Positions 1 to 64,000 of a stretch of 64,000 bases of DNA are shown here, piece by piece. The notes beneath the pieces were generated by a model. That model searched no databases. It was not told the origin of the DNA and saw nothing but the letters and a program-made list of their open reading frames with translations. The position numbers and the translations under genes are program-made. Origin of the DNA: a virus; IMG/VR virus record IMGVR_UViG_3300037067_026753. One strand, written 5' to 3'. Each line of letters starts with the position of its first letter. Position 1 is the first letter of the stretch.

Positions 1-447
1 GACAAAAAGCCACCATTTGATAAATGACCATATAAACCCAATCAATATATACCCTAAAAGAAATAAAAATGATTTTGTAGGATTTTGAGCAATCCATCCA
101 AATACGTCTTTTCTAACTATAATTTGAAAAAATAAAAAATAAAGAACAATGTTGAAACCCGACCAAAAGACAAATTCTTTCTCCACACAGTAAAAAAGAA
201 GAATTATCCAGATTCCTGTAAATATAAAGAACCACACTGTACCCAAAGCAAAAATTGAAGCTAACCATGTAATCATTTGTGCTTCCTTTTTCTTTTCTCA
301 GATAAAATAATAAATAACCCAAGTAAGAACAAAAAACATATACTTGGTATTGAAAAATAATGGTAAAAAGAAATTCCATTTTTATGAATTGCAAGAATAG
401 CAAAAACAAGACACATCACAGAAAAAACACTTAAAGACCAGCCAAAT

Positions 448-1509
448 TTATTCACCAAACCACCTCGCATAAAGACGCCAGTATAAATCTGTTCTCATAA
501 AATCTACAAGATGTTCATTTAATGATTCTCTATATGGGCTATCTTGTTTTAAAGCAAACCCATAGGATTGTTTGTCAAACATTTCGCCTGCAATTTTACA
601 CCTTTTTTTCCCAGCATTACTCACATAATATTTTAAAGTAGGCATATCGAAAATAACAGCATCAACTTTATTATTTGCAAGCAAATCATATGCATCTTCG
701 ATTTTTTCTGTATATGTACCTATGCAACTCATTCCTTTGACATAAGCTTCTGCTGTTGTCCCTTTTTCCGTAGCAACTTTTTTCTCGATTAAATCTTGTA
801 CAGAATTTATAGCTGATTCCGTTTTTTCCGTAGTCAAAGCTGTATTCATAGAAGCAATAATGTACGGGAAAATAAACCCAATCCCGACTAGCATAACAAT
901 AATAGTGATAAATTTACCTATTGGAGTTTGTGGTGTTTTGTCTCCATAACCTACTGTTGTAATTGTAGTTATGATCCAATATAGCCCGTCACCTGCACCT
1001 TTAATTGGATTTTTATGAAATAGTCTACCCCGTTCTACAACCCATATGCCAATAATACCTAGAAGTAAAAAAACACCAAATATTTTAAAAGGAGTACCCA
1101 TTTGCTTGAAATAAAGAATCAAAACATTCAAGATATTTACTTCTTTATCTTTATTGACACAAATACTTAAACCGGAATTCAAATAAGGGTGTGAGAAATC
1201 AAATTTGGCTTCTCTTTCCCCAGTGATAGTAATTCCAGAAATTGCAGCATCATAAATACCATTTTGCATCCCATCTAAAAGTTCTGAGAAAGTAGCCGGT
1301 ATTTCATACTTAATATCTAATTTTGCTCTTTTTGCAATTTCCTCAAATACTTCAACGTCAAAGCCTGTCGGATTTTTCCCTTGTTCAAGAATAACACAAG
1401 GAGGAAAATCATAGACCGCAACTTTTAAAGTATCAGAAGAAACTGAAAAAGAGACAAGTAATATAAACAATACAACAAAACTCTTCATACTTGTCTCTAT
1501 TCCCTTCAT
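448..1509 (-). CDS. GluR0-like ligand-gated K+ channel: a periplasmic substrate-binding domain split around an M1-P-M2 pore
   Basis: Signal peptide (MKSFVVLFILLVSF). Two SBP_bac_3-like lobes flank two TM helices and a pore loop with the K+ selectivity filter TTVGYGD. This S1-M1-P-M2-S2 order is the prokaryotic iGluR (GluR0) architecture. Confidence 0.75.
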   Translation of the reverse strand: MKGIETSMKSFVVLFILLVSFSVSSDTLKVAVYDFPPCVILEQGKNPTGFDVEVFEEIAKRAKLDIKYEIPATFSELLDGMQNGIYDAAISGITITGEREAKFDFSHPYLNSGLSICVNKDKEVNILNVLILYFKQMGTPFKIFGVFLLLGIIGIWVVERGRLFHKNPIKGAGDGLYWIITTITTVGYGDKTPQTPIGKFITIIVMLVGIGFIFPYIIASMNTALTTEKTESAINSVQDLIEKKVATEKGTTAEAYVKGMSCIGTYTEKIEDAYDLLANNKVDAVIFDMPTLKYYVSNAGKKRCKIAGEMFDKQSYGFALKQDSPYRESLNEHLVDFMRTDLYWRLYARWFGE

Positions 1510-2312
1510 TAAGCAACTTTCTTTGCCGTCAACTTATTACGCATACATTTTTGCATATCAGCTGCGGCTTTGTCAATATTCCATAGATCATAATCGAGTA
1601 ACTTGATCATCTCTACAGGATCGATCCCCAGCATTGCAAAAGAATACAATATTGGGGACATTATTGTACCGATATCTTTGAGATAAAAATCGAGCGTCTG
1701 AACACCATAGAAATTCTTTTTAATATCTGTTTCCATAGTGCCTGATGCAATGAATCGAGCTGCACACCATGTTACATGATTCGTATGCAACAAATACCGC
1801 ATTTCCTCCGAGTTTGCAGAACGCATTGCAGCTCCCAGCATTTCAGCGACATCTTTCTCTGTAAAAATCGGGTCTTTTACGCTTAAAAATGCGCAAATTG
1901 CTTTTGCGAGAGCAAGTGTCGGAAGTTCATTGGCCTGTCTCCGCGCAATGGAAAGTTGTTCATAAGGGCGAAAAAACGGATTGAATACTTTATCATCTGG
2001 TTTGGCCTTTGATGAAATCCCCAGTTCGACCATAGCTTCGGAGGAAAGATCTTTCACAAACACAGGATTCTGTTCTTCACCTGTGAATGTATATTCAGTC
2101 ATTTCGCTCCCGCCATACATTATTTTGAGTGTTTTTCCAACAGGGAAAAACCCACAAAATGGATGGTCAGCTTTGTCAACAAGAACTTGACAACCACGGA
2201 GCCAAAGCTCATGGCCTAATTTTGCAGGTACATGCACATTTTCGAGTAAATGTATGTAGAAAGCCTGCCCGCTTCCAGGGATGCTTGATGCACTTTCAAT
2301 TGGATAACGCAC
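1509..2312 (-). CDS. hypothetical protein (267 aa)
   Basis: Long intact ORF with ATGA start/stop overlap with the channel gene. No motif recognised. Confidence 0.5.
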   Translation of the reverse strand: MRYPIESASSIPGSGQAFYIHLLENVHVPAKLGHELWLRGCQVLVDKADHPFCGFFPVGKTLKIMYGGSEMTEYTFTGEEQNPVFVKDLSSEAMVELGISSKAKPDDKVFNPFFRPYEQLSIARRQANELPTLALAKAICAFLSVKDPIFTEKDVAEMLGAAMRSANSEEMRYLLHTNHVTWCAARFIASGTMETDIKKNFYGVQTLDFYLKDIGTIMSPILYSFAMLGIDPVEMIKLLDYDLWNIDKAAADMQKCMRNKLTAKKVA

Positions 2313-2324
2313 ACAACCTCCTTT

Positions 2325-2368
2325 TAATTTTGCTTAAAAGTAAAGGGACTCCCATTTCCGAGTCCCCT
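2325..2368 (-). terminator. intrinsic terminator downstream of the PspA-like gene
   Basis: Minus-strand hairpin GGGGACTC-GGAAATGG-GAGTCCC followed by TTTACTTTT. Confidence 0.5.
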
Positions 2369-2382
2369 ACCCGTTATCTCTA

Positions 2383-3066
2383 TTAAGTAGACGTAGACTT
2401 CAAACGAGCCATACGAGCTGAAACACCTGATGTTCCGAGCGCCTGTCTCGTTTGATTTTCAAGTGATTCAGAAGTACCTGATTCTTTCATTGTCTGACTT
2501 TTAATCAGACGTTTCCTTGCTTCTTCTTTTCGAGTATTAAATGAAGAAAGCGCCGATGCTCCGGAATTTGAAGTGATTGTTGCAAGTTTCTCATTAGCTG
2601 AAGCCGCATCAGTCATTGCTTTGAGCGTAACAAGATCCGTTTCAGCCTGCTGCAAGGCGTTTTCAAGATCACGTCGAGTCGCCTGCTGTTCTTCGAGCAA
2701 CCCTCGCTGTACCTTGAGCGCCTCTTCAATTGAAGTCACCTGCTTCTCGAGACTCTCGGCAGCCAGGCAATGTTGCTCAGCAAGTTGCTCATTTTTTGCA
2801 GCCATAAGAGCTTTGGCATCGTCGTCATGTTTTTTAATTTGGTTTTCAAAATCATGCTTCTTGTCTTCAAGAATCGCAATTTCGCCTTTGATTGATCCGA
2901 TATTTCCCTTGACCTTATCAATATCACTGCGTAACTGAGCAAGATCTTGTTTGCCGAAATCGACAGCATGTTCTGCTGCAATCCCATCTGCTGCTTTCTG
3001 AGCTCTTGCATCAGCAACTTTTCCGATGTTTGTAAACAGACTGAAAAAACCGCCACCTTTTCCCAT
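2383..3066 (-). CDS. PspA/IM30-family coiled-coil protein (phage-shock protein A-like)
   Basis: N-terminus MGKGGGFFSLFTNIGKV resembles PspA MGIFSRFADIV. Long heptad-rich helical sequence with a charged, Q/E-rich C-terminus. Confidence 0.6.
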   Translation of the reverse strand: MGKGGGFFSLFTNIGKVADARAQKAADGIAAEHAVDFGKQDLAQLRSDIDKVKGNIGSIKGEIAILEDKKHDFENQIKKHDDDAKALMAAKNEQLAEQHCLAAESLEKQVTSIEEALKVQRGLLEEQQATRRDLENALQQAETDLVTLKAMTDAASANEKLATITSNSGASALSSFNTRKEEARKRLIKSQTMKESGTSESLENQTRQALGTSGVSARMARLKSTST

Positions 3067-3081
3067 ACTCTCACCTTCTTT

Positions 3082-3486
3082 CTATTCGACAATTGTTGAA
3101 ATTTTTTCGACGCCTTGTTTAACCATACCGAGCGTCCAACCGAGAGCAGCCTCAAGCTCATTGAGATCGAGATTTGCGATTTCAAGATTTTCCTTGAAGT
3201 AGACTTTTTTGCCATCCGAAGAGAATTTACCATGAACTGCCTGATGATTGAGTTCAAGCAGGTATTTGAACAGCAAAAACTGTTTTGATTCATCTTCAGG
3301 CACATCACAGATTTCTGATGCAATGCACACTAAAGTCGGTTCGACATCAATAAGACAGGAAAAACCTTCAGGTCCCCTGACTTCGAAAATATCTTCTCGA
3401 GTCTGGTTGTAGGCAATTCCTTCGATGTCGCACAACATTCCCAGAACAATAGAAGCATTCTGGATTTCAATTGTTGACACTGTCAT
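3082..3486 (-). CDS. small cytoplasmic protein, tentatively YbjN-like
   Basis: 134 aa, acidic, in an operon with the PspA-like gene. The family call rests on size and composition only. Confidence 0.4.
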   Translation of the reverse strand: MTVSTIEIQNASIVLGMLCDIEGIAYNQTREDIFEVRGPEGFSCLIDVEPTLVCIASEICDVPEDESKQFLLFKYLLELNHQAVHGKFSSDGKKVYFKENLEIANLDLNELEAALGWTLGMVKQGVEKISTIVE

Positions 3487-3501
3487 ACTTCACCCTTTCA
3501 T

Positions 3502-4095
3502 TTAATGATTGTGTAACAACTCAACATCATCAACACGTACTTCACATCCGTACCACACTTCAATGAACCCCCCAAGCTTATTGCCTGTCCATTCAATAAA
3601 ACAATGAGGATTACCACGAGAATCATCAGCTGTAAAATATTCAGCAATAGTTTTCGGGTCGCTCTCACCGGATTGTGTCGACTTTGTTTCAATCCCAAAC
3701 TTGCTATCACCTTGACGATCCCACGTGACTTCTACATCATCTTCACCGAAATGAAGAGTTGCATTGAACCGATCAATCAGATCATCCTTGAGTGCATCAA
3801 ACAATGGGACAAAATCTTCAGATGGACCACTTGAATCCATATAAAAAACCCGAAGATCAAAATTTGCCCCGATTTGTCTGACCATAAGCATGATTGTTTG
3901 TTCATCACCGACAGATGGTTTATAAGAAGCAAAATAGCAGGTATAGGTAAAATAACTGCTTGGTTCTTTATAAGTTCTGACCTCAGTGATTATAAAATCG
4001 ACACTTAACATATTAAATTCAGTTTGGGTTTGAAGATCGCTTAAAGTAACAATGTCGTTTTTCCCAAACCCAAGATACTCTTTAATAGTTTTCAT
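3502..4095 (-). CDS. hypothetical protein; start taken at the internal MKTIKEY
   Basis: ATGA overlap with the upstream gene at 4092-4095. No motif. Confidence 0.45.
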   Translation of the reverse strand: MKTIKEYLGFGKNDIVTLSDLQTQTEFNMLSVDFIITEVRTYKEPSSYFTYTCYFASYKPSVGDEQTIMLMVRQIGANFDLRVFYMDSSGPSEDFVPLFDALKDDLIDRFNATLHFGEDDVEVTWDRQGDSKFGIETKSTQSGESDPKTIAEYFTADDSRGNPHCFIEWTGNKLGGFIEVWYGCEVRVDDVELLHNH

Positions 4096-4862
4096 GAGAA
4101 CTTCTTTCTTAAGAAGATAGCAGCACAAACAATCACACCAATGATTACCAAGAATGTAATCAGAACAGCAGTTCCTGACACTGGTGTATGTCGAATTGGT
4201 TTTCCATAGTTATCCCACTCACCATAACCATGGTGTGCCATCGTCATGTTGTCAGCAATCATATCAGCTGCAACAAGTGCCACAAGCATATTTGTGGTTG
4301 GATCGACACGACCATATCCATAACCACCTCCTGGCAGTTGTCCATAGGTTACTGGTACTGAAGAACCATTATATACAACAGTCTTCGGTATATAGTCAGG
4401 TGTCGTTGTAGGAGCAGTCGGAGTCGTAAATTTATTTGCATTAGCCATTTTTTGACGATATGCAGTTTCAGCTGAAGCTTTAGTGCCGTACGTTTTTATT
4501 GCCGTCGTATTTTTTTGCGCCATAGTTTTTCGAGTTTGTCTGTCGAGTGTACTTGTCGAAACAGCTCTGGGTTTCGTAGATTTCGAAGTACCTGATGAAG
4601 AAAAAGATGAGCCCGAATTTTTACGTGAACCTATAGATGAAGATGTTGGTGCCGTAGCTTTTTTTGTTGTCCCTGAACTGCTTCTGAATGTTGAACCGCT
4701 GTTTGACCTTGATGGGCTCGAGCTTGAACTTCTGAAACTCGAGCCTGACGATCTAGAACTGCTACTGCTCCTTGATGAACTGGTCGATCCACGAGCAATA
4801 ATATCAGAAACACCTATGAGTACTGACAAACAAAGCACAAAATGAAAAGGTGCTATTTTCAT
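4092..4862 (-). CDS. Ser/Arg-rich low-complexity secreted protein with a C-terminal TM anchor
   Basis: N-terminal signal peptide, about 80 aa of S/R/T low complexity (SSRSSSSSRSSGSS...) and a C-terminal hydrophobic helix. It is the first gene of the PspA operon. Confidence 0.5.
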   Translation of the reverse strand: MKIAPFHFVLCLSVLIGVSDIIARGSTSSSRSSSSSRSSGSSFRSSSSSPSRSNSGSTFRSSSGTTKKATAPTSSSIGSRKNSGSSFSSSGTSKSTKPRAVSTSTLDRQTRKTMAQKNTTAIKTYGTKASAETAYRQKMANANKFTTPTAPTTTPDYIPKTVVYNGSSVPVTYGQLPGGGYGYGRVDPTTNMLVALVAADMIADNMTMAHHGYGEWDNYGKPIRHTPVSGTAVLITFLVIIGVIVCAAIFLRKKFS

Positions 4863-4991
4863 TCTGAACTCCTTTCTTTTAATTTGAATTAATAATGCAC
4901 ATACTTTCTAACGACTTACTTTAATTTATATCTAAAAAAACTACAAGGGCTAATTTTGTTTTCAGTATAATTATTTAGAATAGAGCAACTT

Positions 4992-5498
4992 ATGGACGAT
5001 TTAGTTCAAATAAAGTTTGAAAAATTTTGTGGACAGATCAAAAAATCAAAATTGTCCCATTCTATTATTAGAACAAAAATAGAACAATGTGACAAAAGTC
5101 TATCTATATGGAAAGAGAAACTTAATGACTTAGAAAAAACTTTAGGTATTGGAACAGCATATTGGGGTATTATTTCTTTAGAAAGCAAATTTAGCAATTA
5201 TTGTAGACTTTGTATAGAAGTAAAAGATGATGGTTTCCATTTAGAGTTTCTCAAAGGTTCACCCTTTGATAGTTTTTTAAAAACAGTACAATGTTTTGAA
5301 GAGGATGAAGTTATTTGTTATAATGGGGATGACAGTCTAATAAAATTAGCAATTAAATATAGAAAAAAAGGACTTTTAAAACCTTTTGAGAAAAACCAAG
5401 ATTTTATAGATAAATATTTCTATAATTACATGCATATTATGAAACGTGAATTAATATTAAGATTTTACAACTTTTTAATTGAGCAATATAATGAATAA
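4992..5498 (+). CDS. hypothetical protein
   Basis: Intact 168-aa ORF whose stop overlaps the next gene's start. No motif. Confidence 0.45.
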   Translation: MDDLVQIKFEKFCGQIKKSKLSHSIIRTKIEQCDKSLSIWKEKLNDLEKTLGIGTAYWGIISLESKFSNYCRLCIEVKDDGFHLEFLKGSPFDSFLKTVQCFEEDEVICYNGDDSLIKLAIKYRKKGLLKPFEKNQDFIDKYFYNYMHIMKRELILRFYNFLIEQYNE

Positions 5499-6021
5499 AC
5501 TAATTTTCCCCCTTCAATTTGCTTTTATTATGTGGCTTGTGTTTTTTATTGATGCTCTTATTATACCTATAAATTTTAATAAATATGGCATTCTACCAAG
5601 ACATATAGAAGGTCTTATAGGAATTCTTCTTATGCCCTTTCTTCATGCAAATTTGTTTCATCTTATTAGCAATACAATACCCATTATTATTTTACTTTGT
5701 ATTGTTTCATTCTTCTTTTCAAAAAATTTAGAAATTGTAACAAGTATTTCCACTTTAGGCGGATTCTTTCTATGGCTTGTAGGTCGTAATTCTTACCATG
5801 TTGGTGCAAGCCTTTTAATCTTCGGTCTTGCAAGTTTCATTATATTCTTTGGAATCTTTAAAAAACAATTTTTTCCTTTAATTCTTTCAATTTTAATTTG
5901 TATAACTTACGGGACATCTCTACTTATTGGGCTCCTGCCTATTTTCCCGGGTGTTTCATGGGAGGCACATTTATGTGGTACTGTTGCTGGATTCATAACA
6001 GCAAAACAATTGGCAAAATAA
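5479..6021 (+). CDS. rhomboid-family intramembrane serine protease
   Basis: Six predicted TM helices. Catalytic-type motifs HVGASLLIFGL (GxSx) and AHLCGTVAGF (AHxxG). Confidence 0.65.
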   Translation: MSNIMNKLIFPLQFAFIMWLVFFIDALIIPINFNKYGILPRHIEGLIGILLMPFLHANLFHLISNTIPIIILLCIVSFFFSKNLEIVTSISTLGGFFLWLVGRNSYHVGASLLIFGLASFIIFFGIFKKQFFPLILSILICITYGTSLLIGLLPIFPGVSWEAHLCGTVAGFITAKQLAK

Positions 6022-6046
6022 AAATAATGAAGGATATTATATAAAT

Positions 6047-6526
6047 ATGAGTGATATTACTGTCTATTTAACTACAACAAAATGGACAATTGCAACAGAT
6101 CATCCAAATCATGATTTTTTTGTAAAAAAAGATGTCCCTGTCTGTTGTGCTGCAATGATAATTGCTTCATTTGGATTCTCTCCCCATGAACTTGAAACAA
6201 TCGAATTCCGTTGGGCAAAAATCATGAAAGAAATGGCAAAACTGGTTTTAATTGACTCAAATAAAAAAACTGTTTATATTGGAGAAGAGAGTGAAAATTC
6301 AGGTTTAATCGAATACACAGAACAAACTGGTAGCGAATACAGTAAACATTTTTTTGAACGCTGGGATCAAACACAAACTCTTATGCTAGAATTCATAATT
6401 TATGACAAAAATAACAAACCAATCACTTGTTTAAAAGGCCTCTGGGACATAAACCATTGGGATTATCTTGATTTTTTTCCAACAAATAATATTCAAATTG
6501 TTAGTCCTTCTCATAATTCAAAATGA
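6047..6526 (+). CDS. hypothetical protein
   Basis: Intact ORF overlapping the GNAT gene start. Confidence 0.45.
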   Translation: MSDITVYLTTTKWTIATDHPNHDFFVKKDVPVCCAAMIIASFGFSPHELETIEFRWAKIMKEMAKLVLIDSNKKTVYIGEESENSGLIEYTEQTGSEYSKHFFERWDQTQTLMLEFIIYDKNNKPITCLKGLWDINHWDYLDFFPTNNIQIVSPSHNSK

Positions 6527-6912
6527 ATTTAGATTTGGGCAAAATATCTGTCAGTGTTTCTGATACATGTATTTCTATTTATTGGGTAGAAAATCTTGGA
6601 CATAATGCATGTGTAGAATCTGATCAGATTATCCCAAATCATTGGATGATTACTAGAGCTCTTGTTAGACCTGATGGTTATAGAAACCAGGGTCTTGGTT
6701 CTCATTTATTGAAAATTTTAATCGAAGAAATAAAAAAGAAAAAAGGAAAAAGTATTCTTGTTACTCCAGGTGGTTATGATGGAGAAACAGAAAAACAATT
6801 TCGCTTTTATGAAAAAAATGGGTTTATTACTCCCAAACAAGATCAAATTCCTGCTGTTTTTGACATAACAAAACAAGAACATTTAAATCAAACAAGAATC
6901 TTTTTATTATAA
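6523..6912 (+). CDS. GNAT-family N-acetyltransferase
   Basis: Acetyl-CoA binding motif A: RPDGYRNQGLGSHLLKILIEE ... FYEKNGF. Confidence 0.6.
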   Translation: MNLDLGKISVSVSDTCISIYWVENLGHNACVESDQIIPNHWMITRALVRPDGYRNQGLGSHLLKILIEEIKKKKGKSILVTPGGYDGETEKQFRFYEKNGFITPKQDQIPAVFDITKQEHLNQTRIFLL

Positions 6913-6985
6913 TGCCCTTACCCAGATTCGAACTGAGATAGACACCGTTTTAGAGACGGCCGCTTTACCATTAAGCCATAAGGGC
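6913..6985 (-). tRNA. tRNA with anticodon CUA (amber suppressor-type; amino-acid identity not determined)
   Basis: Minus-strand 73-nt cloverleaf read by eye. Acceptor GCCCTTA/TAAGGGC with discriminator A. U8. D-stem GCTT/AAGC with loop AATGGTA carrying GG. Anticodon stem GCCGT/ACGGT and loop CTCTAAA with U33 and A37, giving anticodon CUA. T-stem CTCAG/CTGGG with a canonical TTCGAAT loop. The variable region is 6 nt, which is slightly unusual. Confidence 0.65.
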
Positions 6986-6986
6986 T

Positions 6987-7292
6987 TTATGCTGTTTTTA
7001 ATTCCTTAAAAATAATTCCATCGTCATAACATGCAATTGCAGTTAATTGGCCTTCAAGATCAGGTTCGTGAAAACTCCTATGGATTTTCCCAGATTCAGA
7101 TACTTTTGCGTGCCATGCTTTCAGTTCAAGCAAGTTACGAACTTTGAGAAAGACAATTGTTGAATTTCCCCAAATTTTGAATTGTTCAGGGAAATCAAGC
7201 GCGTATTGCGCAAGGGCATGACTGCCCTGCACAATACGATATGTCTCAGAAAGATCAGCACGCACTAACACATACATTTTCAGTGTAGGCAT
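6987..7292 (-). CDS. PTH2-type peptidyl-tRNA hydrolase (archaeal/eukaryotic type)
   Basis: KMYVLVRADLSETYRIVQGSHALAQYAL matches the PTH2 core (…VVRTDL…QCSHA…). Start placed at the internal MPTLKM. Confidence 0.55.
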   Translation of the reverse strand: MPTLKMYVLVRADLSETYRIVQGSHALAQYALDFPEQFKIWGNSTIVFLKVRNLLELKAWHAKVSESGKIHRSFHEPDLEGQLTAIACYDDGIIFKELKTA

Positions 7293-7554
7293 TTTTGATC
7301 TCCTGGACTTTGGCCATATCAGGTTTATTATTTTCAGCACAACATTTTTCAATTTGTTCATAAGTCTTTCCTTTCAAAAGACTGTAAGCTATATGATGTA
7401 AACGATAATCTTTTGCCAAATATTTTAATTGTTTAAAATAACCTCCGTCAGCACCACTATTACTTTTTTGATAAAGTTTGAGTTCTGCTGTCAGAGTTCT
7501 TATGATTGCAGCTTGTTCTTTTAAATAATTTTTGAGATTTAATATCTTTGACAT
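7255..7554 (-). CDS. hypothetical protein
   Basis: 99-aa ORF. Its 3' end would overlap the PTH2 start, so the call is uncertain. Confidence 0.3.
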   Translation of the reverse strand: MSKILNLKNYLKEQAAIIRTLTAELKLYQKSNSGADGGYFKQLKYLAKDYRLHHIAYSLLKGKTYEQIEKCCAENNKPDMAKVQEIKNAYTENVCVSAC

Positions 7555-7854
7555 TGCTAGTCTCCTGTTTATTATTGTTTTGAGTTCTGTTTGAAGATAC
7601 AGTTACAATAAAAACGGGAGACTTACAGAGGTTTAAAAACTCTTACCTATATAAAACCAATAATCTACTGCATTTTTGTCTCTTTTTAAAAGTTTATATT
7701 TGCTTTCCTTTTAAATATAATCTAAAAATTTCAAAAAGGAAACAAAAATATGATCGAGTCACTAAAACTTTCAAATCGTAAAAAGCAGATAAGCACGAAT
7801 TCATGAAAAGACCATATTGGCAAAATAAAAATGCTATTGTGATTTATTAATAAT

Positions 7855-8100
7855 ATGCTTAAAATTTCAAGGCCTAATAAAGAAAATAAGTCTAAGATAA
7901 TTTCATTACGGCTGAAACCTAATCAGATGAAGGACGTTTTAAAATTAAAAGGCGACCTTAAGTTTGAGACTGTTACAGACTTAATGTGTTATTCTTTAGA
8001 TATTTTTAAACGCTTACATGAATGGAAATTATTAAACTATCATTTTTATATTGCTAATCCAGAAAATAAAAATTACAAAGAGGTCGAACTTGAATTATGA
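7855..8100 (+). CDS. hypothetical protein; first gene of a translationally coupled operon
   Basis: ATGA overlap with the next ORF. Confidence 0.45.
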   Translation: MLKISRPNKENKSKIISLRLKPNQMKDVLKLKGDLKFETVTDLMCYSLDIFKRLHEWKLLNYHFYIANPENKNYKEVELEL

Positions 8101-8420
8101 AAACTATTACTATTACAATAGAAGCTTCAAGTCCACAAGACACGCATAAATGCACTGTCGACCCTTCTGTCGTTGTCAATCCCCCTGCAATTCAATACTT
8201 CAAAGGTATCGAATATGCTTTATTCGGTAAAAAACAACCAAGAGACGACCGTAAAACAGAAATTATAAAACATATAGTAACATGTTTGTCTTCAAAAGAT
8301 TACCCAAATCCTCCAATTTGTTCTGAACGTAAAGCAAGAAAACTAGCAAATGAACATGTCGGTTCTTTGCTTGAAAAATTGAAACATACAACAAAAACAA
8401 CTACGAGAGTAAATGTTTGA
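8097..8420 (+). CDS. hypothetical protein
   Basis: Coupled starts and stops on both sides. Confidence 0.45.
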   Translation: MKTITITIEASSPQDTHKCTVDPSVVVNPPAIQYFKGIEYALFGKKQPRDDRKTEIIKHIVTCLSSKDYPNPPICSERKARKLANEHVGSLLEKLKHTTKTTTRVNV

Positions 8421-8664
8421 AACCCTTGAATGCGTTCAATGCGGCTTTTGTTGCACGCTTGGTCCTTGTCCCTTTGGTGATTGGAACCCTATCACTCACC
8501 AGTGTAATTATTTAACCGTCAATAATAAATGTTCGAAATATGATGAAATCAAACAAAATCCATTTTCTAATTTCTCGCCAGCATTTGATACTGGCTGTTC
8601 ATCAACAATTGGAAATATTAGAAGAAAAAATAAAATAAGAGAGTTACTATGCTCTCAGAAATAA
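8413..8664 (+). CDS. YkgJ-type CxxCxxCC metal-cluster protein
   Basis: CVQCGFCC motif (CxxCGxCC) plus additional Cys residues. Confidence 0.5.
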   Translation: MFETLECVQCGFCCTLGPCPFGDWNPITHQCNYLTVNNKCSKYDEIKQNPFSNFSPAFDTGCSSTIGNIRRKNKIRELLCSQK

Positions 8665-8936
8665 CGACCTGTTCAATTTGCAGGAGAGAAACACCAGAAA
8701 AATTTTTAGAAAAACACCATCTGACTCCTGCTTCAAAAGGTGGTAAAGGCGGAAAAACAATTCTAGTATGCATTGATTGTGGAAATCAAATCCATTTGCT
8801 TTTCACAAATAATGAGTTAAGAGATTCCTACAATACTCTCGAAAAACTACTTGAACATCCTAAGATAAAAACTTGGATCAAATGGATTCGAAAACAAAAA
8901 TTCGGTGTATGTATGAAGGAGAAGAAAAAGAAATAA
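8649..8936 (+). CDS. small HNH endonuclease
   Basis: CSIC...EKHHLTPASKGGKGGKTILVCIDCGNQIH matches the HNH pattern (HH..P..GG..N..LC..CH) with a zinc-binding Cys pair. Confidence 0.55.
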   Translation: MLSEITTCSICRRETPEKFLEKHHLTPASKGGKGGKTILVCIDCGNQIHLLFTNNELRDSYNTLEKLLEHPKIKTWIKWIRKQKFGVCMKEKKKK

Positions 8937-8937
8937 A

Positions 8938-9756
8938 ATGGAAACTTTTTCTGATAATGGCCTAATTGTTTCAAGAAAAGACAATGTTACGACATTATCT
9001 TCTGAAACCGACTCTAGTTTTACAAAAAAAATCAAAACAAAAATCTATATGCCTGATGAATATACTCGAGCTTATAATGAAGTCTTGTCAGGAGAAGACG
9101 TAATCGTTCTGGGTATGAATGGATTCTCAACTATTACTCCAGAACGTTGTTCTGAATGGGGAATACAATTTGGAGCTTATGAAGCTGCTTGTGAATTTCT
9201 TCTTTCTCATGCAATTGAAAAATTACAACATTATTTCAGAGGTATTAGTATTAGACTTGCCAATGGAGCCTCAGATATTGGTGTTGATCTCGCTATAAAT
9301 AACACTGCTAAAAAATTTGGATTACCATTGCTTGGACACAGTTGTCCCAAGTATTTAAAATATGTCAGGGAAGATATTGACATTCCTATATACGTGGCTC
9401 AAAATCAAGAAAGATACTCTAATGCTTTCACAGATTCATTAGATATTCTTATTACAGCAAATGGTGGTGAAGTTACTTTCAAAGCTGATATTGATGCAGC
9501 TTTCAATAAAGCAAAACATGTAATCCCAATTGATATATTGAGTAGCATTTCGACTACTGGTGGTCCACCTGCTTTTGACAAAAATGGAAAAGTGCTTGAC
9601 GCAGTAAAAGCTTTTAACGAAAGAGTACACATTATTGCAATGCAAATAAATAATGCAGGAGCAGACCAATGGGAAACTATAGTCGATAACTGCGAAAAAA
9701 TAATAACATCAATAAGCCGCAAAAAACTATCCGCAAAAAGAGCATTCAGAATCTAA
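8938..9756 (+). CDS. Rossmann-like protein, tentatively LOG/DprA (SLOG)-like
   Basis: IRLANGASDIGVDLAINNTAKKFGLPLLGH and ITANGGEVTF resemble the G-rich nucleotide-binding loops of LOG/DprA-type folds. The family assignment is tentative. Confidence 0.4.
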   Translation: METFSDNGLIVSRKDNVTTLSSETDSSFTKKIKTKIYMPDEYTRAYNEVLSGEDVIVLGMNGFSTITPERCSEWGIQFGAYEAACEFLLSHAIEKLQHYFRGISIRLANGASDIGVDLAINNTAKKFGLPLLGHSCPKYLKYVREDIDIPIYVAQNQERYSNAFTDSLDILITANGGEVTFKADIDAAFNKAKHVIPIDILSSISTTGGPPAFDKNGKVLDAVKAFNERVHIIAMQINNAGADQWETIVDNCEKIITSISRKKLSAKRAFRI

Positions 9757-9891
9757 ATGCAAACATTACAAGATCTCTATAATTCTATCCCAAAATTTAC
9801 TTGTACACCAGGTTGCAATCTATGCTGTGGCCCTACACCATGCAATACTATTGAACAACAAATTCTTAACATACAACAACCTATATTGCCA
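9757..9891 (+). CDS. second small CxxCxxCC protein (44 aa)
   Basis: CTPGCNLCCGP motif. Abuts the stop of the previous gene. Not in the ORF track because it is under 60 aa. Confidence 0.35.
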
Positions 9892-10305
9892 TAAATTTAT
9901 AGAATCAAAACCTTTAGCCTTTATTGTCTCTACAACTTGTTTAATAAATTCTTTTACAGCTTTAAATGATTGATAAGTCTCATCCCTTGAAAGATCTTTA
10001 TACTTGTTTATGATCATAAACTTATCAATTTGAGCAACAAGATCAGCATTTTCTTTACTAAATTGTTCTTTCTTTTTCCCAAACTCCTTATGGTATCCTA
10101 TAAATTTTTCTTTAAACCCTTCAGGTAAATCTTTATTGCCCTTTATCATGTCAATGACATCCATGTAGGGTACATGTCTATTAACAATAAATTCAGCATA
10201 AATAGCTTTTACATCTTTGTCGTTCTTGACAAATTTTTCAAATTCAATTCGTGTTTTTTCGGATGCAAAAGCAACAACTTCACGTACTATTTTTTCATAA
10301 TTCAT
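9820..10305 (-). CDS. hypothetical protein
   Basis: Intact 161-aa ORF, K/E-rich. Confidence 0.45.
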   Translation of the reverse strand: MNYEKIVREVVAFASEKTRIEFEKFVKNDKDVKAIYAEFIVNRHVPYMDVIDMIKGNKDLPEGFKEKFIGYHKEFGKKKEQFSKENADLVAQIDKFMIINKYKDLSRDETYQSFKAVKEFIKQVVETIKAKGFDSINLWQYRLLYVKNLLFNSIAWCRATA

Positions 10306-10512
10306 ATCTATTTCCTTTTCATAAACTTACACGTATAAAAACTCTATAAAAATTCTATTTCATGTGATTTCTAATATAATTAGACATGAAGTGTAGACGT
10401 TGCAATCATGATATTGGTGATATTCTATGGCATGGTTGGGAATTATGCGACCATTGCGGCTATCGATTCCATGTAGAAACACAACAGAGCCCAGATGATA
10501 AGGAATTAAAAC

Positions 10513-10737
10513 ATGAAAACAACACAAACAAACTTGCTCATTGCTAATGAAGTTTCATCAGAAACAATTTCTCTCATACGTTCTTTTCTGTACGAAACTG
10601 CCATTGTCAATAATGCTACACAAATTATGGTTCACAGCAAAGACGCAAACAGTATAAACAGAACTCATTTCAATGCAGAACTCAAAAAAATTATAGATCC
10701 TGCCTACAATGGTTATTATTTTTTTACTATGTATTAA
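10513..10737 (+). CDS. hypothetical small protein
   Basis: ORF only. Confidence 0.3.
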   Translation: MKTTQTNLLIANEVSSETISLIRSFLYETAIVNNATQIMVHSKDANSINRTHFNAELKKIIDPAYNGYYFFTMY

Positions 10738-11065
10738 AAATATGGCAACCCTATCAATTATCTACGATTTTCATACTATGATAACAGTATGCAATAGCCC
10801 CCTCACCGGGTCGGCTGAGCATATCGGAACTTTGTTTTGGGGATGCATCTCCATTCAAGTAGTACAATATGCGAAGCAGGGTTTACCGTCCGTTAGAGTG
10901 ACGCGTCAACGCTCTACTGAAATCACGTTCGAACCGTGGCGGTGGGGCTACAGCATACTCGACATATCCATGCTACAATCAGCGCGGGCACCACGGGCCA
11001 AACAAAACAAAGCCCATAAGGTGATTACATAGACACACCCAACACCATTCTAAAGGGTATCTATT

Positions 11066-11278
11066 ATGCTATCGAAAATCAAACAAATTTGCATTCAATT
11101 CCCAAAGTGCCCATGCAAACCCCCTATTTGCTCAACTTATCCACATCGAACAGTTTATCCGTGCCAAACAGCTAAACTTACTTGTCCCTTATGGCAAACT
11201 GAATGTCTTGTAGACAGTAACCCAGATTCATGGGATCTGGTCACCATACAATCAATCGTAGAAAAATATCATGATTAA
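11066..11278 (+). CDS. Cys/Pro-rich small protein
   Basis: CIQFPKCPCKPPICSTYPH...CPLWQTEC. Confidence 0.35.
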   Translation: MLSKIKQICIQFPKCPCKPPICSTYPHRTVYPCQTAKLTCPLWQTECLVDSNPDSWDLVTIQSIVEKYHD

Positions 11279-11355
11279 ATCATTCTTGATCAAACTGTGC
11301 ATCTATTGCGGCAATACAAACCGTAACAGAAGCTTTTGGGTGTGTCTGTCGTTTT

Positions 11356-12051
11356 TTGTTGTCTCATTCATCATACGATTTGTCATATCAAATACTTTCA
11401 CAATCGGGCTGCATATCGCATGCATTAGTATCTTTGTTATACAATATGTATCCATGCTCACTTATGACACCTTTGACAAAAAATCCAAATATGCTTCATA
11501 AAGCTATCATAACAGCATACAGAGAAAAAACACATTTTTATTTCTCTTGCTTTATCTTTGTTTATAAAACCAGCATGACGCATAAAAAAGACAATTTTCT
11601 CAGTTTTAAAGACATAAAAACAACATGTATGCTGTTTAAAAAATACCATCGTCTCAAAATAGCGATACGTAATCACTATTTCATAGTACATATTTACAAT
11701 AATCCCAAAGACTTGATATCCTTCGTCGATAAATATGAAGGCAAACCCAGAACAGCAAAAGCAAGCAAATTAAGCGGTGCATACCTTGTCAATATAAGCA
11801 ATAATAAGAAAATAGGCACCATAGCGCTTACATTTCAAGCTCTAGCACACCCATTAATCATACACGAATGTAGTCATGCAGCTCTATCCTACCACTCCAC
11901 CATATTCAATAAAAACGACAAACCTACTATCAATACGAGTAAACAAGAAGAATTTTTCTGTGACCTTGTCAGTTTCTTATATGCTGAAATAACTAACTAT
12001 ACTACGAATTCATATAGAACGCTCAATACGCGTGTCGGTAAAATAATATGA
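11356..12051 (+). CDS. HExxH zinc-metallopeptidase-like protein, possibly ImmA/IrrE-type (true start may be the internal Met near 11575)
   Basis: ALAHPLIIHECSHAALSYH contains HExxH plus a downstream His, as in ImmA/IrrE-type peptidases. The 5' part of the ORF may be non-coding. Confidence 0.45.
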   Translation: MLSHSSYDLSYQILSQSGCISHALVSLLYNMYPCSLMTPLTKNPNMLHKAIITAYREKTHFYFSCFIFVYKTSMTHKKDNFLSFKDIKTTCMLFKKYHRLKIAIRNHYFIVHIYNNPKDLISFVDKYEGKPRTAKASKLSGAYLVNISNNKKIGTIALTFQALAHPLIIHECSHAALSYHSTIFNKNDKPTINTSKQEEFFCDLVSFLYAEITNYTTNSYRTLNTRVGKII

Positions 12052-12225
12052 AAATTGGTAGTAACATAATAAACTTACGACATTAAGGAAAATTATGGAA
12101 GAATTAATTGAAGCTCTACAGATTTTATTAAAATATGGGTGTCCTCAATTCCCAACACATTGTGAACATGACACTTTATGTAGACATAAATCCTGATCTA
12201 GTAAACGCTGATGATCTGAGTAGAC

Positions 12226-13242
12226 TTGAACAACTACATTTTTCACCAGATAGTGACAATCCCATGTTCAAATCAACAAATTTTGGGAGCTGCTAAACAT
12301 ACAGGAGACACTTTGTTAATCAATTTTATAATATTACTTGCTGGCATAGCTATTGCTGGGCTTGGTGGCGACATTTTCGTACGGGGCGCTGTAGGACTTG
12401 GACGCTGGGCACGTATTTCACCTGCTATAATAGGTGTTACAATTGCTGCTTTTGCTACATCAAGCCCAGAACTATCTGTCGCAATCAATTCAGCTCTTTC
12501 TGGTACACCTCAAATCTCTCTTGGTGACTGCCTCGGCAGCAATGTCGTCAACATAGCTTTAATACTTGCTATTGCTCTTTTAATCTCAAACATAAAAACG
12601 ACAAGAGAAAGCATTAAACGTGATTTTCCTGTTGCATTATTCATACCTTTACTTACACTCTTGCTTTTCATTGACAATAATTTCTCGCGTCTTGACGGTA
12701 TCATCACTATATCTATTTTCTTAACCTGGCTTATTTTTACAATACTCCATATCATCAAACATAAAAAACAGCAAGCACAGATTTCTACTTTACATCCAGG
12801 ACTCATTTTGCTTTTCTGTACGCTTGGGCTTATATTACTCATTACAGCTGGCAAATGTATAGTTCATGGTGCAAGCAATATAGCAGCTACATTCGGTATT
12901 AGTTCGTTCATCATAGGTGCAACTATTGTTGCTGTTGGCACATCAGTACCAGAACTTGCTACAACTATTATTTCAAAATTACGGGGCCACGACGATATAA
13001 GCTTAGGCACTATTATCGGCAGTAACATATTCAACGGCTCGTTCATCATACCACTTGCTGCTATTATTAACCCTATCAATCAACCTGTAACTTCAATCAT
13101 TGTACCACTTGCTTTCAGCACGCTTTGTCTATTTACCTGCTACCCTACACGCTCGGGCACCATAACAAAACAACAAGGCGTAATTTTGCTAGGCATTTAC
13201 ATAATCTATATCGTTCTTGTACTTACTGGAGTATCTAAATGA
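12226..13242 (+). CDS. CaCA-family Na+/Ca2+ antiporter (YrbG-like)
   Basis: About 10 TM segments with two alpha-repeat motifs, GTSSPELSVAI and GTSVPELATTIIS. Confidence 0.7.
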   Translation: MNNYIFHQIVTIPCSNQQILGAAKHTGDTLLINFIILLAGIAIAGLGGDIFVRGAVGLGRWARISPAIIGVTIAAFATSSPELSVAINSALSGTPQISLGDCLGSNVVNIALILAIALLISNIKTTRESIKRDFPVALFIPLLTLLLFIDNNFSRLDGIITISIFLTWLIFTILHIIKHKKQQAQISTLHPGLILLFCTLGLILLITAGKCIVHGASNIAATFGISSFIIGATIVAVGTSVPELATTIISKLRGHDDISLGTIIGSNIFNGSFIIPLAAIINPINQPVTSIIVPLAFSTLCLFTCYPTRSGTITKQQGVILLGIYIIYIVLVLTGVSK

Positions 13243-13757
13243 ACACTATCAAAATTATTACACAATCCAGCTCACTACCTGATCTGCCTTACAACAAACA
13301 ACACATAATTCACTCTATACAAGACTTAAATGCTTCATTACCTGATAAAAACATAGTTCCGCTCCTGTTTCAAGACCACTGGAACCCGTTTAACATTTTA
13401 ACAACGCTTAATATAGACAATACGCCCTTGTTAGCTACTCGATACACTTGTCCACTCAACCCAAATAATATCTACTACGGCATTACGCCAGTTTTTATTT
13501 TCTCTGAAAACATATCTAAATATGCAATAAACTCATTACCTAATTATATCTTTGACACCACAGATCCATCTATATACACTTACACAAAAATATATAGCCC
13601 AAAAACTAATAATCTAAGTCCTTTTATAAAAACTTACTTGGGCACTGGTTATTCAACACACCCGACTAAACGTAATGATTATACTGTTGTGCTTGCAAAC
13701 CTGCAACTAACAAATGAAGACTATATACTTGCAGTTACGCTGAGTAGAAAGGAGTAA
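13239..13757 (+). CDS. hypothetical protein
   Basis: Start overlaps the antiporter stop. Confidence 0.4.
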   Translation: MNTIKIITQSSSLPDLPYNKQHIIHSIQDLNASLPDKNIVPLLFQDHWNPFNILTTLNIDNTPLLATRYTCPLNPNNIYYGITPVFIFSENISKYAINSLPNYIFDTTDPSIYTYTKIYSPKTNNLSPFIKTYLGTGYSTHPTKRNDYTVVLANLQLTNEDYILAVTLSRKE

Positions 13758-13758
13758 T

Positions 13759-14010
13759 ATGTCTGATAATATCATGTTTAAATTAAATTCTTTTGATGAT
13801 TTGAAACAATTACCAGAAGCCAATGTCACAAAATTTATAGACGGCCCAATGCAAGGTCAGATTGCTGGCATAAAAATCAAACTGCTTGAACGTAATTGCT
13901 GGTACGGCGAACCAAAAGTTGCATGGGACAAAAAGGATTTTTGCGAAAAAATAGTAGTTTGGCAAAATTTACCAACATTACCAAGCGTCAAAAAGCAATG
14001 CTCAGAGTAA
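13759..14010 (+). CDS. hypothetical small protein
   Basis: ORF immediately after the previous stop. Confidence 0.35.
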   Translation: MSDNIMFKLNSFDDLKQLPEANVTKFIDGPMQGQIAGIKIKLLERNCWYGEPKVAWDKKDFCEKIVVWQNLPTLPSVKKQCSE

Positions 14011-14026
14011 CACTAAATTACTCATA

Positions 14027-15790
14027 CTATTTCTTCATATCAGGTAATGCAAGACCACTATAAAATCTTCTTATGTCTGAAACTATAAAATCTAAATCAG
14101 AATTTCCAGCAATAGACAAATTATAAAAATTTACTCCAGGTTTGTCAGGATTTATAGGAATTTTTCTTGCAGTACTTATTGTTCTTTTAACTGGTTCTGT
14201 TTGTAGATTTGGCGGTAATGCAAGATCTTCAGCTACAAAATAAATATCAAATATTTGTCCAGAAGAAAGTTGTTTGATTTGAGCATAAGTCTCTATATCA
14301 GAAGCTGAAAAACTACCTGAATGTACATGTTCATCATAAGCATCAGTTCCTGCTCTAACTTGTTGTGACGTTGGTGCTACAGATTTTTCAGGCAATACTA
14401 CATAATAAACAACACATTGTTCATCTAATTTTATAAGAAAATTTGCGTTTTGCATTGTAACAGAATCTTGCTTAGGATAACCAAATGCCCAATTTGGTTC
14501 ATCTATATCAGGCACCACTATTGTTTCATTGTCAGTCTCATTATCACTATTATGTATAACAAGAATTTGTTCGCCTATTGGAGTATTTTCACCCTGTTGC
14601 AATATGATTTCCGTATCTGTTACGCTTTCAATTATAAAAGCCGTTCCTCCAATAGTTCCTGTTGGATCTGTTAATTCTGGTATAAAACCACTCCCGGTCA
14701 CTTTCCATTTTTTCGAACCTAATGATACCACAGATAATATTATAGGTTGTACAGTAACTATCCAGTATGTCGATTGATTAAACCAATTGTTATACCTCCA
14801 CACAATCTCATTTTCTGTTTCTGCTCTGTCAAGGATAACACGAGTTTCATCAAGAACACCAATAAATGACATACCAGTAAGACCGAACTGAAAAGCTTGT
14901 CCGGGATTATTTGGGTATATAGAAGAGACGTCCGCTGTAAATGTTCCATTAATTCGGACACCATCTATAAAAACCTTAAATCGTTTATTATTTTGAATTG
15001 TATGATCATCATCTACTTGAGTCAAATCACCAACAACATCAATCAAAAACCAATTATCGTTTGTAATAATACCCGTTAAGTCTACTACAAAAGCAAAATT
15101 CAAAGCATCGAAAGTAAACACGCATGTAGAGATGTTCGTCATAAAAATACGAAATCCCGTGCCATGAACAGCCCAACAACTTAATGAATCTGCTGTTGTT
15201 TTTTTCATCAACATCTTAACAGAAAATTTTGTTTTTCCATCAATAGGTATTCCAACAGGTTCATTGAAGGTTGCTATGCTGGAAGTACTATCGAACCCAA
15301 GACCTCTATCGATCTTTCCAGCTTTATCATATGACACACTAACACCATGAGAATGAGGAACGCCATCAATATTACCAGCGCACCTATTCATTAAATTTGG
15401 TCCTGAAGCTTCCATATAACCATTAGAAGCAACATGACCTGTAGATGTAAATACCGAAGTAGAATTGTCTTTAGATAAACTTGCACCAGCTTGTAAATAA
15501 TAAAACCGATTCTGTTGTGCTGAACCTAAAAACCATAATGAACCTGCTGGAGTAGAAATATTATAGTTTGTATCGATATATCTTGAAACTTCTAATCCTG
15601 TAATGCTATCAACAACCCCAATTTTTTCGGCTGTGGAAGCAATAGTCTTCCATAAATCAAATTTTGTGCTAGACAAATCTGAAACACTAAACAACTGATC
15701 AATACTATTTATAACAACAGGAATAAAATCATTATTTGGAGTCAATTTAATAACTCTTTCAGTCTCAGGTAACAATGGTATAGAACTCAT
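14027..15790 (-). CDS. large LamG (concanavalin-like) domain protein with an Ig/IPT-like segment; surface or adhesin-like
   Basis: FIGVLDETRVILDRA matches the LamG hallmark (…G.LDE.R.…). Downstream beta-rich, IPT-like stretch. Confidence 0.5.
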   Translation of the reverse strand: MSSIPLLPETERVIKLTPNNDFIPVVINSIDQLFSVSDLSSTKFDLWKTIASTAEKIGVVDSITGLEVSRYIDTNYNISTPAGSLWFLGSAQQNRFYYLQAGASLSKDNSTSVFTSTGHVASNGYMEASGPNLMNRCAGNIDGVPHSHGVSVSYDKAGKIDRGLGFDSTSSIATFNEPVGIPIDGKTKFSVKMLMKKTTADSLSCWAVHGTGFRIFMTNISTCVFTFDALNFAFVVDLTGIITNDNWFLIDVVGDLTQVDDDHTIQNNKRFKVFIDGVRINGTFTADVSSIYPNNPGQAFQFGLTGMSFIGVLDETRVILDRAETENEIVWRYNNWFNQSTYWIVTVQPIILSVVSLGSKKWKVTGSGFIPELTDPTGTIGGTAFIIESVTDTEIILQQGENTPIGEQILVIHNSDNETDNETIVVPDIDEPNWAFGYPKQDSVTMQNANFLIKLDEQCVVYYVVLPEKSVAPTSQQVRAGTDAYDEHVHSGSFSASDIETYAQIKQLSSGQIFDIYFVAEDLALPPNLQTEPVKRTISTARKIPINPDKPGVNFYNLSIAGNSDLDFIVSDIRRFYSGLALPDMKK

Positions 15791-15854
15791 AAAGACCTCC
15801 TTTTTACTTAAAAATTATAAAAACTTTACAACTATTAAATTGGCAACATTAAAA

Positions 15855-15876
15855 ACATTCCTCGATATCTAAAATC
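15855..15876 (+). promoter_or_regulatory. leaderless-type promoter: CTCGATATC, 7 nt, then ATG
   Basis: Top-strand copy of the GATAT core 7 nt before the ATG of 15877..16218. Confidence 0.4.
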
Positions 15877-16218
15877 ATGATTACCGACCTGACAATCGAC
15901 ACTTCTTCTGATTTAGACAAATTTATTGCTCTCTACAACAGAGTTGGCATCAAACCCGAATTAGAAAAACACGAGCATGGTACTAACCTTATGCTTTCTG
16001 TTCCTAATATAGTTTCCAAACGCTCGAAAATACAAGGCCATGCAGGGTTCTACACCATTCTATACTTTGACATAAATGGCAAATTCAAATATCAAGAAAT
16101 CAAAGAACCAGCTACCAACAAAGTCGCTCTTTATGATGCTTTTGTTGCGGGACGCAGTTCTATACATATGTCATATCCTGATTCAGTTGCATTCGATAAA
16201 TGGTGTCATCATGCATAG
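15877..16218 (+). CDS. hypothetical protein
   Basis: Intact ORF. Confidence 0.45.
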   Translation: MITDLTIDTSSDLDKFIALYNRVGIKPELEKHEHGTNLMLSVPNIVSKRSKIQGHAGFYTILYFDINGKFKYQEIKEPATNKVALYDAFVAGRSSIHMSYPDSVAFDKWCHHA

Positions 16219-16983
16219 CAATACTATGCAAGTCACACCCTTGGCAACTCTTTCAATTAGCATCGATTTAAGCTGCTATGTTAAACTATGACCTGCTCCC
16301 AGACCATATCATTGCACGTATGGTAGTCATTATCGGCCAACCAGGCAAACACATCAAACAATTGGTGCGCCACCATACAGGGCACACTATAACCATAGCT
16401 CCTAAGTACTATAAACGGATTTTCAACAAAGCCCGTAGCCACCTTAAAGCGCACCACTACATAGTCATTGACACCTGGCCCAAATTACTAACAGAACGTG
16501 TTTAAACACTATGCAAATCACGCCCCTAATTTTAAAACAACAAGGGTTTATCCCGACTACCTTAAAAAACATATACTCAAAAAGAGTACACGAACTCATT
16601 TTTCTCGAATTCGATATGAATGATTGCTTTATAACTATTGTCAGAATGCTCGAAATACCGAAAGCAAGACGGGACAACATCTGTGACAGGCACAAAATAG
16701 TGTTCCCTCAAAAAATAGACACAATTTCAAAACTCAATCAAGTTGTAGCTGTTTTTACTGGTAATTGGTAACTTATGCAAACACAGTTGCTCAAAGTAAT
16801 TGCTAATCGGTTTGCTATTATTATGTGGTAGACTTTCATGTCCAGTCTGGTGGCTCATTACATTTGAAGACGAAGAAATCAAAAAATTAGCCATTGATCT
16901 CTATACAAGACATAAGCTAGAAATAGATATTGGTGTTGCAACATTACTTGCAAAACGTTTTGTACGAGAAGGAGAATAATTAT

Positions 16984-17235
16984 ATGCGTAAAATCTATTT
17001 ACTCATTACAATTGCATTGCTTATAGCCTGCACAGACCCTAAAGGCACCATACAAATACTTACTAAACAGGGTTACAAAAATATAACCATTACAGGCTAC
17101 AGGCCTTTCTCATGCTGGAAAAATGACCTAGCTACAGGGTTCACAGCCACAGACTCCAATGGCTTTTATGTCACTGGCTGCAATTGCTACAATGTCCTAA
17201 CTGGCTCACGTATCAAAATAGACAAACACAAATAA
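16984..17235 (+). CDS. small lipoprotein
   Basis: Signal peptide with lipobox LIAC. SD gaaggagaa precedes the ATG at 16984. Confidence 0.5.
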   Translation: MRKIYLLITIALLIACTDPKGTIQILTKQGYKNITITGYRPFSCWKNDLATGFTATDSNGFYVTGCNCYNVLTGSRIKIDKHK

Positions 17236-17320
17236 GGCCTAATTAACACTAAAAATTACAATTACAAAAAATTAATTATTTACTGTGTTTATCATAACAC
17301 ACCCCTAAAAAGGAGTTGTT

Positions 17321-17911
17321 ATGCATAAACATGCGGCCCATTGTACTATTTGCAACATACTTGGCAACACAAACATAAACGTGCGACATACACGTGCCCA
17401 AACTAAACAAGGAGGCAATGACGACATGCTCGCACAACTAAAAACACTACTACCCAACAACACCACTGTCACACCATCAATCAACGATTCTTACAAAATC
17501 GACTTTGACAGCCTTATTACCATTGACAAACACCTCAAAACACTACAACAAAAACTACCAGACTACACAGTACGCCACGTACCTAGCACGCTCTATGTCG
17601 TTGTAGAACCCAAAATAAAACAAGAAACAATTAACCTGCCATTCGAACTCACAACTGCACATGGCCACCTTGATACTGAAACCCTACGCAAAATACAAAA
17701 ACACTTGTATGACACGTCAACAAACAAAGCAGACTTGCACAAAAATGTGCTCCACTACTTCAAACACATACCTAACCTACGCGAATCCTTTGAACACTTT
17801 ATCATAACTAAACAACCCGCAAACAAACACACACCCGAAAGACTAGTTGATCATTTTATTTGGGACATATCAAAACTAGAAACAAACAAAAAAAAGAAAA
17901 AGTTTGAATAG
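17321..17911 (+). CDS. hypothetical protein
   Basis: SD aaaaggag. The coding strand is A/C-rich. Confidence 0.45.
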   Translation: MHKHAAHCTICNILGNTNINVRHTRAQTKQGGNDDMLAQLKTLLPNNTTVTPSINDSYKIDFDSLITIDKHLKTLQQKLPDYTVRHVPSTLYVVVEPKIKQETINLPFELTTAHGHLDTETLRKIQKHLYDTSTNKADLHKNVLHYFKHIPNLRESFEHFIITKQPANKHTPERLVDHFIWDISKLETNKKKKKFE

Positions 17912-17943
17912 TAATGCTCCTCGATATATAAAGTAAAAACATA

Positions 17944-18093
17944 ACCCTAACAACTCTATCAACCCAATCATCTTGAACCGCAAAGACAAGTAAGCTATCC
18001 CTATCAATTTTCTTAAGGTCTCTGCTTAATAGAATCACCCTATCAACTCTTTCAACCCAATCAAACTGAGCCAACTTGAACCCTCTGCTTAGG
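17944..18093. repeat. imperfect tandem direct repeats at the left edge of the island
   Basis: Three copies of CCCTA(A/T)CAA(C/T)T(C/T)T, plus two copies each of CAACCCAATCA..CTTGAACC and TCTGCTTA(A/G). Confidence 0.6.
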
Positions 18094-18213
18094 CGACTCG
18101 CTACGGGGGCCCTGGTACCCCCTCGAGTATACCTCCCTATACCTGCACCAGAAGGTATCTAGAAGGCCCTCTAGCATGCCTGTCTAGAGGGGGTATATAG
18201 ACCATAGGTAGGG

Positions 18214-18438
18214 TTATTCAAATGTGCCTGCCGGGGTTATAGTATTTATAACTGTGATTTCCTGGTTCTTGTTTTTGGTGGGAGCATCGAAAGAAACCGT
18301 GGTGATGTTGATTCCTTTTTTTGCCAGGGCATTGAGGATTTTGGCAATTCTTTTGGTGAAGGTGGCTTGAGTTTCTTCATCGGTTTTGATTAGGTTGACT
18401 TGCATTTGCTCTCCTTTGTTTGTTGTTGAATTGTGCAT
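18214..18438 (-). CDS. cassette gene, hypothetical (74 aa)
   Basis: Preceded by the element GCGATATAACT...AAAAGGAGAG. Confidence 0.5.
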   Translation of the reverse strand: MHNSTTNKGEQMQVNLIKTDEETQATFTKRIAKILNALAKKGINITTVSFDAPTKNKNQEITVINTITPAGTFE

Positions 18439-18477
18439 AAACTCTCCTTTTGTTGTACAAGAGTTATATCGCTTGTT

Positions 18478-18723
18478 TTACTTGTACCTGCCAATTAGCT
18501 GGTCGTAGATTTGTACTGCTTCATAGAGCCCAATGTTTGTGGCAGTGCGCAAGCTTTTGACAAATTCGAGTTTCGTTGGAGCTGGGGTTGACATTAACCA
18601 GTCATCGGCATATTTTCTGGCTTCGTCGAAAGTGTATGTTATCTTGAGTTTTTTCAAGATGTCATCGTCCGGGTATCTTGTCAAAAGAGTGTGATGTTGT
18701 TCCGAAGTTAAAATGACGTACAT
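18478..18723 (-). CDS. cassette gene, hypothetical (start MYVILT)
   Basis: Promoter/SD element at 18725-18790. Confidence 0.5.
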   Translation of the reverse strand: MYVILTSEQHHTLLTRYPDDDILKKLKITYTFDEARKYADDWLMSTPAPTKLEFVKSLRTATNIGLYEAVQIYDQLIGRYK

Positions 18724-18859
18724 AAACTCTCCTTTTTGTTGATAGTAAGTATATCGCAAGTAAGGAGAGACACTGCCCGCAAACCGACTAGCATAAAACA
18801 AGTTAGGGCCCATGTAATATATAGGCCCTTGGCTTGCGGTGTGCTAAACCAGGTCGCTG

Positions 18860-19297
18860 TTAGGTGTCGCTGGTTTCGTCATAATGAATGGTGAAGGAGA
18901 TTGTCAGTTTTTTGTCGTCGAATTTGAAGTTGGTGTAGTAGGAGTCCACAAAGCAGTCATCCCTGCCATGGTAGGTGAAATCGAAGTACCGCAAGTCATC
19001 CCAGTATTCCCGGACTGACATGTCTTTGGCAGCGATCTTGACGCCCTCGGACGTCTCATATTCCCGGTGTTCCTCGGTGGGATTGTCGTAGGCATGCTTG
19101 ATTTTGTCGTAGAGTGCCTGGTCACAGCCAAAGGTGATTGTCAAGCCCTCATTTTTGAGATCGCGGAGTTCCGGCAGTTTGTTGGGCAAGCGGTTTTTCC
19201 AGTTTTTGGTTTCGAAAGCTTTAAGGGTGAGGTCGGTGATTACCAATGACTTGAGTTTCTTGGACTTGACCGTGACCGTTTTCTTGCTGATTTCCAT
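18860..19297 (-). CDS. cassette gene, hypothetical (145 aa)
   Basis: Element TTGGCA-N18-GATATAATT...AAAGGAGAGAG upstream. Confidence 0.55.
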   Translation of the reverse strand: MEISKKTVTVKSKKLKSLVITDLTLKAFETKNWKNRLPNKLPELRDLKNEGLTITFGCDQALYDKIKHAYDNPTEEHREYETSEGVKIAAKDMSVREYWDDLRYFDFTYHGRDDCFVDSYYTNFKFDDKKLTISFTIHYDETSDT

Positions 19298-19375
19298 ACC
19301 CTCTCTCCTTTGTTAAGTGGTTTTTCCTTTGATAGTAATTATATCGCAAGAAAACAATCTGATTGCCAAAAACAA
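19298..19375 (-). promoter_or_regulatory. cassette promoter with 5' leader (representative copy)
   Basis: Minus strand reads TTGGCAATCAGATTGTTTTCTTGCGATATAATTACTATCAAAGG...AACAAAGGAGAGAG then ATG. Confidence 0.6.
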
Positions 19376-19413
19376 AACGGGGCCCGTAGGCCCCAGGGTG
19401 AAGGGAAAGCGCA

Positions 19414-19785
19414 TTAGGCAGTTGCCAGGGCGGTGGTGTCGGCGGCCGGTGCTTTGGCAGTTTTGGTCGTCTTCTTGCTGCTTTGCTTGAAGTATTTCGC
19501 CAGGATCTTGTCGAGGTCAACCGTGTCCTCCACACCGGCGATGATTCCGCGGACGCTGCCGAGGTGGCATTTCTCGATCTGTTCACCGGTGTACGCCTTG
19601 ACCCGGTCCCCGAGTTCCTTGAGAACGCTGGTGACTTCCAGGGCTCTGCCTTTGAGAATCGCTTTCTTTTCGCCCCGGACGAAGGTGATGCAGGTTTTCT
19701 TCGCGATCATTTCGACACCGGCCGGCAGCGTGACTGCGTTCACTGCAATTGCGTTGGTGTTGGCGGTTGCGGCTTTCTTGCTCAT
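19414..19785 (-). CDS. small basic protein, paralog of 22742..23026
   Basis: The core …VTLPAGVEM…ITFVRGEKKAILKGRALEVT…IEKCHLG… is shared with the paralog. Own promoter element at 19790-19850. Confidence 0.55.
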   Translation of the reverse strand: MSKKAATANTNAIAVNAVTLPAGVEMIAKKTCITFVRGEKKAILKGRALEVTSVLKELGDRVKAYTGEQIEKCHLGSVRGIIAGVEDTVDLDKILAKYFKQSSKKTTKTAKAPAADTTALATA

Positions 19786-19842
19786 AGAAACTCCTTTGAA
19801 AAGGTTGATTGATTTGTTGTTGATAGTGATTATATCGATTGT

Positions 19843-20004
19843 TTTACGCCTGACTGCCAGCCTGTGTTTCGCTCTCTGCTGGCCTATTGTCAATTGCCAT
19901 GTCAGCCAAGAAAGAGATAAGTTGTTTTTCAGCTTGTTCTCTCTTTCTGAACCTGTCAAAGATTGCTTGTTGCTTGGGACTTGCTTTTTTATATTTGCGT
20001 TCCA
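19843..20004 (-). CDS. small ORF (MERKYKK…, about 54 aa)
   Basis: SD AGGAGGAGGA and an upstream GCGATATGA. Not in the ORF track. Confidence 0.3.
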
Positions 20005-20048
20005 TGTGAATCCTCCTCCTTCATATCGCCAGAAGAGAAAAAGGCTGC

Positions 20049-20237
20049 CTAATTGGCAGCCTGAGTACGCTGGTCAAGCCGTATTGCGCTGGGGAATTCG
20101 ATTTTCGGCGTGGTGCCCCGGGCAGCCATGATTGCGGCTTTTTCAACCTGGAACTGCGCCATTGCCAACCGGATGCTCTCTTCGATTTCACGGTTGCGCA
20201 TACGTTTCGGATATAGGGTCCTGGTTACTTCAGCCAT
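20049..20237 (-). CDS. cassette gene, hypothetical (MAEVTRTLYPK…, 62 aa)
   Basis: Element CGCGATATAGTAATTG...AACAAAGGAGAGAAAATG. Confidence 0.5.
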   Translation of the reverse strand: MAEVTRTLYPKRMRNREIEESIRLAMAQFQVEKAAIMAARGTTPKIEFPSAIRLDQRTQAAN

Positions 20238-20367
20238 TTTCTCTCCTTTGTTGAGTACAATTACTATATCGCGGGTTTTTAGTGGGCTTGCCAAATCAGC
20301 GCGGGCCCGACGAGCAAACACAAAGCTCCCACCTATAGGTAACCTATGGGCATGAGCTTGAATGTGC

Positions 20368-20647
20368 TTAGGGATTGTACCAGAACACTAGGATAAAGGT
20401 ATAACCGGTTTGAGTTTTGGCGAAGTTTTCGATGCCATAGAAGTCGATCGAAGATCTGCCAAGGTCATTGTCCTCGAGGAAATCGAGCACATTTTCTTCG
20501 CTGAGATCATTGGCAGTCGTGAGTTTGACCGGGACTCTTGACTTGTCGTTCTCATCCCGGATATCGATAATTTCTTTGGCTTTCAAATTTCTGGCAACTT
20601 GGTACAAGCTCGGCAGACTGGTAGCAATGATACCAGAAAGCGTTCAT
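20368..20647 (-). CDS. cassette gene with a frame inconsistency
   Basis: The SD-associated ATG at 20647 opens a 31-aa frame. The long 79-aa frame (20368..20607) begins with TTG in another frame. Confidence 0.3.
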
Positions 20648-20673
20648 TAACTCTCTCCTTTGTTGTGCAATAA

Positions 20674-21003
20674 CTATATCGTTGTCAGGTCCAGTGGCTG
20701 CCATAGTTCGATTTGTTCGATAGCCAGTTGCAAGTCAGCCAAGTTTTTGATTTGACCCTCCCACTGGAGTATTGGGCTTATAGGGTTCAACTTGAACCCA
20801 TGGATCGAATGGATTCTGCCACTCGGATAAATGACAAAGTCAATCTCCTCATCGTTGATTCTGTCATATATGGTGGCAAAAATTGAGGGTATGGTAGAGT
20901 CGCTGTCTTGGTGGTCAAGAAATACAGCTGTAAACCGTTTGGGCAATATGGCAGCCAGGGTTTCTTTTGTGAGAATGTGCATGTGCGAATTTAAGACATT
21001 CAT
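20674..21003 (-). CDS. cassette gene, hypothetical (109 aa)
   Basis: Intact ORF with an AAGGAG region upstream. Confidence 0.45.
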   Translation of the reverse strand: MNVLNSHMHILTKETLAAILPKRFTAVFLDHQDSDSTIPSIFATIYDRINDEEIDFVIYPSGRIHSIHGFKLNPISPILQWEGQIKNLADLQLAIEQIELWQPLDLTTI

Positions 21004-21064
21004 GGTGTCATTTTCTCCTTGTTAAGCGTAATAACGTAAGGGGGCGGTTTGACCGCCAACCCTT

Positions 21065-21130
21065 AGCCCTCAATTGCTCCAACGCCCATGAGCACCAGAA
21101 TGCCAACCAAGTAGATCCCCATAACCATAA
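21065..21130 (-). CDS. 21-aa hydrophobic micro-protein (MVMGIYLVGILVLMGVGAIEG)
   Basis: Has its own complete promoter/SD cassette (CACGATATCAAC...AACAAAGGAGAGAGTT then ATG). Confidence 0.35.
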
Positions 21131-21436
21131 CTCTCTCCTTTGTTGTGGTGTAGAGTTGATATCGTGCGTTTTGTGTTTGGCAACCAACACAGTTTCGGGC
21201 GATATAGTTAATACTGCTAAACGGCGAGGGCTTGTGCAGGGAGATCGGGGTAGTGTATTTGCTAAACTTGCTTGCTTACGCGTTATACGCTCTTGTACTT
21301 GCATACGCCTGCGCTTGTATACGCACTATAGCGCTTATAAAAACAAAAAAGGTAGGAGCCAAAGGCGCCCTGCCTGGGCACTCATTGGCTACCTACCAGT
21401 TAAAGGAGAGAGAGATTTTGAGGTGAATTTCGCTTG

Positions 21437-21805
21437 TTATGCGGCTGCAATTTTTTCTCTGGCAGTCATGACTTTTGCAGCCAAGTCCGTGAACCGAGTT
21501 TCTTCCTCAGCAAGTTTCTTTTTATATTCAGCTTCGATCGCTGCCATGCGATCAGCATGATCTTGATGAACATCACCCGCATGCTCAATCAAGTCATAGG
21601 CAGAGTAGATATCGTCAGCGTAAGCGCTGTAGCCCATGCCAGGGCCTGAGCGGCTCAACTTGCTGTGTGGCACGTTGACAAGTACGATTCTTGCCTTAGA
21701 GTACTTTTTGCGATCATTGGCAATGCGCGTCTTGACTTCTTCTTTGTCAGATGAATAGATGCCCGTGAAATGCAGGCCTTGAGCGTGTGCTTGTTGTTCG
21801 TTCAT
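21437..21805 (-). CDS. cassette gene, hypothetical (start MNEQQAH)
   Basis: Element at 21806-21850. Confidence 0.5.
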   Translation of the reverse strand: MNEQQAHAQGLHFTGIYSSDKEEVKTRIANDRKKYSKARIVLVNVPHSKLSRSGPGMGYSAYADDIYSAYDLIEHAGDVHQDHADRMAAIEAEYKKKLAEEETRFTDLAAKVMTAREKIAAA

Positions 21806-21834
21806 AGTTTTGCTCTCCTTTTGTTTGATAAGAG

Positions 21835-22242
21835 CTATATCGAGCGTTTCCGGCATGCATGCCATTGATCAATTGCTTTTTGTACGCTGTTTGGCATGCT
21901 GTCTGCCAGTTCTTCGTCATTCATTACCATGTCAAGAGCATCTTCGGCAGCTTTGAGTCTTGCTTTATCAACTGCAAGACATTTTCGTGTCTCATCGCTT
22001 GATGGCTGGAATGTATTCCCTTCATCACCAACTTCAATAAGGCCTTCATGGATCAAGCCGGAAAGCTGTGTGGCAATTTCATACATTTCACATTCCATAC
22101 CCTGTGACTTCAGGTAGGAATAAATCTCTTTGGCAGTCACTGGCGCCACAGCATAGATATACTCTTTGATAACGGACCTTCGAATTGCAAGACCCTTGTT
22201 TGCTTGTATTTCTTCAGCAGTCTTTCGAATTTTCTTATCCAT
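21835..22242 (-). CDS. cassette gene, possible winged-helix protein
   Basis: Element CTCGATATAGCTTCTATCACCAACAAGGAGAGAAACG then ATG. Confidence 0.5.
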   Translation of the reverse strand: MDKKIRKTAEEIQANKGLAIRRSVIKEYIYAVAPVTAKEIYSYLKSQGMECEMYEIATQLSGLIHEGLIEVGDEGNTFQPSSDETRKCLAVDKARLKAAEDALDMVMNDEELADSMPNSVQKAIDQWHACRKRSI

Positions 22243-22481
22243 CGTTTCTCTCCTTGTTGGTGATAGAAGCTATATCGAGCGTTGAGCGGGCTTTGCCAAA
22301 TCGCGTTTGAGCAAAAGCATACTTTGGTGTATATAAGGCCCTGCATCACTTGTAACGGCGCAATTGATGGCGACTTGCAGCGGGACACGGCACATTCTTG
22401 CATAGTCTCTTGCCCAGTTCATTGCCATGGCTTGAGTTTTTCTTCGCCTATTTGTGCAATCCATTCAAGATCAAGTTGAGC

Positions 22482-22631
22482 GCTCATTGTCTGCCCTCTT
22501 TCTTGAGGATTGCATGCAAGACATACAAGTCGATTATTTCTCTGTTGAGTTGACGTACTTGTTCAGTCACGCCAGCTTTTTGTACTACGTGGAGCAGTTT
22601 GAGTTTTGATTCGATTTGAAGTTCAAAGTTC
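22482..22631 (-). CDS. small cassette ORF (49 aa, MNFELQIES…)
   Basis: Element at 22632-22670. Below the ORF-track size cutoff. Confidence 0.35.
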
Positions 22632-22741
22632 ATACTTTATCTCCTTGTACTGACTATATCGAGAGCAAAAGCACAAGCCGCCATAAAACAAAAAGAGCCC
22701 TGGAGTTAACCAGAGCTCTTCCTGCCCGTGGAATTGGCAGC

Positions 22742-23026
22742 TTACTTGTAATAGGCGGCCAGGATTTTGGTCAGGTCGATGGCATCGGCCACGCCACGGA
22801 CGACGCCCTTGATCGCGCCGAGGTGGCATTTTTCGATGATTTCCTCGGTGTACGTTTCGATGCGCTTGAGCGTCTTGGGCGTGTTGGTGACTTCCAGGGC
22901 CCGGCCCTTGAGCACCGCTTTCTTTTCACCGCGGATGAACGTGATCGCGGATTTGCCGGGTTTCATTTCCACGCCCTTGGGCAGCGTAACGGCATTCAGG
23001 TCAATGGCGGCAACTGCTTTACTCAT
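22742..23026 (-). CDS. small basic protein, paralog of 19414..19785
   Basis: See the paralog entry. Confidence 0.55.
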   Translation of the reverse strand: MSKAVAAIDLNAVTLPKGVEMKPGKSAITFIRGEKKAVLKGRALEVTNTPKTLKRIETYTEEIIEKCHLGAIKGVVRGVADAIDLTKILAAYYK

Positions 23027-23159
23027 AGTAACTCCTTGAAAAGGTTGTGTTCCTCCTGATAGAGGTTATGTCGCATGTTTTTGCAGGACCTGCCAATGTA
23101 CTTACTTGTAGTATTGCTGCTACGCGCGTATAGCGCGCACGCAAGCGCTTGAGCACAAA

Positions 23160-23218
23160 CAAAAAAGGTAGGGAGTTACAAGGGTGTTGAGCACCCATTG
23201 GCTACCTACCATGTGTAT
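23160..23218 (-). terminator. intrinsic terminator (repeated element, copy B)
   Basis: Minus strand GGTAGGTAGCCAATGGGTGCTCAACACCC...CCCTACC followed by TTTTTTGTTTGT. A near-identical copy lies at 21350-21405. Confidence 0.55.
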
Positions 23219-23379
23219 TAAGTTAGAAAGAAGAATTCGTCCAGCGAACTTGCAGTGTTGAGAGCGATTGCCAGATTGAGAAAGTCTTCTTGGCCAATTA
23301 CTGTGTCACGGTCAGGCCGTCCACCCAGGAACGGGATACTTACTGGTATCTGGTATTTTGTTTTTTGTGTGCGTTCCAT
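23218..23379 (-). CDS. small cassette ORF (53 aa)
   Basis: Element CTCGATATAGTTTTTAACAACTAACAAGGAGAGAGAGTT then ATG. Confidence 0.4.
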   Translation of the reverse strand: MERTQKTKYQIPVSIPFLGGRPDRDTVIGQEDFLNLAIALNTASSLDEFFFLT

Positions 23380-23552
23380 AACTCTCTCTCCTTGTTAGTT
23401 GTTAAAAACTATATCGAGAGATTTTGAGTAACTACCAACATAGCTACGACTGTGCGTAGCACAACAAGTCGTTATTATATATTGTACCATTAAGTGTAGT
23501 GCAATAAAACAGCGCTGGGCCCCGTAGGGCCCTTGGCTGTAAGGAGAGAAAG

Positions 23553-24197
23553 TTATTTGATATAAGGTTTGGATTTGCCACAGAGTGCCCGGAGTTGTGC
23601 CACATTGGCAGCATTGCCGGCAATTTTGTAGAGCCGTTCATCGAAACCTTCCTTCAGTTCGTACTTCATGACCGTCTGGAAGAACTTGCTGAAGTTGGCA
23701 CCGAGCAATTTTGTCAGCTCTGCTTTCAAGACAGCATCCTCGAAAACTTCGGGTTTGAGGGTGACAATCGGTTTTGTCTTGACTTCGACAGCGAACTGGT
23801 CGCCGAGCAAGACCTTGAGTGTGTCGATTGCGTCGGTTGAAACTGAGAACTTGTCCTGGGAGATGAAGGTGGCTTTCGTCTTGCCGTCGTCGCTCAGTAC
23901 TGAATAGGACCCGGAAAAATCGCCTGCAAGGCCGTCGGTATCCTGGCGGTTCAAGCAGAGTTCCAGCAGGGGTCCTTCCTCGGACCGGAAGGTACCTTCG
24001 GCGGCTTTCATTTCGCGTTTGGCTTTCAGCATTTTCTCCAGTTTTGCTGACTGAGCCGCATCCAGCTTGATGACAGGTTTTTTGTCCTTGGATTTGACGG
24101 CATCCGGGGAAATTGTGGATGTGCCGACCATTTGTTCGAATGACAGATCGGTATTTGCCGTTGCAACGGCAACTGGATCTGCTTTTCTTTTGGCCAT
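23553..24197 (-). CDS. cassette gene, hypothetical (214 aa)
   Basis: Element with GACATAGTG...AAAGGAG. Confidence 0.5.
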   Translation of the reverse strand: MAKRKADPVAVATANTDLSFEQMVGTSTISPDAVKSKDKKPVIKLDAAQSAKLEKMLKAKREMKAAEGTFRSEEGPLLELCLNRQDTDGLAGDFSGSYSVLSDDGKTKATFISQDKFSVSTDAIDTLKVLLGDQFAVEVKTKPIVTLKPEVFEDAVLKAELTKLLGANFSKFFQTVMKYELKEGFDERLYKIAGNAANVAQLRALCGKSKPYIK

Positions 24198-24339
24198 AGA
24201 AACTCCTTTGGTTAAAGTACGTTCACTATGTCGCTCAATTTTGGCTGGGCTGCCTTGAAATGTTTTCTGTGTTCGTGACAGTAACCCATGATATCTCTCC
24301 TTGTTAGAAGCTATATCGTGAGTTTATACTGTTTTGCCA

Positions 24340-24555
24340 TTAATGCGGGCAGTCACATTGGGGCCCAAGTAAAGAGGAGCATCTTGGGCAAAGGACAATG
24401 TCTTTGAAATACTCAATGACAAGCAAGTCGTCGTCAAGTGGCAGGAAATTGTCGAGGATAATCTCTTGCACTCGGTCAACAGTTTCTTCATTGAGACCCA
24501 GCTGGTTTATAACGGCTTCAGCTGTTTCCAGTAAAGTATCAGCTACATTGCTCAT
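24340..24555 (-). CDS. hypothetical protein (start MSNVADT); second gene of a two-gene cassette
   Basis: SD GGGAGATG. No promoter element of its own. Confidence 0.45.
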   Translation of the reverse strand: MSNVADTLLETAEAVINQLGLNEETVDRVQEIILDNFLPLDDDLLVIEYFKDIVLCPRCSSLLGPQCDCPH

Positions 24556-24643
24556 AAACATCTCCCTACCAGCATGCCGCCGATAAAAGCAACTGTGCTG
24601 CACATAACAAGTATGAGCAGCAAGTATTTTGCTTTTGGGTGTT

Positions 24644-25051
24644 TCATTTGCCCGACCTGCAATTGGCATTACTTCGTGTTTTTTCTTCTTCTTTGAAGTT
24701 GATGCTCAAGCCATCGTTAGGCATGGTCAAGTTCGCTTCCGTGCCGCAAGAGCAAACATAACGCATTGAACTCACACGGCCATTACCACCGCCGCCTGTA
24801 CTCTCCATGTTTTTATGGCATTTGGGACATTTGATCTTGATGAAGAGTTTCATGACGTCGAAGATACTATTACAAGTCGAGTGCCAGTCGATGTCGTGTT
24901 TGGTCATGTACTGGATTGCTTCGACTCGATAATTATCTCGGGTAGCATGTTCGAAGAAGTCACGTTCAATGAGTGCTGTCTGATCAACTTCGAGTTCGCC
25001 TAACTGCAGGCGTACACCGGGGCATTTTTTCTGAAAATCTTTGAGTTTCAT
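24644..25051 (-). CDS. Zn-ribbon/zinc-finger protein
   Basis: CPKCHKNMEST…CSCG Cys clusters. Element at 25052-25110. Confidence 0.5.
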   Translation of the reverse strand: MKLKDFQKKCPGVRLQLGELEVDQTALIERDFFEHATRDNYRVEAIQYMTKHDIDWHSTCNSIFDVMKLFIKIKCPKCHKNMESTGGGGNGRVSSMRYVCSCGTEANLTMPNDGLSINFKEEEKTRSNANCRSGK

Positions 25052-25239
25052 AATGGTTTCTCTCCTTTGTTACTAGCTATATCGTGCGCTGTTGAGTTAC
25101 AGCCAAACAAAGCTCCCCGCATTTTACGTTTGGCATGTCTACCGGAGTTTCCGAAGTATTTGAGTACTTGGGAAACTCCGCATGCCGCCCCAACCAGCAG
25201 AATGGCTGTTGTGCAAGGGAGCTTTGTTAAGCTGCCTTG

Positions 25240-25590
25240 TTATTTATCACTCAGCAACATGTAAGCTGCCATTACTTTATCAAACATTGCACGATTCTTA
25301 TCATTGGCGTTACTGGCATCATGAGAAAAATTGTCTTGCCGGTATTTGAGCACCAGTCTAGCCATTGCTTTACGGATTTCAGTAACGGTGGCAGTTTCAG
25401 ACACGCCCAAAATAATGTGAGGAGATTCTCCATGCTGGAGGATCTGAAGCGCTTGTTCTCGGCTCATTTTTATGAAATTGAATGCTTGCGCCCATTGCTC
25501 TGGGTTGCCAGCTTCACCGTTGTATGTACCGTAGGGTGAAGAGTCTTTCCAGATATTGCGCTTTGGTTTGCCGGTTCTGGTTCGTGGCAT
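25240..25590 (-). CDS. J-like domain protein (degenerate DnaJ J-domain without HPD)
   Basis: HIILGVSETATVTEIRKAMARLVLKYRQD resembles the J-domain YYEILGV…IKKAYRKLA..YHPD, with the HPD motif replaced. Confidence 0.45.
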   Translation of the reverse strand: MPRTRTGKPKRNIWKDSSPYGTYNGEAGNPEQWAQAFNFIKMSREQALQILQHGESPHIILGVSETATVTEIRKAMARLVLKYRQDNFSHDASNANDKNRAMFDKVMAAYMLLSDK

Positions 25591-25650
25591 GGTTATCTCT
25601 CCTTGTTAGTAGCTATATCGTGGGTTACTGTTTGAGTTGCCGGTATTTCC
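25591..25650 (-). promoter_or_regulatory. cassette promoter with 5' leader (representative copy)
   Basis: Minus strand CACGATATAGCTACTAACAAGGAGAGATAACC then ATG. Confidence 0.6.
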
Positions 25651-25867
25651 AATTGGAGTAGTTGAACTCCAACTTGAGCGTTTCCGGGAGCAACCTGAAC
25701 GTTTGTGTTGTCAACATGGGTACATTTGCACTGTCTTCAAGCCGTTGAGCAACCAGTAGCAAGTCGTGTACCCTTGAAAGTTGCTCAGGGGTGTACTCTT
25801 CCGGAGCATCCATGTCCGTACAACCAAGTTGATCGCCATCTTTTTTGGGTGTAATTTTGTTTGCCAT
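25625..25867 (-). CDS. cassette gene, hypothetical (start MANKITPKK)
   Basis: Element at 25868-25900. Confidence 0.5.
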   Translation of the reverse strand: MANKITPKKDGDQLGCTDMDAPEEYTPEQLSRVHDLLLVAQRLEDSANVPMLTTQTFRLLPETLKLEFNYSNWKYRQLKQ

Positions 25868-25911
25868 ACTCTCTCCTTTGTTAGTAACTATATCGTGAGC
25901 TACAGAGAGAG

Positions 25912-26289
25912 TTACCGAGTGTAAGCAGGCAAGTTTGCAGTCCACTCTTGAGAGTCAGTCAACTTAGACAAGACCGCGAAAAATATGTCATCATAGACTT
26001 CCAGGATTTTCTTGCCCAGTTTTGTACGCAGTTTGCCAGCGTATTTGAACTTGCCCTCGTCCGTGAATACATACACGGTTTCTTTTTCTGTCTTGACGAC
26101 AAACCAGGAAATGCTGTGGTGTTGTTTTTTGAAGAACGATAACGTACCAGTAGTGGTGCCGTCCGAAATACTTAATGCGCCCTCGACTTGCTGTGGATTG
26201 GCTTCAAGATTATCTGCTATAGCTCGTGAGGAAAGTTCTTTATCTACGGCGCTCAAGGCAACTGTTTTGGGAGCCATTACCCTTACCAT
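25912..26289 (-). CDS. cassette gene, hypothetical
   Basis: Element TGCGATATTGATGCATGTAATAAGGAGGTTCT then ATG. Confidence 0.5.
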   Translation of the reverse strand: MVRVMAPKTVALSAVDKELSSRAIADNLEANPQQVEGALSISDGTTTGTLSFFKKQHHSISWFVVKTEKETVYVFTDEGKFKYAGKLRTKLGKKILEVYDDIFFAVLSKLTDSQEWTANLPAYTR

Positions 26290-26424
26290 AGAACCTCCTT
26301 ATTACATGCATCAATATCGCAGAAACTCAGTAAAACTGCCACATAGCTACGACCCAGTGTAGCACATACAAATAGAGCCACAGGTAGACCCATGGCCCTC
26401 AATTACTTGTTGTGTTAGTCCGGC

Positions 26425-26739
26425 TTACGCTGCATGAGCGATGGCGAGTCTGGGTGCCGCAATTGCCGGTGCAGTTTTGATAGCATCTTCGAGTCGTGAG
26501 CGCCCGTATTTGCGACCCTTAAGGCCCATGGAATCAAGATGTTTGCATGAGCCATGACGGATATTGCCCCGGCAACTGCACGTCCAGTAGCCGCCGGCTG
26601 AATCGAAGGAAACCCGGTAAAGCGAATTGCTTGACTGGGACCGCACGTTGAAGCGGCATTTGTATCGGCTGTCATCCGGGAATGTTTCAACTGCGGCTGC
26701 CGGCACCAGGTAATTGGTTGTTGCTATTGCGTTGTTCAT
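26425..26739 (-). CDS. SWIM-type zinc-finger protein (paralog A)
   Basis: CSCRGNIRHGSCKH fits CxCx9CxH. Confidence 0.5.
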   Translation of the reverse strand: MNNAIATTNYLVPAAAVETFPDDSRYKCRFNVRSQSSNSLYRVSFDSAGGYWTCSCRGNIRHGSCKHLDSMGLKGRKYGRSRLEDAIKTAPAIAAPRLAIAHAA

Positions 26740-26795
26740 AACTCTCTCCTTGTTATTGGTGTAATAGCTATATCGTGAGTTATGTAACAACTGCC

Positions 26796-27080
26796 TTACA
26801 GGCCAAAGGTTTCAAGCGCCTTTATTACCGTTGCACAGTCATTGGCGTTGTAGTCAAGTGAGCCTTCAATGTCGGCAGCCAGAATCCGGATGCAATCATC
26901 GATCAATTCGATTTCTTCAGGAGTGCTTGCATAGGCGCTCTTGTTTTCTGAGTAGCCGTGGTAGAATTCCTGCAAGCAATGTTCGTTGGGATCGAGTTCC
27001 TGCCAGTCGCTCTGTTCGGCTTGCTTCGAAAAGTGGTCAATCACGTGGAGTTCGAGTTCGGTACGTTCGTGTGCGTGCAT
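26796..27080 (-). CDS. acidic small protein (start MHAHERT)
   Basis: Element TTGGCA-N17-CGCGATATAATTCTTATCAACAAAGGAGAGAAAACA then ATG. Confidence 0.5.
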   Translation of the reverse strand: MHAHERTELELHVIDHFSKQAEQSDWQELDPNEHCLQEFYHGYSENKSAYASTPEEIELIDDCIRILAADIEGSLDYNANDCATVIKALETFGL

Positions 27081-27430
27081 TGTTTTCTCTCCTTTGTTGA
27101 TAAGAATTATATCGCGAGTAGCAATTGGGTTGCCAAACAAAACAACAGCCATTGAGCTAAAACAAGTTGAGGCCCAGCCAACATTGCTTTTTGGTTGACT
27201 GGAGCCCCGATTCGTAGTAATTCGACCGACGCCGGTTTGTTCAACGGTGGTTTAGAAAACTCTTGCCTTAAAGGAATCCGGTTGGATACCCTTGCGGCAC
27301 CAGCCGCAGTACGATGGTTCGCGTCGGTTTGGCGTCGATTCGGCTGCAGGGGACCAGAGCCACCGCGGCGGTTGCCAGCGTCCTGGCAATCATTCGGATA
27401 GTCTCGGCCGCGTTCTGGCGATCATCGATA

Positions 27431-27484
27431 ATAAAAAAACCATTCAACATTTCGCGGTCCCTCTCGCCGATTGTTCAGAAATGG
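27431..27484 (-). terminator. intrinsic terminator inside a GC-rich non-coding gap
   Basis: Minus strand CCATTTCTGAACAATCGGCGAGAGGGACCGCGAAATGTTGAATGG followed by TTTTTTTATT. Confidence 0.5.
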
Positions 27485-27624
27485 CCCCTCGGGTTTTTTT
27501 GCCGGTACCCCGGGGCGTTGTTTTGTACCTTATTAATATCGAGTGTTTAGTTTTTGACTGCCTTAATTTTTTTTAAAAAAACGTTTGACCATTATACGCT
27601 CTTGCTGCGCGTCCATATCTCTCC

Positions 27625-27996
27625 TTAAAAGAAAAACGCCATTACTTCTTGCGGCGTTGTAGTTGCTGTCATGATTTTTTCGATATCAATAACGTCCTGC
27701 GGTTTATATCGTATGTTTTTCTTATCGAGCCAAGCTCTTATTGCATCCATACGAGATTTTTTCATGGCACCAGAGAATTCTGTCCGATTATATGTGGCAG
27801 CAATTTGAGCTTCAAGATTGTTAAGAAAGCCTTTTTTCTCTGCTTGGCGGTAGTGTCTGCACAACTTGCGGAACCCAAAGCCCTTGCATGAACAACTGTC
27901 GTGAGTTACTTTGTATGTGTGCCCTGAGCCAGAGACGCACTCGACGTACCCTTGCTTGAGGGTAAATATGTCGGGTCCTTGTGGTTTATAGCCCAT
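27625..27996 (-). CDS. SWIM-type zinc-finger protein (paralog B)
   Basis: SCSCKGFGFRKLCRHY fits CxCx9CxH. Element at 28000-28030. Confidence 0.5.
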   Translation of the reverse strand: MGYKPQGPDIFTLKQGYVECVSGSGHTYKVTHDSCSCKGFGFRKLCRHYRQAEKKGFLNNLEAQIAATYNRTEFSGAMKKSRMDAIRAWLDKKNIRYKPQDVIDIEKIMTATTTPQEVMAFFF

Positions 27997-28040
27997 AACA
28001 TCTCTCCTTGTTAAAAACTATATCGAGAGTTTTTTGGGGG

Positions 28041-28213
28041 TTACCAATTACCTTCATTCATTAAAGCAACAAGACGCTTTACTTTTGTAACCGGCAACCC
28101 AACTTGTTTTGCCCATTTTGCAGCTGGCACTTTGAAAACAATATTGCTTTCATTTGCTTTTTTAGTTGCCATGAACAACTTGAAAAGCTTGTATTCTTTT
28201 TCTTTTGCAGTCA
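28041..28213 (-). CDS. small basic protein (start MTAKEKEY); second gene of a cassette
   Basis: SD AAGGACTGG. Overlaps the stop of the upstream gene. Confidence 0.4.
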
Positions 28214-28215
28214 TA

Positions 28216-28599
28216 TTACCAGTCCTTATCCGGCATTTCATCTTCCTGCCAACTGTATCCGGTTGCTTCTTTACGTGCGAGCATAGCAGAGAGCCGGTCT
28301 AGCATATCAGGCTGACGGTGCCTTTTATGTTTCCTTGGCGCTCGTTGCGCCTTGCTCGTCAGGCCCGTAGTAATGCTTGAAGCGAGCATTGCATCAAAGG
28401 ATGCAATATGATATTGATTGGCACATGCAGCGGCAATTTCATCAATTGCGAAACATTCGAAGTCGGACATACAGGTGATTTGAGCAGCCTTGTCCCATAT
28501 CAACTCCCTTGACACGTCCTTGTAACCTGTCAAAAGGATACGCATTATGCCAATTGCTTTAGAAAGCAGAATTGCTTTTTTGTTTGTGTTTGCGTCCAT
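28216..28599 (-). CDS. cassette gene, hypothetical (127 aa)
   Basis: Element TTGGCA-N17-CACGATATAGCTCCTAACAAGGAGAGAACTC then ATG. Confidence 0.5.
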   Translation of the reverse strand: MDANTNKKAILLSKAIGIMRILLTGYKDVSRELIWDKAAQITCMSDFECFAIDEIAAACANQYHIASFDAMLASSITTGLTSKAQRAPRKHKRHRQPDMLDRLSAMLARKEATGYSWQEDEMPDKDW

Positions 28600-28710
28600 G
28601 AGTTCTCTCCTTGTTAGGAGCTATATCGTGAGTTACAATTTTGTTGCCAAACAAAAAGGGCGCCCAGCCTAACTGGTACGCCCCCAAGGAGAGAACGAGA
28701 GGAATCTTGT

Positions 28711-29796
28711 TTACGGCTCCGGAAAGAAACCGGCACCGGCCAGAATGGAGCTTGCCTTGCGCACAATGCTCTTCTTGTTTTTCGGGTTTGTACTTGCTAA
28801 ACCCGCAAGTTCTGCAGGTACACTTTCGCCCGGAAGATTCTGGATAAGGGCCAGTGTAATCTCGATGATTTCGTTCCCGGTGAGTCCGTCCAGTGAAATT
28901 TTACCACCGGATTGCGTCGTCTTGAGTTCGGCTATCTTGTCAGCGTGAATTCTGGCCATCTCAGCCCGCACAACTTTCTTGTTGGCCTTCTTGGTTCCGG
29001 TTTCTTTCTTTTCACTGTTCCGGCGCATGGATTTCTCGGTGGCGTGGTCCAGCAATGGAATTGCGTTCGGGTCAATTTCCTTGCCAGCGTTGAGTGACAC
29101 AACCTCGTAGCGGCATACCCGCATTTTCTGGTTGTTGTAGTCTTCAGGCACCGCAACCACGTCTCGGGGATTTACCTTGACCTCGATCTTGACGTTATGG
29201 TTATACTGACTCCAGACGTAGTCGAAAGCAGCAACATGCAAGCCGTTGCTGCAAGTTTCTCTGCGGCTCGGGTTGACTCTGGCACGGTCCATGGTAACCA
29301 CTGCACCGATATTATTGCAGAAGTTACCAGTATAAGCGTCTACCAGATCGCCTTTATCGTTGCGGTTCACGCCCTTGTACGCAAGGAAGCAACCGTCGTG
29401 TGTGATGACCATCCTGTTGGCTTCCAGGAAAAGAAACAAGTGCGCCTTGCTCTCTTCGCTGGGATTTGATTGAATGTTGCGCCAGAAGTTGAGCAGCGGT
29501 AAATACGGCAGCTCTTTTCTTGCGAACTCGACGATACGATCGATGATCACATCATGTACTTCGGTACCGTCAATCATGACGGTACCAGCATCGCGGTCAA
29601 CGCTGAATTCGCCCTGGCCGTAGTTTTCGATTTTCTTGGCGACATCCAGCTGAGCAAGTATTTCATCGTCACTTGCGCCGGATGTGAGAAGCGGCAAGAT
29701 TTTGTCATGCTTCTCGGAACCGATTTCCAGGGTGATGGGCCGCATCGACCCGATCGATACCACCAGGTATCTACCTGTGGACAACCATTGTGCCAT
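28711..29796 (-). CDS. hypothetical protein (361 aa)
   Basis: Element at 29797-29840. No motif. Confidence 0.5.
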   Translation of the reverse strand: MAQWLSTGRYLVVSIGSMRPITLEIGSEKHDKILPLLTSGASDDEILAQLDVAKKIENYGQGEFSVDRDAGTVMIDGTEVHDVIIDRIVEFARKELPYLPLLNFWRNIQSNPSEESKAHLFLFLEANRMVITHDGCFLAYKGVNRNDKGDLVDAYTGNFCNNIGAVVTMDRARVNPSRRETCSNGLHVAAFDYVWSQYNHNVKIEVKVNPRDVVAVPEDYNNQKMRVCRYEVVSLNAGKEIDPNAIPLLDHATEKSMRRNSEKKETGTKKANKKVVRAEMARIHADKIAELKTTQSGGKISLDGLTGNEIIEITLALIQNLPGESVPAELAGLASTNPKNKKSIVRKASSILAGAGFFPEP

Positions 29797-29868
29797 ATAA
29801 ACTCTCCTTGTTAATGTTCCTTAGCTATATCGCTTCTTTTTTCTCGAGTGCCAACATTTGCCTGAACT

Positions 29869-30129
29869 TCACTTTGCACTGGAAGATCCTATCATCCTTT
29901 GCATCTGCAATACGGTGATCATCTTGTATTTACCGTTTATAAAACCTCGATATTTTTGATATGCTTCATTCCAGTGCATTGGACCTTTAGATGTGGCATA
30001 AGCTCTCTTCATATTTTTAGGTGGACCTTTATCGGGCATTTGTTCCTCCAGTGTAAAAAAAAGGCCCTCCTTGCGACTCGCTGGTTGAGGGCTACCCCTG
30101 GATGTCCAATGGGCTTCGTAGGTATCCAT
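29869..30129 (-). CDS. small ORF; alternative start at 30039 (MPDKGPP) just after a terminator-like hairpin
   Basis: SD GGAGGAACAA precedes the ATG at 30039. The longer frame reads through the hairpin. Confidence 0.3.
   Translation of the reverse strand: MDTYEAHWTSRGSPQPASRKEGLFFTLEEQMPDKGPPKNMKRAYATSKGPMHWNEAYQKYRGFINGKYKMITVLQMQRMIGSSSAK
30053..30093 (-). terminator. intrinsic terminator
   Basis: Minus strand AGCCCTCAACCAGCGAGTCGCAAGGAGGGCC followed by TTTTTTTT. Confidence 0.5.
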
Positions 30130-30241
30130 TAGATGAGTCTACCGGAGCTCATACTTTGCGTGTTTTTACCTTGCGGTAATCATTCCGGTCTAGTATGCTC
30201 CGGTATAGCTTTATATCACACGCTCACGTGCAAATTGCCAT

Positions 30242-30541
30242 TTATTCTTCAGGGTCCATGAGTCTTGAATAGACCATACATTCGAATTCAACCCTTGCAT
30301 CGACTTCTTTGAGGATTTCCTGTACTGTGCTCTGATCTGTGTAGCCAAAGATTCTGACTTTTTTTCGCCATACTCCGTTGGCATCTTCTTCAAAGGTGAC
30401 CATAACCTTATGACCCAGAACATCCACTACGTAATTATGATTGGCAGTCAGTCCTGCAAATGACAGTTCTGAAAGCGTCGAATTTGCTTCAAAAGGATAC
30501 TGCCTTGCATAGGACGTAACAGTTGCTATTGATTTATCCAT
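30242..30541 (-). CDS. cassette gene, hypothetical (99 aa)
   Basis: Element CGCGATATAGTTAGTACAGGAGGGATAAC then ATG. Confidence 0.5.
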   Translation of the reverse strand: MDKSIATVTSYARQYPFEANSTLSELSFAGLTANHNYVVDVLGHKVMVTFEEDANGVWRKKVRIFGYTDQSTVQEILKEVDARVEFECMVYSRLMDPEE

Positions 30542-30682
30542 GTTATCCCTCCTGTACTAACTATATCGCGCTTTAAAAGCACTACTGCCCGCAGCCCGTT
30601 TAGCATAAATACAAGTGGGGTAATGGTTTCCTATTACCCCTACTTTCAATATGTGCTCGTGCCTATTCGCGCTGATTGATAA

Positions 30683-32860
30683 TTATACCAGTTTACCTGC
30701 CTGTATTAAGGCATTTTCACGTTCCGTTATGTATTCTTGTATTGTGCTTGAGTTGCAATCAAGCTCATACCGGCTCAAGTAATTGAGCATAGGGAACGAC
30801 TTGTACATGGCATCAATCTGTGTTTTCAAGTTGCTCAACTGGCTTGTTGCCGCATATTTTTTCACCAGCTCATCAGGCACCGTTATTTCAAGCTTTATTG
30901 ACAAACTCTTTATAAGAGTCATCAAGTCACAAAAGGTTTTGCTTGCATATTTGTATCTCTGCAACCAGGTTTTGTCGCCCACAATTGTCATTATACTGCT
31001 TGCATCGATCAATTGTGTAATTATCGCTGGTGTAAGTAACTTGCGTTTCTCATCAAGACTCTCAACCAGACCAACCAGCCTTGAACCCCGGTTTTTATTT
31101 GCATATATTACATTGAATGCAGGTACCAGTTTCGCTTTCATTGCAATACGGAGCATCCGATACTCATCATCCTGGTATGAAATGTTCGGTATCTGGAGTA
31201 TATCATCCACAAGCACCAGAGCATAGTTAGCCGACGTAAAAGGCGAACCGCTCTCGCTTGTTATTTGATTTCCATCAACCTTGATATATTGATAAGTGCC
31301 CGGTTTGCTGGATGCACCCCGTCTTGCATAGTGGATATCCTGGTCAAAATATTGTATCCAGACTTTGAGCGTATCAGGTTGACGGACACTGGGTATTTTC
31401 ACCGTACCAGCATTAGTTTTGGTCACTTTCATCTTTTCAACTTGGCTATATAAGGAATATGTTATGCCCAGTTTTGCAAGCGTTTTAATATCCTTGAGAT
31501 ACCGGCGGTAACCCTTGTTGATTGTCCTGCGGTCTTCTTTATTGAGTTCCCAATACCGCAAGTACTTGGGTTCCGTAGGCCGTATGGCTATATAATCGTT
31601 CCCGCCAGCAAAGATCGTGGCATCCTTTAAAGGTATATAGGACGGTGTTGCATCGAACAAGAAGACTCTGTCTTTGATAAGTGAAGTACTGATTTCAGTT
31701 GTCTTTGTTCTGGTCACTTTCCCGTGGTCATTTGACACATCAAAAAACTGGAGCGTCTGGAAATGACTGTCAAGCCGCAGATTCAATGACCGGTTGTCAA
31801 AGTTCTTCACCTCTTTCCAGTACGGGTCACTACCTGATAAATGTGCATCAAGGTACTTGTAAAGCGTCCCTTGTTTTGTGCTCTGATAAAACAAAGCAGC
31901 CTGCAACCAGGTAGTGCATTTCTTGAACTCAGTTTGATAGACAGACTTGACTTCATTTATAAAAGCCACAAAAGCAAGATTGATTGCGCTCTTTGTTTTC
32001 TCGTCGTACTGGACATGTTCCCGGTTAGCACTTATTGTAAGCACACCAACCGGAAACTTGAATATGACTTGGTGGTCATAAATGGTGTGTCCTGCCCAGT
32101 TGATTTGTGAACTTGAAATCGGGTAGAAGATACCGTCAAGCAACAACCCATATCCCTGACCCAGGAAATCCTGCTTGACTATCATGAATTGGTCGTTGTC
32201 AAGCACCGTTTCGATTTTGAGGCGTTCAAGTTTGAGCCCGAAGTTTTTGTATACCGGGCGCATCGGCCAGAAGATAGTTGCTTTGTAGCATTCCTGCTCA
32301 AAGTTAGTACGGTCGCCTGATTTGATCGGGACCAGTATCGTTGTACCGTTAGCTTCTTGCGTTTCAGCCGTATCAATGCAGTATATTTTGCCCTTGCGGC
32401 CCTGTTCGATTGCAGCCACATAAGTATACTTGATACCAGCAACGATTGTTTCGATCGTAAAATTGTCTGTGTAACTGAAAGGCGTTTTGGCGCCCAAGCC
32501 AAAGCCACCAGTGAAAGTGTCGCTCTCTCTCTTGGTTGAACTCCCGTAGTTGACAAACACATCAGCCATGCGTTCAGGAGATATACCAGTACCGAAATCC
32601 TTAAAGTATATCACCATGTCGCTCATGCTCAAGTGGCTGTTGGCAATACCAATTTCGATCGGTACGTTGTTTTCAGCTTCACGGTTGGCGTCTCTGGAAT
32701 TGCTGCTCACTTCCCTGCAAATTGCACCAATTGGGTTACTGTACAACTTGCTGCGCAGTATTTCGAGTATCAAGCCCATATCAGCTTCTTTGATACCGAA
32801 ACTGAGCTCTTGGAATGCAGCGCTCGTTGTTACGGTTGTCGGTTTGCCTGCTAACTTCAT
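30683..32860 (-). CDS. GHKL-superfamily ATPase (HATPase_c N-terminal domain) with a large uncharacterised C-terminal region
   Basis: N-box EVSSNSRDANRE, G1 box DFGTGIS and G2 box TGGFGLGAKT in the first ~200 aa. No Toprim or MutL C-terminal motifs seen. Confidence 0.6.
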   Translation of the reverse strand: MKLAGKPTTVTTSAAFQELSFGIKEADMGLILEILRSKLYSNPIGAICREVSSNSRDANREAENNVPIEIGIANSHLSMSDMVIYFKDFGTGISPERMADVFVNYGSSTKRESDTFTGGFGLGAKTPFSYTDNFTIETIVAGIKYTYVAAIEQGRKGKIYCIDTAETQEANGTTILVPIKSGDRTNFEQECYKATIFWPMRPVYKNFGLKLERLKIETVLDNDQFMIVKQDFLGQGYGLLLDGIFYPISSSQINWAGHTIYDHQVIFKFPVGVLTISANREHVQYDEKTKSAINLAFVAFINEVKSVYQTEFKKCTTWLQAALFYQSTKQGTLYKYLDAHLSGSDPYWKEVKNFDNRSLNLRLDSHFQTLQFFDVSNDHGKVTRTKTTEISTSLIKDRVFLFDATPSYIPLKDATIFAGGNDYIAIRPTEPKYLRYWELNKEDRRTINKGYRRYLKDIKTLAKLGITYSLYSQVEKMKVTKTNAGTVKIPSVRQPDTLKVWIQYFDQDIHYARRGASSKPGTYQYIKVDGNQITSESGSPFTSANYALVLVDDILQIPNISYQDDEYRMLRIAMKAKLVPAFNVIYANKNRGSRLVGLVESLDEKRKLLTPAIITQLIDASSIMTIVGDKTWLQRYKYASKTFCDLMTLIKSLSIKLEITVPDELVKKYAATSQLSNLKTQIDAMYKSFPMLNYLSRYELDCNSSTIQEYITERENALIQAGKLV

Positions 32861-32927
32861 TGCTCTCTCCTTGTTAGTGTTTTTCCTTACACTAACTATA
32901 TCGTGAGTTCTCGCTGTTTAGCCAATG

Positions 32928-33134
32928 TTAGGGTCGTGGGATTTGCTGGGTTTCCATCATTGTATCAACTGCACTTGACACCCTTACTTCTAATTCAAGT
33001 GCGTCCAAGTCAACCACGTTGTCTCCCTCGTCAAAACTCAACGGGCCTTTCGGTATTTTACCGGCTGCCTGTGCTTCTTCTACTAAGCACATAAAAATTT
33101 GCTTGTTTGCAAAATCCTCAGCACGTACAATCAT
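32928..33134 (-). CDS. cassette gene, hypothetical (68 aa)
   Basis: Element CGCGATATAGCACGTAACAGGAGGATTATTTT then ATG. Confidence 0.45.
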   Translation of the reverse strand: MIVRAEDFANKQIFMCLVEEAQAAGKIPKGPLSFDEGDNVVDLDALELEVRVSSAVDTMMETQQIPRP

Positions 33135-33255
33135 AAAATAATCCTCCTGTTACGTGCTATATCGCGTTTCCTTTTCATGTTTGCCAACTATTTATATAAC
33201 AAAAAAGCCGCTTGGCACCCGCCAATACGGCTTCAACAAGGAGAGAAACTTTTAT

Positions 33256-33588
33256 TTACGTAGTTACTGGCTCTTCAAACTTGGGCTTCTCTTTTGCCAT
33301 TTTAAACATGCCAAACAACATGTGCAAAGGGCTGGTAAGCAACCAGAGCACTAACCACACAATCAAGTATATAACCATAGTACCTATAAAGGTAAACATG
33401 GTTTCAAACCCTGGTTCTGTTGGTGCTCCATATTTCAAAACTGCACTTGCAAATACCGGGCAACCAACCAGCACGGCAATTATCCCCACCCATTCCAATA
33501 TGGGTACAACATGACAGAGCAACTTCCAAAAGAAAGTTACTATGTATATAATCGGAATCGTGATCAGGGCCATAACGACTACAGCCAT
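33256..33588 (-). CDS. small integral membrane protein (110 aa)
   Basis: Three hydrophobic helices. Element CACGATATAGAAAGTAACAGGAGGTGATAT then ATG. Confidence 0.5.
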   Translation of the reverse strand: MAVVVMALITIPIIYIVTFFWKLLCHVVPILEWVGIIAVLVGCPVFASAVLKYGAPTEPGFETMFTFIGTMVIYLIVWLVLWLLTSPLHMLFGMFKMAKEKPKFEEPVTT

Positions 33589-33687
33589 ATATCACCTCCT
33601 GTTACTTTCTATATCGTGTATTGTTTAAAAACAGCCAAGGGCGCCCAACCAATATGCGCCCCAGCTATAAAAGGTTTGCTACTTGCT

Positions 33688-34566
33688 TTAGTTCGCCAGT
33701 GCAACCGCCGTTTTCCAGGCTTCCTCTTTCAGGTAACTGGCGCCCAGCACGCTGTTTGCCAGCCGTGTTTCTGCATCCGCACTCCGGTAATGATCAATCC
33801 ACTCGATATAACCGTTGTACAAGTCGTACAACGTCCCCTGCCCGGTGCCCTTACCGGCTTCGTAAAGTTCGGTCACCTTGTTTATCAGGTTTTTCTGGCG
33901 GGTCCCGCCCTCTGCACCGCTGAAGCATTCCTTGATGAATTTGTCAACCATGGCCGCATCGCACACCACCTGTGCAAGCACCTTGCACTGTGCTTCGAAC
34001 TTGTCGAAGTAAGCGGTGCCCTGGGCAAGTATCCGCATGGCTTCACCGGCTTTGACTTCGCCGTTTTTGGTATGATGCACTTTGCATTTATTTTCGTTCG
34101 CCCAGCCCATCAGGCCGTTCTTGCATACCTGACGCCAGACGCGGTAGATCGCCGTGAAGGGATAGGAACCGTCGAAGGTGTTGATCAGCTGAATTTTACG
34201 GAATGTTTCGTCGCCCTTGCGTATTTCAACCGGGCTCCCCACCGTGGCTTCCAGGATGAGTTTGCGCCCGCCGTCGATCACGTATGCACTGGTGTACTTG
34301 GCGTTGTTCTGCTGACATGCGGTATCGAACCAGGCATATGCAAAGGAGTTCTGCAAGGGAGTATACCGATCTCCCACTAGCCCGATGATTGCGTGATTGT
34401 CGCTCCGCACCACGGCTTTGTTGTCCGGGATTTTGATACCTGCAGGTATGTCGCCGGCACCGAGAGTCTGTATGGGCACCAGTTCGGCGCGCCATTTTGA
34501 TTCGCTCTTATCGAGCGCTTCTTCTGCGGTTGTAACTCCGCCAAGGTCATAAAACGTTGCTTTCAT
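33688..34566 (-). CDS. hypothetical protein (292 aa), tentatively DUF932-like mobile-element protein
   Basis: Own element at 34567-34620. The family resemblance is from memory only and unverified. Confidence 0.4.
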   Translation of the reverse strand: MKATFYDLGGVTTAEEALDKSESKWRAELVPIQTLGAGDIPAGIKIPDNKAVVRSDNHAIIGLVGDRYTPLQNSFAYAWFDTACQQNNAKYTSAYVIDGGRKLILEATVGSPVEIRKGDETFRKIQLINTFDGSYPFTAIYRVWRQVCKNGLMGWANENKCKVHHTKNGEVKAGEAMRILAQGTAYFDKFEAQCKVLAQVVCDAAMVDKFIKECFSGAEGGTRQKNLINKVTELYEAGKGTGQGTLYDLYNGYIEWIDHYRSADAETRLANSVLGASYLKEEAWKTAVALAN

Positions 34567-34622
34567 AACTCTGCTCCTTGGTTAAGGGTTTTGTTGGTTA
34601 CAAAAGCAATATCGTGTGTTTC

Positions 34623-34964
34623 TCACCGTTTTGCCAAAACTGCTGCAACTTTATGGTGCAACGCCAACATACCCCGTATATCCTTAGCTGTCAGTCTGTG
34701 TGCAAACGGGTATTGATAAGCATCACCGAGTGGCAGGTGTATTAGTACTACCGGGGCTAAACTTACAATTATGTAGCGGGCATCTCCGTCAGCCACGCCA
34801 AAACTGATTTCTTCTCCGGCTTCGGGCCATTTACCATGCTCCTTTGCCCAGGCTTTCACCTGCTCAACAAAAGCATGTTCTCGTATTACGTTCTCTTCTC
34901 TGGGCAACTTATGGTCCCATTTGGGAGCCTCGATACCTTTTGGTGGGTCATATACTTTCCCCAT
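34623..34964 (-). CDS. cassette gene, hypothetical
   Basis: Element CGCGATATAGCAAATAACAAGGAGGGATA then ATG. Confidence 0.5.
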   Translation of the reverse strand: MGKVYDPPKGIEAPKWDHKLPREENVIREHAFVEQVKAWAKEHGKWPEAGEEISFGVADGDARYIIVSLAPVVLIHLPLGDAYQYPFAHRLTAKDIRGMLALHHKVAAVLAKR

Positions 34965-35026
34965 TATCCCTCCTTGTTATTTGCTATATCGCGTGCTGCT
35001 CATGGTTCTGCCTATACCCGAACCAC

Positions 35027-35248
35027 TCATAATCGCAAACAAGAGACTCGCACAAAATTCCTGCCTGTCTCGTACGCTCTTACTGGCTTGCCACATTTCG
35101 GGCAAATTTTGGGTGGCTCTAACTGGTCAGGCCATGTTACATAGCGACAAGAGCTACAAATTAGCTGGTGGTCAACATGCCCACCATACGCCTTCTTGTC
35201 ATATTCAAAAAGTTTACCACCACATTTCGGGCAAATCAAGTCGCTCAT
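35027..35248 (-). CDS. zinc-ribbon protein
   Basis: Two CPKCG…C…C motifs. SD GGAGAAGC. Confidence 0.45.
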   Translation of the reverse strand: MSDLICPKCGGKLFEYDKKAYGGHVDHQLICSSCRYVTWPDQLEPPKICPKCGKPVRAYETGRNFVRVSCLRL

Positions 35249-35478
35249 AATGCTTCTCCAGCTGCTTGTTCGGCATTTGACATGTCAGCCAAATGTTTGC
35301 CACGCTCAATAAAAAAACGTACTTGATCCCTGTACTTCTTGGGTATTGTGTCCCAAGTCTCTCGGATCCGCACCACTTCTTCGACTTTGTCAGTCCAGTG
35401 CGTAAATTCGTCAGCCTCATGTATGGGTAATCCCCAACTATTCTTGGGCTGATAATCGTCTTCTTTTTTCCGTTTCAT
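35245..35478 (-). CDS. hypothetical small protein
   Basis: Coupled within the 35.0-35.84 kb cassette. Confidence 0.4.
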   Translation of the reverse strand: MKRKKEDDYQPKNSWGLPIHEADEFTHWTDKVEEVVRIRETWDTIPKKYRDQVRFFIERGKHLADMSNAEQAAGEAL

Positions 35479-35837
35479 TTTTCGTACTCCGGCTTCCACA
35501 TTACAAAGTTCAAGTACTGCTGCTCAGTCCACTCGTACTCAATATCATTGCCGAAAGTCAACTGGTACTGTACAGCTTCAACAAGCGTATCATGCACTGC
35601 TTTTGTATAGGTTATCCCATACCTTGGTATGTTTTCACGCAGCCCGCTCGCCAAACTACAATTTATAAGGTATAGGATTTTATGGTTAGGCATGTCGAGC
35701 AAAGCGACGATCATGTTAGCCACTTTATGTGCCAACTCAATCATTACCTGTGGTATTGCTTCAGGGTGCTCAAGGTCAATCCCACACCCAGCCAAAAAAA
35801 CCTCGCACAACCGGCTACGTTCATTTTGCGTGTTCAT
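35475..35837 (-). CDS. cassette gene, hypothetical
   Basis: Element CACGATATGGTTAGAGTAATAAAGGAGAGAGT then ATG. Confidence 0.5.
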   Translation of the reverse strand: MNTQNERSRLCEVFLAGCGIDLEHPEAIPQVMIELAHKVANMIVALLDMPNHKILYLINCSLASGLRENIPRYGITYTKAVHDTLVEAVQYQLTFGNDIEYEWTEQQYLNFVMWKPEYEK

Positions 35838-35931
35838 ACTCTCTCCTTTATTACTCTAACCATATCGTGCGCTCAAAACAAAAAAGCCAAGGTTACCCCT
35901 GGCTCATTTTATACTTGTTAGTTCTTTATTT

Positions 35932-36846
35932 CTAAAAGTGTCGTTTAAATTCTTTTGCATTGTTTAAACCAACCAAGTAATCTTGAGCAGCTTTAAGCGT
36001 CAAGCTATGCGTACCCTGGAAACTCACATACCGTATTTCAACTTTGTTACCCTTGTGCGTTGCACTGGCGCCAAATAACGGCTGGTGCTCTCCTTGTTGC
36101 TTATTCCAGGGTGTCGCTTCCCATGTTCTCAAGTGTCCGTTTATTGCGTCAGCAACTTCCATAGCACACATCCCGTATACATCCTTAGTCACACGTGCTT
36201 TCGGCTTGTACCCGGTCACTACTGGTGCTGCACTCTTGTCTGCAAGTAAATTGCTTGCTTCACCTACCGGCAACAACTTAACCAGGGTACTCTCATCCAC
36301 GTTCAACCCGTGCTGAGTCTGCAAAAATACTCCCAGTTGGCAAGCAACCTGTGTTTGCATTGTGCCCAGTTCCTCTTCAGCCTGCTGCACAACGAAATCG
36401 TCATTCTCGCCAAAATGGCTCAATATGGTATCAGCCTGCGACAAAAAGTCTTCCAGTTTCCTCTTACCAGCACTCCCACCAGCCACAGCCTCGTACAAAT
36501 CTTTCTTCAAGTCGGCTATCCTGCTGCGCAGCTCCTGGCGGCTATCTCCCAAGCGCTCTTTCATCCGGCTCCGCACCGTTTTAGGCCGCTCAACTTGCTC
36601 CGTTATTATTTGGCCATCAAGCCCACGGTAACGCTCCAGGGTACAGGGCACCTCGCCATTGTACATAAGTGTACGGGTCATCTGCTCAAAAGTGAGCGCC
36701 ACCCTTGCCACCAGCCTGCCATCAGGGTCTTTTATTTCCATGCTTACGTAGTGGTGCTGGGGTACCATTGCTCCATTGAGCCAGCTACCACTGCTGCTGG
36801 TCATGGTCATACACACTGTGCTTGTTTCTTTGCCTTCCAATTTCAT
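35932..36846 (-). CDS. hypothetical protein (304 aa)
   Basis: ATGA coupling to the upstream gene. SD AGGGAGAGAGGGACC. Confidence 0.5.
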   Translation of the reverse strand: MKLEGKETSTVCMTMTSSSGSWLNGAMVPQHHYVSMEIKDPDGRLVARVALTFEQMTRTLMYNGEVPCTLERYRGLDGQIITEQVERPKTVRSRMKERLGDSRQELRSRIADLKKDLYEAVAGGSAGKRKLEDFLSQADTILSHFGENDDFVVQQAEEELGTMQTQVACQLGVFLQTQHGLNVDESTLVKLLPVGEASNLLADKSAAPVVTGYKPKARVTKDVYGMCAMEVADAINGHLRTWEATPWNKQQGEHQPLFGASATHKGNKVEIRYVSFQGTHSLTLKAAQDYLVGLNNAKEFKRHF

Positions 36847-37121
36847 ATTAGGTCCCTCTCTCCCTGTTCGTAAATACGAAAATCAGTTTCCTCTCGTGCA
36901 ATTTCATCAAGCGTAGTTTCGAGCTGCTTAAGCATTTGTTCAGCCGCTCGCTTGTCAGCAGCTATACGCATACACTTGTCGTATCGTTCACTGGGCATAC
37001 ACGGCCTGCACGTATCAAACTGGCATGTTTCAAACGTAAGTATGTCAATTTGAGTAATTTCGGGCAGTGCCTCAGCCGCCTGCTGCGCTCTCATTTCGCG
37101 TTCGTTGCTGTCATCCCACAT
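36843..37121 (-). CDS. cassette gene, hypothetical acidic protein
   Basis: Element CACGATATAGCAACTAACAAGGAGTTGTT then ATG. Confidence 0.5.
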   Translation of the reverse strand: MWDDSNEREMRAQQAAEALPEITQIDILTFETCQFDTCRPCMPSERYDKCMRIAADKRAAEQMLKQLETTLDEIAREETDFRIYEQGERDLI

Positions 37122-37163
37122 AACAACTCCTTGTTAGTTGCTATATCGTGTGAAGCCAGGCTC

Positions 37164-37268
37164 CTTACCAGGTCATGTTCTTAAACACCTGGCGGTGCTT
37201 GCCAAAACCGAAATCCAAATAAACCACGCACTTGGGCTGCATCTTAAAAAACTTACGTACCTGTGCCA
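37164..37268 (-). CDS. 34-aa micro-ORF (MAQVRKFFKMQPK…)
   Basis: SD AACAAGGAGCAAGTT precedes the ATG. Lies between the FtsK-like gene and the next cassette. Confidence 0.3.
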
Positions 37269-37290
37269 TAACTTGCTCCTTGTTTAGGTG

Positions 37291-38379
37291 TTACTTGCCA
37301 CATATTTTCTTTATATCAGGTTCGGGCACCCATATGCCCTGGTATTTTGTCAACTCTCCATTGCACTTAAATAATAACTCTCCAGCTCCTTTAAGGCGCT
37401 CAGCCCCCGGCTCATCAAGTATTATGCGACTATCTTGTCTGCTCTCTACTCTAAAAGCCACCCTTGCTGGCATGTTAGCCTTTATCAAACCTGTCATTAT
37501 TTCGACTACCGGGCGCTGTGTTGCCATTACAATATGCATACCAGCAGCCCTTGCCAACTGTGCCAACCGAGTTATTTTATCACTTATTGTCTTGTCTTCG
37601 CTCTGCATCATCAAGTCAGCCACCTCATCAATTACCAAAACTATATATGGTAACTTTGTTTTGGCTACTTGGTTATATGCATCAAGAGATTTAACGTCGT
37701 GCCTTGCAAGCAACTCATACCGGCTCTCCATTTCGTCTACCAAACTACTAAGCAAACCGCTTGCTTGGTCAAGTTTAGTAGCTATAGGTGCATACAAGTG
37801 CGGTACGCTCCGGTACAAAGCAAACTCAACCCGTTTTGGGTCAACCAATGCGAGTTGCACTTGCTCCGGCTGTAATTTATACAACAAACTCAGTATAGCA
37901 ACGTTCAAGAAAACAGATTTACCCGAGCCAGTAGTACCGGCTACCAATAAATGGGGCATACGGCTCAAATCAATTACCTTGTTTGCGCTCAATACTACTG
38001 GCAACCGCTCATTTGCTATATGATTAAAGGTTGTTATGCCCGTAAAATCAAGTGGAGTGGCATTAACTACAGGAGTGCTAACGTCTGGTGTAGTTGATGC
38101 CACTAAATCTGCAGGAAACATTATCAAATACTTGCTCACTTCAAAATCAATCTCTCCTATATATTTAAGGTCGCGCTCAATTTTATCAAGCTTACTCGCT
38201 ATCATCCCTACGTTCACACGTTTTATGCGCTCTACCTCGTCCTCCACCTCACTATAATGTAACCTGGCCTGCATTTGCCTTATGTCTAACGGGCTCGCGC
38301 CGCACCCTACCATGCTACTCAACGTTTTACACAACGCCCGGTCAACTTTCAAAGTTTCCAATATCTCCTTAAGATTCAT
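37291..38379 (-). CDS. FtsK/SpoIIIE-family DNA translocase ATPase (soluble motor domain only)
   Basis: Walker A LVAGTTGSGKSV. Walker B IVLVIDEVADLMM. FtsK signature ATQRP…ARVAFRV. No N-terminal TM region or gamma domain. Confidence 0.75.
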   Translation of the reverse strand: MNLKEILETLKVDRALCKTLSSMVGCGASPLDIRQMQARLHYSEVEDEVERIKRVNVGMIASKLDKIERDLKYIGEIDFEVSKYLIMFPADLVASTTPDVSTPVVNATPLDFTGITTFNHIANERLPVVLSANKVIDLSRMPHLLVAGTTGSGKSVFLNVAILSLLYKLQPEQVQLALVDPKRVEFALYRSVPHLYAPIATKLDQASGLLSSLVDEMESRYELLARHDVKSLDAYNQVAKTKLPYIVLVIDEVADLMMQSEDKTISDKITRLAQLARAAGMHIVMATQRPVVEIMTGLIKANMPARVAFRVESRQDSRIILDEPGAERLKGAGELLFKCNGELTKYQGIWVPEPDIKKICGK

Positions 38380-38425
38380 AGTCGCTCCACATGGGTTATT
38401 GGTTTACGTAGCGTTATATCGTGCG
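38380..38425 (-). promoter_or_regulatory. cassette promoter for the FtsK-like gene; a second gene-less copy lies at 38490-38515
   Basis: CACGATATAACGCTACG...GGAGCGACT then ATG. A tandem upstream copy reads CACGATATAGTGTATAGG. Confidence 0.5.
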
Positions 38426-38829
38426 CTTTTCCTTAACTAACCAAAACATACATGCTAAATACTCGCCAGGGTACTATACCCATGTTTACCCTATACACTA
38501 TATCGTGTGCTATATTGCTGGCAGCCACAACACACCCGCCAAAAATTGTACCCTGCCAAAACTATAACAAAACAGTTAAACAGCGCGCACAAGCAGCCAA
38601 ATAACAACTCTAACACACTAAAAGCTATCTAGCGTTGTAGCGCTATCACCACATGAATTACAAGATTTAGAGCAACCTACTTGTGGAATTTACTAACATA
38701 TTTACTAGCATAAAAGGTAGGAATATAGCACAACATATAACTCATACAAAAAGAGCGGAGCAAACCGTGGTAGCACTCCATAAGTTCACCCCGCCCAGTA
38801 TTGCATAAGAGTTACGAAAGGAGAAGCTC

Positions 38830-39246
38830 TTACGCAAAATATTTGGTTACCAACTCGTTCAACTCGTCCTGGCTGGTCACTTTCCCCAGCATACGCGTTT
38901 TCCCCAGGTGGTTCTTCTTCGCTTCTTCCTCGCTTACTGCTTTAAAACCCTTCAACCCGGTTACCTTATGGGTCAAACCCACACTGGCTCCACGTACCCA
39001 CATACGTTTCTCTCCGGCTTCTGCCGTAATTACGTACTTGGTCTCATTCACGGTCACGCCCTTGGTTGCCTTAATTTTCAAAGGCTCCTTCTTCACACGC
39101 GGCTGCTTTGCCTTCTTGTCCTTGTCTACCGGCTTAGTCTGCTTGGGTTCCGGTTTTTTCCCTGTTGCGGCTTTCTTCGCCATTTCGTCTTCTCCTCCTA
39201 CCGGCTGCGTATCTCCCGCCTCCGGAATCGTTCCTGTATCGCCCAT
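38830..39246 (-). CDS. lysine-rich histone-like (H1/Hc1-like) DNA-binding protein
   Basis: N-terminal AKKAATGKKPEPKQTKPVDKDKKAKQPRVKK tail, followed by a small globular C-terminal domain. Confidence 0.45.
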   Translation of the reverse strand: MGDTGTIPEAGDTQPVGGEDEMAKKAATGKKPEPKQTKPVDKDKKAKQPRVKKEPLKIKATKGVTVNETKYVITAEAGEKRMWVRGASVGLTHKVTGLKGFKAVSEEEAKKNHLGKTRMLGKVTSQDELNELVTKYFA

Positions 39247-39337
39247 ATCGTCAACTCCTTCTAGAAAATCAGTTGAACTAGCATCTACAGCATAAATTTA
39301 TATCGTGCACTCAATATTATGTCTTTTATTTTACAGT

Positions 39338-39568
39338 TTACCCAGCAAATCTATGTGCAGCCTCTATCTCTTCTCTGCTCAATATACTCTCTTCCTTATA
39401 AACTATAACTACCGGCGCTCTATCCTCCTCCAACCCAGTATTATAAGCAACACACTCTACTACATGCAATGCCTTCTCAAAGCGCTCCTGATATAGCCGC
39501 GCCTCTTCTCTCCCAAACTCCTTATTCACCGCAAGCAGCTCCCTCAATTTTTTCGTTTCTATCAGCAT
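39338..39568 (-). CDS. hypothetical small protein
   Basis: SD AGGAGGAATAGTT then ATG. Confidence 0.45.
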   Translation of the reverse strand: MLIETKKLRELLAVNKEFGREEARLYQERFEKALHVVECVAYNTGLEEDRAPVVIVYKEESILSREEIEAAHRFAG

Positions 39569-39570
39569 AA

Positions 39571-39782
39571 CTATTCCTCCTGCTGCTCACACACGTGCGC
39601 AACAAACTTGTCCAAATTTATCTCTTCGTTCAACTTATCTTCATTCCCTCTATACTTACACCCTTTACACTTTTTATCAGCTCCCGGCTCCTTACAAAAC
39701 GAAAGCCGAAAGATAATATTCGTGGCAAACAAACCACAACGATACTCCTTCTCCCACCTACGCTTTCTTTTCATACTACTCA
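39571..39782 (-). CDS. Cys-rich small protein (start MSSMKRKRR or MKRKRR)
   Basis: GCGATATGAGTAGTATG is a leaderless-type configuration. CKGCKYRG motif. Confidence 0.35.
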
Positions 39783-39829
39783 TATCGCCCGAACATCTAT
39801 TACATTGCCAACACAGAACGACACCTAGC

Positions 39830-39875
39830 AGACGCACGCGCCTGCACGCGCTACGCGCGTACGCGAAGCTCTCGA
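39830..39875. repeat. GC-rich palindromic cluster (CACGCGC x2 plus TACGCGCGTA)
   Basis: cgcacgcgcctgcacgcgctacgcgcgtacgcg. Related ACGCGC clusters occur at 21230-21340 and 23090-23150. Confidence 0.5.
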
Positions 39876-40079
39876 GTTTTTCAAACTTGCTCGATATGCC
39901 CGAGCCACAACCAACAAAAAACAAGCAACAAAAAAACTCCCTCAACAACCAGCCACATGCCCGACACACCCGAGCAAACTTGCATAACTATTTACCAGTG
40001 CACTTGAATGCGCATATACGCGCTTGCAATTCTCATATACATTATGCGTTCTAGAACACGTTTATAGGGTTATAGGAAC

Positions 40080-40210
40080 TGAACAGCAAAAACAGGGCCC
40101 TAGTTTCTTATAGCTGTTCAGTCTTATAGCCGTTCAGCATAGCTGCTCAAGCTGTTCTCTTAGCGGGTTCTGTTTAGCTGCTCTCGTTCTTTAAGCTGTT
40201 TAAAGCCGTT
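40080..40210. repeat. iteron-like direct repeats (about 8 copies of AGCYGYTC at 11-16 nt spacing); candidate replication origin
   Basis: tagctgttcag / tagccgttcag / tagctgctcaag / ctgttctc / tagctgctctcg / aagctgttt / agccgtttt. Located in the divergent intergenic region. Confidence 0.5.
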
Positions 40211-40352
40211 TTAGGTCTTGTATAGTTGTTCTACCATGTTTTGTAGTGAGTTTGTTGTTTCCTTTTTTGTTTGTTTGGATGTCGTGTGTTTTTTTTTAGA
40301 TTGCCATGTTTTTATAGTTTATAATTTCTTGTTGTTGAATGGGGGGTTTTGT

Positions 40353-41186
40353 ATGTTTGAGCGTAGGGAGTTTCGTGTTGGTTGGTTGCGGGCGTGGTGG
40401 GTGTGGTGTAGGGAGGTAGATCGAGTTAGTAGGTGGAGGGAAGTTGTAGTTATAAAGCGTAGGCTTGAGTGTGAGTTGGTAGAGCGGGCGTTTGTGCGTA
40501 TGAATAGGGTTGGTTGGACGGCGATGTTGGGTTGTGATGATTATGACCGGTGTGTTGAGTTGGGCGTGAGTTTGAATGTGGCTGGGGTGCATTTGGTGCG
40601 GGATGGTAGTGTGGGGCGTGGTTGTACGTGGTGGGAGGCGCCGGTGGTGGTTAGGGAAGCAGCTGGTTTGGAGCCCTTGTATGGGCATGTGGGTAGTAGA
40701 GCTGTAGGTGTTACAGGTATGCAGGGTGTGACTGGCGCGGGAGGGTTGTGGGATAACCGTAATAATGACGTTTGGTATGAGCCTACATTACGTGGTACTG
40801 GTTTTGGGGATATAGTTGAGCCTGTTGCAATAGGTGACGTTAGTTATGCTGATTATTTTGGTGGTAGGCCGGTGGAGGTGCAGGTAAGTTTTGACGTGGT
40901 TAAGAATAAGCAGTTAGTGGAGCAGGGCCCTAAGGTTAATAGGCGTATGGGTTGGGTGGTAAATGAGCGTATAGAGCAGCAGCCCAAGCCTGAGCAGCCA
41001 GTAATGGGACAGCATATAGAGCAGCCGGGGTGTGTGCATACAAAGCCCGTTGTAGTGGCACACCCGTTGGTGAGCGACCCGGCTGCAAGGGTTAGGGCCC
41101 GTTGGGCTGAGTTATTGCGGTTAGCAGACGCAACACATAATGAAAACGAGCGTACTGGTGATGATACCCGTGAGCAGGGTGCATAG
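40353..41186 (+). CDS. G/V/W-rich hypothetical protein next to the iterons (possible Rep?); start uncertain
   Basis: 322-aa ORF from 40218. The best ATG with a G-rich SD is at 40353. Composition is very unusual because the strand is C-depleted. Confidence 0.35.
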   Translation: MFERREFRVGWLRAWWVWCREVDRVSRWREVVVIKRRLECELVERAFVRMNRVGWTAMLGCDDYDRCVELGVSLNVAGVHLVRDGSVGRGCTWWEAPVVVREAAGLEPLYGHVGSRAVGVTGMQGVTGAGGLWDNRNNDVWYEPTLRGTGFGDIVEPVAIGDVSYADYFGGRPVEVQVSFDVVKNKQLVEQGPKVNRRMGWVVNERIEQQPKPEQPVMGQHIEQPGCVHTKPVVVAHPLVSDPAARVRARWAELLRLADATHNENERTGDDTREQGA

Positions 41187-41541
41187 AGGGTGATATATAG
41201 ATAGTTGGGTATGAGCCGTGAGGAGGAGTTATGTTGTGGGAGAGCTTGAAGCGTTATTATTTGTAGTTGATTTGCACTATACAGAGCATGCCGTTGATAA
41301 GCTTGTAGATAAGCTTGACTTGACAAATTACGCTATGGTGCGTATGAAGGAGGAGGGTGGATATGCGCAGGTTTAAATAGTGCAAGCTGCTGGCCATACC
41401 CTGAGTTTTATGTAGTAGAGTATAGAGTGTGGTTTTTGTTGTAGTTGTGGTAAAAATAGTATACCAATAGATATAACCATAGTAAGCAGCTTGAAGTAGT
41501 GGGTAATATGTATGATAACCCAGAGTTGAGGGAGCAGGTAG

Positions 41542-41736
41542 TTGGGAAAGAGTAGTGAACCAATTAGAATGTGGACAGTTTTAAGTGATTGTGCAATATG
41601 CCATATTACCGTGCCGGGGGCGCCTTATTTGAGTACTGATATTAGGTATACGCTTGACGAATATAAACGCATAATGGAGTATGAGTTACGCCAGCAGAAA
41701 CGGAAGCGGCGAGCACATAGCACACATTTTAAATAA
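41542..41736 (+). CDS. hypothetical small protein
   Basis: ORF at the head of the rightward operon. Confidence 0.35.
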   Translation: MGKSSEPIRMWTVLSDCAICHITVPGAPYLSTDIRYTLDEYKRIMEYELRQQKRKRRAHSTHFK

Positions 41737-41746
41737 GGAGTTTTTA

Positions 41747-41902
41747 TGCAGTTTGGTTGCGGGCATAGCATAGTAAAGTGTAAGGCATGTGGTAAGGTGA
41801 TAAGCCAGTGCCGGTGTTTGAATGCAAATAAGCCGGTGGTGTGGAGCGTGTGCGACAAATGTAAGGCTGGTGTTGACCCTAAGCAAGAGGTAAGGGGATG
41901 AG
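41747..41902 (+). CDS. 51-aa Cys-rich zinc-binding protein
   Basis: CGHSIVKCKACGKVISQCRC…CDKCKAG. SD aaggag. Confidence 0.35.
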
Positions 41903-41904
41903 CT

Positions 41905-42183
41905 GTGTGCGTGATAACAAGAAAAGCAGATGACGTAGTGGTGAGCATTAGTTTGATACCTGGGTTAGCCAGACTGATGAATGATAGATTACAGGGTGGG
42001 CAGTATGTGTTGTTTTGCGAAGATTGTGCCCGTAAAGCTGGATTAGAGAGCAGTTTTGAAAATAGTATTATAGGCGTGATAGCAGGACAGGGCGTGTGTT
42101 GTCAGGGTTGTGATAGGGATATAGGTGGTAGAGATGTTTATTTGCCCGATAAGCGTTTGAAATTTAAGTGGATAGCAAAATAA
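41905..42183 (+). CDS. KFKWLA-family protein A (C-terminal …RLKFKWIAK)
   Basis: Cys-rich, with the C-terminal motif shared by 43933..44331, 44344..44937 and 44941..45219. Confidence 0.45.
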   Translation: MCVITRKADDVVVSISLIPGLARLMNDRLQGGQYVLFCEDCARKAGLESSFENSIIGVIAGQGVCCQGCDRDIGGRDVYLPDKRLKFKWIAK

Positions 42184-42801
42184 ATGTTGAGTGAACGTTG
42201 TAAGTATTGTGTGCATAGAGATGATAATGAGAGGGTTTCACACTGGCAACAAAATTTTAGTTGTATAAAGTGTGCTGGTTTGAGCAGCTTGGTTTTTTTT
42301 AAGTTGGATAGAACACAGATTAATAAAACGGTAGTTGAAAAACCAAGGCCAAGTGCTGCTGGACGGTTCAAGTTTGTGTTTAAGGATATGTATGATGAGA
42401 AGAAGCAAGACGATAACCGTAAGCAGTACGTACAGGATTTAGTAAACAAGTTAGCTGCTCTACATCGTAGCCAGTTGACACGGTTTGTAGGTTTGTTAGA
42501 GCGCATAAAAGAGTTTAAGGATGTGGAGCCGTGGCAGTGGGTGTGGTATGACTGTGATAACCCGATAACATGGCCAGAGCTCGGTGTGCCCGTGCTTGTT
42601 ATGGTAGGGCAAGCTTATAACCGGTATTATATGGTTTTAGAGCGCAGGGTGTTAGAGCGTAATGGGAGTGTGGATAAGTGTTGCTGGTTTATGCATGTTG
42701 AAAATTGGTTTTTGCGTGACGATATGAACGTGGTGTGTTGGTGTTTAATAGGCCCACCGCCCGTATTACCTGCACCAGTGCCGACAGCGATACCTATATG
42801 A
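42184..42801 (+). CDS. hypothetical protein (205 aa), N-terminally Cys-rich
   Basis: CKYCVHRDD…CIKCAG. Confidence 0.45.
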   Translation: MLSERCKYCVHRDDNERVSHWQQNFSCIKCAGLSSLVFFKLDRTQINKTVVEKPRPSAAGRFKFVFKDMYDEKKQDDNRKQYVQDLVNKLAALHRSQLTRFVGLLERIKEFKDVEPWQWVWYDCDNPITWPELGVPVLVMVGQAYNRYYMVLERRVLERNGSVDKCCWFMHVENWFLRDDMNVVCWCLIGPPPVLPAPVPTAIPI

Positions 42802-43010
42802 ATATACGTAAACTAGCAAGACGTAAACCGGCAACAAGAATAGCTGTACCAGAAGAGGTAAAAAGTAAAGTAATACGTGTGCGTGTAACTGAGCAAGAAT
42901 TTAAGACAATATATAGTGCTGCTAAACAGCGTGGAGTAACAGTAAGTATGTTGTTGATTGAAACTGTATTGAAAAAAATAAAAAGGGAGTTAAAAAATGG
43001 ATGTGCTTGA
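42799..43010 (+). CDS. ribbon-helix-helix (CopG/MobC-like) DNA-binding protein
   Basis: IRVRVTEQEFKTIYSAAKQRGVTVSMLLIETVLKKI shows the beta-strand/helix/helix pattern of RHH proteins. Confidence 0.45.
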
Positions 43011-43155
43011 TGGTATTGAAAAGTTTGCTGACAGAGTGGGTAAGCTATTTGGGAGTAAGGGGTGGGTGATAAAAGCATTTGTTATGTTTGCGTGCGTGCT
43101 TGTGTGTGGCGGGTTGATAGTGATAGGAGCACTTGCAAAGAAGGATAGCAAATGA
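42997..43155 (+). CDS. 52-aa membrane peptide
   Basis: SD aaaagggag. One TM helix (VIKAFVMFACVLVCGGLIVIGAL). Confidence 0.35.
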   Translation: MDVLDGIEKFADRVGKLFGSKGWVIKAFVMFACVLVCGGLIVIGALAKKDSK

Positions 43156-43367
43156 GTGCTGACAATAGCGAAATGATGAAGGAGCTGATAGAAGCACTTT
43201 GTTTTTATGCTGACCCTGATACTTATTTTGCTATAGGTTTTTTTCCTGATTTGCCGTGTGGTGAGTTTATTAAAGATTTTGACGAGTCGAAAAAGCCTGG
43301 AGCAAGGGCCCGTAGTGTAATAAAAAAATACCAAGCAGAGTTACAGGGGTTATATGACGATAGATGA
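43152..43367 (+). CDS. hypothetical small protein
   Basis: ATGA coupling. Confidence 0.4.
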   Translation: MSADNSEMMKELIEALCFYADPDTYFAIGFFPDLPCGEFIKDFDESKKPGARARSVIKKYQAELQGLYDDR

Positions 43368-43623
43368 TGGCGAATATTACAGTGCGATACCGTATGTGCA
43401 GCTACGTAGACGCAGGGTAAGGCAGCCTGAAAAGAAGGAAATACGGCTTGACGTTGATGCATTTAGACAGGAGTTGCTTGATAATATAAAGCAGAACCCA
43501 ACACAGATAGGTGATAAGCATATTGTAATGTGTTGGCCTGAGACAGAATCAACACGCCGTGTAAGGTTGAAGAAGTTTTTAGAAAAGCGTTTTTGTGTTG
43601 CGCCCTTGTTTAGACGAGGATGA
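43354..43623 (+). CDS. hypothetical small protein
   Basis: Overlapping coupled ORF. Confidence 0.4.
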   Translation: MTIDDGEYYSAIPYVQLRRRRVRQPEKKEIRLDVDAFRQELLDNIKQNPTQIGDKHIVMCWPETESTRRVRLKKFLEKRFCVAPLFRRG

Positions 43624-43756
43624 TAGCAATATACATGTGCGCTGGTTGTTTGAAAAGACTGAAAATGGTTTTTTGGTGGCAGGTTTGAGTTTGTGAAAGC
43701 AGAGAAAAGGGTACAAAAGCAGCAAATTGAAAAAAATAAATTGAGGTTTATAGTTA

Positions 43757-43936
43757 ATGAAAACTGAGGAAGTGATAAGTGCTTTGAGCGAGGCTTGTAA
43801 GTGTGGTGATAGTGCAGGTTTGCGGCAGTACCACCAGCAGACAGCACCGCATATAAGTTATGTTGAGTGGCTTGAACGTAGAGTAGTTATATTGACTGAG
43901 TATATAGTTGAGAAAGCATTGAAAGAGCAAAAATGA
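43757..43936 (+). CDS. 59-aa hypothetical protein
   Basis: ATG with its stop overlapping the next start. Confidence 0.3.
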   Translation: MKTEEVISALSEACKCGDSAGLRQYHQQTAPHISYVEWLERRVVILTEYIVEKALKEQK

Positions 43937-44331
43937 CCATAGATGATTTGTGGCGCCCAAAGCCGAATCTGTGTGTGGCAAAAGATCTTGACGTCGAAAT
44001 GTATTATGAGGACGTAATAAGTTGTATACAGAGTAACCCAAGGCAGAATGAAAATAAGGACCGTGTGTTGTGCAGGTACCAGAATCGAAATGTTTTGTTG
44101 GTTAGGTTTGTTAGAGAGGGCTATAATTATTTTATTTTGAAGACATGGGGCTTTAAGGAAGCTTGTTCTGATTTTAGTATCAATTATAAGTTGTTGCATG
44201 TGCGTTGGGTGTTAGAGTATAGAGCAAGGCCCGATGATATAGGTAGGTTTGAGTTGGTGAGAGAAGATGATGGAGATAGAGTGCAAGTGAAAGAGCAGCC
44301 TAAAATGAAGTTTAAGTGGCTGGCAGAATAG
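43933..44331 (+). CDS. KFKWLA-family protein B (C-terminal …KMKFKWLAE)
   Basis: Shared C-terminal motif. Confidence 0.45.
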   Translation: MTIDDLWRPKPNLCVAKDLDVEMYYEDVISCIQSNPRQNENKDRVLCRYQNRNVLLVRFVREGYNYFILKTWGFKEACSDFSINYKLLHVRWVLEYRARPDDIGRFELVREDDGDRVQVKEQPKMKFKWLAE

Positions 44332-44343
44332 AAAGTTTGACAA

Positions 44344-44937
44344 ATGGCACGGCTTGGTGAGCGTAAGAGTATACGGTTAGAGAGCAATGATGGATTGGCG
44401 ACTATAAGAGCAAACTTGTTAGCTGACCCGCAGCAGACAAGCCGTAGGAAACTTATGTTTGGGAAAAGCACTGGTATAACCTATGCTAATTTTAGTTTGC
44501 CGGTTTGGTTAAAGCGCGGGTATGAGTTGTACCGGGTGCGTAATAGTATAATCGAGTGGGACAGCACGAGCCGGACGTTTAGGTTAGTGCCCAAGGTGAC
44601 AATGGATACATTGGTGGCTACGAGCGATGTGACTAAGAATAAGTTTAAATGGTTAGTTGATGAAACATTGGTTACATTAAAAAACCGCGATTTGGGTGAT
44701 ATAAGTAATGATATCCATCGATACTATGATGTAATTACAAAGCCGCCAGCGACAAAGCCTTCAAGTGGTGGACAGTCGATACCTTGGAATTATATAACAA
44801 CAAGCGAGGTGAATACGAATCCGTGTAATTGTTGTGGACTTTATGAGGTTTGTGAATCTTGTTGTGATGCTCAGTATCGTTTTGTATTTGACGATAGACC
44901 CGAGCCAAAGCCTAAGTTTGCATTTGTGTTTGGGTGA
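44344..44937 (+). CDS. KFKWLA-family protein C (two fused units; internal …NKFKWLVDE, C-terminal …PKFAFVFG)
   Basis: Shared motif at mid-protein and a related one at the C-terminus. Confidence 0.45.
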   Translation: MARLGERKSIRLESNDGLATIRANLLADPQQTSRRKLMFGKSTGITYANFSLPVWLKRGYELYRVRNSIIEWDSTSRTFRLVPKVTMDTLVATSDVTKNKFKWLVDETLVTLKNRDLGDISNDIHRYYDVITKPPATKPSSGGQSIPWNYITTSEVNTNPCNCCGLYEVCESCCDAQYRFVFDDRPEPKPKFAFVFG

Positions 44938-44940
44938 GTT

Positions 44941-45219
44941 ATGTGGACTGTGCGTGTAAATGATGGTTTTTGTACATGGGAGTATGAAATGACAGGTGAA
45001 CATAGTAGCGTTGCAAATACAAGTATAGCTAATGTGATTAATGCAATTACTAAGAATACTGGTTTGATAGTTACAAAAGCTACTTTTATTAATGCAATTG
45101 AGCCGCAACAAGTGGAGTCGCAGGTAGACAAGCAGAATAAGCAGAACATAAAGTTTAAAAGTGGAAAAATAGGTGACCCAAAAATAAATGTAAAGTTTAA
45201 ATTTTTAGCACAGGAGTGA
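44941..45219 (+). CDS. KFKWLA-family protein D (C-terminal …NVKFKFLAQE)
   Basis: Shared C-terminal motif. Confidence 0.45.
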   Translation: MWTVRVNDGFCTWEYEMTGEHSSVANTSIANVINAITKNTGLIVTKATFINAIEPQQVESQVDKQNKQNIKFKSGKIGDPKINVKFKFLAQE

Positions 45220-45222
45220 AGT

Positions 45223-45534
45223 ATGGTAAAAGAGATAGTGGAGAATTTTGCAAAGAGTGGTGTGTCCCAGGCTGCTTTAGAGCGTATACTTGATTTGGGC
45301 CAGGGAGATTTGAGCAAAGAAGAGACGCCAGAAATGATAGCTCTTATGCGTATTGTGGCGACATATCCTTGGTTGCTTAGTGTAGCTGAGCATCATTATG
45401 ACGAAAAGTATGCAAATAGAGTCGTGTTGCATGTGGGTGTAGATGCATTGCTCGATATGCAAGAGCAATTAGCAGGTAGTGAGTGCAAGTGCGAAAAAGA
45501 GCAGCCAGCAAGTGAAGATGCAGGTAAGAGCTAA
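45223..45534 (+). CDS. hypothetical acidic protein
   Basis: Intact ORF. Confidence 0.4.
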   Translation: MVKEIVENFAKSGVSQAALERILDLGQGDLSKEETPEMIALMRIVATYPWLLSVAEHHYDEKYANRVVLHVGVDALLDMQEQLAGSECKCEKEQPASEDAGKS

Positions 45535-45598
45535 TTTGCATTGATTTTATTTTTATTATAGATTGCGCGCAAGCGCGCACAGAGAGGGATTAGTAGTC

Positions 45599-46024
45599 AT
45601 GTGGTTGGATACATTTAATGATACTGAAATAAATGTAGGCATATGTGAAGCTTGTATGCAGGAGTTTTTCCCTGATGATAAACTTATGGAGAGTGCTGCT
45701 TCTTATCTGTGCCCTATATGTATGAGTGTAATTCAAGTAAGGGGCAAGATGGGCGTGCTTAAGTTGAGGAAAAGCGTATTTGAAGCACTCATGAACACAA
45801 AAACTAAACGTTTTATATTGTGCAAGCGTTGTGCTGACAGCAGGAATTTAACCAGCGAGAATATGACAAGTCCGTTCACAGACAAAAACAAGTATGTATG
45901 TCGGTTGTGTGGTAATAAAGAGGGACATGCTGAATATATGTTGCCGAATAAAGAAGCAGATTTGTTGTTGAGAAAAAAGAACTCGAAAACAATTGACAAG
46001 TTAAAATTTCGTTTTATACAGTGA
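45599..46024 (+). CDS. zinc-finger protein (start MWLDTFND)
   Basis: CEACMQEF…CPICMSV and CKRCADS…CRLCG motifs. SD agagaggga. Preceded by a TATTATAGAT box and a GCGCGCAAGCGCGC hairpin. Confidence 0.45.
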   Translation: MWLDTFNDTEINVGICEACMQEFFPDDKLMESAASYLCPICMSVIQVRGKMGVLKLRKSVFEALMNTKTKRFILCKRCADSRNLTSENMTSPFTDKNKYVCRLCGNKEGHAEYMLPNKEADLLLRKKNSKTIDKLKFRFIQ

Positions 46025-46031
46025 GTGTTAA

Positions 46032-46337
46032 ATGGCAAGAATTTGTGGCAAGCGTGGTAGAGCGATACCGTCAAGTAAGGTTTTTTGTTTCGATTGTGAG
46101 GTGAGCATGTTGGAGAAGCAGAAGAGCCCTGATGAAGAATTGAGAATGAGAGCCAATGAAATAATGTTGGGTTCAAAAGGTTTCATGTTGTTTGCTGTTA
46201 CTCATTCTGGCGCAATAGAAGCTGTAGGTGATACAACTAGACTTACGACAGTAGAACAACTTGGACTTGAGTACTATGTGCAAGAATTTAATCCGATTGA
46301 AATTGATGAAGACGAAGACGACCGAGCACCTTTTTGA
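46032..46337 (+). CDS. hypothetical protein
   Basis: Intact ORF. Confidence 0.4.
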   Translation: MARICGKRGRAIPSSKVFCFDCEVSMLEKQKSPDEELRMRANEIMLGSKGFMLFAVTHSGAIEAVGDTTRLTTVEQLGLEYYVQEFNPIEIDEDEDDRAPF

Positions 46338-46349
46338 ACAGGAGAAAAT

Positions 46350-46847
46350 GTGGCTCTAGCTTTAAATATAGGTTGCCATGACATACATATTGCTGGTATG
46401 GTAAATGTAGACAATGACGCAGCAATGAAGCCTGATTTGTTATTAGATTGTACGAAATTGACAAGCAAGTTTGAAAAGAACAGCGTTGATTTTGTGTATG
46501 CCGGGCATTTTTTTGAGCATTTTGATGTGCATGTAGGCAAACAAATTGTAATCGATATTTTTACTATATTGAAGGATTATGGTGTTCTAGTTGCTACAGT
46601 ACCAGATTATACAAAATGTTTTGGTATGAAGATTGAGGAAGCTGAGCGAATTATTATAGCAGTGGGTACCCATAAGGTACTTATGAACATAGATAGATTG
46701 AGAGATTATTTGTGTTGTGCTGGTTTTAAAACTGTGGTACAAGCAAAGCCGAGTGAGTTAGCACATTGTCCGTTTCCTAATGTAGAGTGGCAGACAAGTA
46801 TAATAGGCATAAAGCACCCGCATATAAATTTCCATGGTATAGCATAG
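46350..46847 (+). CDS. class I SAM-dependent methyltransferase (GTG start)
   Basis: Motif I LNIGCHD (hhhhGCG-like) and VDFVYAGHFFEHF (post-II). SD ggag 5 nt upstream of the GTG. Confidence 0.5.
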   Translation: MALALNIGCHDIHIAGMVNVDNDAAMKPDLLLDCTKLTSKFEKNSVDFVYAGHFFEHFDVHVGKQIVIDIFTILKDYGVLVATVPDYTKCFGMKIEEAERIIIAVGTHKVLMNIDRLRDYLCCAGFKTVVQAKPSELAHCPFPNVEWQTSIIGIKHPHINFHGIA

Positions 46848-47051
46848 TTACCAGTACCATGTGTTGTTTTCATCTACGCTTGTGTCAATGCGGCCATTGA
46901 TTCTATCTGATATGTTTGTTATGATTATGCTCAAGAATGCAGCAATGCCTATAATCCATAAAATAGTTTGTAACATAAGATTAATATACTACAATTAATA
47001 GGCTTTTGAATCAGTTCGAGTAGGTACGGGCACATAGGTAATTATGGTGTT

Positions 47052-47396
47052 TTATTTTTTTATGGTTAGCCGCCATAGAATGATTGCTTTGCCGAGGTGC
47101 CCAGTTTTGCAAAGGTCTATTTTACTTAAAGTTGAGTAGTTTGTGGTGAGCAGTCCGCTGTTGAACCCTGAGCCCGTGTATTCGGGACAATCGTCAAAAA
47201 AAACATATTTTTTGATACTGTCGGGCGAAATTGGGGGATGTGACAGTATAAGGTTAAGAGCGCCGAAAGCTTTTCGAATTGCTATGCTTTGCTGATTTCG
47301 TGCTAAAATTTCTTTGAGAGCCTCAAAATCTGCAAGGGTGTATGTGTGTGTCATGGTTTTACTCCTAAGGTATACAGGGCAATGTACAAAAGGCAA
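47052..47396 (-). CDS. hypothetical protein
   Basis: Intact ORF just outside the island. Confidence 0.4.
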   Translation of the reverse strand: MPFVHCPVYLRSKTMTHTYTLADFEALKEILARNQQSIAIRKAFGALNLILSHPPISPDSIKKYVFFDDCPEYTGSGFNSGLLTTNYSTLSKIDLCKTGHLGKAIILWRLTIKK

Positions 47397-47446
47397 CCAT
47401 AGATAATTATTAGGTTGCCTTTTGGGTATGACTACGACCGTCGCGC

Positions 47447-49027
47447 TTATAAAGATAATGAAATTAGTTTGGGCCTGATTTTTGTATCCACCAGGACAAT
47501 TTTTGTTTGTGCTGTGGCCGGGTATTTTGTGTTTGTTATTACTTTGAGTGATGCAAGTTCTCCCATGAGTGCACCGTCATAGGTGATTGTTACCAGGTTG
47601 CTGGTGTTTGCCTGGAATTCCGAGTTGTTGATTTGATGAATTGCACCCTGTAATGACGAACCTGCTCTGAAAGCGTAAGTTGCACCACCTGAACCGGCAA
47701 TATGGATATAACCTTTGAACAAGCCAGGCCAACCGATTTGCCAGAGTTTCCCGCCGTCTTTTACGTAGAGCAACGTAGTAGAACTCGAGCTTGATTCGTA
47801 CCAGTTACTGTTGATGCTCAACTCTTTGCTTACTATGAAAATTACTTTGCCGGAAAAGATGCCCTGAACATCAGCAGTATAGAATGTTGGTACCGAATTG
47901 GAAATGGCAACAACCAGATAACCATTCCAAAGTTGATCGGCTGGTGTGTTGTCGTATGCATTTTGCAAGTTGGTACCGTTGAGTTTTGTGAAACCTAACG
48001 TTGAGAATTCTTTGATTTTATCCGAGGAAATTGTTGTCATGTTGATTATCGTTGCGTTTTCATTACCGCCTGAGATGTCAACATAGTCACTGATATTGAA
48101 GGAGCCTTTGTTTTCAAGAGCAGTGAGATTTTGGAATTGAGAAGCCATGCAACTACCTGAATGATAGGCTTTGTGGTTTTTCATGTCGACTTTGAAGGTG
48201 CCACTGATACTGTTCGTAAAGTACCCTTCTCCATTGATATTGAGCGTGTTGAGCAGTTCAATATTTCTTTTGAAACCTGCTTTACCATTGACATCAAGTG
48301 AAGAGTTTTGCAATTTTACGGGCGTTTGGAAATAGGCATTTCCGTTAACAGTGAGTTGCCCGTTGAATTCCGTAGTAGTTCCATTGTCCCCGGTTTTGAG
48401 ATAGCCGTTGATGATCGAGCCCGAGGCGTTGGAATTGAACCGAACGCCACCACCGAAGTAGACATTGCCGTTGACGGTCATTTTCTGGTTGAAGTCGTAG
48501 CCGTCTTTCTGGATGTAGATTGCAAAGTCCTGTACGGATGGTCGGTCAAATTCGGTACCGTCGAGTTGGTATGTTGCAACGGCTGTTTTTTTCTTGCCTG
48601 AAAATTGACCATAGCCGTTTCCTTGAACTATGATATGCGGGATGTTGTAACCGCCGTCACCTAATGCTTCACCGATTCCAAGAATGCAGACTGAAAATTT
48701 GGCTGGGTCGGTGACATTTGTGCTCATCGAGATTTTCTGTTCGCTTGAAGGGTCCGCCGAAAGGAGCCATTTTTTCGATTTTTCGGTCAGGTAATTGTTC
48801 ATTACCGTTATCGATTCAACGGATTTCTTTTCAAGTTGGGTTTCGCAGGCTTTAACCGCAGTCGAAGCAGCCTGGTATGCGGAACGTGTTTTCCCTGCGT
48901 TTGCAACATTTGTCCTGTCATAACCGACCGTTTTGAGCATGACAGCGCCGGTAATACCGACGACGCAAACGAGACAAAGGGTGTAGACAATTGCGGCTGA
49001 ACCGCGTTGATTGTTAAAGTTGAACAT
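47447..49027 (-). CDS. PilX-like type IV pilus minor pilin/tip protein
   Basis: PilX_N-like N-terminus NQRGSAAIVYTLCLVCVVGITGAV. Large beta-rich C-terminal domain with NGN.YF repeats. SD aaaggaggttct. Confidence 0.55.
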   Translation of the reverse strand: MFNFNNQRGSAAIVYTLCLVCVVGITGAVMLKTVGYDRTNVANAGKTRSAYQAASTAVKACETQLEKKSVESITVMNNYLTEKSKKWLLSADPSSEQKISMSTNVTDPAKFSVCILGIGEALGDGGYNIPHIIVQGNGYGQFSGKKKTAVATYQLDGTEFDRPSVQDFAIYIQKDGYDFNQKMTVNGNVYFGGGVRFNSNASGSIINGYLKTGDNGTTTEFNGQLTVNGNAYFQTPVKLQNSSLDVNGKAGFKRNIELLNTLNINGEGYFTNSISGTFKVDMKNHKAYHSGSCMASQFQNLTALENKGSFNISDYVDISGGNENATIINMTTISSDKIKEFSTLGFTKLNGTNLQNAYDNTPADQLWNGYLVVAISNSVPTFYTADVQGIFSGKVIFIVSKELSINSNWYESSSSSTTLLYVKDGGKLWQIGWPGLFKGYIHIAGSGGATYAFRAGSSLQGAIHQINNSEFQANTSNLVTITYDGALMGELASLKVITNTKYPATAQTKIVLVDTKIRPKLISLSL

Positions 49028-49038
49028 AGAACCTCCTT

Positions 49039-50142
49039 TTAAAAAATTCCGTTGTTGAGCGTTTCGATTGTTTCAGTGCGTGTTTTCCATTCGTATTTCC
49101 CCGTTCTAGCTATTGATATGTTTCCTATTTCAAATGGAGTAGTTTGGGCGTTACCTATATCGTTGGATTTGCTCCTTGTGACCATGGAAATTTTTATTGC
49201 GCGTACTGTTTTCTTTTTGGCAACTGATACACTGTCGAGCCATACAAATTTGCCGTAGTCCTGGCGTCTTACTTCAACACCATTGAGCATAAGTTGCCCT
49301 GAACTTTTTGTCCAGTATCGTATGGCAATTTTTCCTGTAGACGTTGCTTGCGTGTTGATTGTCAGGTGCTGGACGCGATTAACAGGCAGGAATTTTTCCA
49401 CGCCCTTGTTTACTGTACTGTTGACAATACAACATTGTAGCGAATCGAATATTTTGTCAGATACAATATCCAGTGCGACATTAAGGCGTTGGTTGGTGTC
49501 ATTTGCAAATGATGTGTTGTAATAGATCATCCCTCTGCTTATACCAGAGAAATCGAACCGAACAGAGGAGCCTACGACTGTTGCTGTTGGTGTCGCACCG
49601 GATTCTGAGGCAATCAACCAGTTGCCGGGGATAGGTATCGGGTTCAAGTCCTGGAGCATCGAATCATTGGCAAATACTCCATATTGAAATTGTAGTCCTT
49701 GTACGTTAGCGCAAAATCGCAATTTCTGATTGTTGAGTTTCCTTATAAGGTTGTTCGAATCCAAATAGAATTCAACCGAGTCGGTCCGGACGTATTCACC
49801 GGTTTCTGACAGTTTTGCTTTGTAAATTTTCAGAGTGTCACTTGGGTCGCCCTGGCGTGCAACAAATGATGATGAATCCGCGATAAATGCGTTCGAAACA
49901 AGGTGTTTGTCGAATTTGGTGCCGTTGGGCGTCAGGTAGAATTTGCAGCCCATGTTGCGTATTTCGCGTACAAGGACGACAAGTGCATCTCTTGCATCGA
50001 TCTGCATTTTTGTCATTTGCTGGGTTCTGTTGCTACTCTTGGTTATGTCGGCATAGGATTTGTGCCAGAGTGAAATGACGATGCCGAAGATTACAATGCA
50101 GATCAGCAGTTCGATAATTGAAAGACCTTTTTGGTTGTTCAT
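49039..50142 (-). CDS. type IV minor pilin (PilW-like) with a class III (prepilin) signal
   Basis: MNNQKG|LSIIELLICIVIFGIV: Gly at -1, Glu at +5, hydrophobic helix. Confidence 0.6.
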   Translation of the reverse strand: MNNQKGLSIIELLICIVIFGIVISLWHKSYADITKSSNRTQQMTKMQIDARDALVVLVREIRNMGCKFYLTPNGTKFDKHLVSNAFIADSSSFVARQGDPSDTLKIYKAKLSETGEYVRTDSVEFYLDSNNLIRKLNNQKLRFCANVQGLQFQYGVFANDSMLQDLNPIPIPGNWLIASESGATPTATVVGSSVRFDFSGISRGMIYYNTSFANDTNQRLNVALDIVSDKIFDSLQCCIVNSTVNKGVEKFLPVNRVQHLTINTQATSTGKIAIRYWTKSSGQLMLNGVEVRRQDYGKFVWLDSVSVAKKKTVRAIKISMVTRSKSNDIGNAQTTPFEIGNISIARTGKYEWKTRTETIETLNNGIF

Positions 50143-50465
50143 TATATCCCCCTTGCAAACTGGGCATTTTTTGTTTTGTTGAAGGCACGCCAGGTGACTG
50201 TGATTGTTACTTGACTTACCTTTCCGGTGTCGGTGATTGTCCAGGTACGGACAAATTTGTAGTTGTCGACAACGGTTGAATCGACTCCGTTTGAGGGAGT
50301 GATTTGCACTTTGAGTTCCGCGAATTTGTCTTCAGCGACCAATTGCGCATTGTCGTTTAACCGCGCATCCTGTGACATCAGCAGAACATTGCGATAGCTC
50401 GCTGACATGTTGAGAGATACCATTGCAAGGATGAACAATGCAATGATCAAACTGAGCAGCCTCAT
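50142..50465 (-). CDS. pilus-associated small protein (PilV-like?; start MRLLSLIIALF)
   Basis: N-terminal hydrophobic helix but no canonical G-F-T-L-I-E motif. SD GTAGGAGGCACC. Preceded by CACGATATCTCT. Confidence 0.4.
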   Translation of the reverse strand: MRLLSLIIALFILAMVSLNMSASYRNVLLMSQDARLNDNAQLVAEDKFAELKVQITPSNGVDSTVVDNYKFVRTWTITDTGKVSQVTITVTWRAFNKTKNAQFARGI

Positions 50466-50520
50466 GGTGCCTCCTACGTTAATTTTTGGTGAAGTTTTTT
50501 TCCTACAATGAGAGATATCG
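50466..50520 (-). promoter_or_regulatory. promoter of the pilin operon, using the same CACGATAT core
   Basis: Minus strand GCGCACGATATCTCTCATTGTAGG...GTAGGAGGCACC then ATG. Confidence 0.45.
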
Positions 50521-50567
50521 TGCGCCCGGGTGTAATCTGCCAACTATATTACATAGAACAGTGAGAA

Positions 50568-50861
50568 CTATATAGGTATAAATTCATCCTTATAACCTAA
50601 TAGCATTCCTTCAGGGAAGCCTATGTTGCGGAGTCTTGCTAAAACAAAAGCAAACTGATGTTGTTCTGGTAACTCTGGAATTTCATATTCCAAAAGTTTT
50701 TCTATATAAACACGAGCTTCTTTGGGAGAGCATGTTTTGGGAAATAAAAACTTGAATTTTTTGTAATACTTTATTTTTTCGACTTTTTTTCTTTTTTCAA
50801 GGGTATCTTTGAATAATAGATATGAAATAAAAAAACAAATTAATGCTAGTGCAATAGACAT
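50568..50861 (-). CDS. small membrane protein
   Basis: N-terminal TM helix. Confidence 0.4.
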   Translation of the reverse strand: MSIALALICFFISYLLFKDTLEKRKKVEKIKYYKKFKFLFPKTCSPKEARVYIEKLLEYEIPELPEQHQFAFVLARLRNIGFPEGMLLGYKDEFIPI

Positions 50862-50871
50862 AGTTTACTCG

Positions 50872-51351
50872 TTAAACGATTAGTTCCCAGACAGCATCTT
50901 TTTTAGTTCCTGTTTTTTTGACTATTTTTCTTGACTTCATTGTCCATAAAGTTTGTTGTACTTGCAAATATGCTATATGTATCTTATTGTCAGGGAAAAG
51001 TTTTTTTAAGCGAAGTTGGTTAACAATTTCGGTTACTGCACCGTGTTTTATTTCTTGCAAAGTTTCACGTGTTACTTGTGACCAGTTTACTGACTTACAA
51101 GTCCAATCTGATTCTGATTCTATACCATTAAATACTTCTTTATCTGGTATAAACATGATACTGTGCTCAAAAGAATCAATAACCCCAGTGTGTACGCAGC
51201 TTTCTAAGAAGTGAACAAATGCAAGCGTATGACGGTCGAAAGGCTTAGTTCTATGAATTTCTTGCAGAAACCCAATTCGGGACTTGGTTTTTATTACGTA
51301 GCACTTTGAAACACTTGTACTTTTGTCTTCAACAATGACTGTTTCGCTCAT
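50872..51351 (-). CDS. hypothetical protein
   Basis: ORF. Confidence 0.4.
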   Translation of the reverse strand: MSETVIVEDKSTSVSKCYVIKTKSRIGFLQEIHRTKPFDRHTLAFVHFLESCVHTGVIDSFEHSIMFIPDKEVFNGIESESDWTCKSVNWSQVTRETLQEIKHGAVTEIVNQLRLKKLFPDNKIHIAYLQVQQTLWTMKSRKIVKKTGTKKDAVWELIV

Positions 51352-51694
51352 TTTCCCATTCCTGTTTGTTTCTTTCGACTTGTGCTGTCAGAGCCACGTC
51401 GAATTGTTCTCCTGTGCAAATTTGCAAAGCAACATATTTTTCCTTGTAATGCCACCAGCCTTCAACTTTGTATTCCCAGATCATTTGAAGAGCTTTTGGG
51501 ACATCAGCTTCTTTGAGAACTGGGTAGACATTTGAACGTGCTACTTCGAAACCTGCATTGCGTAGGAAGCAGTCCTGGATTCCCATTTGAGACAGGTCGC
51601 CAGAGAGATAGAACTTGAATTCACTTGGAGCCCGTTCGTTTGAAACAGCCGATGAAAGCAGACTGACAACGCCGGGAGCAATTGAAAATTGCAT
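51329..51694 (-). CDS. hypothetical protein
   Basis: ORF with coupled overlap. Confidence 0.4.
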   Translation of the reverse strand: MQFSIAPGVVSLLSSAVSNERAPSEFKFYLSGDLSQMGIQDCFLRNAGFEVARSNVYPVLKEADVPKALQMIWEYKVEGWWHYKEKYVALQICTGEQFDVALTAQVERNKQEWENERNSHC

Positions 51695-51783
51695 ATAACC
51701 TCCTTAGAACAAGGCTGGAAATGTTGAGTGCTTTAGCTCGCTGACCGTCTAGCATTCTTCTTTTCAAGGACCAATAGGACACA

Positions 51784-52137
51784 TTAAGGATAGACAATGA
51801 AGTACCTATCCAGTTGTTCAAGTTTTTTTACGTATTCCAGAGAAAACTCTACAAATTTTAATGGTCTGTATTTTCCTGTTTCAATGTCATTTGCTGTTAT
51901 GACGGAAAATTCGACAGGATTGTGACCTTTGTCATCTACCCACCATTTCTTTGAAAAAATCTCGTATTGATCCTGAGGTATGGCTTTTCGCCTTATGCCC
52001 TGGAATATTTTTGAAAGACCTTCATACACCAAAATCAGACCTGGAATCAAGAGCCAAAGCAAAAAAACATCGTAATGATATGTGAACAGACCAGTACAAA
52101 CAATAAGTACACCGACAACAAATCTGTATAAGTTCAT
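51784..52137 (-). CDS. small membrane protein
   Basis: Two TM helices. Confidence 0.4.
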   Translation of the reverse strand: MNLYRFVVGVLIVCTGLFTYHYDVFLLWLLIPGLILVYEGLSKIFQGIRRKAIPQDQYEIFSKKWWVDDKGHNPVEFSVITANDIETGKYRPLKFVEFSLEYVKKLEQLDRYFIVYP

Positions 52138-52577
52138 TTTGACTCCATAACTTCATCAAGGAATTCGTGTGCAAACCGAGCAGGTGTTTTTGTACCATCC
52201 CACAGAACAGTCACAAGCGGGAAATCTTTTATTCTTTTTACGGTACCTTTCCTGTCAGGTCTCGAATTTCTGGCAACAAAGATTCCCAAGCAACTGAGCT
52301 TGACACGGCTCCCTATTGCAAAGGGCAATTTGGGATTTTGTATGTCTTCGATTTTTTCGATGATTTCAAGGTGCTCTGCTGTCCATTTGATAATTTGACC
52401 ATTCGCACGGATATAGAGACAATTGTTGTCGGAGCCACCGTATTCCGCAACAGTGCCTGTAAAATCAAGGCTAGACAGGGTAGACTTGACAAGGTCCCCG
52501 ATTCTTTTCCCGTAATATCGAGTCCTTGCTTCATTGTCAAAAGGCTTTAGCATCGTGTTTCCTTTCAAGCGCACCAA
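52134..52577 (-). CDS. hypothetical protein
   Basis: ATGA coupling. Confidence 0.4.
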   Translation of the reverse strand: MVRLKGNTMLKPFDNEARTRYYGKRIGDLVKSTLSSLDFTGTVAEYGGSDNNCLYIRANGQIIKWTAEHLEIIEKIEDIQNPKLPFAIGSRVKLSCLGIFVARNSRPDRKGTVKRIKDFPLVTVLWDGTKTPARFAHEFLDEVMESK

Positions 52578-52966
52578 GCACTGTAATGCTCTTCTTCAGG
52601 TTGAAAAATAACTTTTCTCGTACTTGCAAGGGTAAAATAAGTTTGACTACCAAACTGAGTTCGTACTCCGCTTATTTTAAGAGCGAAGAAAGCATCAAAC
52701 ACTTTATGGTCGCCGACAAATCTTAAGAGACAACCACAAATAGTCCCTTGCTGGACAAAACCGGCTTCTTGAAGTTTCGTTTGTAAGAATTCCCAATTCT
52801 CATAATGCTCTTCAAAGCATCTAAAACTTCCTCGAACACATCGATAATCGCCTGACTTGCAATTAGCGATTTTTGCACATATGCTCGGATCAGTAAATAA
52901 TTTTTTACGGTAGTCTTTGAAAGAGTTGTTCATCCTATTAAAACTCCCAGTGCAATACCAGCACAA
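52565..52966 (-). CDS. Cys-rich hypothetical protein
   Basis: CWYC…C…C…C. Confidence 0.4.
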   Translation of the reverse strand: MCWYCTGSFNRMNNSFKDYRKKLFTDPSICAKIANCKSGDYRCVRGSFRCFEEHYENWEFLQTKLQEAGFVQQGTICGCLLRFVGDHKVFDAFFALKISGVRTQFGSQTYFTLASTRKVIFQPEEEHYSAWCA

Positions 52967-53018
52967 CTTGCAAGGACAATAATGATGGTTTTGAGTGCAA
53001 AGTCTCCATTCATATTAT

Positions 53019-53231
53019 TTAAAATCGAAAGTTGACTATGTGTTTGCCATGGCAGGTTTGCACGGGCGTTGTTGAGACTTCTTTTAAATTGTTTTTCTTA
53101 CAGGACCACAATCTTCCCAGATTAGAGTCTAAAAAACTTCCCAATTTGCCGCATGAACATTTTCCCGCACCGTGGAATTGAATATGGATACAGCCTTCGC
53201 ATGTGTCCGTACGTGTCTGTGTCGATGTCAT
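53019..53231 (-). CDS. Cys-rich small protein
   Basis: CEGC…CSCGK. Preceded by ACGATATACTCC...AATGGAGG. Confidence 0.4.
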   Translation of the reverse strand: MTSTQTRTDTCEGCIHIQFHGAGKCSCGKLGSFLDSNLGRLWSCKKNNLKEVSTTPVQTCHGKHIVNFRF

Positions 53232-53937
53232 AAAACCTCCATTTTGGGGATATGGAGTATATCGTATAAGTTTTTAGAACTGCCACCTTAATATCTTTCT
53301 TGGTAGTAAAGAACTTTCATTGATTCGAGCGCTTTATTATTTTTCTCCAAGTATCCCTTGAAATTTTATATTTGAAAAAACAAACATCATTGTCATTGCC
53401 GAATGCAATGACATCGTCTGATTCGACTATAATTGGAATTTGTATAAAATCATTACTATCATTTATCATAGTTCTTGAGGTGAAAGCATGAATTGCGCCT
53501 TGATAGATCATATTGCCACGCTATACCAAAAACTCCTTTAGCTCGTATGAAATCTTGTGTATTTAGTTTTATCAGCTCATACTGATACCATGTACAAATA
53601 CCTCCTCTAGAAAGATGAAACCATTTCCAGAAAGTCAATTTTGCTATGTTTTTTTGTTTTTATTCTGTTTACTGTAAGGCACATAGAGTCAGTTAGAATA
53701 GGCTCGAGCACAACAAAAATATTTCATAATAGTATTATTCAATCCCAATACGGGGCTCAAATTTGTCGCAAATTTGGTGCCAATAAACTGTTTGGTCTTG
53801 ATCTAAATCGCAAACACTCCAAGCATATTCATTTTCAGCATGTGTGCAATTGAAACAACATCGAGCTTCTCGTAAATTCATATCTCGTAAATTCATATTA
53901 TATTTTATATTCAACTCAAACTAATATAAAAAGAAAT

Positions 53938-54168
53938 ATGAAAAAAGAAGATCTAGCAAATCGTTTGTTTTCTGATGTGAACGCAATAGTACCTGCGATT
54001 TTTAAAGGTTGCGTCATCTATAACAGACCAAGAGGCGGCTGGAAAGTTAAAGGTAGATTCCAGCTCGTGAATGATATATCTTTCGAAGATTTAGTTAAAA
54101 AATTAAAAGGAACTAACTTGACAGCTAGTATTGTAAAACGACACATCTGTATAACAAAGGATTATTAA
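53938..54168 (+). CDS. hypothetical small protein
   Basis: ORF. Confidence 0.35.
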   Translation: MKKEDLANRLFSDVNAIVPAIFKGCVIYNRPRGGWKVKGRFQLVNDISFEDLVKKLKGTNLTASIVKRHICITKDY

Positions 54169-54540
54169 ATGGATTTAAATGAATTTGTAGAAAAATTTGG
54201 TACTTTGTGTATACCGTATAAATCTAGTTTAGATGATTTCTTTGGAGAAATGAAACTCTTCAAAAGACAGAATGAGTATAAAATTACTGGTGGCCCAGAA
54301 GGTTATCTTACATTCTCTGAAAGTCAGCCTGCATTTGATTATTTTGAAAGTTTCTTTACTAATATTGGAGTGTTACAATGTCAAGTTATAACTGAAAATC
54401 CTGCATTAGCTGATGAAGAAGATTTAGAAAAGATCCAAGAAGCTATAAACAAGAAAGTTGAAAGAACACAGACACTTGCTTGTTCGGGCGATCCTGCTGT
54501 CAGCGTAGGGCGTGGTTGGGTATCGACAGACAACAACTAA
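54169..54540 (+). CDS. hypothetical protein
   Basis: Abuts the previous stop. Confidence 0.4.
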   Translation: MDLNEFVEKFGTLCIPYKSSLDDFFGEMKLFKRQNEYKITGGPEGYLTFSESQPAFDYFESFFTNIGVLQCQVITENPALADEEDLEKIQEAINKKVERTQTLACSGDPAVSVGRGWVSTDNN

Positions 54541-54765
54541 CTATCCTAAAGAAACAATAAATAAACCAATTTCTAGTAACTCTTCCGTTGTTAATCTTAT
54601 TGATCTATTCAAGAAAAAAGAAGTCTGTCCTTGAATTCTTTGTACACATCCAATATGTTTTCTGCCTTTATATATCTCATGAAACCAATAGGAACGATAA
54701 TGGCGTTTGAATGTGAGTGTTCTAGTTTGCTTTGTTATTACGAACTGGCTTTTCATTCGCCTTTC

Positions 54766-55104
54766 TTAATTATCCCAAATCGATCTAGTTGCTGTCATTT
54801 TGTTTCGAGCATGCATAATTGAATCTGCTTTAGCTTTCCGAGCAGCACAATACTTGCAGTTACCTTTATGTGTTGGGCCACCATGGTAATCTGATGCTAC
54901 AAAGAAATATTCACATGAATCGAATTCAAACACTTTGATGTCCCATGTCAATGAACCATCAACTAATTGATATTTAATTATAGAGTCTTGTATAGAATCT
55001 GTTCGAACTTTTGCGTTTATTATTTTTTCAGGTTTTTCAGGTGTGCTATCAAAAGAACAAACTACGCAGAAAAGCACTATAAAAATAGAACCTGTATATC
55101 TCAT
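54766..55104 (-). CDS. small secreted Cys-containing protein
   Basis: Signal peptide. Confidence 0.4.
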   Translation of the reverse strand: MRYTGSIFIVLFCVVCSFDSTPEKPEKIINAKVRTDSIQDSIIKYQLVDGSLTWDIKVFEFDSCEYFFVASDYHGGPTHKGNCKYCAARKAKADSIMHARNKMTATRSIWDN

Positions 55105-55487
55105 TATTTTTCCCTTGGTAGAATTGTAGTAACAACTTTTTCTTTGAAAACAATGGTAAAAGGTATGTCAGCAATTTCCTTATGAAATCTACCTGACTTT
55201 AGCGTTTGTATCATTGTTTCTACATCTGGTGTTAAAATTTCACTCTCAATCTTCTCAATGTCCATTTTGTAGACACGCTCTAAATAGCGTATAATTGCAT
55301 GTTCGGTAACTATAGGTTTCTTTGAATCTTCTAATAAGTGTTTTTGTTCTAATTCATTCTTTTGAATGTCGTTTTGTGTTCTGTTTATTTCTTTGTTTAA
55401 ATCATTTCTTTGCCCAATAAGAGTTTCTAATTTAGATTTTAAATTAGCGAGTCTTGTTTGAATAAGTTTTAGAACATCATGACTCAT
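55104..55487 (-). CDS. coiled-coil protein
   Basis: Heptad-rich. Confidence 0.4.
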   Translation of the reverse strand: MSHDVLKLIQTRLANLKSKLETLIGQRNDLNKEINRTQNDIQKNELEQKHLLEDSKKPIVTEHAIIRYLERVYKMDIEKIESEILTPDVETMIQTLKSGRFHKEIADIPFTIVFKEKVVTTILPREK

Positions 55488-55849
55488 TTTCGACTTTCAC
55501 ATGCTTTCCAAGTTTCATCTATACTCGGGTATCTGTCGTTTTCTTCCTGGAATTTCTCTACAAACTCTTCAAAGGTTCCTGCAGAAACAACTTCTTCGAT
55601 TTCTTGTTGTTCTTGCTCTTCTTTCAAATGGGCATTCTGAATTCTAAGTTCACCAATCTGTTCTTCAAGCTCATCAATTTTGGTTTCAAGTTCAGCATAA
55701 TCTGATGCAGAGTTATGGTTCAACTCATCAAGAAGCCCTTCAATTATTTCGTCTGTTGTAGAACGACGTGAAATCTCGAAAAGCTTAAAAGTTGTTGCCT
55801 CGTCAAAATTCTTGCTACGGATAAGCAATTGAAGTTCTTGTAGTTCCAT
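55484..55849 (-). CDS. acidic coiled-coil protein
   Basis: E-rich with ATGA coupling. Confidence 0.4.
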   Translation of the reverse strand: MELQELQLLIRSKNFDEATTFKLFEISRRSTTDEIIEGLLDELNHNSASDYAELETKIDELEEQIGELRIQNAHLKEEQEQQEIEEVVSAGTFEEFVEKFQEENDRYPSIDETWKACESRK

Positions 55850-55920
55850 GAGAAAAGCTCCTTTGAAAATCTGTTTGACTTGTTTAGATTTTCTATATTG
55901 GGAGCCTTTATAAATTTATT

Positions 55921-56370
55921 TTATTGAATATAAGTATACACGGTTTTTGCCCAAAAAGTACTTTTAATTGGAATCTCCAAAAGCTGTTTATGTTGAGTAT
56001 AAAAAAATACACCTTTTTTGGGATAGAATGTAAACATTTCTACGGCGCCATTGTAGATTCCTACAGCTGTAATTTTATCGCCATCATCAAGTATTATAGT
56101 GGCTAACCGCGTGGTAGGTAAATTCTTTACGTCCCAAACATCAGAAAGATTCTTTGTATGATCAAAAATTACAGTAATATCATTTTTGTTATCATCAAAG
56201 ATGAAAACTGGATACACTCCTGAAAAACCATCATCTTCGACTGTCATTTTACCATCTTGGTAACCGAACCATTTTCCTTGAAGCGGTGTTTCGCATTTTG
56301 CAATAAAATAAGGTTTTGCTAAAATAGCAATGTTCAACAATAAAACAAGAAGATAACTCAAATAATTCAT
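55921..56370 (-). CDS. secreted hypothetical protein
   Basis: Signal peptide MNYLSYLLVLLLNIAILA. Confidence 0.4.
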   Translation of the reverse strand: MNYLSYLLVLLLNIAILAKPYFIAKCETPLQGKWFGYQDGKMTVEDDGFSGVYPVFIFDDNKNDITVIFDHTKNLSDVWDVKNLPTTRLATIILDDGDKITAVGIYNGAVEMFTFYPKKGVFFYTQHKQLLEIPIKSTFWAKTVYTYIQ

Positions 56371-56385
56371 ATAAACCTTTCTAAT

Positions 56386-56982
56386 TTATTGACATAGGAT
56401 TCCACTCTTTACGAAAGCTTTATCAAGTTTCTTGAGCTCTATATGGATTTTTTTGTCGATATCTTGCCATGTCATCCCTGTCAGTTCAAAATATATTGCT
56501 AAACGTTCTTCTAACCATGCTTTCTTGTCAGGAACTTCATTAAAGGAAGGAACACCGTGGTATCTGTCAGCTAAAGACTTAAAACCTACGTCATCAACTA
56601 TACAAGACTTATATTTGTCTGGGATCTTGTTCCAAATTGTTTTCACAAATATCGGGCATTTTTCATTACCATCGTATATGTAATAAGGAACTTCTCCAAC
56701 ATTTTTTATTTTTATTGTCTTACCTATCTTTATAGCCATCCATTTGACTACAAGAAAAATGTAATCTCTTTCTGGTTCGCAAGCATTGTAATCAAAACCG
56801 ATAGCATTTTTCCTGTGATCATAAGACAAGCCTGTAGAATCTGCTATGTTTATTGCTAGTCGCGAATAATTATCTTTTTGATTGAATAATTGTGCAGGTT
56901 CTACATAGTGCTCCTGCAAAAATTCCCACATTTTAAGTAAGAGGACTTTGTTTTTTGCAATGCAAGAAATGCTATATCCCAT
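56386..56982 (-). CDS. hypothetical protein (198 aa); third gene of the ATPase module
   Basis: 3-nt gap to the upstream gene. Confidence 0.45.
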   Translation of the reverse strand: MGYSISCIAKNKVLLLKMWEFLQEHYVEPAQLFNQKDNYSRLAINIADSTGLSYDHRKNAIGFDYNACEPERDYIFLVVKWMAIKIGKTIKIKNVGEVPYYIYDGNEKCPIFVKTIWNKIPDKYKSCIVDDVGFKSLADRYHGVPSFNEVPDKKAWLEERLAIYFELTGMTWQDIDKKIHIELKKLDKAFVKSGILCQ

Positions 56983-56984
56983 TG

Positions 56985-57422
56985 TTACACCTCGACATAA
57001 ACCGAATGCGTGAATTCTGGTGCCCTGACATCAGGCACGTCTTTAATTGTCATACCCAGTCTGACAGCAATTACGACTTCACCATCCTTATCAGACCATG
57101 AAAGGATTCCTTTTTTATATTCAAGGTCGTCTATAGGACCAGAACATTTGGAACGAAATTTTCCATTTTTTTTGCATTCTACGACAAGTTTCTCTTTTCT
57201 TCTGCTTATAACTTCAGCAGCAATTAGATATTCTTTTTTCGTTTTCGAAACTGCTTTCTTGATTGGTTCGCATTTCACAATGAAGTAATTCTGGTGAGTG
57301 AAAACTTTCTCCATGACATCTTCTGCTTCTTTAAAAGTCATGGGGTCATTGCCTACGAAATGCAGTTTGCCATTATACTTCCACATGATAGCATAGAAAG
57401 GTTTCATATTCCCTCCAATCAT
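56985..57422 (-). CDS. hypothetical protein (145 aa); second gene of the ATPase module
   Basis: ATGA overlap with the ATPase gene. Confidence 0.45.
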   Translation of the reverse strand: MIGGNMKPFYAIMWKYNGKLHFVGNDPMTFKEAEDVMEKVFTHQNYFIVKCEPIKKAVSKTKKEYLIAAEVISRRKEKLVVECKKNGKFRSKCSGPIDDLEYKKGILSWSDKDGEVVIAVRLGMTIKDVPDVRAPEFTHSVYVEV

Positions 57423-58075
57423 TTATTGCTTGCCTTTATTAAAGCTGCAATTTCATCGTATACTTTTTCGTTTCTTGCAAAAAGATCTTCAAGATTACCA
57501 GGTTCGTCAACAGTATTAAGCCAAGTTTTAAGATCAGAACAACCACCAACCCGGAGATGAGACGGATTCAAGGGAAGTAACTGACGGATCAAAGGCTTGC
57601 TGTGAGAAATAACAACAACAACAACACCTTTTGTCAGAGCCGGAAGGTTTTCGACAAATTCTTTTATTTTGACACCAACAGCACCAGAATATTTCTCGCT
57701 GAGCCCAATATCAAGCTCATCCCAAATAATATAATGTTCGTTTTCTCTTTTCTGGCAATTTTTAATACCATTGACTACGGTTAATGCAGTCAGATAACCA
57801 GTAGAATTGTATGACTCATCACCATATATCATAGCAGAAGGAATGCCTGAAGAGCTACGCCCTTGTTGCGAAAGATGTATTACCTCGAGCTTCATTTGTT
57901 TTAAAATGGTGTAGTAAATACGACGGACAAAAGATTTTCCAGTAGCATTTTCTCCGGTGACTACGACAATGTCTTTGTGCCCAGGGTCAAAGTGTGTGTT
58001 TAAAGGACCATTGAGACAAGCGAGCTCACACATATCCGTAGTTAGAGCCACCATGTTCTTGGTTGAGTATTTCAT
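57419..58075 (-). CDS. small P-loop NTPase (ABC/AAA_21-like minimal ATPase)
   Basis: Walker A VTGENATGKS. Walker B YIIWDELD. Possible Q-loop (SQQ) and H-loop (ISHS). Leaderless-type promoter CGATATAAACCGT then ATG. Confidence 0.55.
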   Translation of the reverse strand: MKYSTKNMVALTTDMCELACLNGPLNTHFDPGHKDIVVVTGENATGKSFVRRIYYTILKQMKLEVIHLSQQGRSSSGIPSAMIYGDESYNSTGYLTALTVVNGIKNCQKRENEHYIIWDELDIGLSEKYSGAVGVKIKEFVENLPALTKGVVVVVISHSKPLIRQLLPLNPSHLRVGGCSDLKTWLNTVDEPGNLEDLFARNEKVYDEIAALIKASNK

Positions 58076-58550
58076 ACGGTTTATATCGTATTAAATAGAC
58101 TACTCAACCAATATATATTGTTTTTTAAATAGTTTCGCTAGAAGCCTGAAGAAAATGTTTTCTTTAGAAAATACAATGTCCGCAATATCTTTTCATTTTG
58201 CTATAATTTTCTCATATTCTTCGTCAGACAAACTTGTCCAAAGTAATTCGCCTGTTTCTTCGTCTACTAAGTTCCAGTGACTAAATTCGCCATTACCAGT
58301 AAATTCTTCATGTAATTTGGGTTTCATTTTTTATCTCCTTTATTTACAGCACATTTTTTACACCACATAGCCACTATGCATAATTCTCCATCAAGATCAG
58401 AATGTTCTTTCATTGTTTTGCCTGATGTGTATAACGAAACAAACTTGCCACATTGTTCACAGTTCATTGTAGATTTATTCTTCATAGAGGAATTTATATC
58501 TTTTCTAAGGAACTGTTATTATAATTAGTTCACAAGGAGAAAAACAAAAC

Positions 58551-59099
58551 ATGATTAAACATATTTATACGAAGTCTAGACGTGAAGTCGAGCATGCAAT
58601 CATTACCGGTACAAGGTTATCAAAACAAACTTGGGCTTTAATATCTATTTGGAGTGGAGAAGAGCTTGTAACTCCTTTTAAGAATAGAGAAACGCTTGCA
58701 AGAATTGGATGTCCTGAAGCTTTGAGCGTTCGGTTTTCAGATGTCACAAAAGATGAATTTGAGAAGCGAGACCTTGCAAAAAATGGGTGTGTACTTTTTA
58801 CAGAAGAAGCGGCAAAAGAAATTGTCAAGTTTGTCAACAAAATCAATGACATGGAAATACCAGACTTGTTTATACATTGTGCGGCTGGAATTTCAAGATC
58901 ACCTGCTGTTGGATTATTTACTTGCAAATATCTAAATTTGGATGAAGCAGAGTTTAGAAAAGCAAATCCTCATATTTTACCAAATTTTTATGTTCTTAAT
59001 ATTCTAAATCAAGTCTCAGGTATAAATTCTAATTATACCGAGTTTTGGATGACTCAAGAAAACATTGAAAAAAGAAACAAATTAGCTGAATTGTTTTAA
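58551..59099 (+). CDS. CX5R protein-tyrosine / dual-specificity phosphatase-like
   Basis: HCAAGISRSP matches HCxxGxxRS. Confidence 0.6.
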   Translation: MIKHIYTKSRREVEHAIITGTRLSKQTWALISIWSGEELVTPFKNRETLARIGCPEALSVRFSDVTKDEFEKRDLAKNGCVLFTEEAAKEIVKFVNKINDMEIPDLFIHCAAGISRSPAVGLFTCKYLNLDEAEFRKANPHILPNFYVLNILNQVSGINSNYTEFWMTQENIEKRNKLAELF

Positions 59100-60026
59100 A
59101 TGAAAGAATTCAGAAAAACACAAGAAGGAAGATTCATTTGTGAAGAATGCAATGAAACTTTTTCATCAAAAACGTTTTTAAGTATTCATAATATCAAGAA
59201 ACATTGTTTGTCTCCAAAACAATATTATGACAAATGGATTAAAGAAGAAGGTGAAGGAATTTGCGAATATTGTGGAAAAGAAGCAAGATTTATAAGAAGC
59301 GATACTGGATATCAACCAACCTGTTGCAGAGAACATGCTCACAAAATTGCTTTTAAAAAAACTAAACAAACAATGTTAAATAATTCTGGTGTAATAAACA
59401 ATTTCCAAAGAGAATATGTAAAGACTAAAATAAAACAAACAAATGTAAAAAAATTTGGATTTGATAACCCAAATAAGAACAAAGATGTTTTGCTTAAAAG
59501 ATCTAACACTTGTTTGAAAAAATATGGAACAAGTGTTGCTATGAAATCTGATATTGTAAAAGAAAATGCGAGACAACTTTGTTTTAAAAAATACGGAGTA
59601 TACTATAGTTTCCAAAGAGAAGATGTAAAACAAAAAATTACTGCTATTATTCTTGAAAGATATGGTGTTGAGCATCCATCGCAAAATTTAAGTTCACATA
59701 ACAAAGGATTAAAAACAAGACTTCTCATTAAAAATTTTAATGGAACAAATATAACTTATCAGGGTTCTTTTGAACTTGATTTTCTTGTTCATTATTTTGA
59801 TAAACTTGAAATAAGAAACGGATTGTCATTTAGATATGGGAAAAGAATGTATCACTCAGATTTTTATTTACCAGAATTCAATATGATCGTCGAAATAAAA
59901 AGCAGTTGGACTCTAAAATTAGATAATTTTATTAATGAAAAATCAAAAACTGTTGTCGATCATGGATTCAAGTTCATTTTAATTGTCAACAAAAACTATG
60001 CTGAATTTGATAAAGCTATCTCTTGA
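59100..60026 (+). CDS. C2H2 zinc finger, internal ~35-aa repeats and a C-terminal PD-(D/E)xK nuclease-like domain
   Basis: CEECNETF…HNIKKH (C2H2). Repeats of the form …FQREYVKTKI…KKFG. C-terminal D-x12-EIK (HSDFYLPEFNMIVEIK). Confidence 0.5.
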   Translation: MKEFRKTQEGRFICEECNETFSSKTFLSIHNIKKHCLSPKQYYDKWIKEEGEGICEYCGKEARFIRSDTGYQPTCCREHAHKIAFKKTKQTMLNNSGVINNFQREYVKTKIKQTNVKKFGFDNPNKNKDVLLKRSNTCLKKYGTSVAMKSDIVKENARQLCFKKYGVYYSFQREDVKQKITAIILERYGVEHPSQNLSSHNKGLKTRLLIKNFNGTNITYQGSFELDFLVHYFDKLEIRNGLSFRYGKRMYHSDFYLPEFNMIVEIKSSWTLKLDNFINEKSKTVVDHGFKFILIVNKNYAEFDKAIS

Positions 60027-60504
60027 GAACTTCTCTTATGATTTTCTCAGTATTGACAGTTTGCTTAAAGCCTTGCGGAGTCATAGTAATCCCAAGAGTC
60101 TTTTCGACAACTTTCTTGTCATTTGCTTGCATCGTTTCGTGATCCTGGAATTCCCATCTGACTTTTCCAATTGCTTTTGCATCCCCCAGTTTGAAGTCCG
60201 AAATGACATCAAGTTTGTACTGGTCAGGGAAATCTTCTCCCCAAGCAACAACCCATTGGTTTTCGCCGCTCTCCATGATCCTGCCTCTGGGTAAACCCCG
60301 ATAATTGTCCTCGATGAGTTCTACAGCTTTGTCTCTGTATCTGCGGCGAAGCAAGTTGACAATAGTATCCCAGAGCATGAGATGCACGGCTTCATTTCCT
60401 TCATCGTCATGCTCGGAATAAATAGTGTAATTACCTGTCTTCGGGTCCGGGACAAGGTAGAACACGCCAGTCTTGGGTTTTTCAAAAGCTTTTTTCTGTT
60501 CCAT
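60016..60504 (-). CDS. hypothetical protein
   Basis: ORF. Confidence 0.4.
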   Translation of the reverse strand: MEQKKAFEKPKTGVFYLVPDPKTGNYTIYSEHDDEGNEAVHLMLWDTIVNLLRRRYRDKAVELIEDNYRGLPRGRIMESGENQWVVAWGEDFPDQYKLDVISDFKLGDAKAIGKVRWEFQDHETMQANDKKVVEKTLGITMTPQGFKQTVNTEKIIREVLKR

Positions 60505-60699
60505 TTACGATTCTTTCTTAGGTAAGACCTTCAAGGTCGCAACAGCTTGTTGCAGATTGGTAATGCACTTCTTGGCGATTTTGAGCAACTCTCCATCTCC
60601 ACAAGAAGAGCAGAACAACATTCCGTTGATTTTTACCGTTGCATCTTTTTGGCAGAAGCAGCAACAGCCTTGTTTGACTTTTTCAACGACAATCATAAC
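60505..60699 (-). CDS. Cys-rich small protein (start MIVVEK)
   Basis: CCCFC…CSSCG. SD taaggag. AACGATATAGAC upstream. Confidence 0.4.
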   Translation of the reverse strand, partial: VMIVVEKVKQGCCCFCQKDATVKINGMLFCSSCGDGELLKIAKKCITNLQQAVATLKVLPKKES

Positions 60700-60880
60700 G
60701 ATCTCCTTATAAAACGAAGATAAAACCTCGATGTCTATATCGTTTAGAAGCTTAATTGCTGCCGAATTATTTTCGACGACCAATGAAGATTGTTAAAAGA
60801 AGCAGAACGACTGTTACTCTTGTCATTTTTCTACTGCTTTTATAGAGTCATTGGATATTACCAACAAGAGAGGAGTTTTT

Positions 60881-61633
60881 ATGAATATTATTCCAGATGT
60901 TTGGCGGTACAGTGAGGCGGCTGATCACGGGCCAAAAGCTTTAGACAATTTTGAGTTTCTAAAAGACAAAAAACTCACTAAAAACGATCACAAAGAATGT
61001 TTTTCTTATGTGAGCGAGGAAGAGAAACGTGTTGTATTTGTTTTTGCTGGTACTAAGGGCAATCTGAAATCATGGGCAAAAGATTTCTTGGCTTTGCCTT
61101 TGAAAAAAGATAGTCTGATTAACACAAAAACAAATGAACCCGGTATTATTCATGCTGGCTTTTATGAACTGTGGTTAAAATCAAAACAAATGGTTGATGA
61201 TACTCTTGTTAGAGCAGGTGACAAAGAAATAGTAGTTGGGGGAATGAGTCAAGGCGGGGCTCTGGCCGTATTGTGTGCAAGACATTTAGTCAAGAACAGA
61301 AATGTCAATAAATCAAATCTTACTCTAGTCACTTTTGGAGCTCCTGCACAAGGAATTGGAGAATATGCAACTCAAGTGAATGAATTGCTTAGCATGCATT
61401 ATAGAGTTGTAGATGGTTATGATATTGTTCCTACAATGCCGCCAGCAGTGGCTGGGTTTGTACATTCAGGTAGTTTAATTTGGCTAAAAGCACCTTGGTG
61501 GCACAAACTATTCATATTTATGAAAGTCCGTGCTCATTTCTATTCTTCTTACACCAAGGGTTTATTGAAGAAATTTACTAAACTCGAGGACCAAACTGAA
61601 TTGAAAATAGTATTAAAAAGGGTATCAATCTAA
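60881..61633 (+). CDS. class-3 lipase (alpha/beta hydrolase)
   Basis: GMSQGGALAV (GxSxG nucleophile elbow) and a lipase_3-like FAGTKG…W motif. SD agaggag. Confidence 0.6.
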   Translation: MNIIPDVWRYSEAADHGPKALDNFEFLKDKKLTKNDHKECFSYVSEEEKRVVFVFAGTKGNLKSWAKDFLALPLKKDSLINTKTNEPGIIHAGFYELWLKSKQMVDDTLVRAGDKEIVVGGMSQGGALAVLCARHLVKNRNVNKSNLTLVTFGAPAQGIGEYATQVNELLSMHYRVVDGYDIVPTMPPAVAGFVHSGSLIWLKAPWWHKLFIFMKVRAHFYSSYTKGLLKKFTKLEDQTELKIVLKRVSI

Positions 61634-61797
61634 TCAGTCTCGTAAGGCACGAGCACATCAAGTTATTGGGGCTATAGGATCTGTAGTCCCATCTTTTTTG
61701 GGTTCTTCGGCCTCGTCTGCTCTACACAATTTAGTCTGTTTATCGAAAAGCTGACACCCGACTAAAATGCAATAGTAATAATTTTTGGGTTTTGTCA

Positions 61798-62190
61798 TTA
61801 CTCACCTGGCTTATCGATTACTCGAAGATGTGCTACTCGAGCATTGAAGATACAACAGAATGTGCTGTCTATGTAATTGTAAACAATTTTACCCATGTAC
61901 CACTGTTCTTTACGATCTCCGAACTCATTGTCTATGATTTGTGCGATTTTAAGCTCTGCTTGATAGAGTTTGTTCGATTCGCTTTCGCTCACGCACACTT
62001 CAATTGCGGCCCCATTTTGGAAAAGTAAAGCAATATTCGGATTTAAGACAAGTAGTCTTTCACATTCTTTTTCAAGAGCCCCGGTAATAAGTTCAGTGAG
62101 TCCATCAGAATATTGGGTGAATCCACCAGTATACATCCAGGTGCCGTTTGGATTTTGGATGATACATACTTTATATGTCATTTCGTCCAT
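61798..62190 (-). CDS. hypothetical protein
   Basis: SD aaaggag. Confidence 0.4.
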   Translation of the reverse strand: MDEMTYKVCIIQNPNGTWMYTGGFTQYSDGLTELITGALEKECERLLVLNPNIALLFQNGAAIEVCVSESESNKLYQAELKIAQIIDNEFGDRKEQWYMGKIVYNYIDSTFCCIFNARVAHLRVIDKPGE

Positions 62191-62388
62191 GTCACGCTCC
62201 TTTATTCGAGTTTACGTACCCATGAATTTTCAAAACTCGTATCAGCTCCGAAAACCTCTGTTATCTTGTCTCTGACAGTGTGAACAGCTTTGCAGCCTTC
62301 TGTCATATGTGGGTCATAAGTTTTCGTACGAGATAACGGTTACAATCACGGTGAAAACTGATGTTGATACTACATTTTTCTCTCCGTT

Positions 62389-62868
62389 CTATTTGGATCG
62401 AGTTTTCTTGGGAAACAGAGATGTTTTTCTTGGGACAGGGCTCTTTTTGAGAACAGCAAGAACTCGCTGGTAGCTCAAACCGACTACTTTGCGTTTGCTT
62501 TTGTATTTTGTCCATCCGCAAAAAGCACATTTCAACCCATAAGACTGCTCAACAAGACATGATTCGTTACAAGAAGGACATTTGAGTTTTTGTTTCTTCG
62601 CTTTAATGGGAGCATAATTTTGACAAGTGTGCTCAACTGCTTTTAAGAATTCATAAATTGCATAGGCATGTTGTTTTTTGCGGGGGCAATGTAAGTGCTT
62701 ATCGTAACAGAACACGAATTTGTTTCTGATCCATAGACCGTGTTTCGTTTTAGTACGACCAAACTTGATATCTTTTACGGGTATTTCAACTTTTGTTATA
62801 TTAACAATTACAAAACTGACAGCTAGTCTTACTGGCAGACTGTTTAAATTGACATAATAATCTTTCAT
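62389..62868 (-). CDS. zinc-ribbon hypothetical protein
   Basis: CPSCNESC…CAFCG. Confidence 0.4.
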   Translation of the reverse strand: MKDYYVNLNSLPVRLAVSFVIVNITKVEIPVKDIKFGRTKTKHGLWIRNKFVFCYDKHLHCPRKKQHAYAIYEFLKAVEHTCQNYAPIKAKKQKLKCPSCNESCLVEQSYGLKCAFCGWTKYKSKRKVVGLSYQRVLAVLKKSPVPRKTSLFPKKTRSK

Positions 62869-62877
62869 GATCTTCCT

Positions 62878-63081
62878 TTAATAAAGTGTTGCTATCTTTT
62901 CTTTATCACGAAAATTATTGGTTTCGTAATAACCAGCAGTTAAAGACGATCTTGCTTCATTAAAGGCTATAATCTCTCGAGCTGATTTTTTGACGGTACC
63001 TTCGTGCTTGTCCACTGTACAAAAATCATGATCAAGCAGATCTTGGTCTTGAATCATTCTTATTAAGTCTCTGCCCTTCAT
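62878..63081 (-). CDS. small protein, tandem paralog 1 (MKGRDLIRM…)
   Basis: About 65% identical to 63279..63482. Confidence 0.45.
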   Translation of the reverse strand: MKGRDLIRMIQDQDLLDHDFCTVDKHEGTVKKSAREIIAFNEARSSLTAGYYETNNFRDKEKIATLY

Positions 63082-63278
63082 AATACTTCTTTCTACGACT
63101 GAAAAAGCCAAGAAAAAGAAATCCACATGCAATTATTGAGTGCAAAATTCCTGTAATAAACGTGTTGAAAGAAGTGACTTTAACAAGGTCGGTATGCAAT
63201 AACAAGCTTTCAGTATAACACTGTAAAGCCATGCCGGAAAACAACACGAAGACAATATTAAACAACCTATCTTTTTCC

Positions 63279-63482
63279 TTAGTTAAAAATTGCTATTTTT
63301 TCATCGCTGTTAAAATTATCAGTTTCGTAATAACCACCAGCAGAGGACAATCTTGCATCGTTAAAGACTATAATCTCCCGAGCTGATTTTTTGATAGCAC
63401 CTTCATGTCTGTCCACCGTACAAAAATCATGGTCGAGTAGATTTTGTTCCCGAATCATTTTTATTAAGTCTCTGCCCTTCAT
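63279..63482 (-). CDS. small protein, tandem paralog 2 (MKGRDLIKM…)
   Basis: See paralog 1. Confidence 0.45.
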   Translation of the reverse strand: MKGRDLIKMIREQNLLDHDFCTVDRHEGAIKKSAREIIVFNDARLSSAGGYYETDNFNSDEKIAIFN

Positions 63483-63548
63483 AGTTTCTTCCTATTCTAT
63501 TTCCTTGTCAATATTTTATAAAAACAATATCGATTATCTTCAGAAAGG

Positions 63549-63758
63549 TTGCCAATGACAAAAGAACAATGGCAAAGTTTAAAAGTCGGTGATTTTATCT
63601 ACTCAAAAACTGGAAGTAAACGAGAAATCGTAAAAATCTCCCAAAAAAATGGATTAACTGATTGTGTTTCTTTAAAAATTTTGCGTCATTCAAAGTACAA
63701 CGATAAACTAACCGTTTATTGCGCAAACGATCGTAAACACTGGCAGCTTAAATTGTAA
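63549..63758 (+). CDS. hypothetical small protein
   Basis: ORF. Confidence 0.35.
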   Translation: MPMTKEQWQSLKVGDFIYSKTGSKREIVKISQKNGLTDCVSLKILRHSKYNDKLTVYCANDRKHWQLKL

Positions 63759-63999
63759 CCCAAACAGTAGTAGACAGTTTTTCAACATTGATTGGTACGT
63801 AATTTTTTGACTCAATACGAAATTTTTCGGGTACATCGAAGCTAAACATTTTGTATTTTTTATCTCCTGCTAAAATAGCAGCTTCTTTATCAAGGATATT
63901 TATCTTTGTTTTCAAGAAAGCCAAATAGGTATACAGACCTGTAAATACATTATTTTTGACACAGACAAAACCGGCTTCGAGAAGCAATTGAACGGTCAA
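63748..63999 (-). CDS. hypothetical protein, probably 5'-truncated by the window edge
   Basis: The ORF runs to the last frame position of the window. Confidence 0.3.
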   Translation of the reverse strand: MTVQLLLEAGFVCVKNNVFTGLYTYLAFLKTKINILDKEAAILAGDKKYKMFSFDVPEKFRIESKNYVPINVEKLSTTVWVTI

Positions 64000-64000
64000 A

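Follow-up and report, generated by a model that had tools for sequence, protein, structure and literature searches.

Theta origins of the iteron type carry at least three direct repeats, each about 17-22 bp long, set at regular intervals of about 22 bp and helically phased, to which a Rep initiator binds. In phage T4, oriF and oriG each combine a promoter with an unwinding element and are R-loop primed, and oriE has short iterons and the protein RepEB; we know of no kilobase-scale compositional gradient at any T4 origin. In vertebrate mitochondrial DNA the strand composition at a site reflects how long that site remains single-stranded. Where origins of huge phages and metagenome-derived genomes have been defined by skew, the skew is roughly uniform along each replichore. 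For uncultivated huge phages the origins have been inferred almost wholly from such genome-wide skew, and their cis-elements and initiators are essentially uncharacterised.

The locus described here is a non-coding gap of about 570 bp (39.8-40.35 kb) in a 64-kb stretch of DNA that was analysed as a whole and is called the window. Its architecture is common to four related lineages, namely the window, L037, L039 and L046, which are also the four in which the skew flip was compared; the marker proteins of the last three are 63-85% identical to those of the window. The window carries rIIA, rIIB and FtsK-like ATPase genes and is syntenic with the 195-kb IMG/VR contig L052; it is phage-derived and has relatives among huge phages. 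Stretches homologous to the Cys-rich protein that opens the left arm (Table 1) were found in the huge-phage contig L052, in L040 and in L050. L052 and L040 are relatives without the locus, in which the repeats and conserved blocks are missing and the FtsK-like gene is kept, and L008 is a 95%-identical variant of the window. A megablast of 33-47 kb against phage and plasmid collections gave no match. An island with att repeats or an integrase at its borders was rejected, as no flanking direct repeat above 13 nt turned up and no integrase was recognised. A CUA-anticodon tRNA is present, yet the flanks give no signal of recoded stop codons. In our best reading, the gap serves this phage-derived genome as a cis-acting control locus and is conserved as such.

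Table 1. Features at and around the locus, in coordinates of the 64-kb window
Feature	Position	Strand	Remarks
Bipolar G-enrichment domain	33256..53231	.	centred on 40059
FtsK-like gene	37291-38379		adjacent operon, 2 kb away; FtsK/SpoIIIE motor, E 6e-51
First left-arm gene	39571..39786	-	71-aa basic Cys-rich protein (KRKRRW...C..CKYRGNED)
GC-rich palindrome block	39835..39876	.	CACGCGC x2, TACGCGCGTA, CGCGTACGCG, AGCTCTCGAG
CACGCGC copies	39835-39841 and 39845-39851		in GC-rich block
TACGCGCGTA	39852-39861		in GC-rich block
CGCGTACGCG	39856-39865		second 10-bp palindrome; overlaps TACGCGCGTA
CTCGAG	39871-39876		in GC-rich block
Small palindrome/hairpin GCTCG-N7-CGAGC	39889..39905	.	includes CCCGAGC box; folding z -3.45
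Candidate leftward promoter TTGCTG-17-TATAAA	40061..40089	-	sole match in 64-kb window
Conserved core	40079..40121	.	inverted repeat copy, invariant segment and first direct repeat in succession
Inverted repeat copy CTGAACAGC	40079-40087		single inverted copy
Invariant segment CAGCA.A.AC..GGCCCTA	40084-40102		four lineages
First direct repeat GCTGTTCAG	40113-40121		fixed offset +27 to +29 in core
Direct-repeat array, consensus TAGCYGTTC	40112..40231	+	7 exact AGCYGYTY and 2 degenerate copies
T-rich, AT-rich tract	40232..40352	+	70-82% AT; -10-like box and Shine-Dalgarno-like GGGGGG inside
TTGCCA	40301-40306		in AT-rich tract
TATAGT	40313-40318		in AT-rich tract
TATAAT, -10-like box	40320-40325		in AT-rich tract
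GGGGGG, Shine-Dalgarno-like	40341-40346		for ORF 40353
ORF, first right-arm gene	40353-41186	+	starts 7 nt past GGGGGG run
NikA-like ribbon-helix-helix protein	42798-43010		right arm; E 1e-7

An earlier note on this DNA had proposed a candidate origin built from a GC palindrome at 39830-39875, about eight direct repeats spaced 11-16 nt apart, an AT-rich stretch with a TTGCCA box at 40290-40340 and, directly downstream, ORF 40353..41186. The palindromic block, the box and the ORF are all present (Table 1), and the number of repeats held up, but their spacing is 9-26 nt. Within the GC-rich block the columns CGCGCGTACGCGA.AGC.C.CGAG are invariant in the four-lineage alignment, and CGCGTACGCG is found a single time at each locus of the window, L037, L038, L039 and L046, whereas the relatives without the locus do not have it. 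The block is conserved as sequence and not as structure, because folded as a single strand it does no better than shuffles (z -0.11) and no compensatory pairs were found. A scan with the pattern GCGCGTACGCGAWAGCNCNCGAG of this block returned no matches in viral contigs and only chance matches in high-GC DNA among metagenome contigs. The small hairpin that follows is also kept in the lineage alignment; a second CCCGAGC, at 39969-39975, lies inside an A/C-rich insertion specific to the window.

At the conserved core the single inverted copy tracks the repeat sequence of each lineage (GAACAGC, GAGCAGC, GATCAGC and GGGCAGC); the repeat version is GCTGCCC in L039 and GCTGCTC in L046. The core of L046 forms a perfect 8+1+8 palindrome, ATACTAGG-C-CCTAGTAT; in the window the 9-bp arms of the core can pair as a single-stranded DNA hairpin (-10.2 kcal/mol, z -3.05), but neither L037 nor L046 preserves the stem by compensatory change. 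The exact AGCYGYTY copies, all on the + strand, start at 40112, 40128, 40141, 40150, 40176, 40194 and 40204, with degenerate copies at 40163 and 40224; over the whole 64 kb and both strands the motif was observed 28 times against about 16 expected. The repeat core measures 8-9 bp and the start-to-start spacing is irregular (16, 13, 9, 26, 18 and 10 nt). A single relaxed pattern counts 8 copies in the window, 4 in L037, 4-5 in L046, 2-4 in L039 and 6 in L008, whose array has deletions of 11 and 20 nt. The earlier note held that coding repeats would refute its proposal; the repeats are non-coding, since no ORF of at least 20 aa spans 40114-40217, and a coding origin for them was rejected. A known or structured RNA (leader or sRNA) was likewise rejected: the sole Rfam match was noise (E 0.75), and RNAalifold found 0 compensatory pairs on the left leader, where the covariation term was +0.5.

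As compared to the iteron theta origins (lambda ori, P1 oriR, SPP1 oriL, pPS10, F and R6K), the locus is alike in its clustered direct repeats beside an AT-rich tract, such as serves those origins for unwinding, in the lineage-specificity of the repeats and in a cumulative skew minimum at the site; the inverted repeat copy beside a candidate promoter also recalls the inverted repeats through which plasmid rep genes are autoregulated. It differs in most of what makes an iteron array classic, as the earlier note had called this arrangement. In place of regular repeats of 17-22 bp there are 2-8 copies of a short, irregularly spaced core. The DnaA box TTATCCACA has no match at up to one mismatch in any of the four lineages and none even at up to two mismatches in 39700-40400 of the window, where GATC is also lacking, and no recognisable Rep-like initiator gene adjoins the repeats. 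Nor do the repeats always lie next to the first gene of the arm, as had been supposed: in L037 and L046 they are 0.6-0.75 kb away from the ORF with extra DNA between, in which no shared protein was found, so that a conserved reverse-strand gene there was rejected.

The region 40200-40349 reaches 66-70% AT per 50-nt bin as compared to about 55% in its surroundings, the AT-richest 40-mers (82.5% AT) begin at 40287-40291, and T-rich tracts likewise follow the repeats in L037, L039 and L046; such a tract might possibly act as a DNA unwinding element. A TATAAT or TATAAA box stands 15-31 nt upstream of the ATG of the ORF in all four lineages. TTGCCA and TATAAT do not form a canonical sigma-70 pair, because the spacer is only 13 nt, and a consensus promoter scan reported neither this pair nor any canonical promoter for ORF 40353. 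In the other direction, the candidate promoter TTGCTG-17-TATAAA would start left-arm transcription near 40055; it ends 2-3 nt from the skew minimum, and L037, L038 and L039 have the pattern in the homologous position. Its -35 box holds only 3/6 consensus bases, the spacer has lost 3 nt in L008, and L046 has no match to the pattern. A terminator-like site is found at 33225-33212, near the left end of the skew domain, and none between the + arm and the - genes at 46.5-47.5 kb.

ORF 40353 is a real gene. The N-terminal domain of its protein, about 90 aa long (MFERxEF..RRLE..DYDRCVELG.S), is conserved, and after it come a variable region of Gly-X-Y-like repeats and the conserved motif PKVNRRMGW; the copies vary in length and one is frameshifted. 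Sequence and profile searches against Pfam, PHROG and PDB gave no match, a profile search with the four-lineage family gave nothing usable, and among 1.8-5.8 billion proteins the only relatives were near-identical copies and one of 47% identity. Two AlphaFold runs were of low confidence (pLDDT 34.5 and 45.6). The suggestion that this ORF might be the initiator found no backing: no similarity to Rep, DnaA or primase came out of these searches, the family is tiny, and the protein carries the variable Gly-X-Y-like region. The DYDRCVELG.S segment resembles a helix-turn-helix by eye only, and the segment after it is common to the window and L037, which have the same repeat, and different in L039 and L046; the protein is at most a weak candidate for binding the repeats.

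The earlier note had also proposed looking for a skew inflection at about 40 kb, and one is there. GC skew passes from -0.41 (39-40 kb) to +0.47 (40-41 kb), with extremes of -0.6 and +0.7 in 200-nt windows and a cumulative minimum at 40059; in L037, L039 and L046 it flips in the same way, from -0.4 to -0.5 up to +0.5, and in all four lineages the minimum lies no more than about 110 nt from the core CAGCA.A.AC..GGCCCTA. To the left of 40059 the - strand is G-rich and the enrichment fades by about 34 kb; to the right the + strand is G-rich and the enrichment fades by about 53 kb, a decay over about 6 kb leftward and 13 kb rightward. On the outward-reading 5'->3' strand synonymous sites show a strong gain of G, mostly at the cost of A and T. 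Among orthologues of the four lineages the coding-strand third-position skew is +0.71 to +0.94 at 0.4-0.6 kb from the locus, +0.33 to +0.68 at 2.2 kb (the FtsK-like gene), +0.24 to +0.55 at 3.7 kb and about 0 at 5.9 kb.

The relatives provide a built-in comparison. In L052 the same genes are arrayed co-directionally, with no locus and no gradient, and the skew is flat (+0.08, -0.29, +0.17, +0.14 and +0.09); in L040, also without the locus, a matching gradient is absent and only two short low-GC3 genes are high. G3 is 0.34-0.38 in the locus-bearing lineages as compared to 0.10-0.12 in L052 and L040. C3 is 0.07-0.15 against 0.09-0.10 in these relatives, so C is not depleted, and third-position T is lower, not higher, where the locus is present. 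A strand-specific G gain of this kind, on a kilobase scale around a locus, is unusually strong.

On the right side the asymmetry follows the DNA strand and not the coding sense, with read-through transcription as a caveat, because + strand G3 is similar in + genes (0.31; 40.3-46.8 kb) and - genes (0.33; 47.0-50.5 kb) and falls with distance, to 0.20 and then 0.15 beyond 50.5 kb. Skew and distance are correlated over 28 genes of both orientations on this side (Spearman rho -0.91), and the genes at 47-50.5 kb differ from those at 54.7-58 kb (Fisher p = 7e-7). The C3-rich codon usage of the 47-53 kb genes could nonetheless be inherited rather than imposed, because these genes have no clear orthologues elsewhere. 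As in other uncultivated huge phages, a cumulative GC-skew minimum places the candidate origin here, but the skew is local, extreme and graded, as compared to a flat +0.2 over 41 kb in the 462-kb huge phage LR756500.1; ordinary fork asymmetry alone is insufficient for it. Vertebrate mitochondrial DNA is a closer likeness in that synonymous composition changes monotonically with distance from the start, with G gained on the presumed exposed strand. It differs in that the present gradient is bipolar and extends 6-13 kb per side in a double-stranded, phage-like genome, and in that C is not depleted relative to relatives and T falls rather than rises.

The reading that fits best is that the locus is an origin of bidirectional DNA replication, to which we would give a probability of roughly 45% by compositional inference. 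Besides the gradient it has in its favor the cis architecture (invariant blocks, lineage-specific repeats with a matching inverted copy, and an AT-rich tract beside them) and a cumulative skew minimum that, subject to the read-through caveat, is independent of gene orientation. A sequence-specific protein would bind the inverted and direct TAGCYGTTC copies around the invariant, dyad-like core AAAC.GGGCCCTAGTTT; since the repeat sequences are lineage-specific, a co-evolving binding protein is implied. The adjoining T-rich tract would then melt and two leading strands would begin, running outward. A strand-asymmetric process would proceed from the locus both ways, and the outward strand, as lagging-strand template or displaced strand, would be exposed repeatedly and for longest close to the start, leaving the G footprint.

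Such an origin might possibly be activated or primed by the divergent promoters of the same gap, as at the T4 origins, to which the window is alike in its rIIA and rIIB genes, its short repeats and the coincidence of candidate origin and candidate promoters; the G-rich non-template strand here would favor persistent RNA-DNA hybrids. Unlike the case of T4, MotA/AsiA-type factors and T4 replication proteins were not identified in the window, and the promoters are tentative. Against an origin stand the short irregular repeats, the lack of DnaA boxes and the finding that no Rep, helicase, primase or polymerase was recognised across 18-53 kb. What survives of the candidate origin first proposed is a conserved non-coding locus with a skew of origin polarity and a gradient; the classic iteron picture does not, and the ORF as initiator is not supported. 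We consider origin function plausible, with very strong divergent transcription as a serious rival. If the G gain is a footprint of replication, it could be of use in finding start sites in metagenomic genomes.

That rival, which we regard as possible but doubtful, takes the gap to be a divergent early-promoter/operator region with no origin function, its repeats and palindromes being operator or activator sites. The G-rich outward strands would result from exposure of an R-loop-prone non-template strand, with transcription running on rightward into the genes at 47-53 kb. Very strong divergent transcription that reads through to the right could mimic the gradient, because the flip coincides exactly with the divergence of the two transcription units and no terminator was found near 47 kb, as compared to the terminator-like site at the left end of the domain. 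The TTGCTG-17-TATAAA candidate at the skew minimum, the -10-like box kept in 4/4 lineages, a core with operator-like dyad symmetry (perfect in L046), the missing replication genes and a right arm of 16 small genes with hardly any recognisable function, as in phage early genes, would all suit it. However, at 47-50.5 kb it is the template strand of the genes that has the G excess, at the level of the + arm, and because of this the reading needs a putative antisense read-through of at least 6 kb. Transcription-linked asymmetry as described in bacteria and phages is, to our knowledge, far smaller than third-position skews of 0.5-0.9, and the leftward candidate promoter has a weak -35 box, a spacer broken in L008 and no match in L046, while the scan gave no canonical promoter for the ORF. 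Were transcription nevertheless the cause, a virus would here display transcription-associated mutation in an extreme form.

Returning to replication, we speculate, as an improbable variant, that the locus is a start zone of phage replication of an undescribed type. From the divergent promoters two leading strands would set out in opposite directions, and several kilobases would pass before lagging-strand synthesis began or a high-fidelity polymerase took over. Repeated in the course of evolution, this would produce a bipolar, distance-graded synonymous G gain, in which G3 climbs from about 0.11 to about 0.36 and the skew at third positions reaches +0.9. If this were true, origins and their mode of initiation could be readable from sequence in uncultivated phages, and either the MFER...DYDRCVELG ORFan or one of the small left-operon proteins would represent an origin-binding factor of a new type. 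At about 570 bp the locus is a well-defined target, with invariant blocks, lineage-specific repeats and natural copy-number variants.

Alternatively, the locus might mark physical DNA ends (a terminal-repeat junction, a pac or cos site, or a concatemer junction), where end-initiated strand displacement, displacing each 5'-ended strand inward, would give the same bipolar gradient. The gradient does peak at the locus and decay inward on both sides, the gap is dense in short repeats and palindromes, as terminase-binding pac regions are, and TACGCGCGTA is also the centre of the phage N15 telomere-resolution site. We hold this to be quite unlikely, however, since at least four independent assemblies are continuous across 40.06 kb and their contigs end elsewhere (at about 32.5, 34.8, 37.1, 43.3 and 47.4 kb of the window), and the window gave no recognisable terminase, protelomerase, terminal protein or protein-primed polymerase. 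Telomere-resolution sites have a dyad of 22-56 bp, and such a site was rejected here, the palindromes of the gap being only 10 bp.

A rolling-circle double-strand origin or transfer origin is very improbable. The conserved loop between inverted arms would hold its nick site, with the direct repeats as binding locus of a nicking protein (as in pMV158 and geminiviruses), perhaps aided by the NikA-like protein; the conserved loop, the lineage-specific arms, the direct repeats next to them and the presence of that ribbon-helix-helix protein in the right arm agree with this. The window has the hairpin but no detectable HUH nuclease or relaxase, the stem lacks compensatory change in L037 or L046, and single-strand exposure would predict neither a sign flip nor a bipolar skew.

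The repeats bring to mind a last comparison, for TraB, the transfer protein of Streptomyces plasmids, binds 8-bp repeats. A loading or recognition array for the FtsK-like translocase, or a partition centromere, with KOPS- or TraB-like 8-mers, is hardly likely: the 8-mers are clustered, in one orientation and irregularly spaced near an operon with an FtsK/SpoIIIE motor gene, but the protein stops right after its motor (residues 133-291 of 362) with no gamma-type winged-helix domain, L052 and L040 retain the gene without the repeats or conserved blocks, and the compositional gradient is left unexplained. The FtsK-like protein had no match among viral contigs; among genome contigs it has only relatives of 27-53% identity, in unrelated bacterial genomes, which are probably cellular FtsK homologues other than the element studied here.

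We rank a replication origin first among the readings of the control gap, the non-coding stretch at 39.8-40.35 kb between a left arm on the - strand and a right arm on the +, because the polarity and decay of the skew fit one and the cis-elements are suitable; we put its probability at about 0.45. GC skew passes from -0.41 at 39-40 kb to +0.47 at 40-41 kb, with extremes of -0.63 and +0.73 in 200-nt windows, and the window's cumulative minimum lies there, at 40059. An inflection near 40 kb had been set beforehand as a test of the origin proposed in an earlier note, and its presence favours that proposal. In four of four lineages the minimum falls at most about 110 nt from a conserved core, CAGCA.A.AC..GGCCCTA.

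The most informative result is a compositional gradient, measured as coding-strand third-codon-position skew in orthologous left-arm genes of the four lineages. This skew drops steadily away from the sign change (the flip): it is +0.71 to +0.94 at 0.4-0.6 kb, +0.45 to +0.82 at 1 kb, +0.33 to +0.68 at 2.2 kb (the FtsK-like gene), +0.24 to +0.55 at 3.7 kb and -0.16 to +0.08 at 5.9 kb (DUF932), with rIIA and rIIB at -0.03 to -0.27. The gradient is absent from L052, a 194.6-kb IMG/VR viral contig with the same genes but without the locus, where the same orthologues give +0.08, -0.29, +0.17, +0.14 and +0.09. In L040, another such relative, the two genes nearest the corresponding end reach +0.45 and +0.75 on very few G/C third positions (GC3 0.10-0.20), and values for its FtsK-like and 304-aa genes are close to 0. 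Near the locus, G makes up 0.34-0.38 of third positions, compared with 0.10-0.12 in both L052 and L040; near the locus, too, A is reduced from 0.38-0.44 to 0.22-0.26 and T by about 0.1, with no change in C. On the right side of the flip, + strand third-position skew falls with distance across 28 genes of both orientations (rho = -0.91, p = 1e-11), and the genes at 47-50.5 kb differ from those at 54.7-58 kb (Fisher p = 7e-7). Given this correlation and the G levels in the table, the enrichment tracks the DNA strand through the orientation switch. In another huge phage the skew is flat, only +0.2 across 41 kb, which sets the local, graded pattern apart from the ordinary replichore signal.

Features of the control gap and its surroundings, with third-position G (G3) on the + strand
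Feature	Position	Strand	Detail
rIIB	28711-29796		phrog_609, E 2e-56
rIIA	30683-32860		phrog_612, E 1e-69, full length
Terminator-like site	33225-33212		
DUF932 protein	33688-34566		
FtsK/SpoIIIE-type ATPase	37291-38379		Pfam E 6e-51
CACGCGC x2	39835-39841, 39845-39851		read from sequence
TACGCGCGTA	39852-39861		overlaps CGCGTACGCG
Second 10-bp palindrome, CGCGTACGCG	39856-39865		overlaps TACGCGCGTA
CTCGAG	39871-39876		after the two palindromes
Candidate promoter TTGCTG-17-TATAAA	40089-40061		leftward
Inverted repeat copy, CTGAACAGC	40079-40087		n=1
Invariant core	40084-40102		alignment A2
AGCYGYTY direct repeats	40112-40211	+	7 exact copies
Degenerate AGCYGYTY copies	40163, 40224		n=2
T-rich tract	3' of repeat array		66-82% AT
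ORF	40353-41186	+	start 7 nt past GGGGGG run
Genes	40.3-46.8 kb	+	G3 0.31
Genes	47.0-50.5 kb	-	G3 0.33
Genes	50.5-53.2 kb	-	G3 0.20
Genes	54.7-58.1 kb	-	G3 0.15

The palindrome, repeats, AT-rich tract and ORF that the earlier note read from the sequence are all present, with a repeat spacing of 9-26 nt in place of the 11-16 nt it gave. No ORF of at least 20 aa covers the array, so the repeats are not part of a coding sequence, which the note had named as something that would refute its proposal. AGCYGYTY occurs 28 times on both strands of the 64-kb window, against about 16 expected. Only 13 nt separate the TTGCCA box from TATAAT, a pair that a consensus promoter scan did not report; DnaA boxes and GATC sites are absent from the locus. 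An RNA reading is unsupported: the gap gives only noise in Rfam, compensatory pairs are missing from the left leader, and shuffled sequence folds as well as the GC block does. We also note that 39830-40110 is unusually rich in palindromes of at least 6 bp (CGTACG, CTCGAG, GTGCAC, TGCGCA, GTTCTAGAAC, GGGCCC), and that most repeats of the gap also contain AGCT; several dimeric binding proteins might account for this density, though another cause is possible.

Three further lineages were reached through homologues of a 304-aa marker protein (phage family phrog_6452), and they share the window's arrangement of an FtsK arm, a non-coding gap and an MFER... ORF: L037/L038 (85% marker identity), L046 (65%) and L039 (63%). 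Their alignment, A2, reveals invariant blocks amid otherwise diverged DNA, namely CGCGCGTACGCGA.AGC.C.CGAG, CGAT...CCCGAGC and the core, none of which was found in L040 or L052, which have the genes but no divergent gap. From the start of the core to that of the first direct repeat is always 27-29 nt, and the copy number of further repeats differs, from 2 to 8. Repeat sequence differs by lineage and, in step with it, so does the lone inverted copy on the left of the core: GCYGTTC in the window and L037 (inverted GAACAGC and GAGCAGC, respectively), GCTGCTC or GTTGCTC in L046 (GATCAGC) and GCTGCCC in L039 (GGGCAGC). Such paired change is the pattern expected of putative binding sites that coevolve with a protein. 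The core is dyad-like; its L046 version, ATACTAGG-C-CCTAGTAT, is perfectly palindromic, the two halves having changed in a matching way. L008, a 95%-identical variant, has deletions of 11 nt and 20 nt within the array and of 3 nt beside the core.

In our interpretation, a strand-asymmetric process spreads both ways from about 40.06 kb and raises the G content of the strand whose 5' to 3' direction points outward. Bacterial replication origins have a well-established G excess on the leading strand, and the polarity at this locus is the same. A start zone in which the outward strand is exposed longest near the start would fit the decay with distance; such exposure might arise, for instance, from delayed lagging-strand synthesis or from R-loop priming, the mode used at oriF and oriG of T4. 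The arrangement of inverted and direct repeats around a dyad core, adjoined by an AT-rich tract, likewise suits an origin. No replication proteins were recognised in 18-53 kb.

Alternatively, transcription might drive the skew pattern. The flip is located where two operons diverge, and a candidate leftward promoter, unique in the window and conserved in L037, L038 and L039, ends 2-3 nt from the skew minimum; it is nonetheless weak, its -35 matching at 3/6 bases, with no match in L046 and a spacer 3 nt shorter in L008. A terminator-like site lies close to the left end of the skew domain, and none was found between the + arm and the 47-53 kb genes, so that rightward read-through could mimic orientation independence; these genes have no clear orthologues to compare. 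Less likely readings are an FtsK-like motor loading site or centromere, since relatives have the gene but lack the repeats, a rolling-circle or transfer origin since no nuclease was found and bipolar skew is unexpected, and genome termini or a pac site since several assemblies continue through the site and the palindromes are just 10 bp.

ORF 40353-41186 is a real gene. Its N-terminal domain of about 90 aa is common to the four lineages with 31 invariant positions (MFER.E..V.W.R...RRLE..L.E...DYDRCVELG.S), as is a PKVNRRMGW motif, and mid-protein lies a Gly-X-Y-like region that varies: it reads GVTGMQGVTGAGG in the window, holds about 17 GYA repeats in L037 (gene at 597-1463) and has an in-frame 51-nt deletion in L008. 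In the copy in GCA_028717785.1 one extra nucleotide within a G run near 41026 cuts the protein to 247 aa. The earlier note had suggested this ORF as the initiator, which is unsupported because no relatives were detected outside this small group, searches against Rep, DnaA, RepA and primase families found no similarity, and the ORF lies 587 nt from the repeats in L037 and 747 nt in L046, where it has a -10-like box of its own. The AlphaFold models, at pLDDT 34.5 and 45.6, could not be used. As a lead, the DYDRCVELG.S segment resembles a helix-turn-helix by eye; the segment after it is common to the two lineages whose repeat is alike, and differs in the other two. The origin interpretation is partly supported, and more strongly than when first proposed: a conserved, orientation-crossing, distance-graded asymmetry centred on a conserved core speaks for it, and the classic iteron origin with an adjacent initiator does not fit.

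GC content is about 45% across 18-53 kb and about 33% in the flanks. In L039 it decreases from 0.47 beside the gap to 0.34-0.36 at 8-14 kb, and this distance-linked fall, as in the window at 33-47 kb, comes mainly from G gain on the outward strand. Among phages, rIIA finds its best match in a 462-kb uncultured huge phage, and L052 is syntenic with 27.5-39.8 kb, with a further match at 57.4-58.0 kb in the right flank, which is low in GC; everything right of about 18 kb therefore belongs to a phage-like genome that has relatives among huge phages. Cell-like genes (glutamate-receptor-type channel, Na/Ca exchanger, rhomboid, GNAT) lie in the left flank (0.4-18 kb), which may be host DNA, and contigs with the identical region reach into the flanks. 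All syntenic genes of L052 are co-oriented and the divergent gap is absent; by this comparison we infer that the gap and 16 small + strand genes (39.8-47.0 kb) resemble an insertion into a co-directional array. The + arm matches a NikA-like ribbon-helix-helix protein and, weakly, a methyltransferase, and otherwise has no recognisable functions. One copy of the element is in a contig deposited within a bacterial MAG, GCA_028717785.1. The first gene left of the gap (39571-39786, -) encodes a small basic Cys-rich protein, KRKRRW..C..CKYRGNED, widely conserved in related phage contigs (L039 1207-1434; L050 2894-3040); an additional ORF of 43-47 aa, missing from the window, lies upstream of it in L037, L039 and L046.

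A second - to + compositional switch of the same polarity lies at 17912-18213 (centre about 18149), in the 300-nt gap of convergent genes 17321-17911 (+) and 18214-18438 (-), and coincides with the GC step from 33% to 45%. It contains a 46-nt repeat x2 (17934, 18027), CCCTATCAA x3 and a 12-nt inverted repeat (18116/18184); genes on its left have negative skew whichever way they face, and more strongly so nearer 18 kb. The switch may mark the junction of a prophage with its host, or else another centre like that at 40.06 kb. A canonical-looking tRNA with anticodon CUA (amber suppressor) lies at 6913-6985 (-; Rfam tRNA 60.8 bits; ARAGORN label Pyl), and ORF lengths within the window show no sign of TAG as a sense codon. 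Type IV pilin-like proteins occur within the phage-like gene array at 47447-50543 (-), with an N-terminal methylation motif and a PilW-like domain at 49039-50142, beside a 526-aa protein. A homing-endonuclease-like gene (DUF7487; phrog_3339) belongs to the pair 59100-60026 / 58551-59099, and its neighbour has a homologue beside a related module in L040 (30% GC).

Follow-up and report, generated by a model that had tools for sequence, protein, structure and literature searches.

A short basic-aromatic motif on small proteins of a Nanoarchaeia-binned mobile element is probably a common tag

Why should several small proteins encoded side by side end in nearly the same five residues? The proteins concerned lie in the rightward operon of the window, a 64,000-nucleotide stretch of DNA (IMG/VR record IMGVR_UViG_3300037067_026753), and are encoded beside the presumed origin of an integrated element, either a mobile element or a provirus. 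Binned to Candidatus Nanoarchaeia, this element has genes that include FtsK-like, DUF932, rIIA/rIIB-like and NikA-like members. An earlier note on this DNA had described four of the proteins as a paralogous family sharing a C-terminal block, possibly a docking motif. All four were found where it had placed them and with the ends that it had quoted, but three further copies had been overlooked, namely an internal copy in a 205-aa protein, one at the end of a 153-aa protein outside the range of that note, and a degenerate copy in a pseudogene. The motif is probably a common tag carried by mostly unrelated small proteins.

Distribution of the motif and its carriers

Expressed as [KR]-F-x-[FW]-[LIV], the motif occurred in seven copies within six proteins of the rightward operon, between positions 42160 and 46018 (Table 1), with an eighth, degenerate copy in the frameshifted pseudogene; the sole additional six-frame match in the 64 kb was located at 50759 on the minus strand. 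The residues after the core were usually A, V or F, then an acidic residue or Q. When the stricter pattern [KR]F[KRA][FW][LIV] was used for counting, seven copies were observed in the 1,632 residues of the operon relative to 0.03 expected from residue shuffles that kept the composition of each protein, and none of 20,000 shuffles reached seven. Five of the 15 operon proteins terminated in the motif; 0.05 proteins were expected to carry it within their last 14 residues, and none of 20,000 shuffles matched the five observed. When the whole window was translated in six frames, 494 ORFs reached 40 aa or more, and these five alone ended in the motif. Of 2,393 ORFs taken as controls from other loci, two ended in the motif, one of them a homologue from the diverged relative described below, leaving a single unrelated example and a rate of approximately 1 in 2,400. 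The motif is non-random, preferentially C-terminal and constrained at the peptide level.

About half of the carriers possess a Zn ribbon, and four units, in proteins or modules of approximately 65-95 aa, share an architecture in which CxxC...CxxC is followed by a linker and then the motif. Polar or disorder-promoting residues made up 60-80% of the 15 residues upstream of the motif, relative to 52-60% across the whole proteins. In one copy of the locus (L031), a 155-bp insertion at 41965 creates a stand-alone 68-aa gene with the Zn ribbon and the motif. The pseudogene is read in frame A for 43354-43593, in frame B to 43696 and then, for 43663-43767, once more in frame A. Its end before the stop is ...GGRFEFVKAEKRVQKQQIEKNKLRFIVNEN, with KLRFIV at 43738-43755 within the terminal ...NKLRFIVNEN, and its frameshifted sequence was identical in every copy.

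Table 1. Positions in the window of the motif carriers, their motif copies and two neighbouring genes
Feature	Coordinates (nt)	Strand	Description
Carrier 92a, 92 aa	41905..42183	+	CxxC...CxxC Zn ribbon, YLPDK, KFKWI, AK, TAA stop
92a motif KFKWI	42160-42174	+	protein end ...DKRLKFKWIAK (stop)
Carrier 205, 205 aa	42184..42801	+	N-terminal unit of ~66 aa, then unrelated body of ~135 aa
205-aa internal motif RFKFV	42364-42378	+	in GRFKFVFKD, downstream of CxxC...CxxC and polar linker
NikA-like ribbon-helix-helix protein, 70 aa	42798..43010	+	PF21983, E = 9.6e-8; same operon, motif-free
Pseudogene	43354..43767	+	tandem paralogue of carrier 132, decayed
Carrier 132, 132 aa	43933..44331	+	without Cys motif; end ...GRFELVREDDGDRVQVKEQPKM-KFKWL-AE (stop), i.e. 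...PKMKFKWLAE
132 motif KFKWL	44308-44322	+	
Carrier 197, 197 aa	44344..44937	+	composite of two motif-ended units
197-aa N-terminal unit, motif KFKWL-VDE	44641-44655	+	residues 100-104, ...TKNKFKWLVDE...
197-aa C-terminal unit, motif KFAFV	44914-44928	+	CNCC...CESCC knuckle; end KFAFV-FG (stop), i.e. ...PKFAFVFG
Carrier 92b, 92 aa	44941..45219	+	end ...NIKFKSGKIGDPKINV-KFKFL-AQE (stop), i.e. ...NVKFKFLAQE
92b motif KFKFL	45193-45207	+	
Carrier 153, 153 aa	45563..46024	+	141 aa from ATG at 45599; two CxxC...CxxC Zn ribbons
153 motif KFRFI	46004-46018	+	end ...YMLPNK...TIDKL-KFRFI-Q (stop)
FtsK/SpoIIIE-family ATPase, 362 aa	37291..38379	-	divergent leftward operon; without transmembrane segment or gamma domain

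Database searches with the carriers retrieved no relatives from Pfam, PHROG, NCBIfam or PDB, nor any among phages or plasmids, and comparison of their Zn ribbons with curated families gave nothing significant, the best scores being those of PHROG 5602 (E = 3.8e-4, ribbon only) and NCBIfam PRK14890 (E = 0.085). A search of 5.8 billion proteins with the 132-aa carrier returned a near-identical match only. The 205-aa carrier has an identical NCBI protein, annotated as hypothetical, from a MAG labelled Candidatus Nanoarchaeia, and a HMMER search of 1.84 billion representatives retrieved one diverged homologue of the 153-aa carrier (P0136, 51% identity), which ends in ...TDKLKFRFLGA.

Conservation of the peptide in a diverged relative

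The comparative evidence is drawn from one diverged contig, L046, the remaining copies being at least 99% identical across the operon. L046 and the window share four orthologous pairs with overall identities of 39-63%. Motif positions 1, 2 and 4 were identical in all four pairs and substitutions at position 5 were conservative, whilst position 3 was not kept basic (K to L, K to I). The block DKLKFRF showed no more variation than the Zn-ligand blocks ILCKRC and VCRLCG. The linkers upstream of the motif contained 19-residue and 2-residue indels relative to the window, with the motif retained in this single diverged relative; the linkers can vary freely in both length and sequence.

The earlier note had also proposed that the 197-aa protein is a fusion of two units, which was borne out, as its N-terminal half is a separate 122-aa ORF in L046 (63% identity, KNKFLWLVDET); L046 lacks a counterpart of the C-terminal Zn-knuckle unit. 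The 92b orthologue in L046 is 39% identical with a linker 19 residues shorter, and is fused to the tail of a 103-aa protein, such that its retained PKIN-KKFIFI is now internal. A remnant of the 205-aa carrier in L046 likewise retains NRFRFIFK and ...LVNKL. Internal copies were found in three natural fusions (mid-197-aa, mid-205-aa and the 92b/103-aa fusion of L046), and the motif tolerates an internal position after gene fusion.

The basic positions of the motif are encoded by AAA, AAG, CGG or CGT and the aliphatic position by four different codons (ATA, GTG, CTG and TTA), whilst the exchange between F and W is one of TTT versus TGG. The nucleotide variants on which the earlier note had based its claim of peptide-level constraint (TGGATAGCA, TGGCTGGCA and TGGTTAGTT) were quoted correctly, and the claim holds, given the unrelated K/R codons, the four aliphatic codons and the retention of the motif in L046. 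On this codon evidence, selection targets the peptide. The stops that follow the motifs are a mixture of TAA, TAG and TGA, and the gene junctions consist of ATGA overlaps or Shine-Dalgarno-like sequences. No stop-codon reassignment extended any carrier ORF, and hence the C-terminal position of the motif is not an artefact of the genetic code.

Relatedness of the carriers and alternative origins of the motif

A true paralogous family, in which tandem duplication was followed by divergence of the protein bodies and the last beta-strand or hairpin was kept for structural reasons (in the fold of each protein or at an oligomer interface), is a possible but doubtful explanation. In its favour are the tandem arrangement of the genes, the ribbon-linker-motif architecture common to four units, and two detectably related pairs. 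One consists of 92a and the C-terminal half of carrier 153, which hhalign aligned through the Zn ribbon and beyond the motif (57 columns, E = 4e-4); the other joins the 132-aa carrier to the pseudogene beside it (BLASTP E = 8e-5). The paralogy asserted by the earlier note accordingly stands for these two pairs, but the remaining carriers have nothing except the motif detectably in common; BLASTP and hhalign aligned the other 19 unit pairs over the motif only or not at all. An alignment of the 132-aa and 197-aa N-terminal units over 27 columns was not significant (E = 0.13). Five units may also contain a second strand, [RK]xFx[LV]V, situated 9-17 residues upstream of the motif; whilst not significant, it hints that a small beta-hairpin module may have been inherited, rather than a tag acquired independently. 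AlphaFold2 single-sequence models were of very low confidence, with mean pLDDT values of 38.5 (132-aa) and 30.8 (197-aa). Shared descent of this kind is harder to reconcile with a motif that occurs in carriers both with and without Zn ribbons, follows polar linkers whose length differs between orthologues, and persists through the swap or loss of flanking domains.

It is less likely again that the motif itself binds a ligand directly, whether as a basic-aromatic beta-strand touching nucleic acid or as an anchor to the membrane surface. The alternation of basic and aromatic residues in K-F-K-W would suit such a role, as would the several Zn-ribbon carriers, nucleic-acid binding being common in that class, and the weak NCBIfam match (E = 0.085) to a Zn-ribbon RNA-binding protein. 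The motif also resembles the RNP1 strand of RRMs and the KFKYKG strand of Sso7d. However, the RNP1 consensus, [RK]-G-[FY]-[GA]-[FY]-[ILV]-x-[FY], requires a Gly at position 2 that is absent from every copy, so that no copy fits it, and searches of Pfam and NCBIfam gave no RRM or CSD match; matches to the Sso7d family were likewise lacking. The loss of the basic residue at position 3 in L046 weakens a charge-based contact, and five residues are insufficient as a stand-alone binding surface.

A nucleotide signal of the form AARTTTAAR..., serving translational coupling or re-initiation or acting as recombination microhomology, with the peptide as a by-product, appears very improbable. In its favour, the distance from each of the five terminal copies to the start codon that follows is 24-36 nt, and fusion or deletion junctions in both the window and L046 adjoin motif copies. 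Nevertheless, the most different copies share approximately half of their 15 nt (e.g. AAATTTCGTTTTATA versus AAGTTTAAGTGGCTG), substitutions conserve the amino-acid class and not the bases, most gene junctions of the operon lack the motif, and two copies in L046 lie 20-30 codons before the stop, where the spacing to the next gene is lost. Chance alone, in an extremely C-poor coding strand favouring K, F, W, L and V codons (third codon positions in the operon are only 9% C and the motif codons are C-free), is effectively refuted by the shuffles and control ORFs, and the equally skewed related elements L036, L038, L042 and L043 showed no motif cluster in their recovered stretches.

A candidate docking tag and its possible partner

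The reading that we tentatively favour, whilst placing it somewhat short of an even chance, is that the motif is a short linear peptide tag docking its carriers on one common partner. A basic-aromatic beta-strand, suspended from the ends of several otherwise unrelated small proteins by polar linkers of differing length, would insert into a pocket of this partner or pair with its edge strand, and a wide range of the element's early proteins would thereby be brought to the same hub. The docking idea of the earlier note fits the anatomy of the carriers, with their variable-length polar linkers and a motif that outlasts fusion; binding by the tag and the existence of a single partner are both inferred.

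A comparable arrangement has been described in bacteriophage T4, where gp43, gp55 and gp33 dock on the gp45 sliding clamp through interchangeable C-terminal tails, borne by unrelated carriers on divergent linkers of variable length and functional when made internal in fusions (reviewed in PMC2988020). The present motif resembles these tails in its unrelated carriers, variable linkers and retention in fusions; the T4 tails are hydrophobic-acidic, whereas the present motif is basic-aromatic. No sliding-clamp gene was seen in the window. Clamp-binding peptides follow the consensus patterns Qxx[LIVM]xx[FYW][FYW] (PIP box), [KR][FYW][LIVA][LIVA][KR] (APIM) and QL[SD]LF (bacterial beta-clamp). By inspection, none of the seven copies matched the PIP box, the nearest (QPKMKFKW) failing at position 7; one of the seven matched APIM (KWIAK in 92a), and none matched the beta-clamp pattern.

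The short C-terminal signals recognised by T4SS coupling proteins and by type VII EccC/EssC are also found on small unrelated proteins, and the neighbourhood of the carriers includes genes for an FtsK/SpoIIIE-family ATPase and a NikA-like protein of the relaxosome type. The ATPase here is, however, soluble and single-domain, with no hydrophobic segment of transmembrane length, and the present motif differs from such signals in also persisting internally. Family scans of approximately 50 island ORFs revealed no secretion-channel genes or VirB4/VirD4/EssC-type components, an absence that falls short of proof given how many of the ORFs are orphans. With no membrane-anchored ATPase or channel genes recognised, and no co-occurrence with the ATPase in the recovered stretches of related elements, a type IV or VII secretion substrate signal is not supported. 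Encapsulin cargo peptides and the targeting sequences of phage internal proteins similarly place one short terminal peptide on diverse cargo; to our knowledge, the motif is unlike known cargo peptides in sequence, and the island yielded no recognisable gene for a shell or capsid. Small archaeal and viral Zn-ribbon proteins share the CxxC...CxxC architecture of four units here, but the tail motif is not among the described features of those families.

The FtsK-like ATPase, which the earlier note had offered as a candidate partner, was used as a query for related elements. Loci L036-L045 encode homologues 44-80% identical to it within the same DUF932-rIIA-rIIB module, yet no motif cluster was found in their recovered stretches, the divergent arm of L036 and L038 being cut by contig ends. 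Since relatives that keep the module lack the cluster in these stretches, the ATPase gains no support as the partner; either the partner lies outside the FtsK-DUF932-rIIA/B module or the tag is lineage-specific. Synteny did not point to any candidate partner.

More speculatively, and with appreciably less confidence than the docking reading itself, the carriers may represent a hitherto undescribed tail-tag system of a DPANN (Nanoarchaeia-binned) element, in which at least six fast-evolving orphan proteins would use a KFKW[LIV] strand to reach one hub. The hub might belong to the host, as a replication or transcription platform, or be a machine encoded by the element, and new effector genes would arise by the fusion and splitting of tag-terminated modules.

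If tandem duplication has instead left the motif behind as a structural relic, it would be an ordinary trait of a fast-evolving gene array. Should it dock on a single partner, it would provide a handle on a group of proteins for which relatives are otherwise undetectable, and the partner, if real, would identify the machine, cellular or element-encoded, on which the early genes converge. The mobile-element biology of DPANN-binned genomes is almost without experimental characterisation, and a docking tag would offer a key with which to search related elements for orphan genes that are linked in function.

Recurrence of a terminal motif in the rightward operon

The rightward operon consists of approximately 15 tightly packed small genes, several of whose products carry a short motif, [KR]-F-x-[FW]-[LIV] (hereafter the tag), at or near their ends. 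An earlier note had described four such proteins as a paralogous family with a shared C-terminal motif, suggested to serve in docking; all four were found to be present with ends exactly as quoted, and the codon variants listed for the motif proved correct. A six-frame scan with the pattern [KR][FM][KRA][FW][LIV] identified seven in-frame plus-strand copies, all within 42160-46018, and a sole further match in the 64 kb. Copies beyond those originally described are marked in the table, and include a degenerate one that closes a pseudogene; this pseudogene, which can be read only with two frame changes, is paralogous to the 132-aa carrier and in tandem with it. Examples of carrier tails, as 12-15-mers, are EQPKMKFKWLAE, DPKINVKFKFLAQE and TIDKLKFRFIQ.

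Coordinates of the features discussed (window positions unless a contig is named)
Feature	Position	Strand	Remark
tRNA, anticodon CTA	6913-6985	-	amber-reading
FtsK-DUF932-rIIA-rIIB module	28711-38379	-	also on L036-L045
GC-skew flip	~40050		within 33000-47500
Iteron-like repeats	40050-40215		between the divergent operons
G-rich 322-aa 'ORF'	40218-41186		V, G, W rich; adjoins the repeats
Missing A	41397		non-coding, upstream of operon
Rightward operon	41.7-46.9 kb	+	
92-aa carrier, 92a	41905-42183	+	
Insertion site of L031	~41965		L031/L001 positions 4810-4963
205-aa carrier	42184-42801	+	additional copy GRFKFVFKD, internal, nt 42364
Pseudogene	43354-43767	+	additional degenerate copy NKLRFIVNEN before the stop, nt 43738-43755
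132-aa carrier	43933-44331	+	
197-aa carrier	44344-44937	+	
92-aa carrier, 92b	44941-45219	+	
153-aa carrier (141-aa from a later ATG)	45563-46024	+	additional copy DKLKFRFIQ, terminal
Further motif match	50759	-	
Pilin-like cluster	47447-50543	-	L046 2325-5646; L047 (Ga0265297_10002817) 10001-11539; converges on operon end

When each of the 15 operon proteins was shuffled by residue, 0.03 strict motifs were expected against seven observed, and 0.05 proteins with a motif among their final 14 residues against five observed; neither the motif count nor the terminal count was reached in any of 20,000 shuffles. Among the window's six-frame ORFs of 40 aa or more, 5 of 494 end in the motif, these being the five terminal operon carriers, compared with 2 of 2,393 control ORFs from 36 other loci, one of the two being a homologue. 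With approximately one motif per 233 residues in the operon and one per 10,400 in the controls, its density is far above background.

Constraint, relationships and modularity of the carriers

Across the seven copies, the basic position 1 is encoded by AAA, AAG or CGG, position 3 by AAG, AAA, CGT or GCA, the aromatic position 4 by TGG or TTT, and the aliphatic position 5 by ATA, GTG, CTG or TTA. The strongest evidence for constraint on the peptide comes from comparison with the only diverged relative found, the 11-kb contig L046 (SRR12486999_57053), on which a reduced and diverged form of the operon precedes the same pilin-like gene cluster. It encodes P0136 (93 aa, 51% identity), the sole homologue of the 141-aa carrier in an exhaustive HMMER search of 1.84 billion representatives, which ends in TDKLKFRFLGA. 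The pairs, window first, are NKFKWLVDE and NKFLWLVDE (pair identity 63%), VKFKFLAQE and KKFIFIDTL (39%), LKFRFIQ and LKFRFLGA, both followed by a stop (44-50%), and GRFKFVFKD and NRFRFIFKL, the last on a remnant. In each of the four pairs the residues at positions 1, 2 and 4 are the same and that at position 5 is aliphatic in both copies, position 3 being free, whilst the linkers directly upstream differ by 19-residue and 2-residue indels. The chance of twelve such identities, estimated from the pair identities, is of the order of 1e-4, and the motif can be refined to [KR]-F-x-[FW]-[LIV]-[AVF]-x(0,1)-[EDQ]. The claim that constraint acts on the peptide is thus upheld, both by residue classes kept across variable codons and by retention of the motif in L046. 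The remaining copies of the element come from six samples, among them NCBI GCA_028717785.1 (labelled Candidatus Nanoarchaeia archaeon) and JGI contigs of ~424 kb; their operons are 99% or more identical and hence carry no further information on constraint; a polymorphism test for selection was uninformative because the operon is 100% identical even in L032, the most diverged of these copies.

BLASTP and hhalign comparisons among the units detected similarity beyond the motif in two pairs only. The protein 92a matches the C-terminal half of the 153-aa protein (E 4e-4, 57 columns) over a CxxC...CxxC Zn ribbon and the Y-x-L-P-[DN]-K sequence after it, and the 132-aa carrier matches the adjoining pseudogene (E 8e-5). 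Cys-pair motifs also precede the tag in the 205-aa protein (within its first 66 residues) and the 197-aa protein (in its C-terminal half), with no significant alignment. Sequence comparison thus bears out the description as a paralogous family only in part, for the two pairs and not for the other units; the carriers appear to comprise two small groups of paralogues alongside unrelated proteins, each with the one tag at its end. The main rival to a docking function, which we consider rather unlikely, is that the tag is a structural strand inherited via tandem duplication. Five units have a second strand, [RK]xFx[LV]V-like, 9-17 residues before the tag, albeit without statistical support, and the two strands together are compatible with a small beta-hairpin module. 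AlphaFold2 models made without alignment had pLDDT values of 38.5 (132-aa) and 30.8 (197-aa), too low for fold comparison.

The carriers had no significant match in Pfam, PHROGs or NCBIfam and none among PDB sequences, whilst homologue searches with the 132-aa and 205-aa proteins returned near-identical sequences only, and the cluster members of the carriers were alternative gene calls of one sequence. No relatives were recovered from IMG/VR with the DUF932 protein, the 197-aa carrier, the pilin-like protein or a Zn-ribbon-plus-motif alignment as queries, from PLSDB by blastn with 40000-47000, or from INPHARED by tblastn with two carriers, and full-text literature searches for the motif strings gave nothing relevant.

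Several carriers are modular. The 197-aa protein is composite, as had been suspected, in that L046 encodes its N-terminal unit as a 122-aa ORF of its own and lacks the Zn-knuckle unit. The 205-aa protein comprises a 66-aa unit (Zn ribbon, linker and tag) and then an unrelated body, and its remnant on L046 starts just before the tag. On the same contig a fusion places the tail of a 103-aa protein's orthologue immediately behind the tag of the 92b orthologue. In L031, a near-identical copy of the element, a 155-bp insertion splits the 92a gene into 59-aa and 68-aa ORFs, the latter encoding just the Zn ribbon, linker and KFKWIAK end. In these cases the tag marks the ends of modules and is retained when fusion makes it internal.

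A nucleotide-level signal was rejected as the main explanation of the motif, as codon changes keep the residue class and not the bases, and so was a composition artefact, as the shuffles preserve the extremely C-poor composition of the operon's coding strand (9% C at third codon positions). A genetic-code artefact was considered because many carriers share one reading frame with a single stop between neighbours and the window contains a CTA tRNA (tRNA-Pyl by ARAGORN; tRNA by Rfam, 60.8 bits). Recoding of stops or a polyprotein was ruled out, since TAA, TAG and TGA are mixed among the carriers, neighbouring genes overlap at ATGA or follow AGGAG-like (Shine-Dalgarno-like) sequences, and no single stop reassignment yields long ORFs; TAG is an ordinary stop in the operon, whose ORFs gain no length when it is read as sense. 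The C-terminal position of the motif is no artefact of the genetic code.

Genomic setting of the operon

Divergent from the rightward operon is a leftward one encoding a soluble FtsK/SpoIIIE-type ATPase, a 304-aa protein, a DUF932 protein, an rIIA-like GHKL ATPase and an rIIB-like protein; the rightward arm also encodes a NikA-like ribbon-helix-helix protein and a methyltransferase. The leftward set recurs as a module on many metagenomic contigs (with a ~305-aa protein and a ~725-aa rIIA-like ATPase), its FtsK homologues forming a graded series of 44-92% identity. Two diverged copies, with FtsK 52% identical, occur in the GCA_028717785.1 MAG. Module neighbours vary by copy, and include YopX, thymidylate kinase, CCA-adding enzyme, GIY-YIG and papain-like peptidase genes. 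No motif cluster was present in the recovered stretches of the module-bearing contigs, the two closest of which, L036 (Ga0394877_0004551) and L038 (SRR15035646_25846), have the divergent arm cut off by the contig end. A genome scan with the FtsK-like protein returned 28 loci of at most 53% identity, with only the ATPase domain in common and no motif cluster. Co-occurrence thus lends no support to the earlier suggestion of the FtsK-like protein as receptor of the tag.

The coding strand is G-rich and C-poor in both divergent arms, and GC skew changes from -0.49 just left of the flip to +0.37 to +0.55 just right, remaining above +0.3 for ~6 kb and fading with distance on both sides. Such a flip beside the FtsK-like gene was also seen in L036, L038, L042 and L043 (FtsK 52-80% identical; skews -0.55 and +0.59). 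Fixed-origin replication, transcription-coupled bias or exposure of single-stranded DNA are possible causes; the substitution spectrum between strains or copies had no strand asymmetry and no C/T versus G/A asymmetry. Short iteron-like repeats lie exactly at the flip: tandem copies of TCTTATAGC[T/C]GTTCAG, and more AGCTG[T/C]TC variants. L031 has 3-, 11- and 20-nt deletions here, and this is likely an origin or regulatory region. The adjoining 'ORF' is probably not a conserved protein-coding gene, varying from 247 to 322 aa across near-identical copies, with a 51-nt deletion in L031 and a frame-shifting 1-nt insertion in L032, in which the operon downstream is unchanged. At 41397 the window is one A short of all five other copies (L030-L034).

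The pilin-like cluster encodes a 526-aa protein with a class III-type signal (MFNFNNQRG/SAAIVYTL...), a 367-aa protein with N_methyl and PilW matches, and a 107-133-aa protein. Its GC content of ~0.44 is that of the island, which spans ~32 kb (18000-50500), and it is conserved beside the diverged operon on L046 (45% identity). Operon and cluster occur together in the window and in L046 (n=2 only); a metagenome scan with the pilin-like neighbour gave one locus, whose contig stops 166 nt short of the expected operon position.

A possible docking tag

With unrelated carriers, a terminal position, a variable polar linker and retention on fusion, the tag is built like a short linear docking motif. 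The operon motif fits no clamp-binding consensus sequence known to us, and no secretion or capsid machinery was recognised in the element. The closest worked example is in phage T4, where three proteins that are not related to one another, gp43, gp55 and gp33, bind the gp45 clamp through highly similar and interchangeable C-terminal tails, with divergent linkers of variable length, and where the tail is functional when internal in a gp55-gp33 fusion (PMC2988020). Because of this anatomy and the T4 parallel, we tentatively rank first the reading that the tag would dock several early proteins of the element on one hub, the binding being what we infer. An inherited structural strand and a docking tag can both hold. 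The motif is real, statistically solid and peptide-level, and is borne by orphan proteins of an uncharacterised element; its sequence and carriers are new, the concept familiar.
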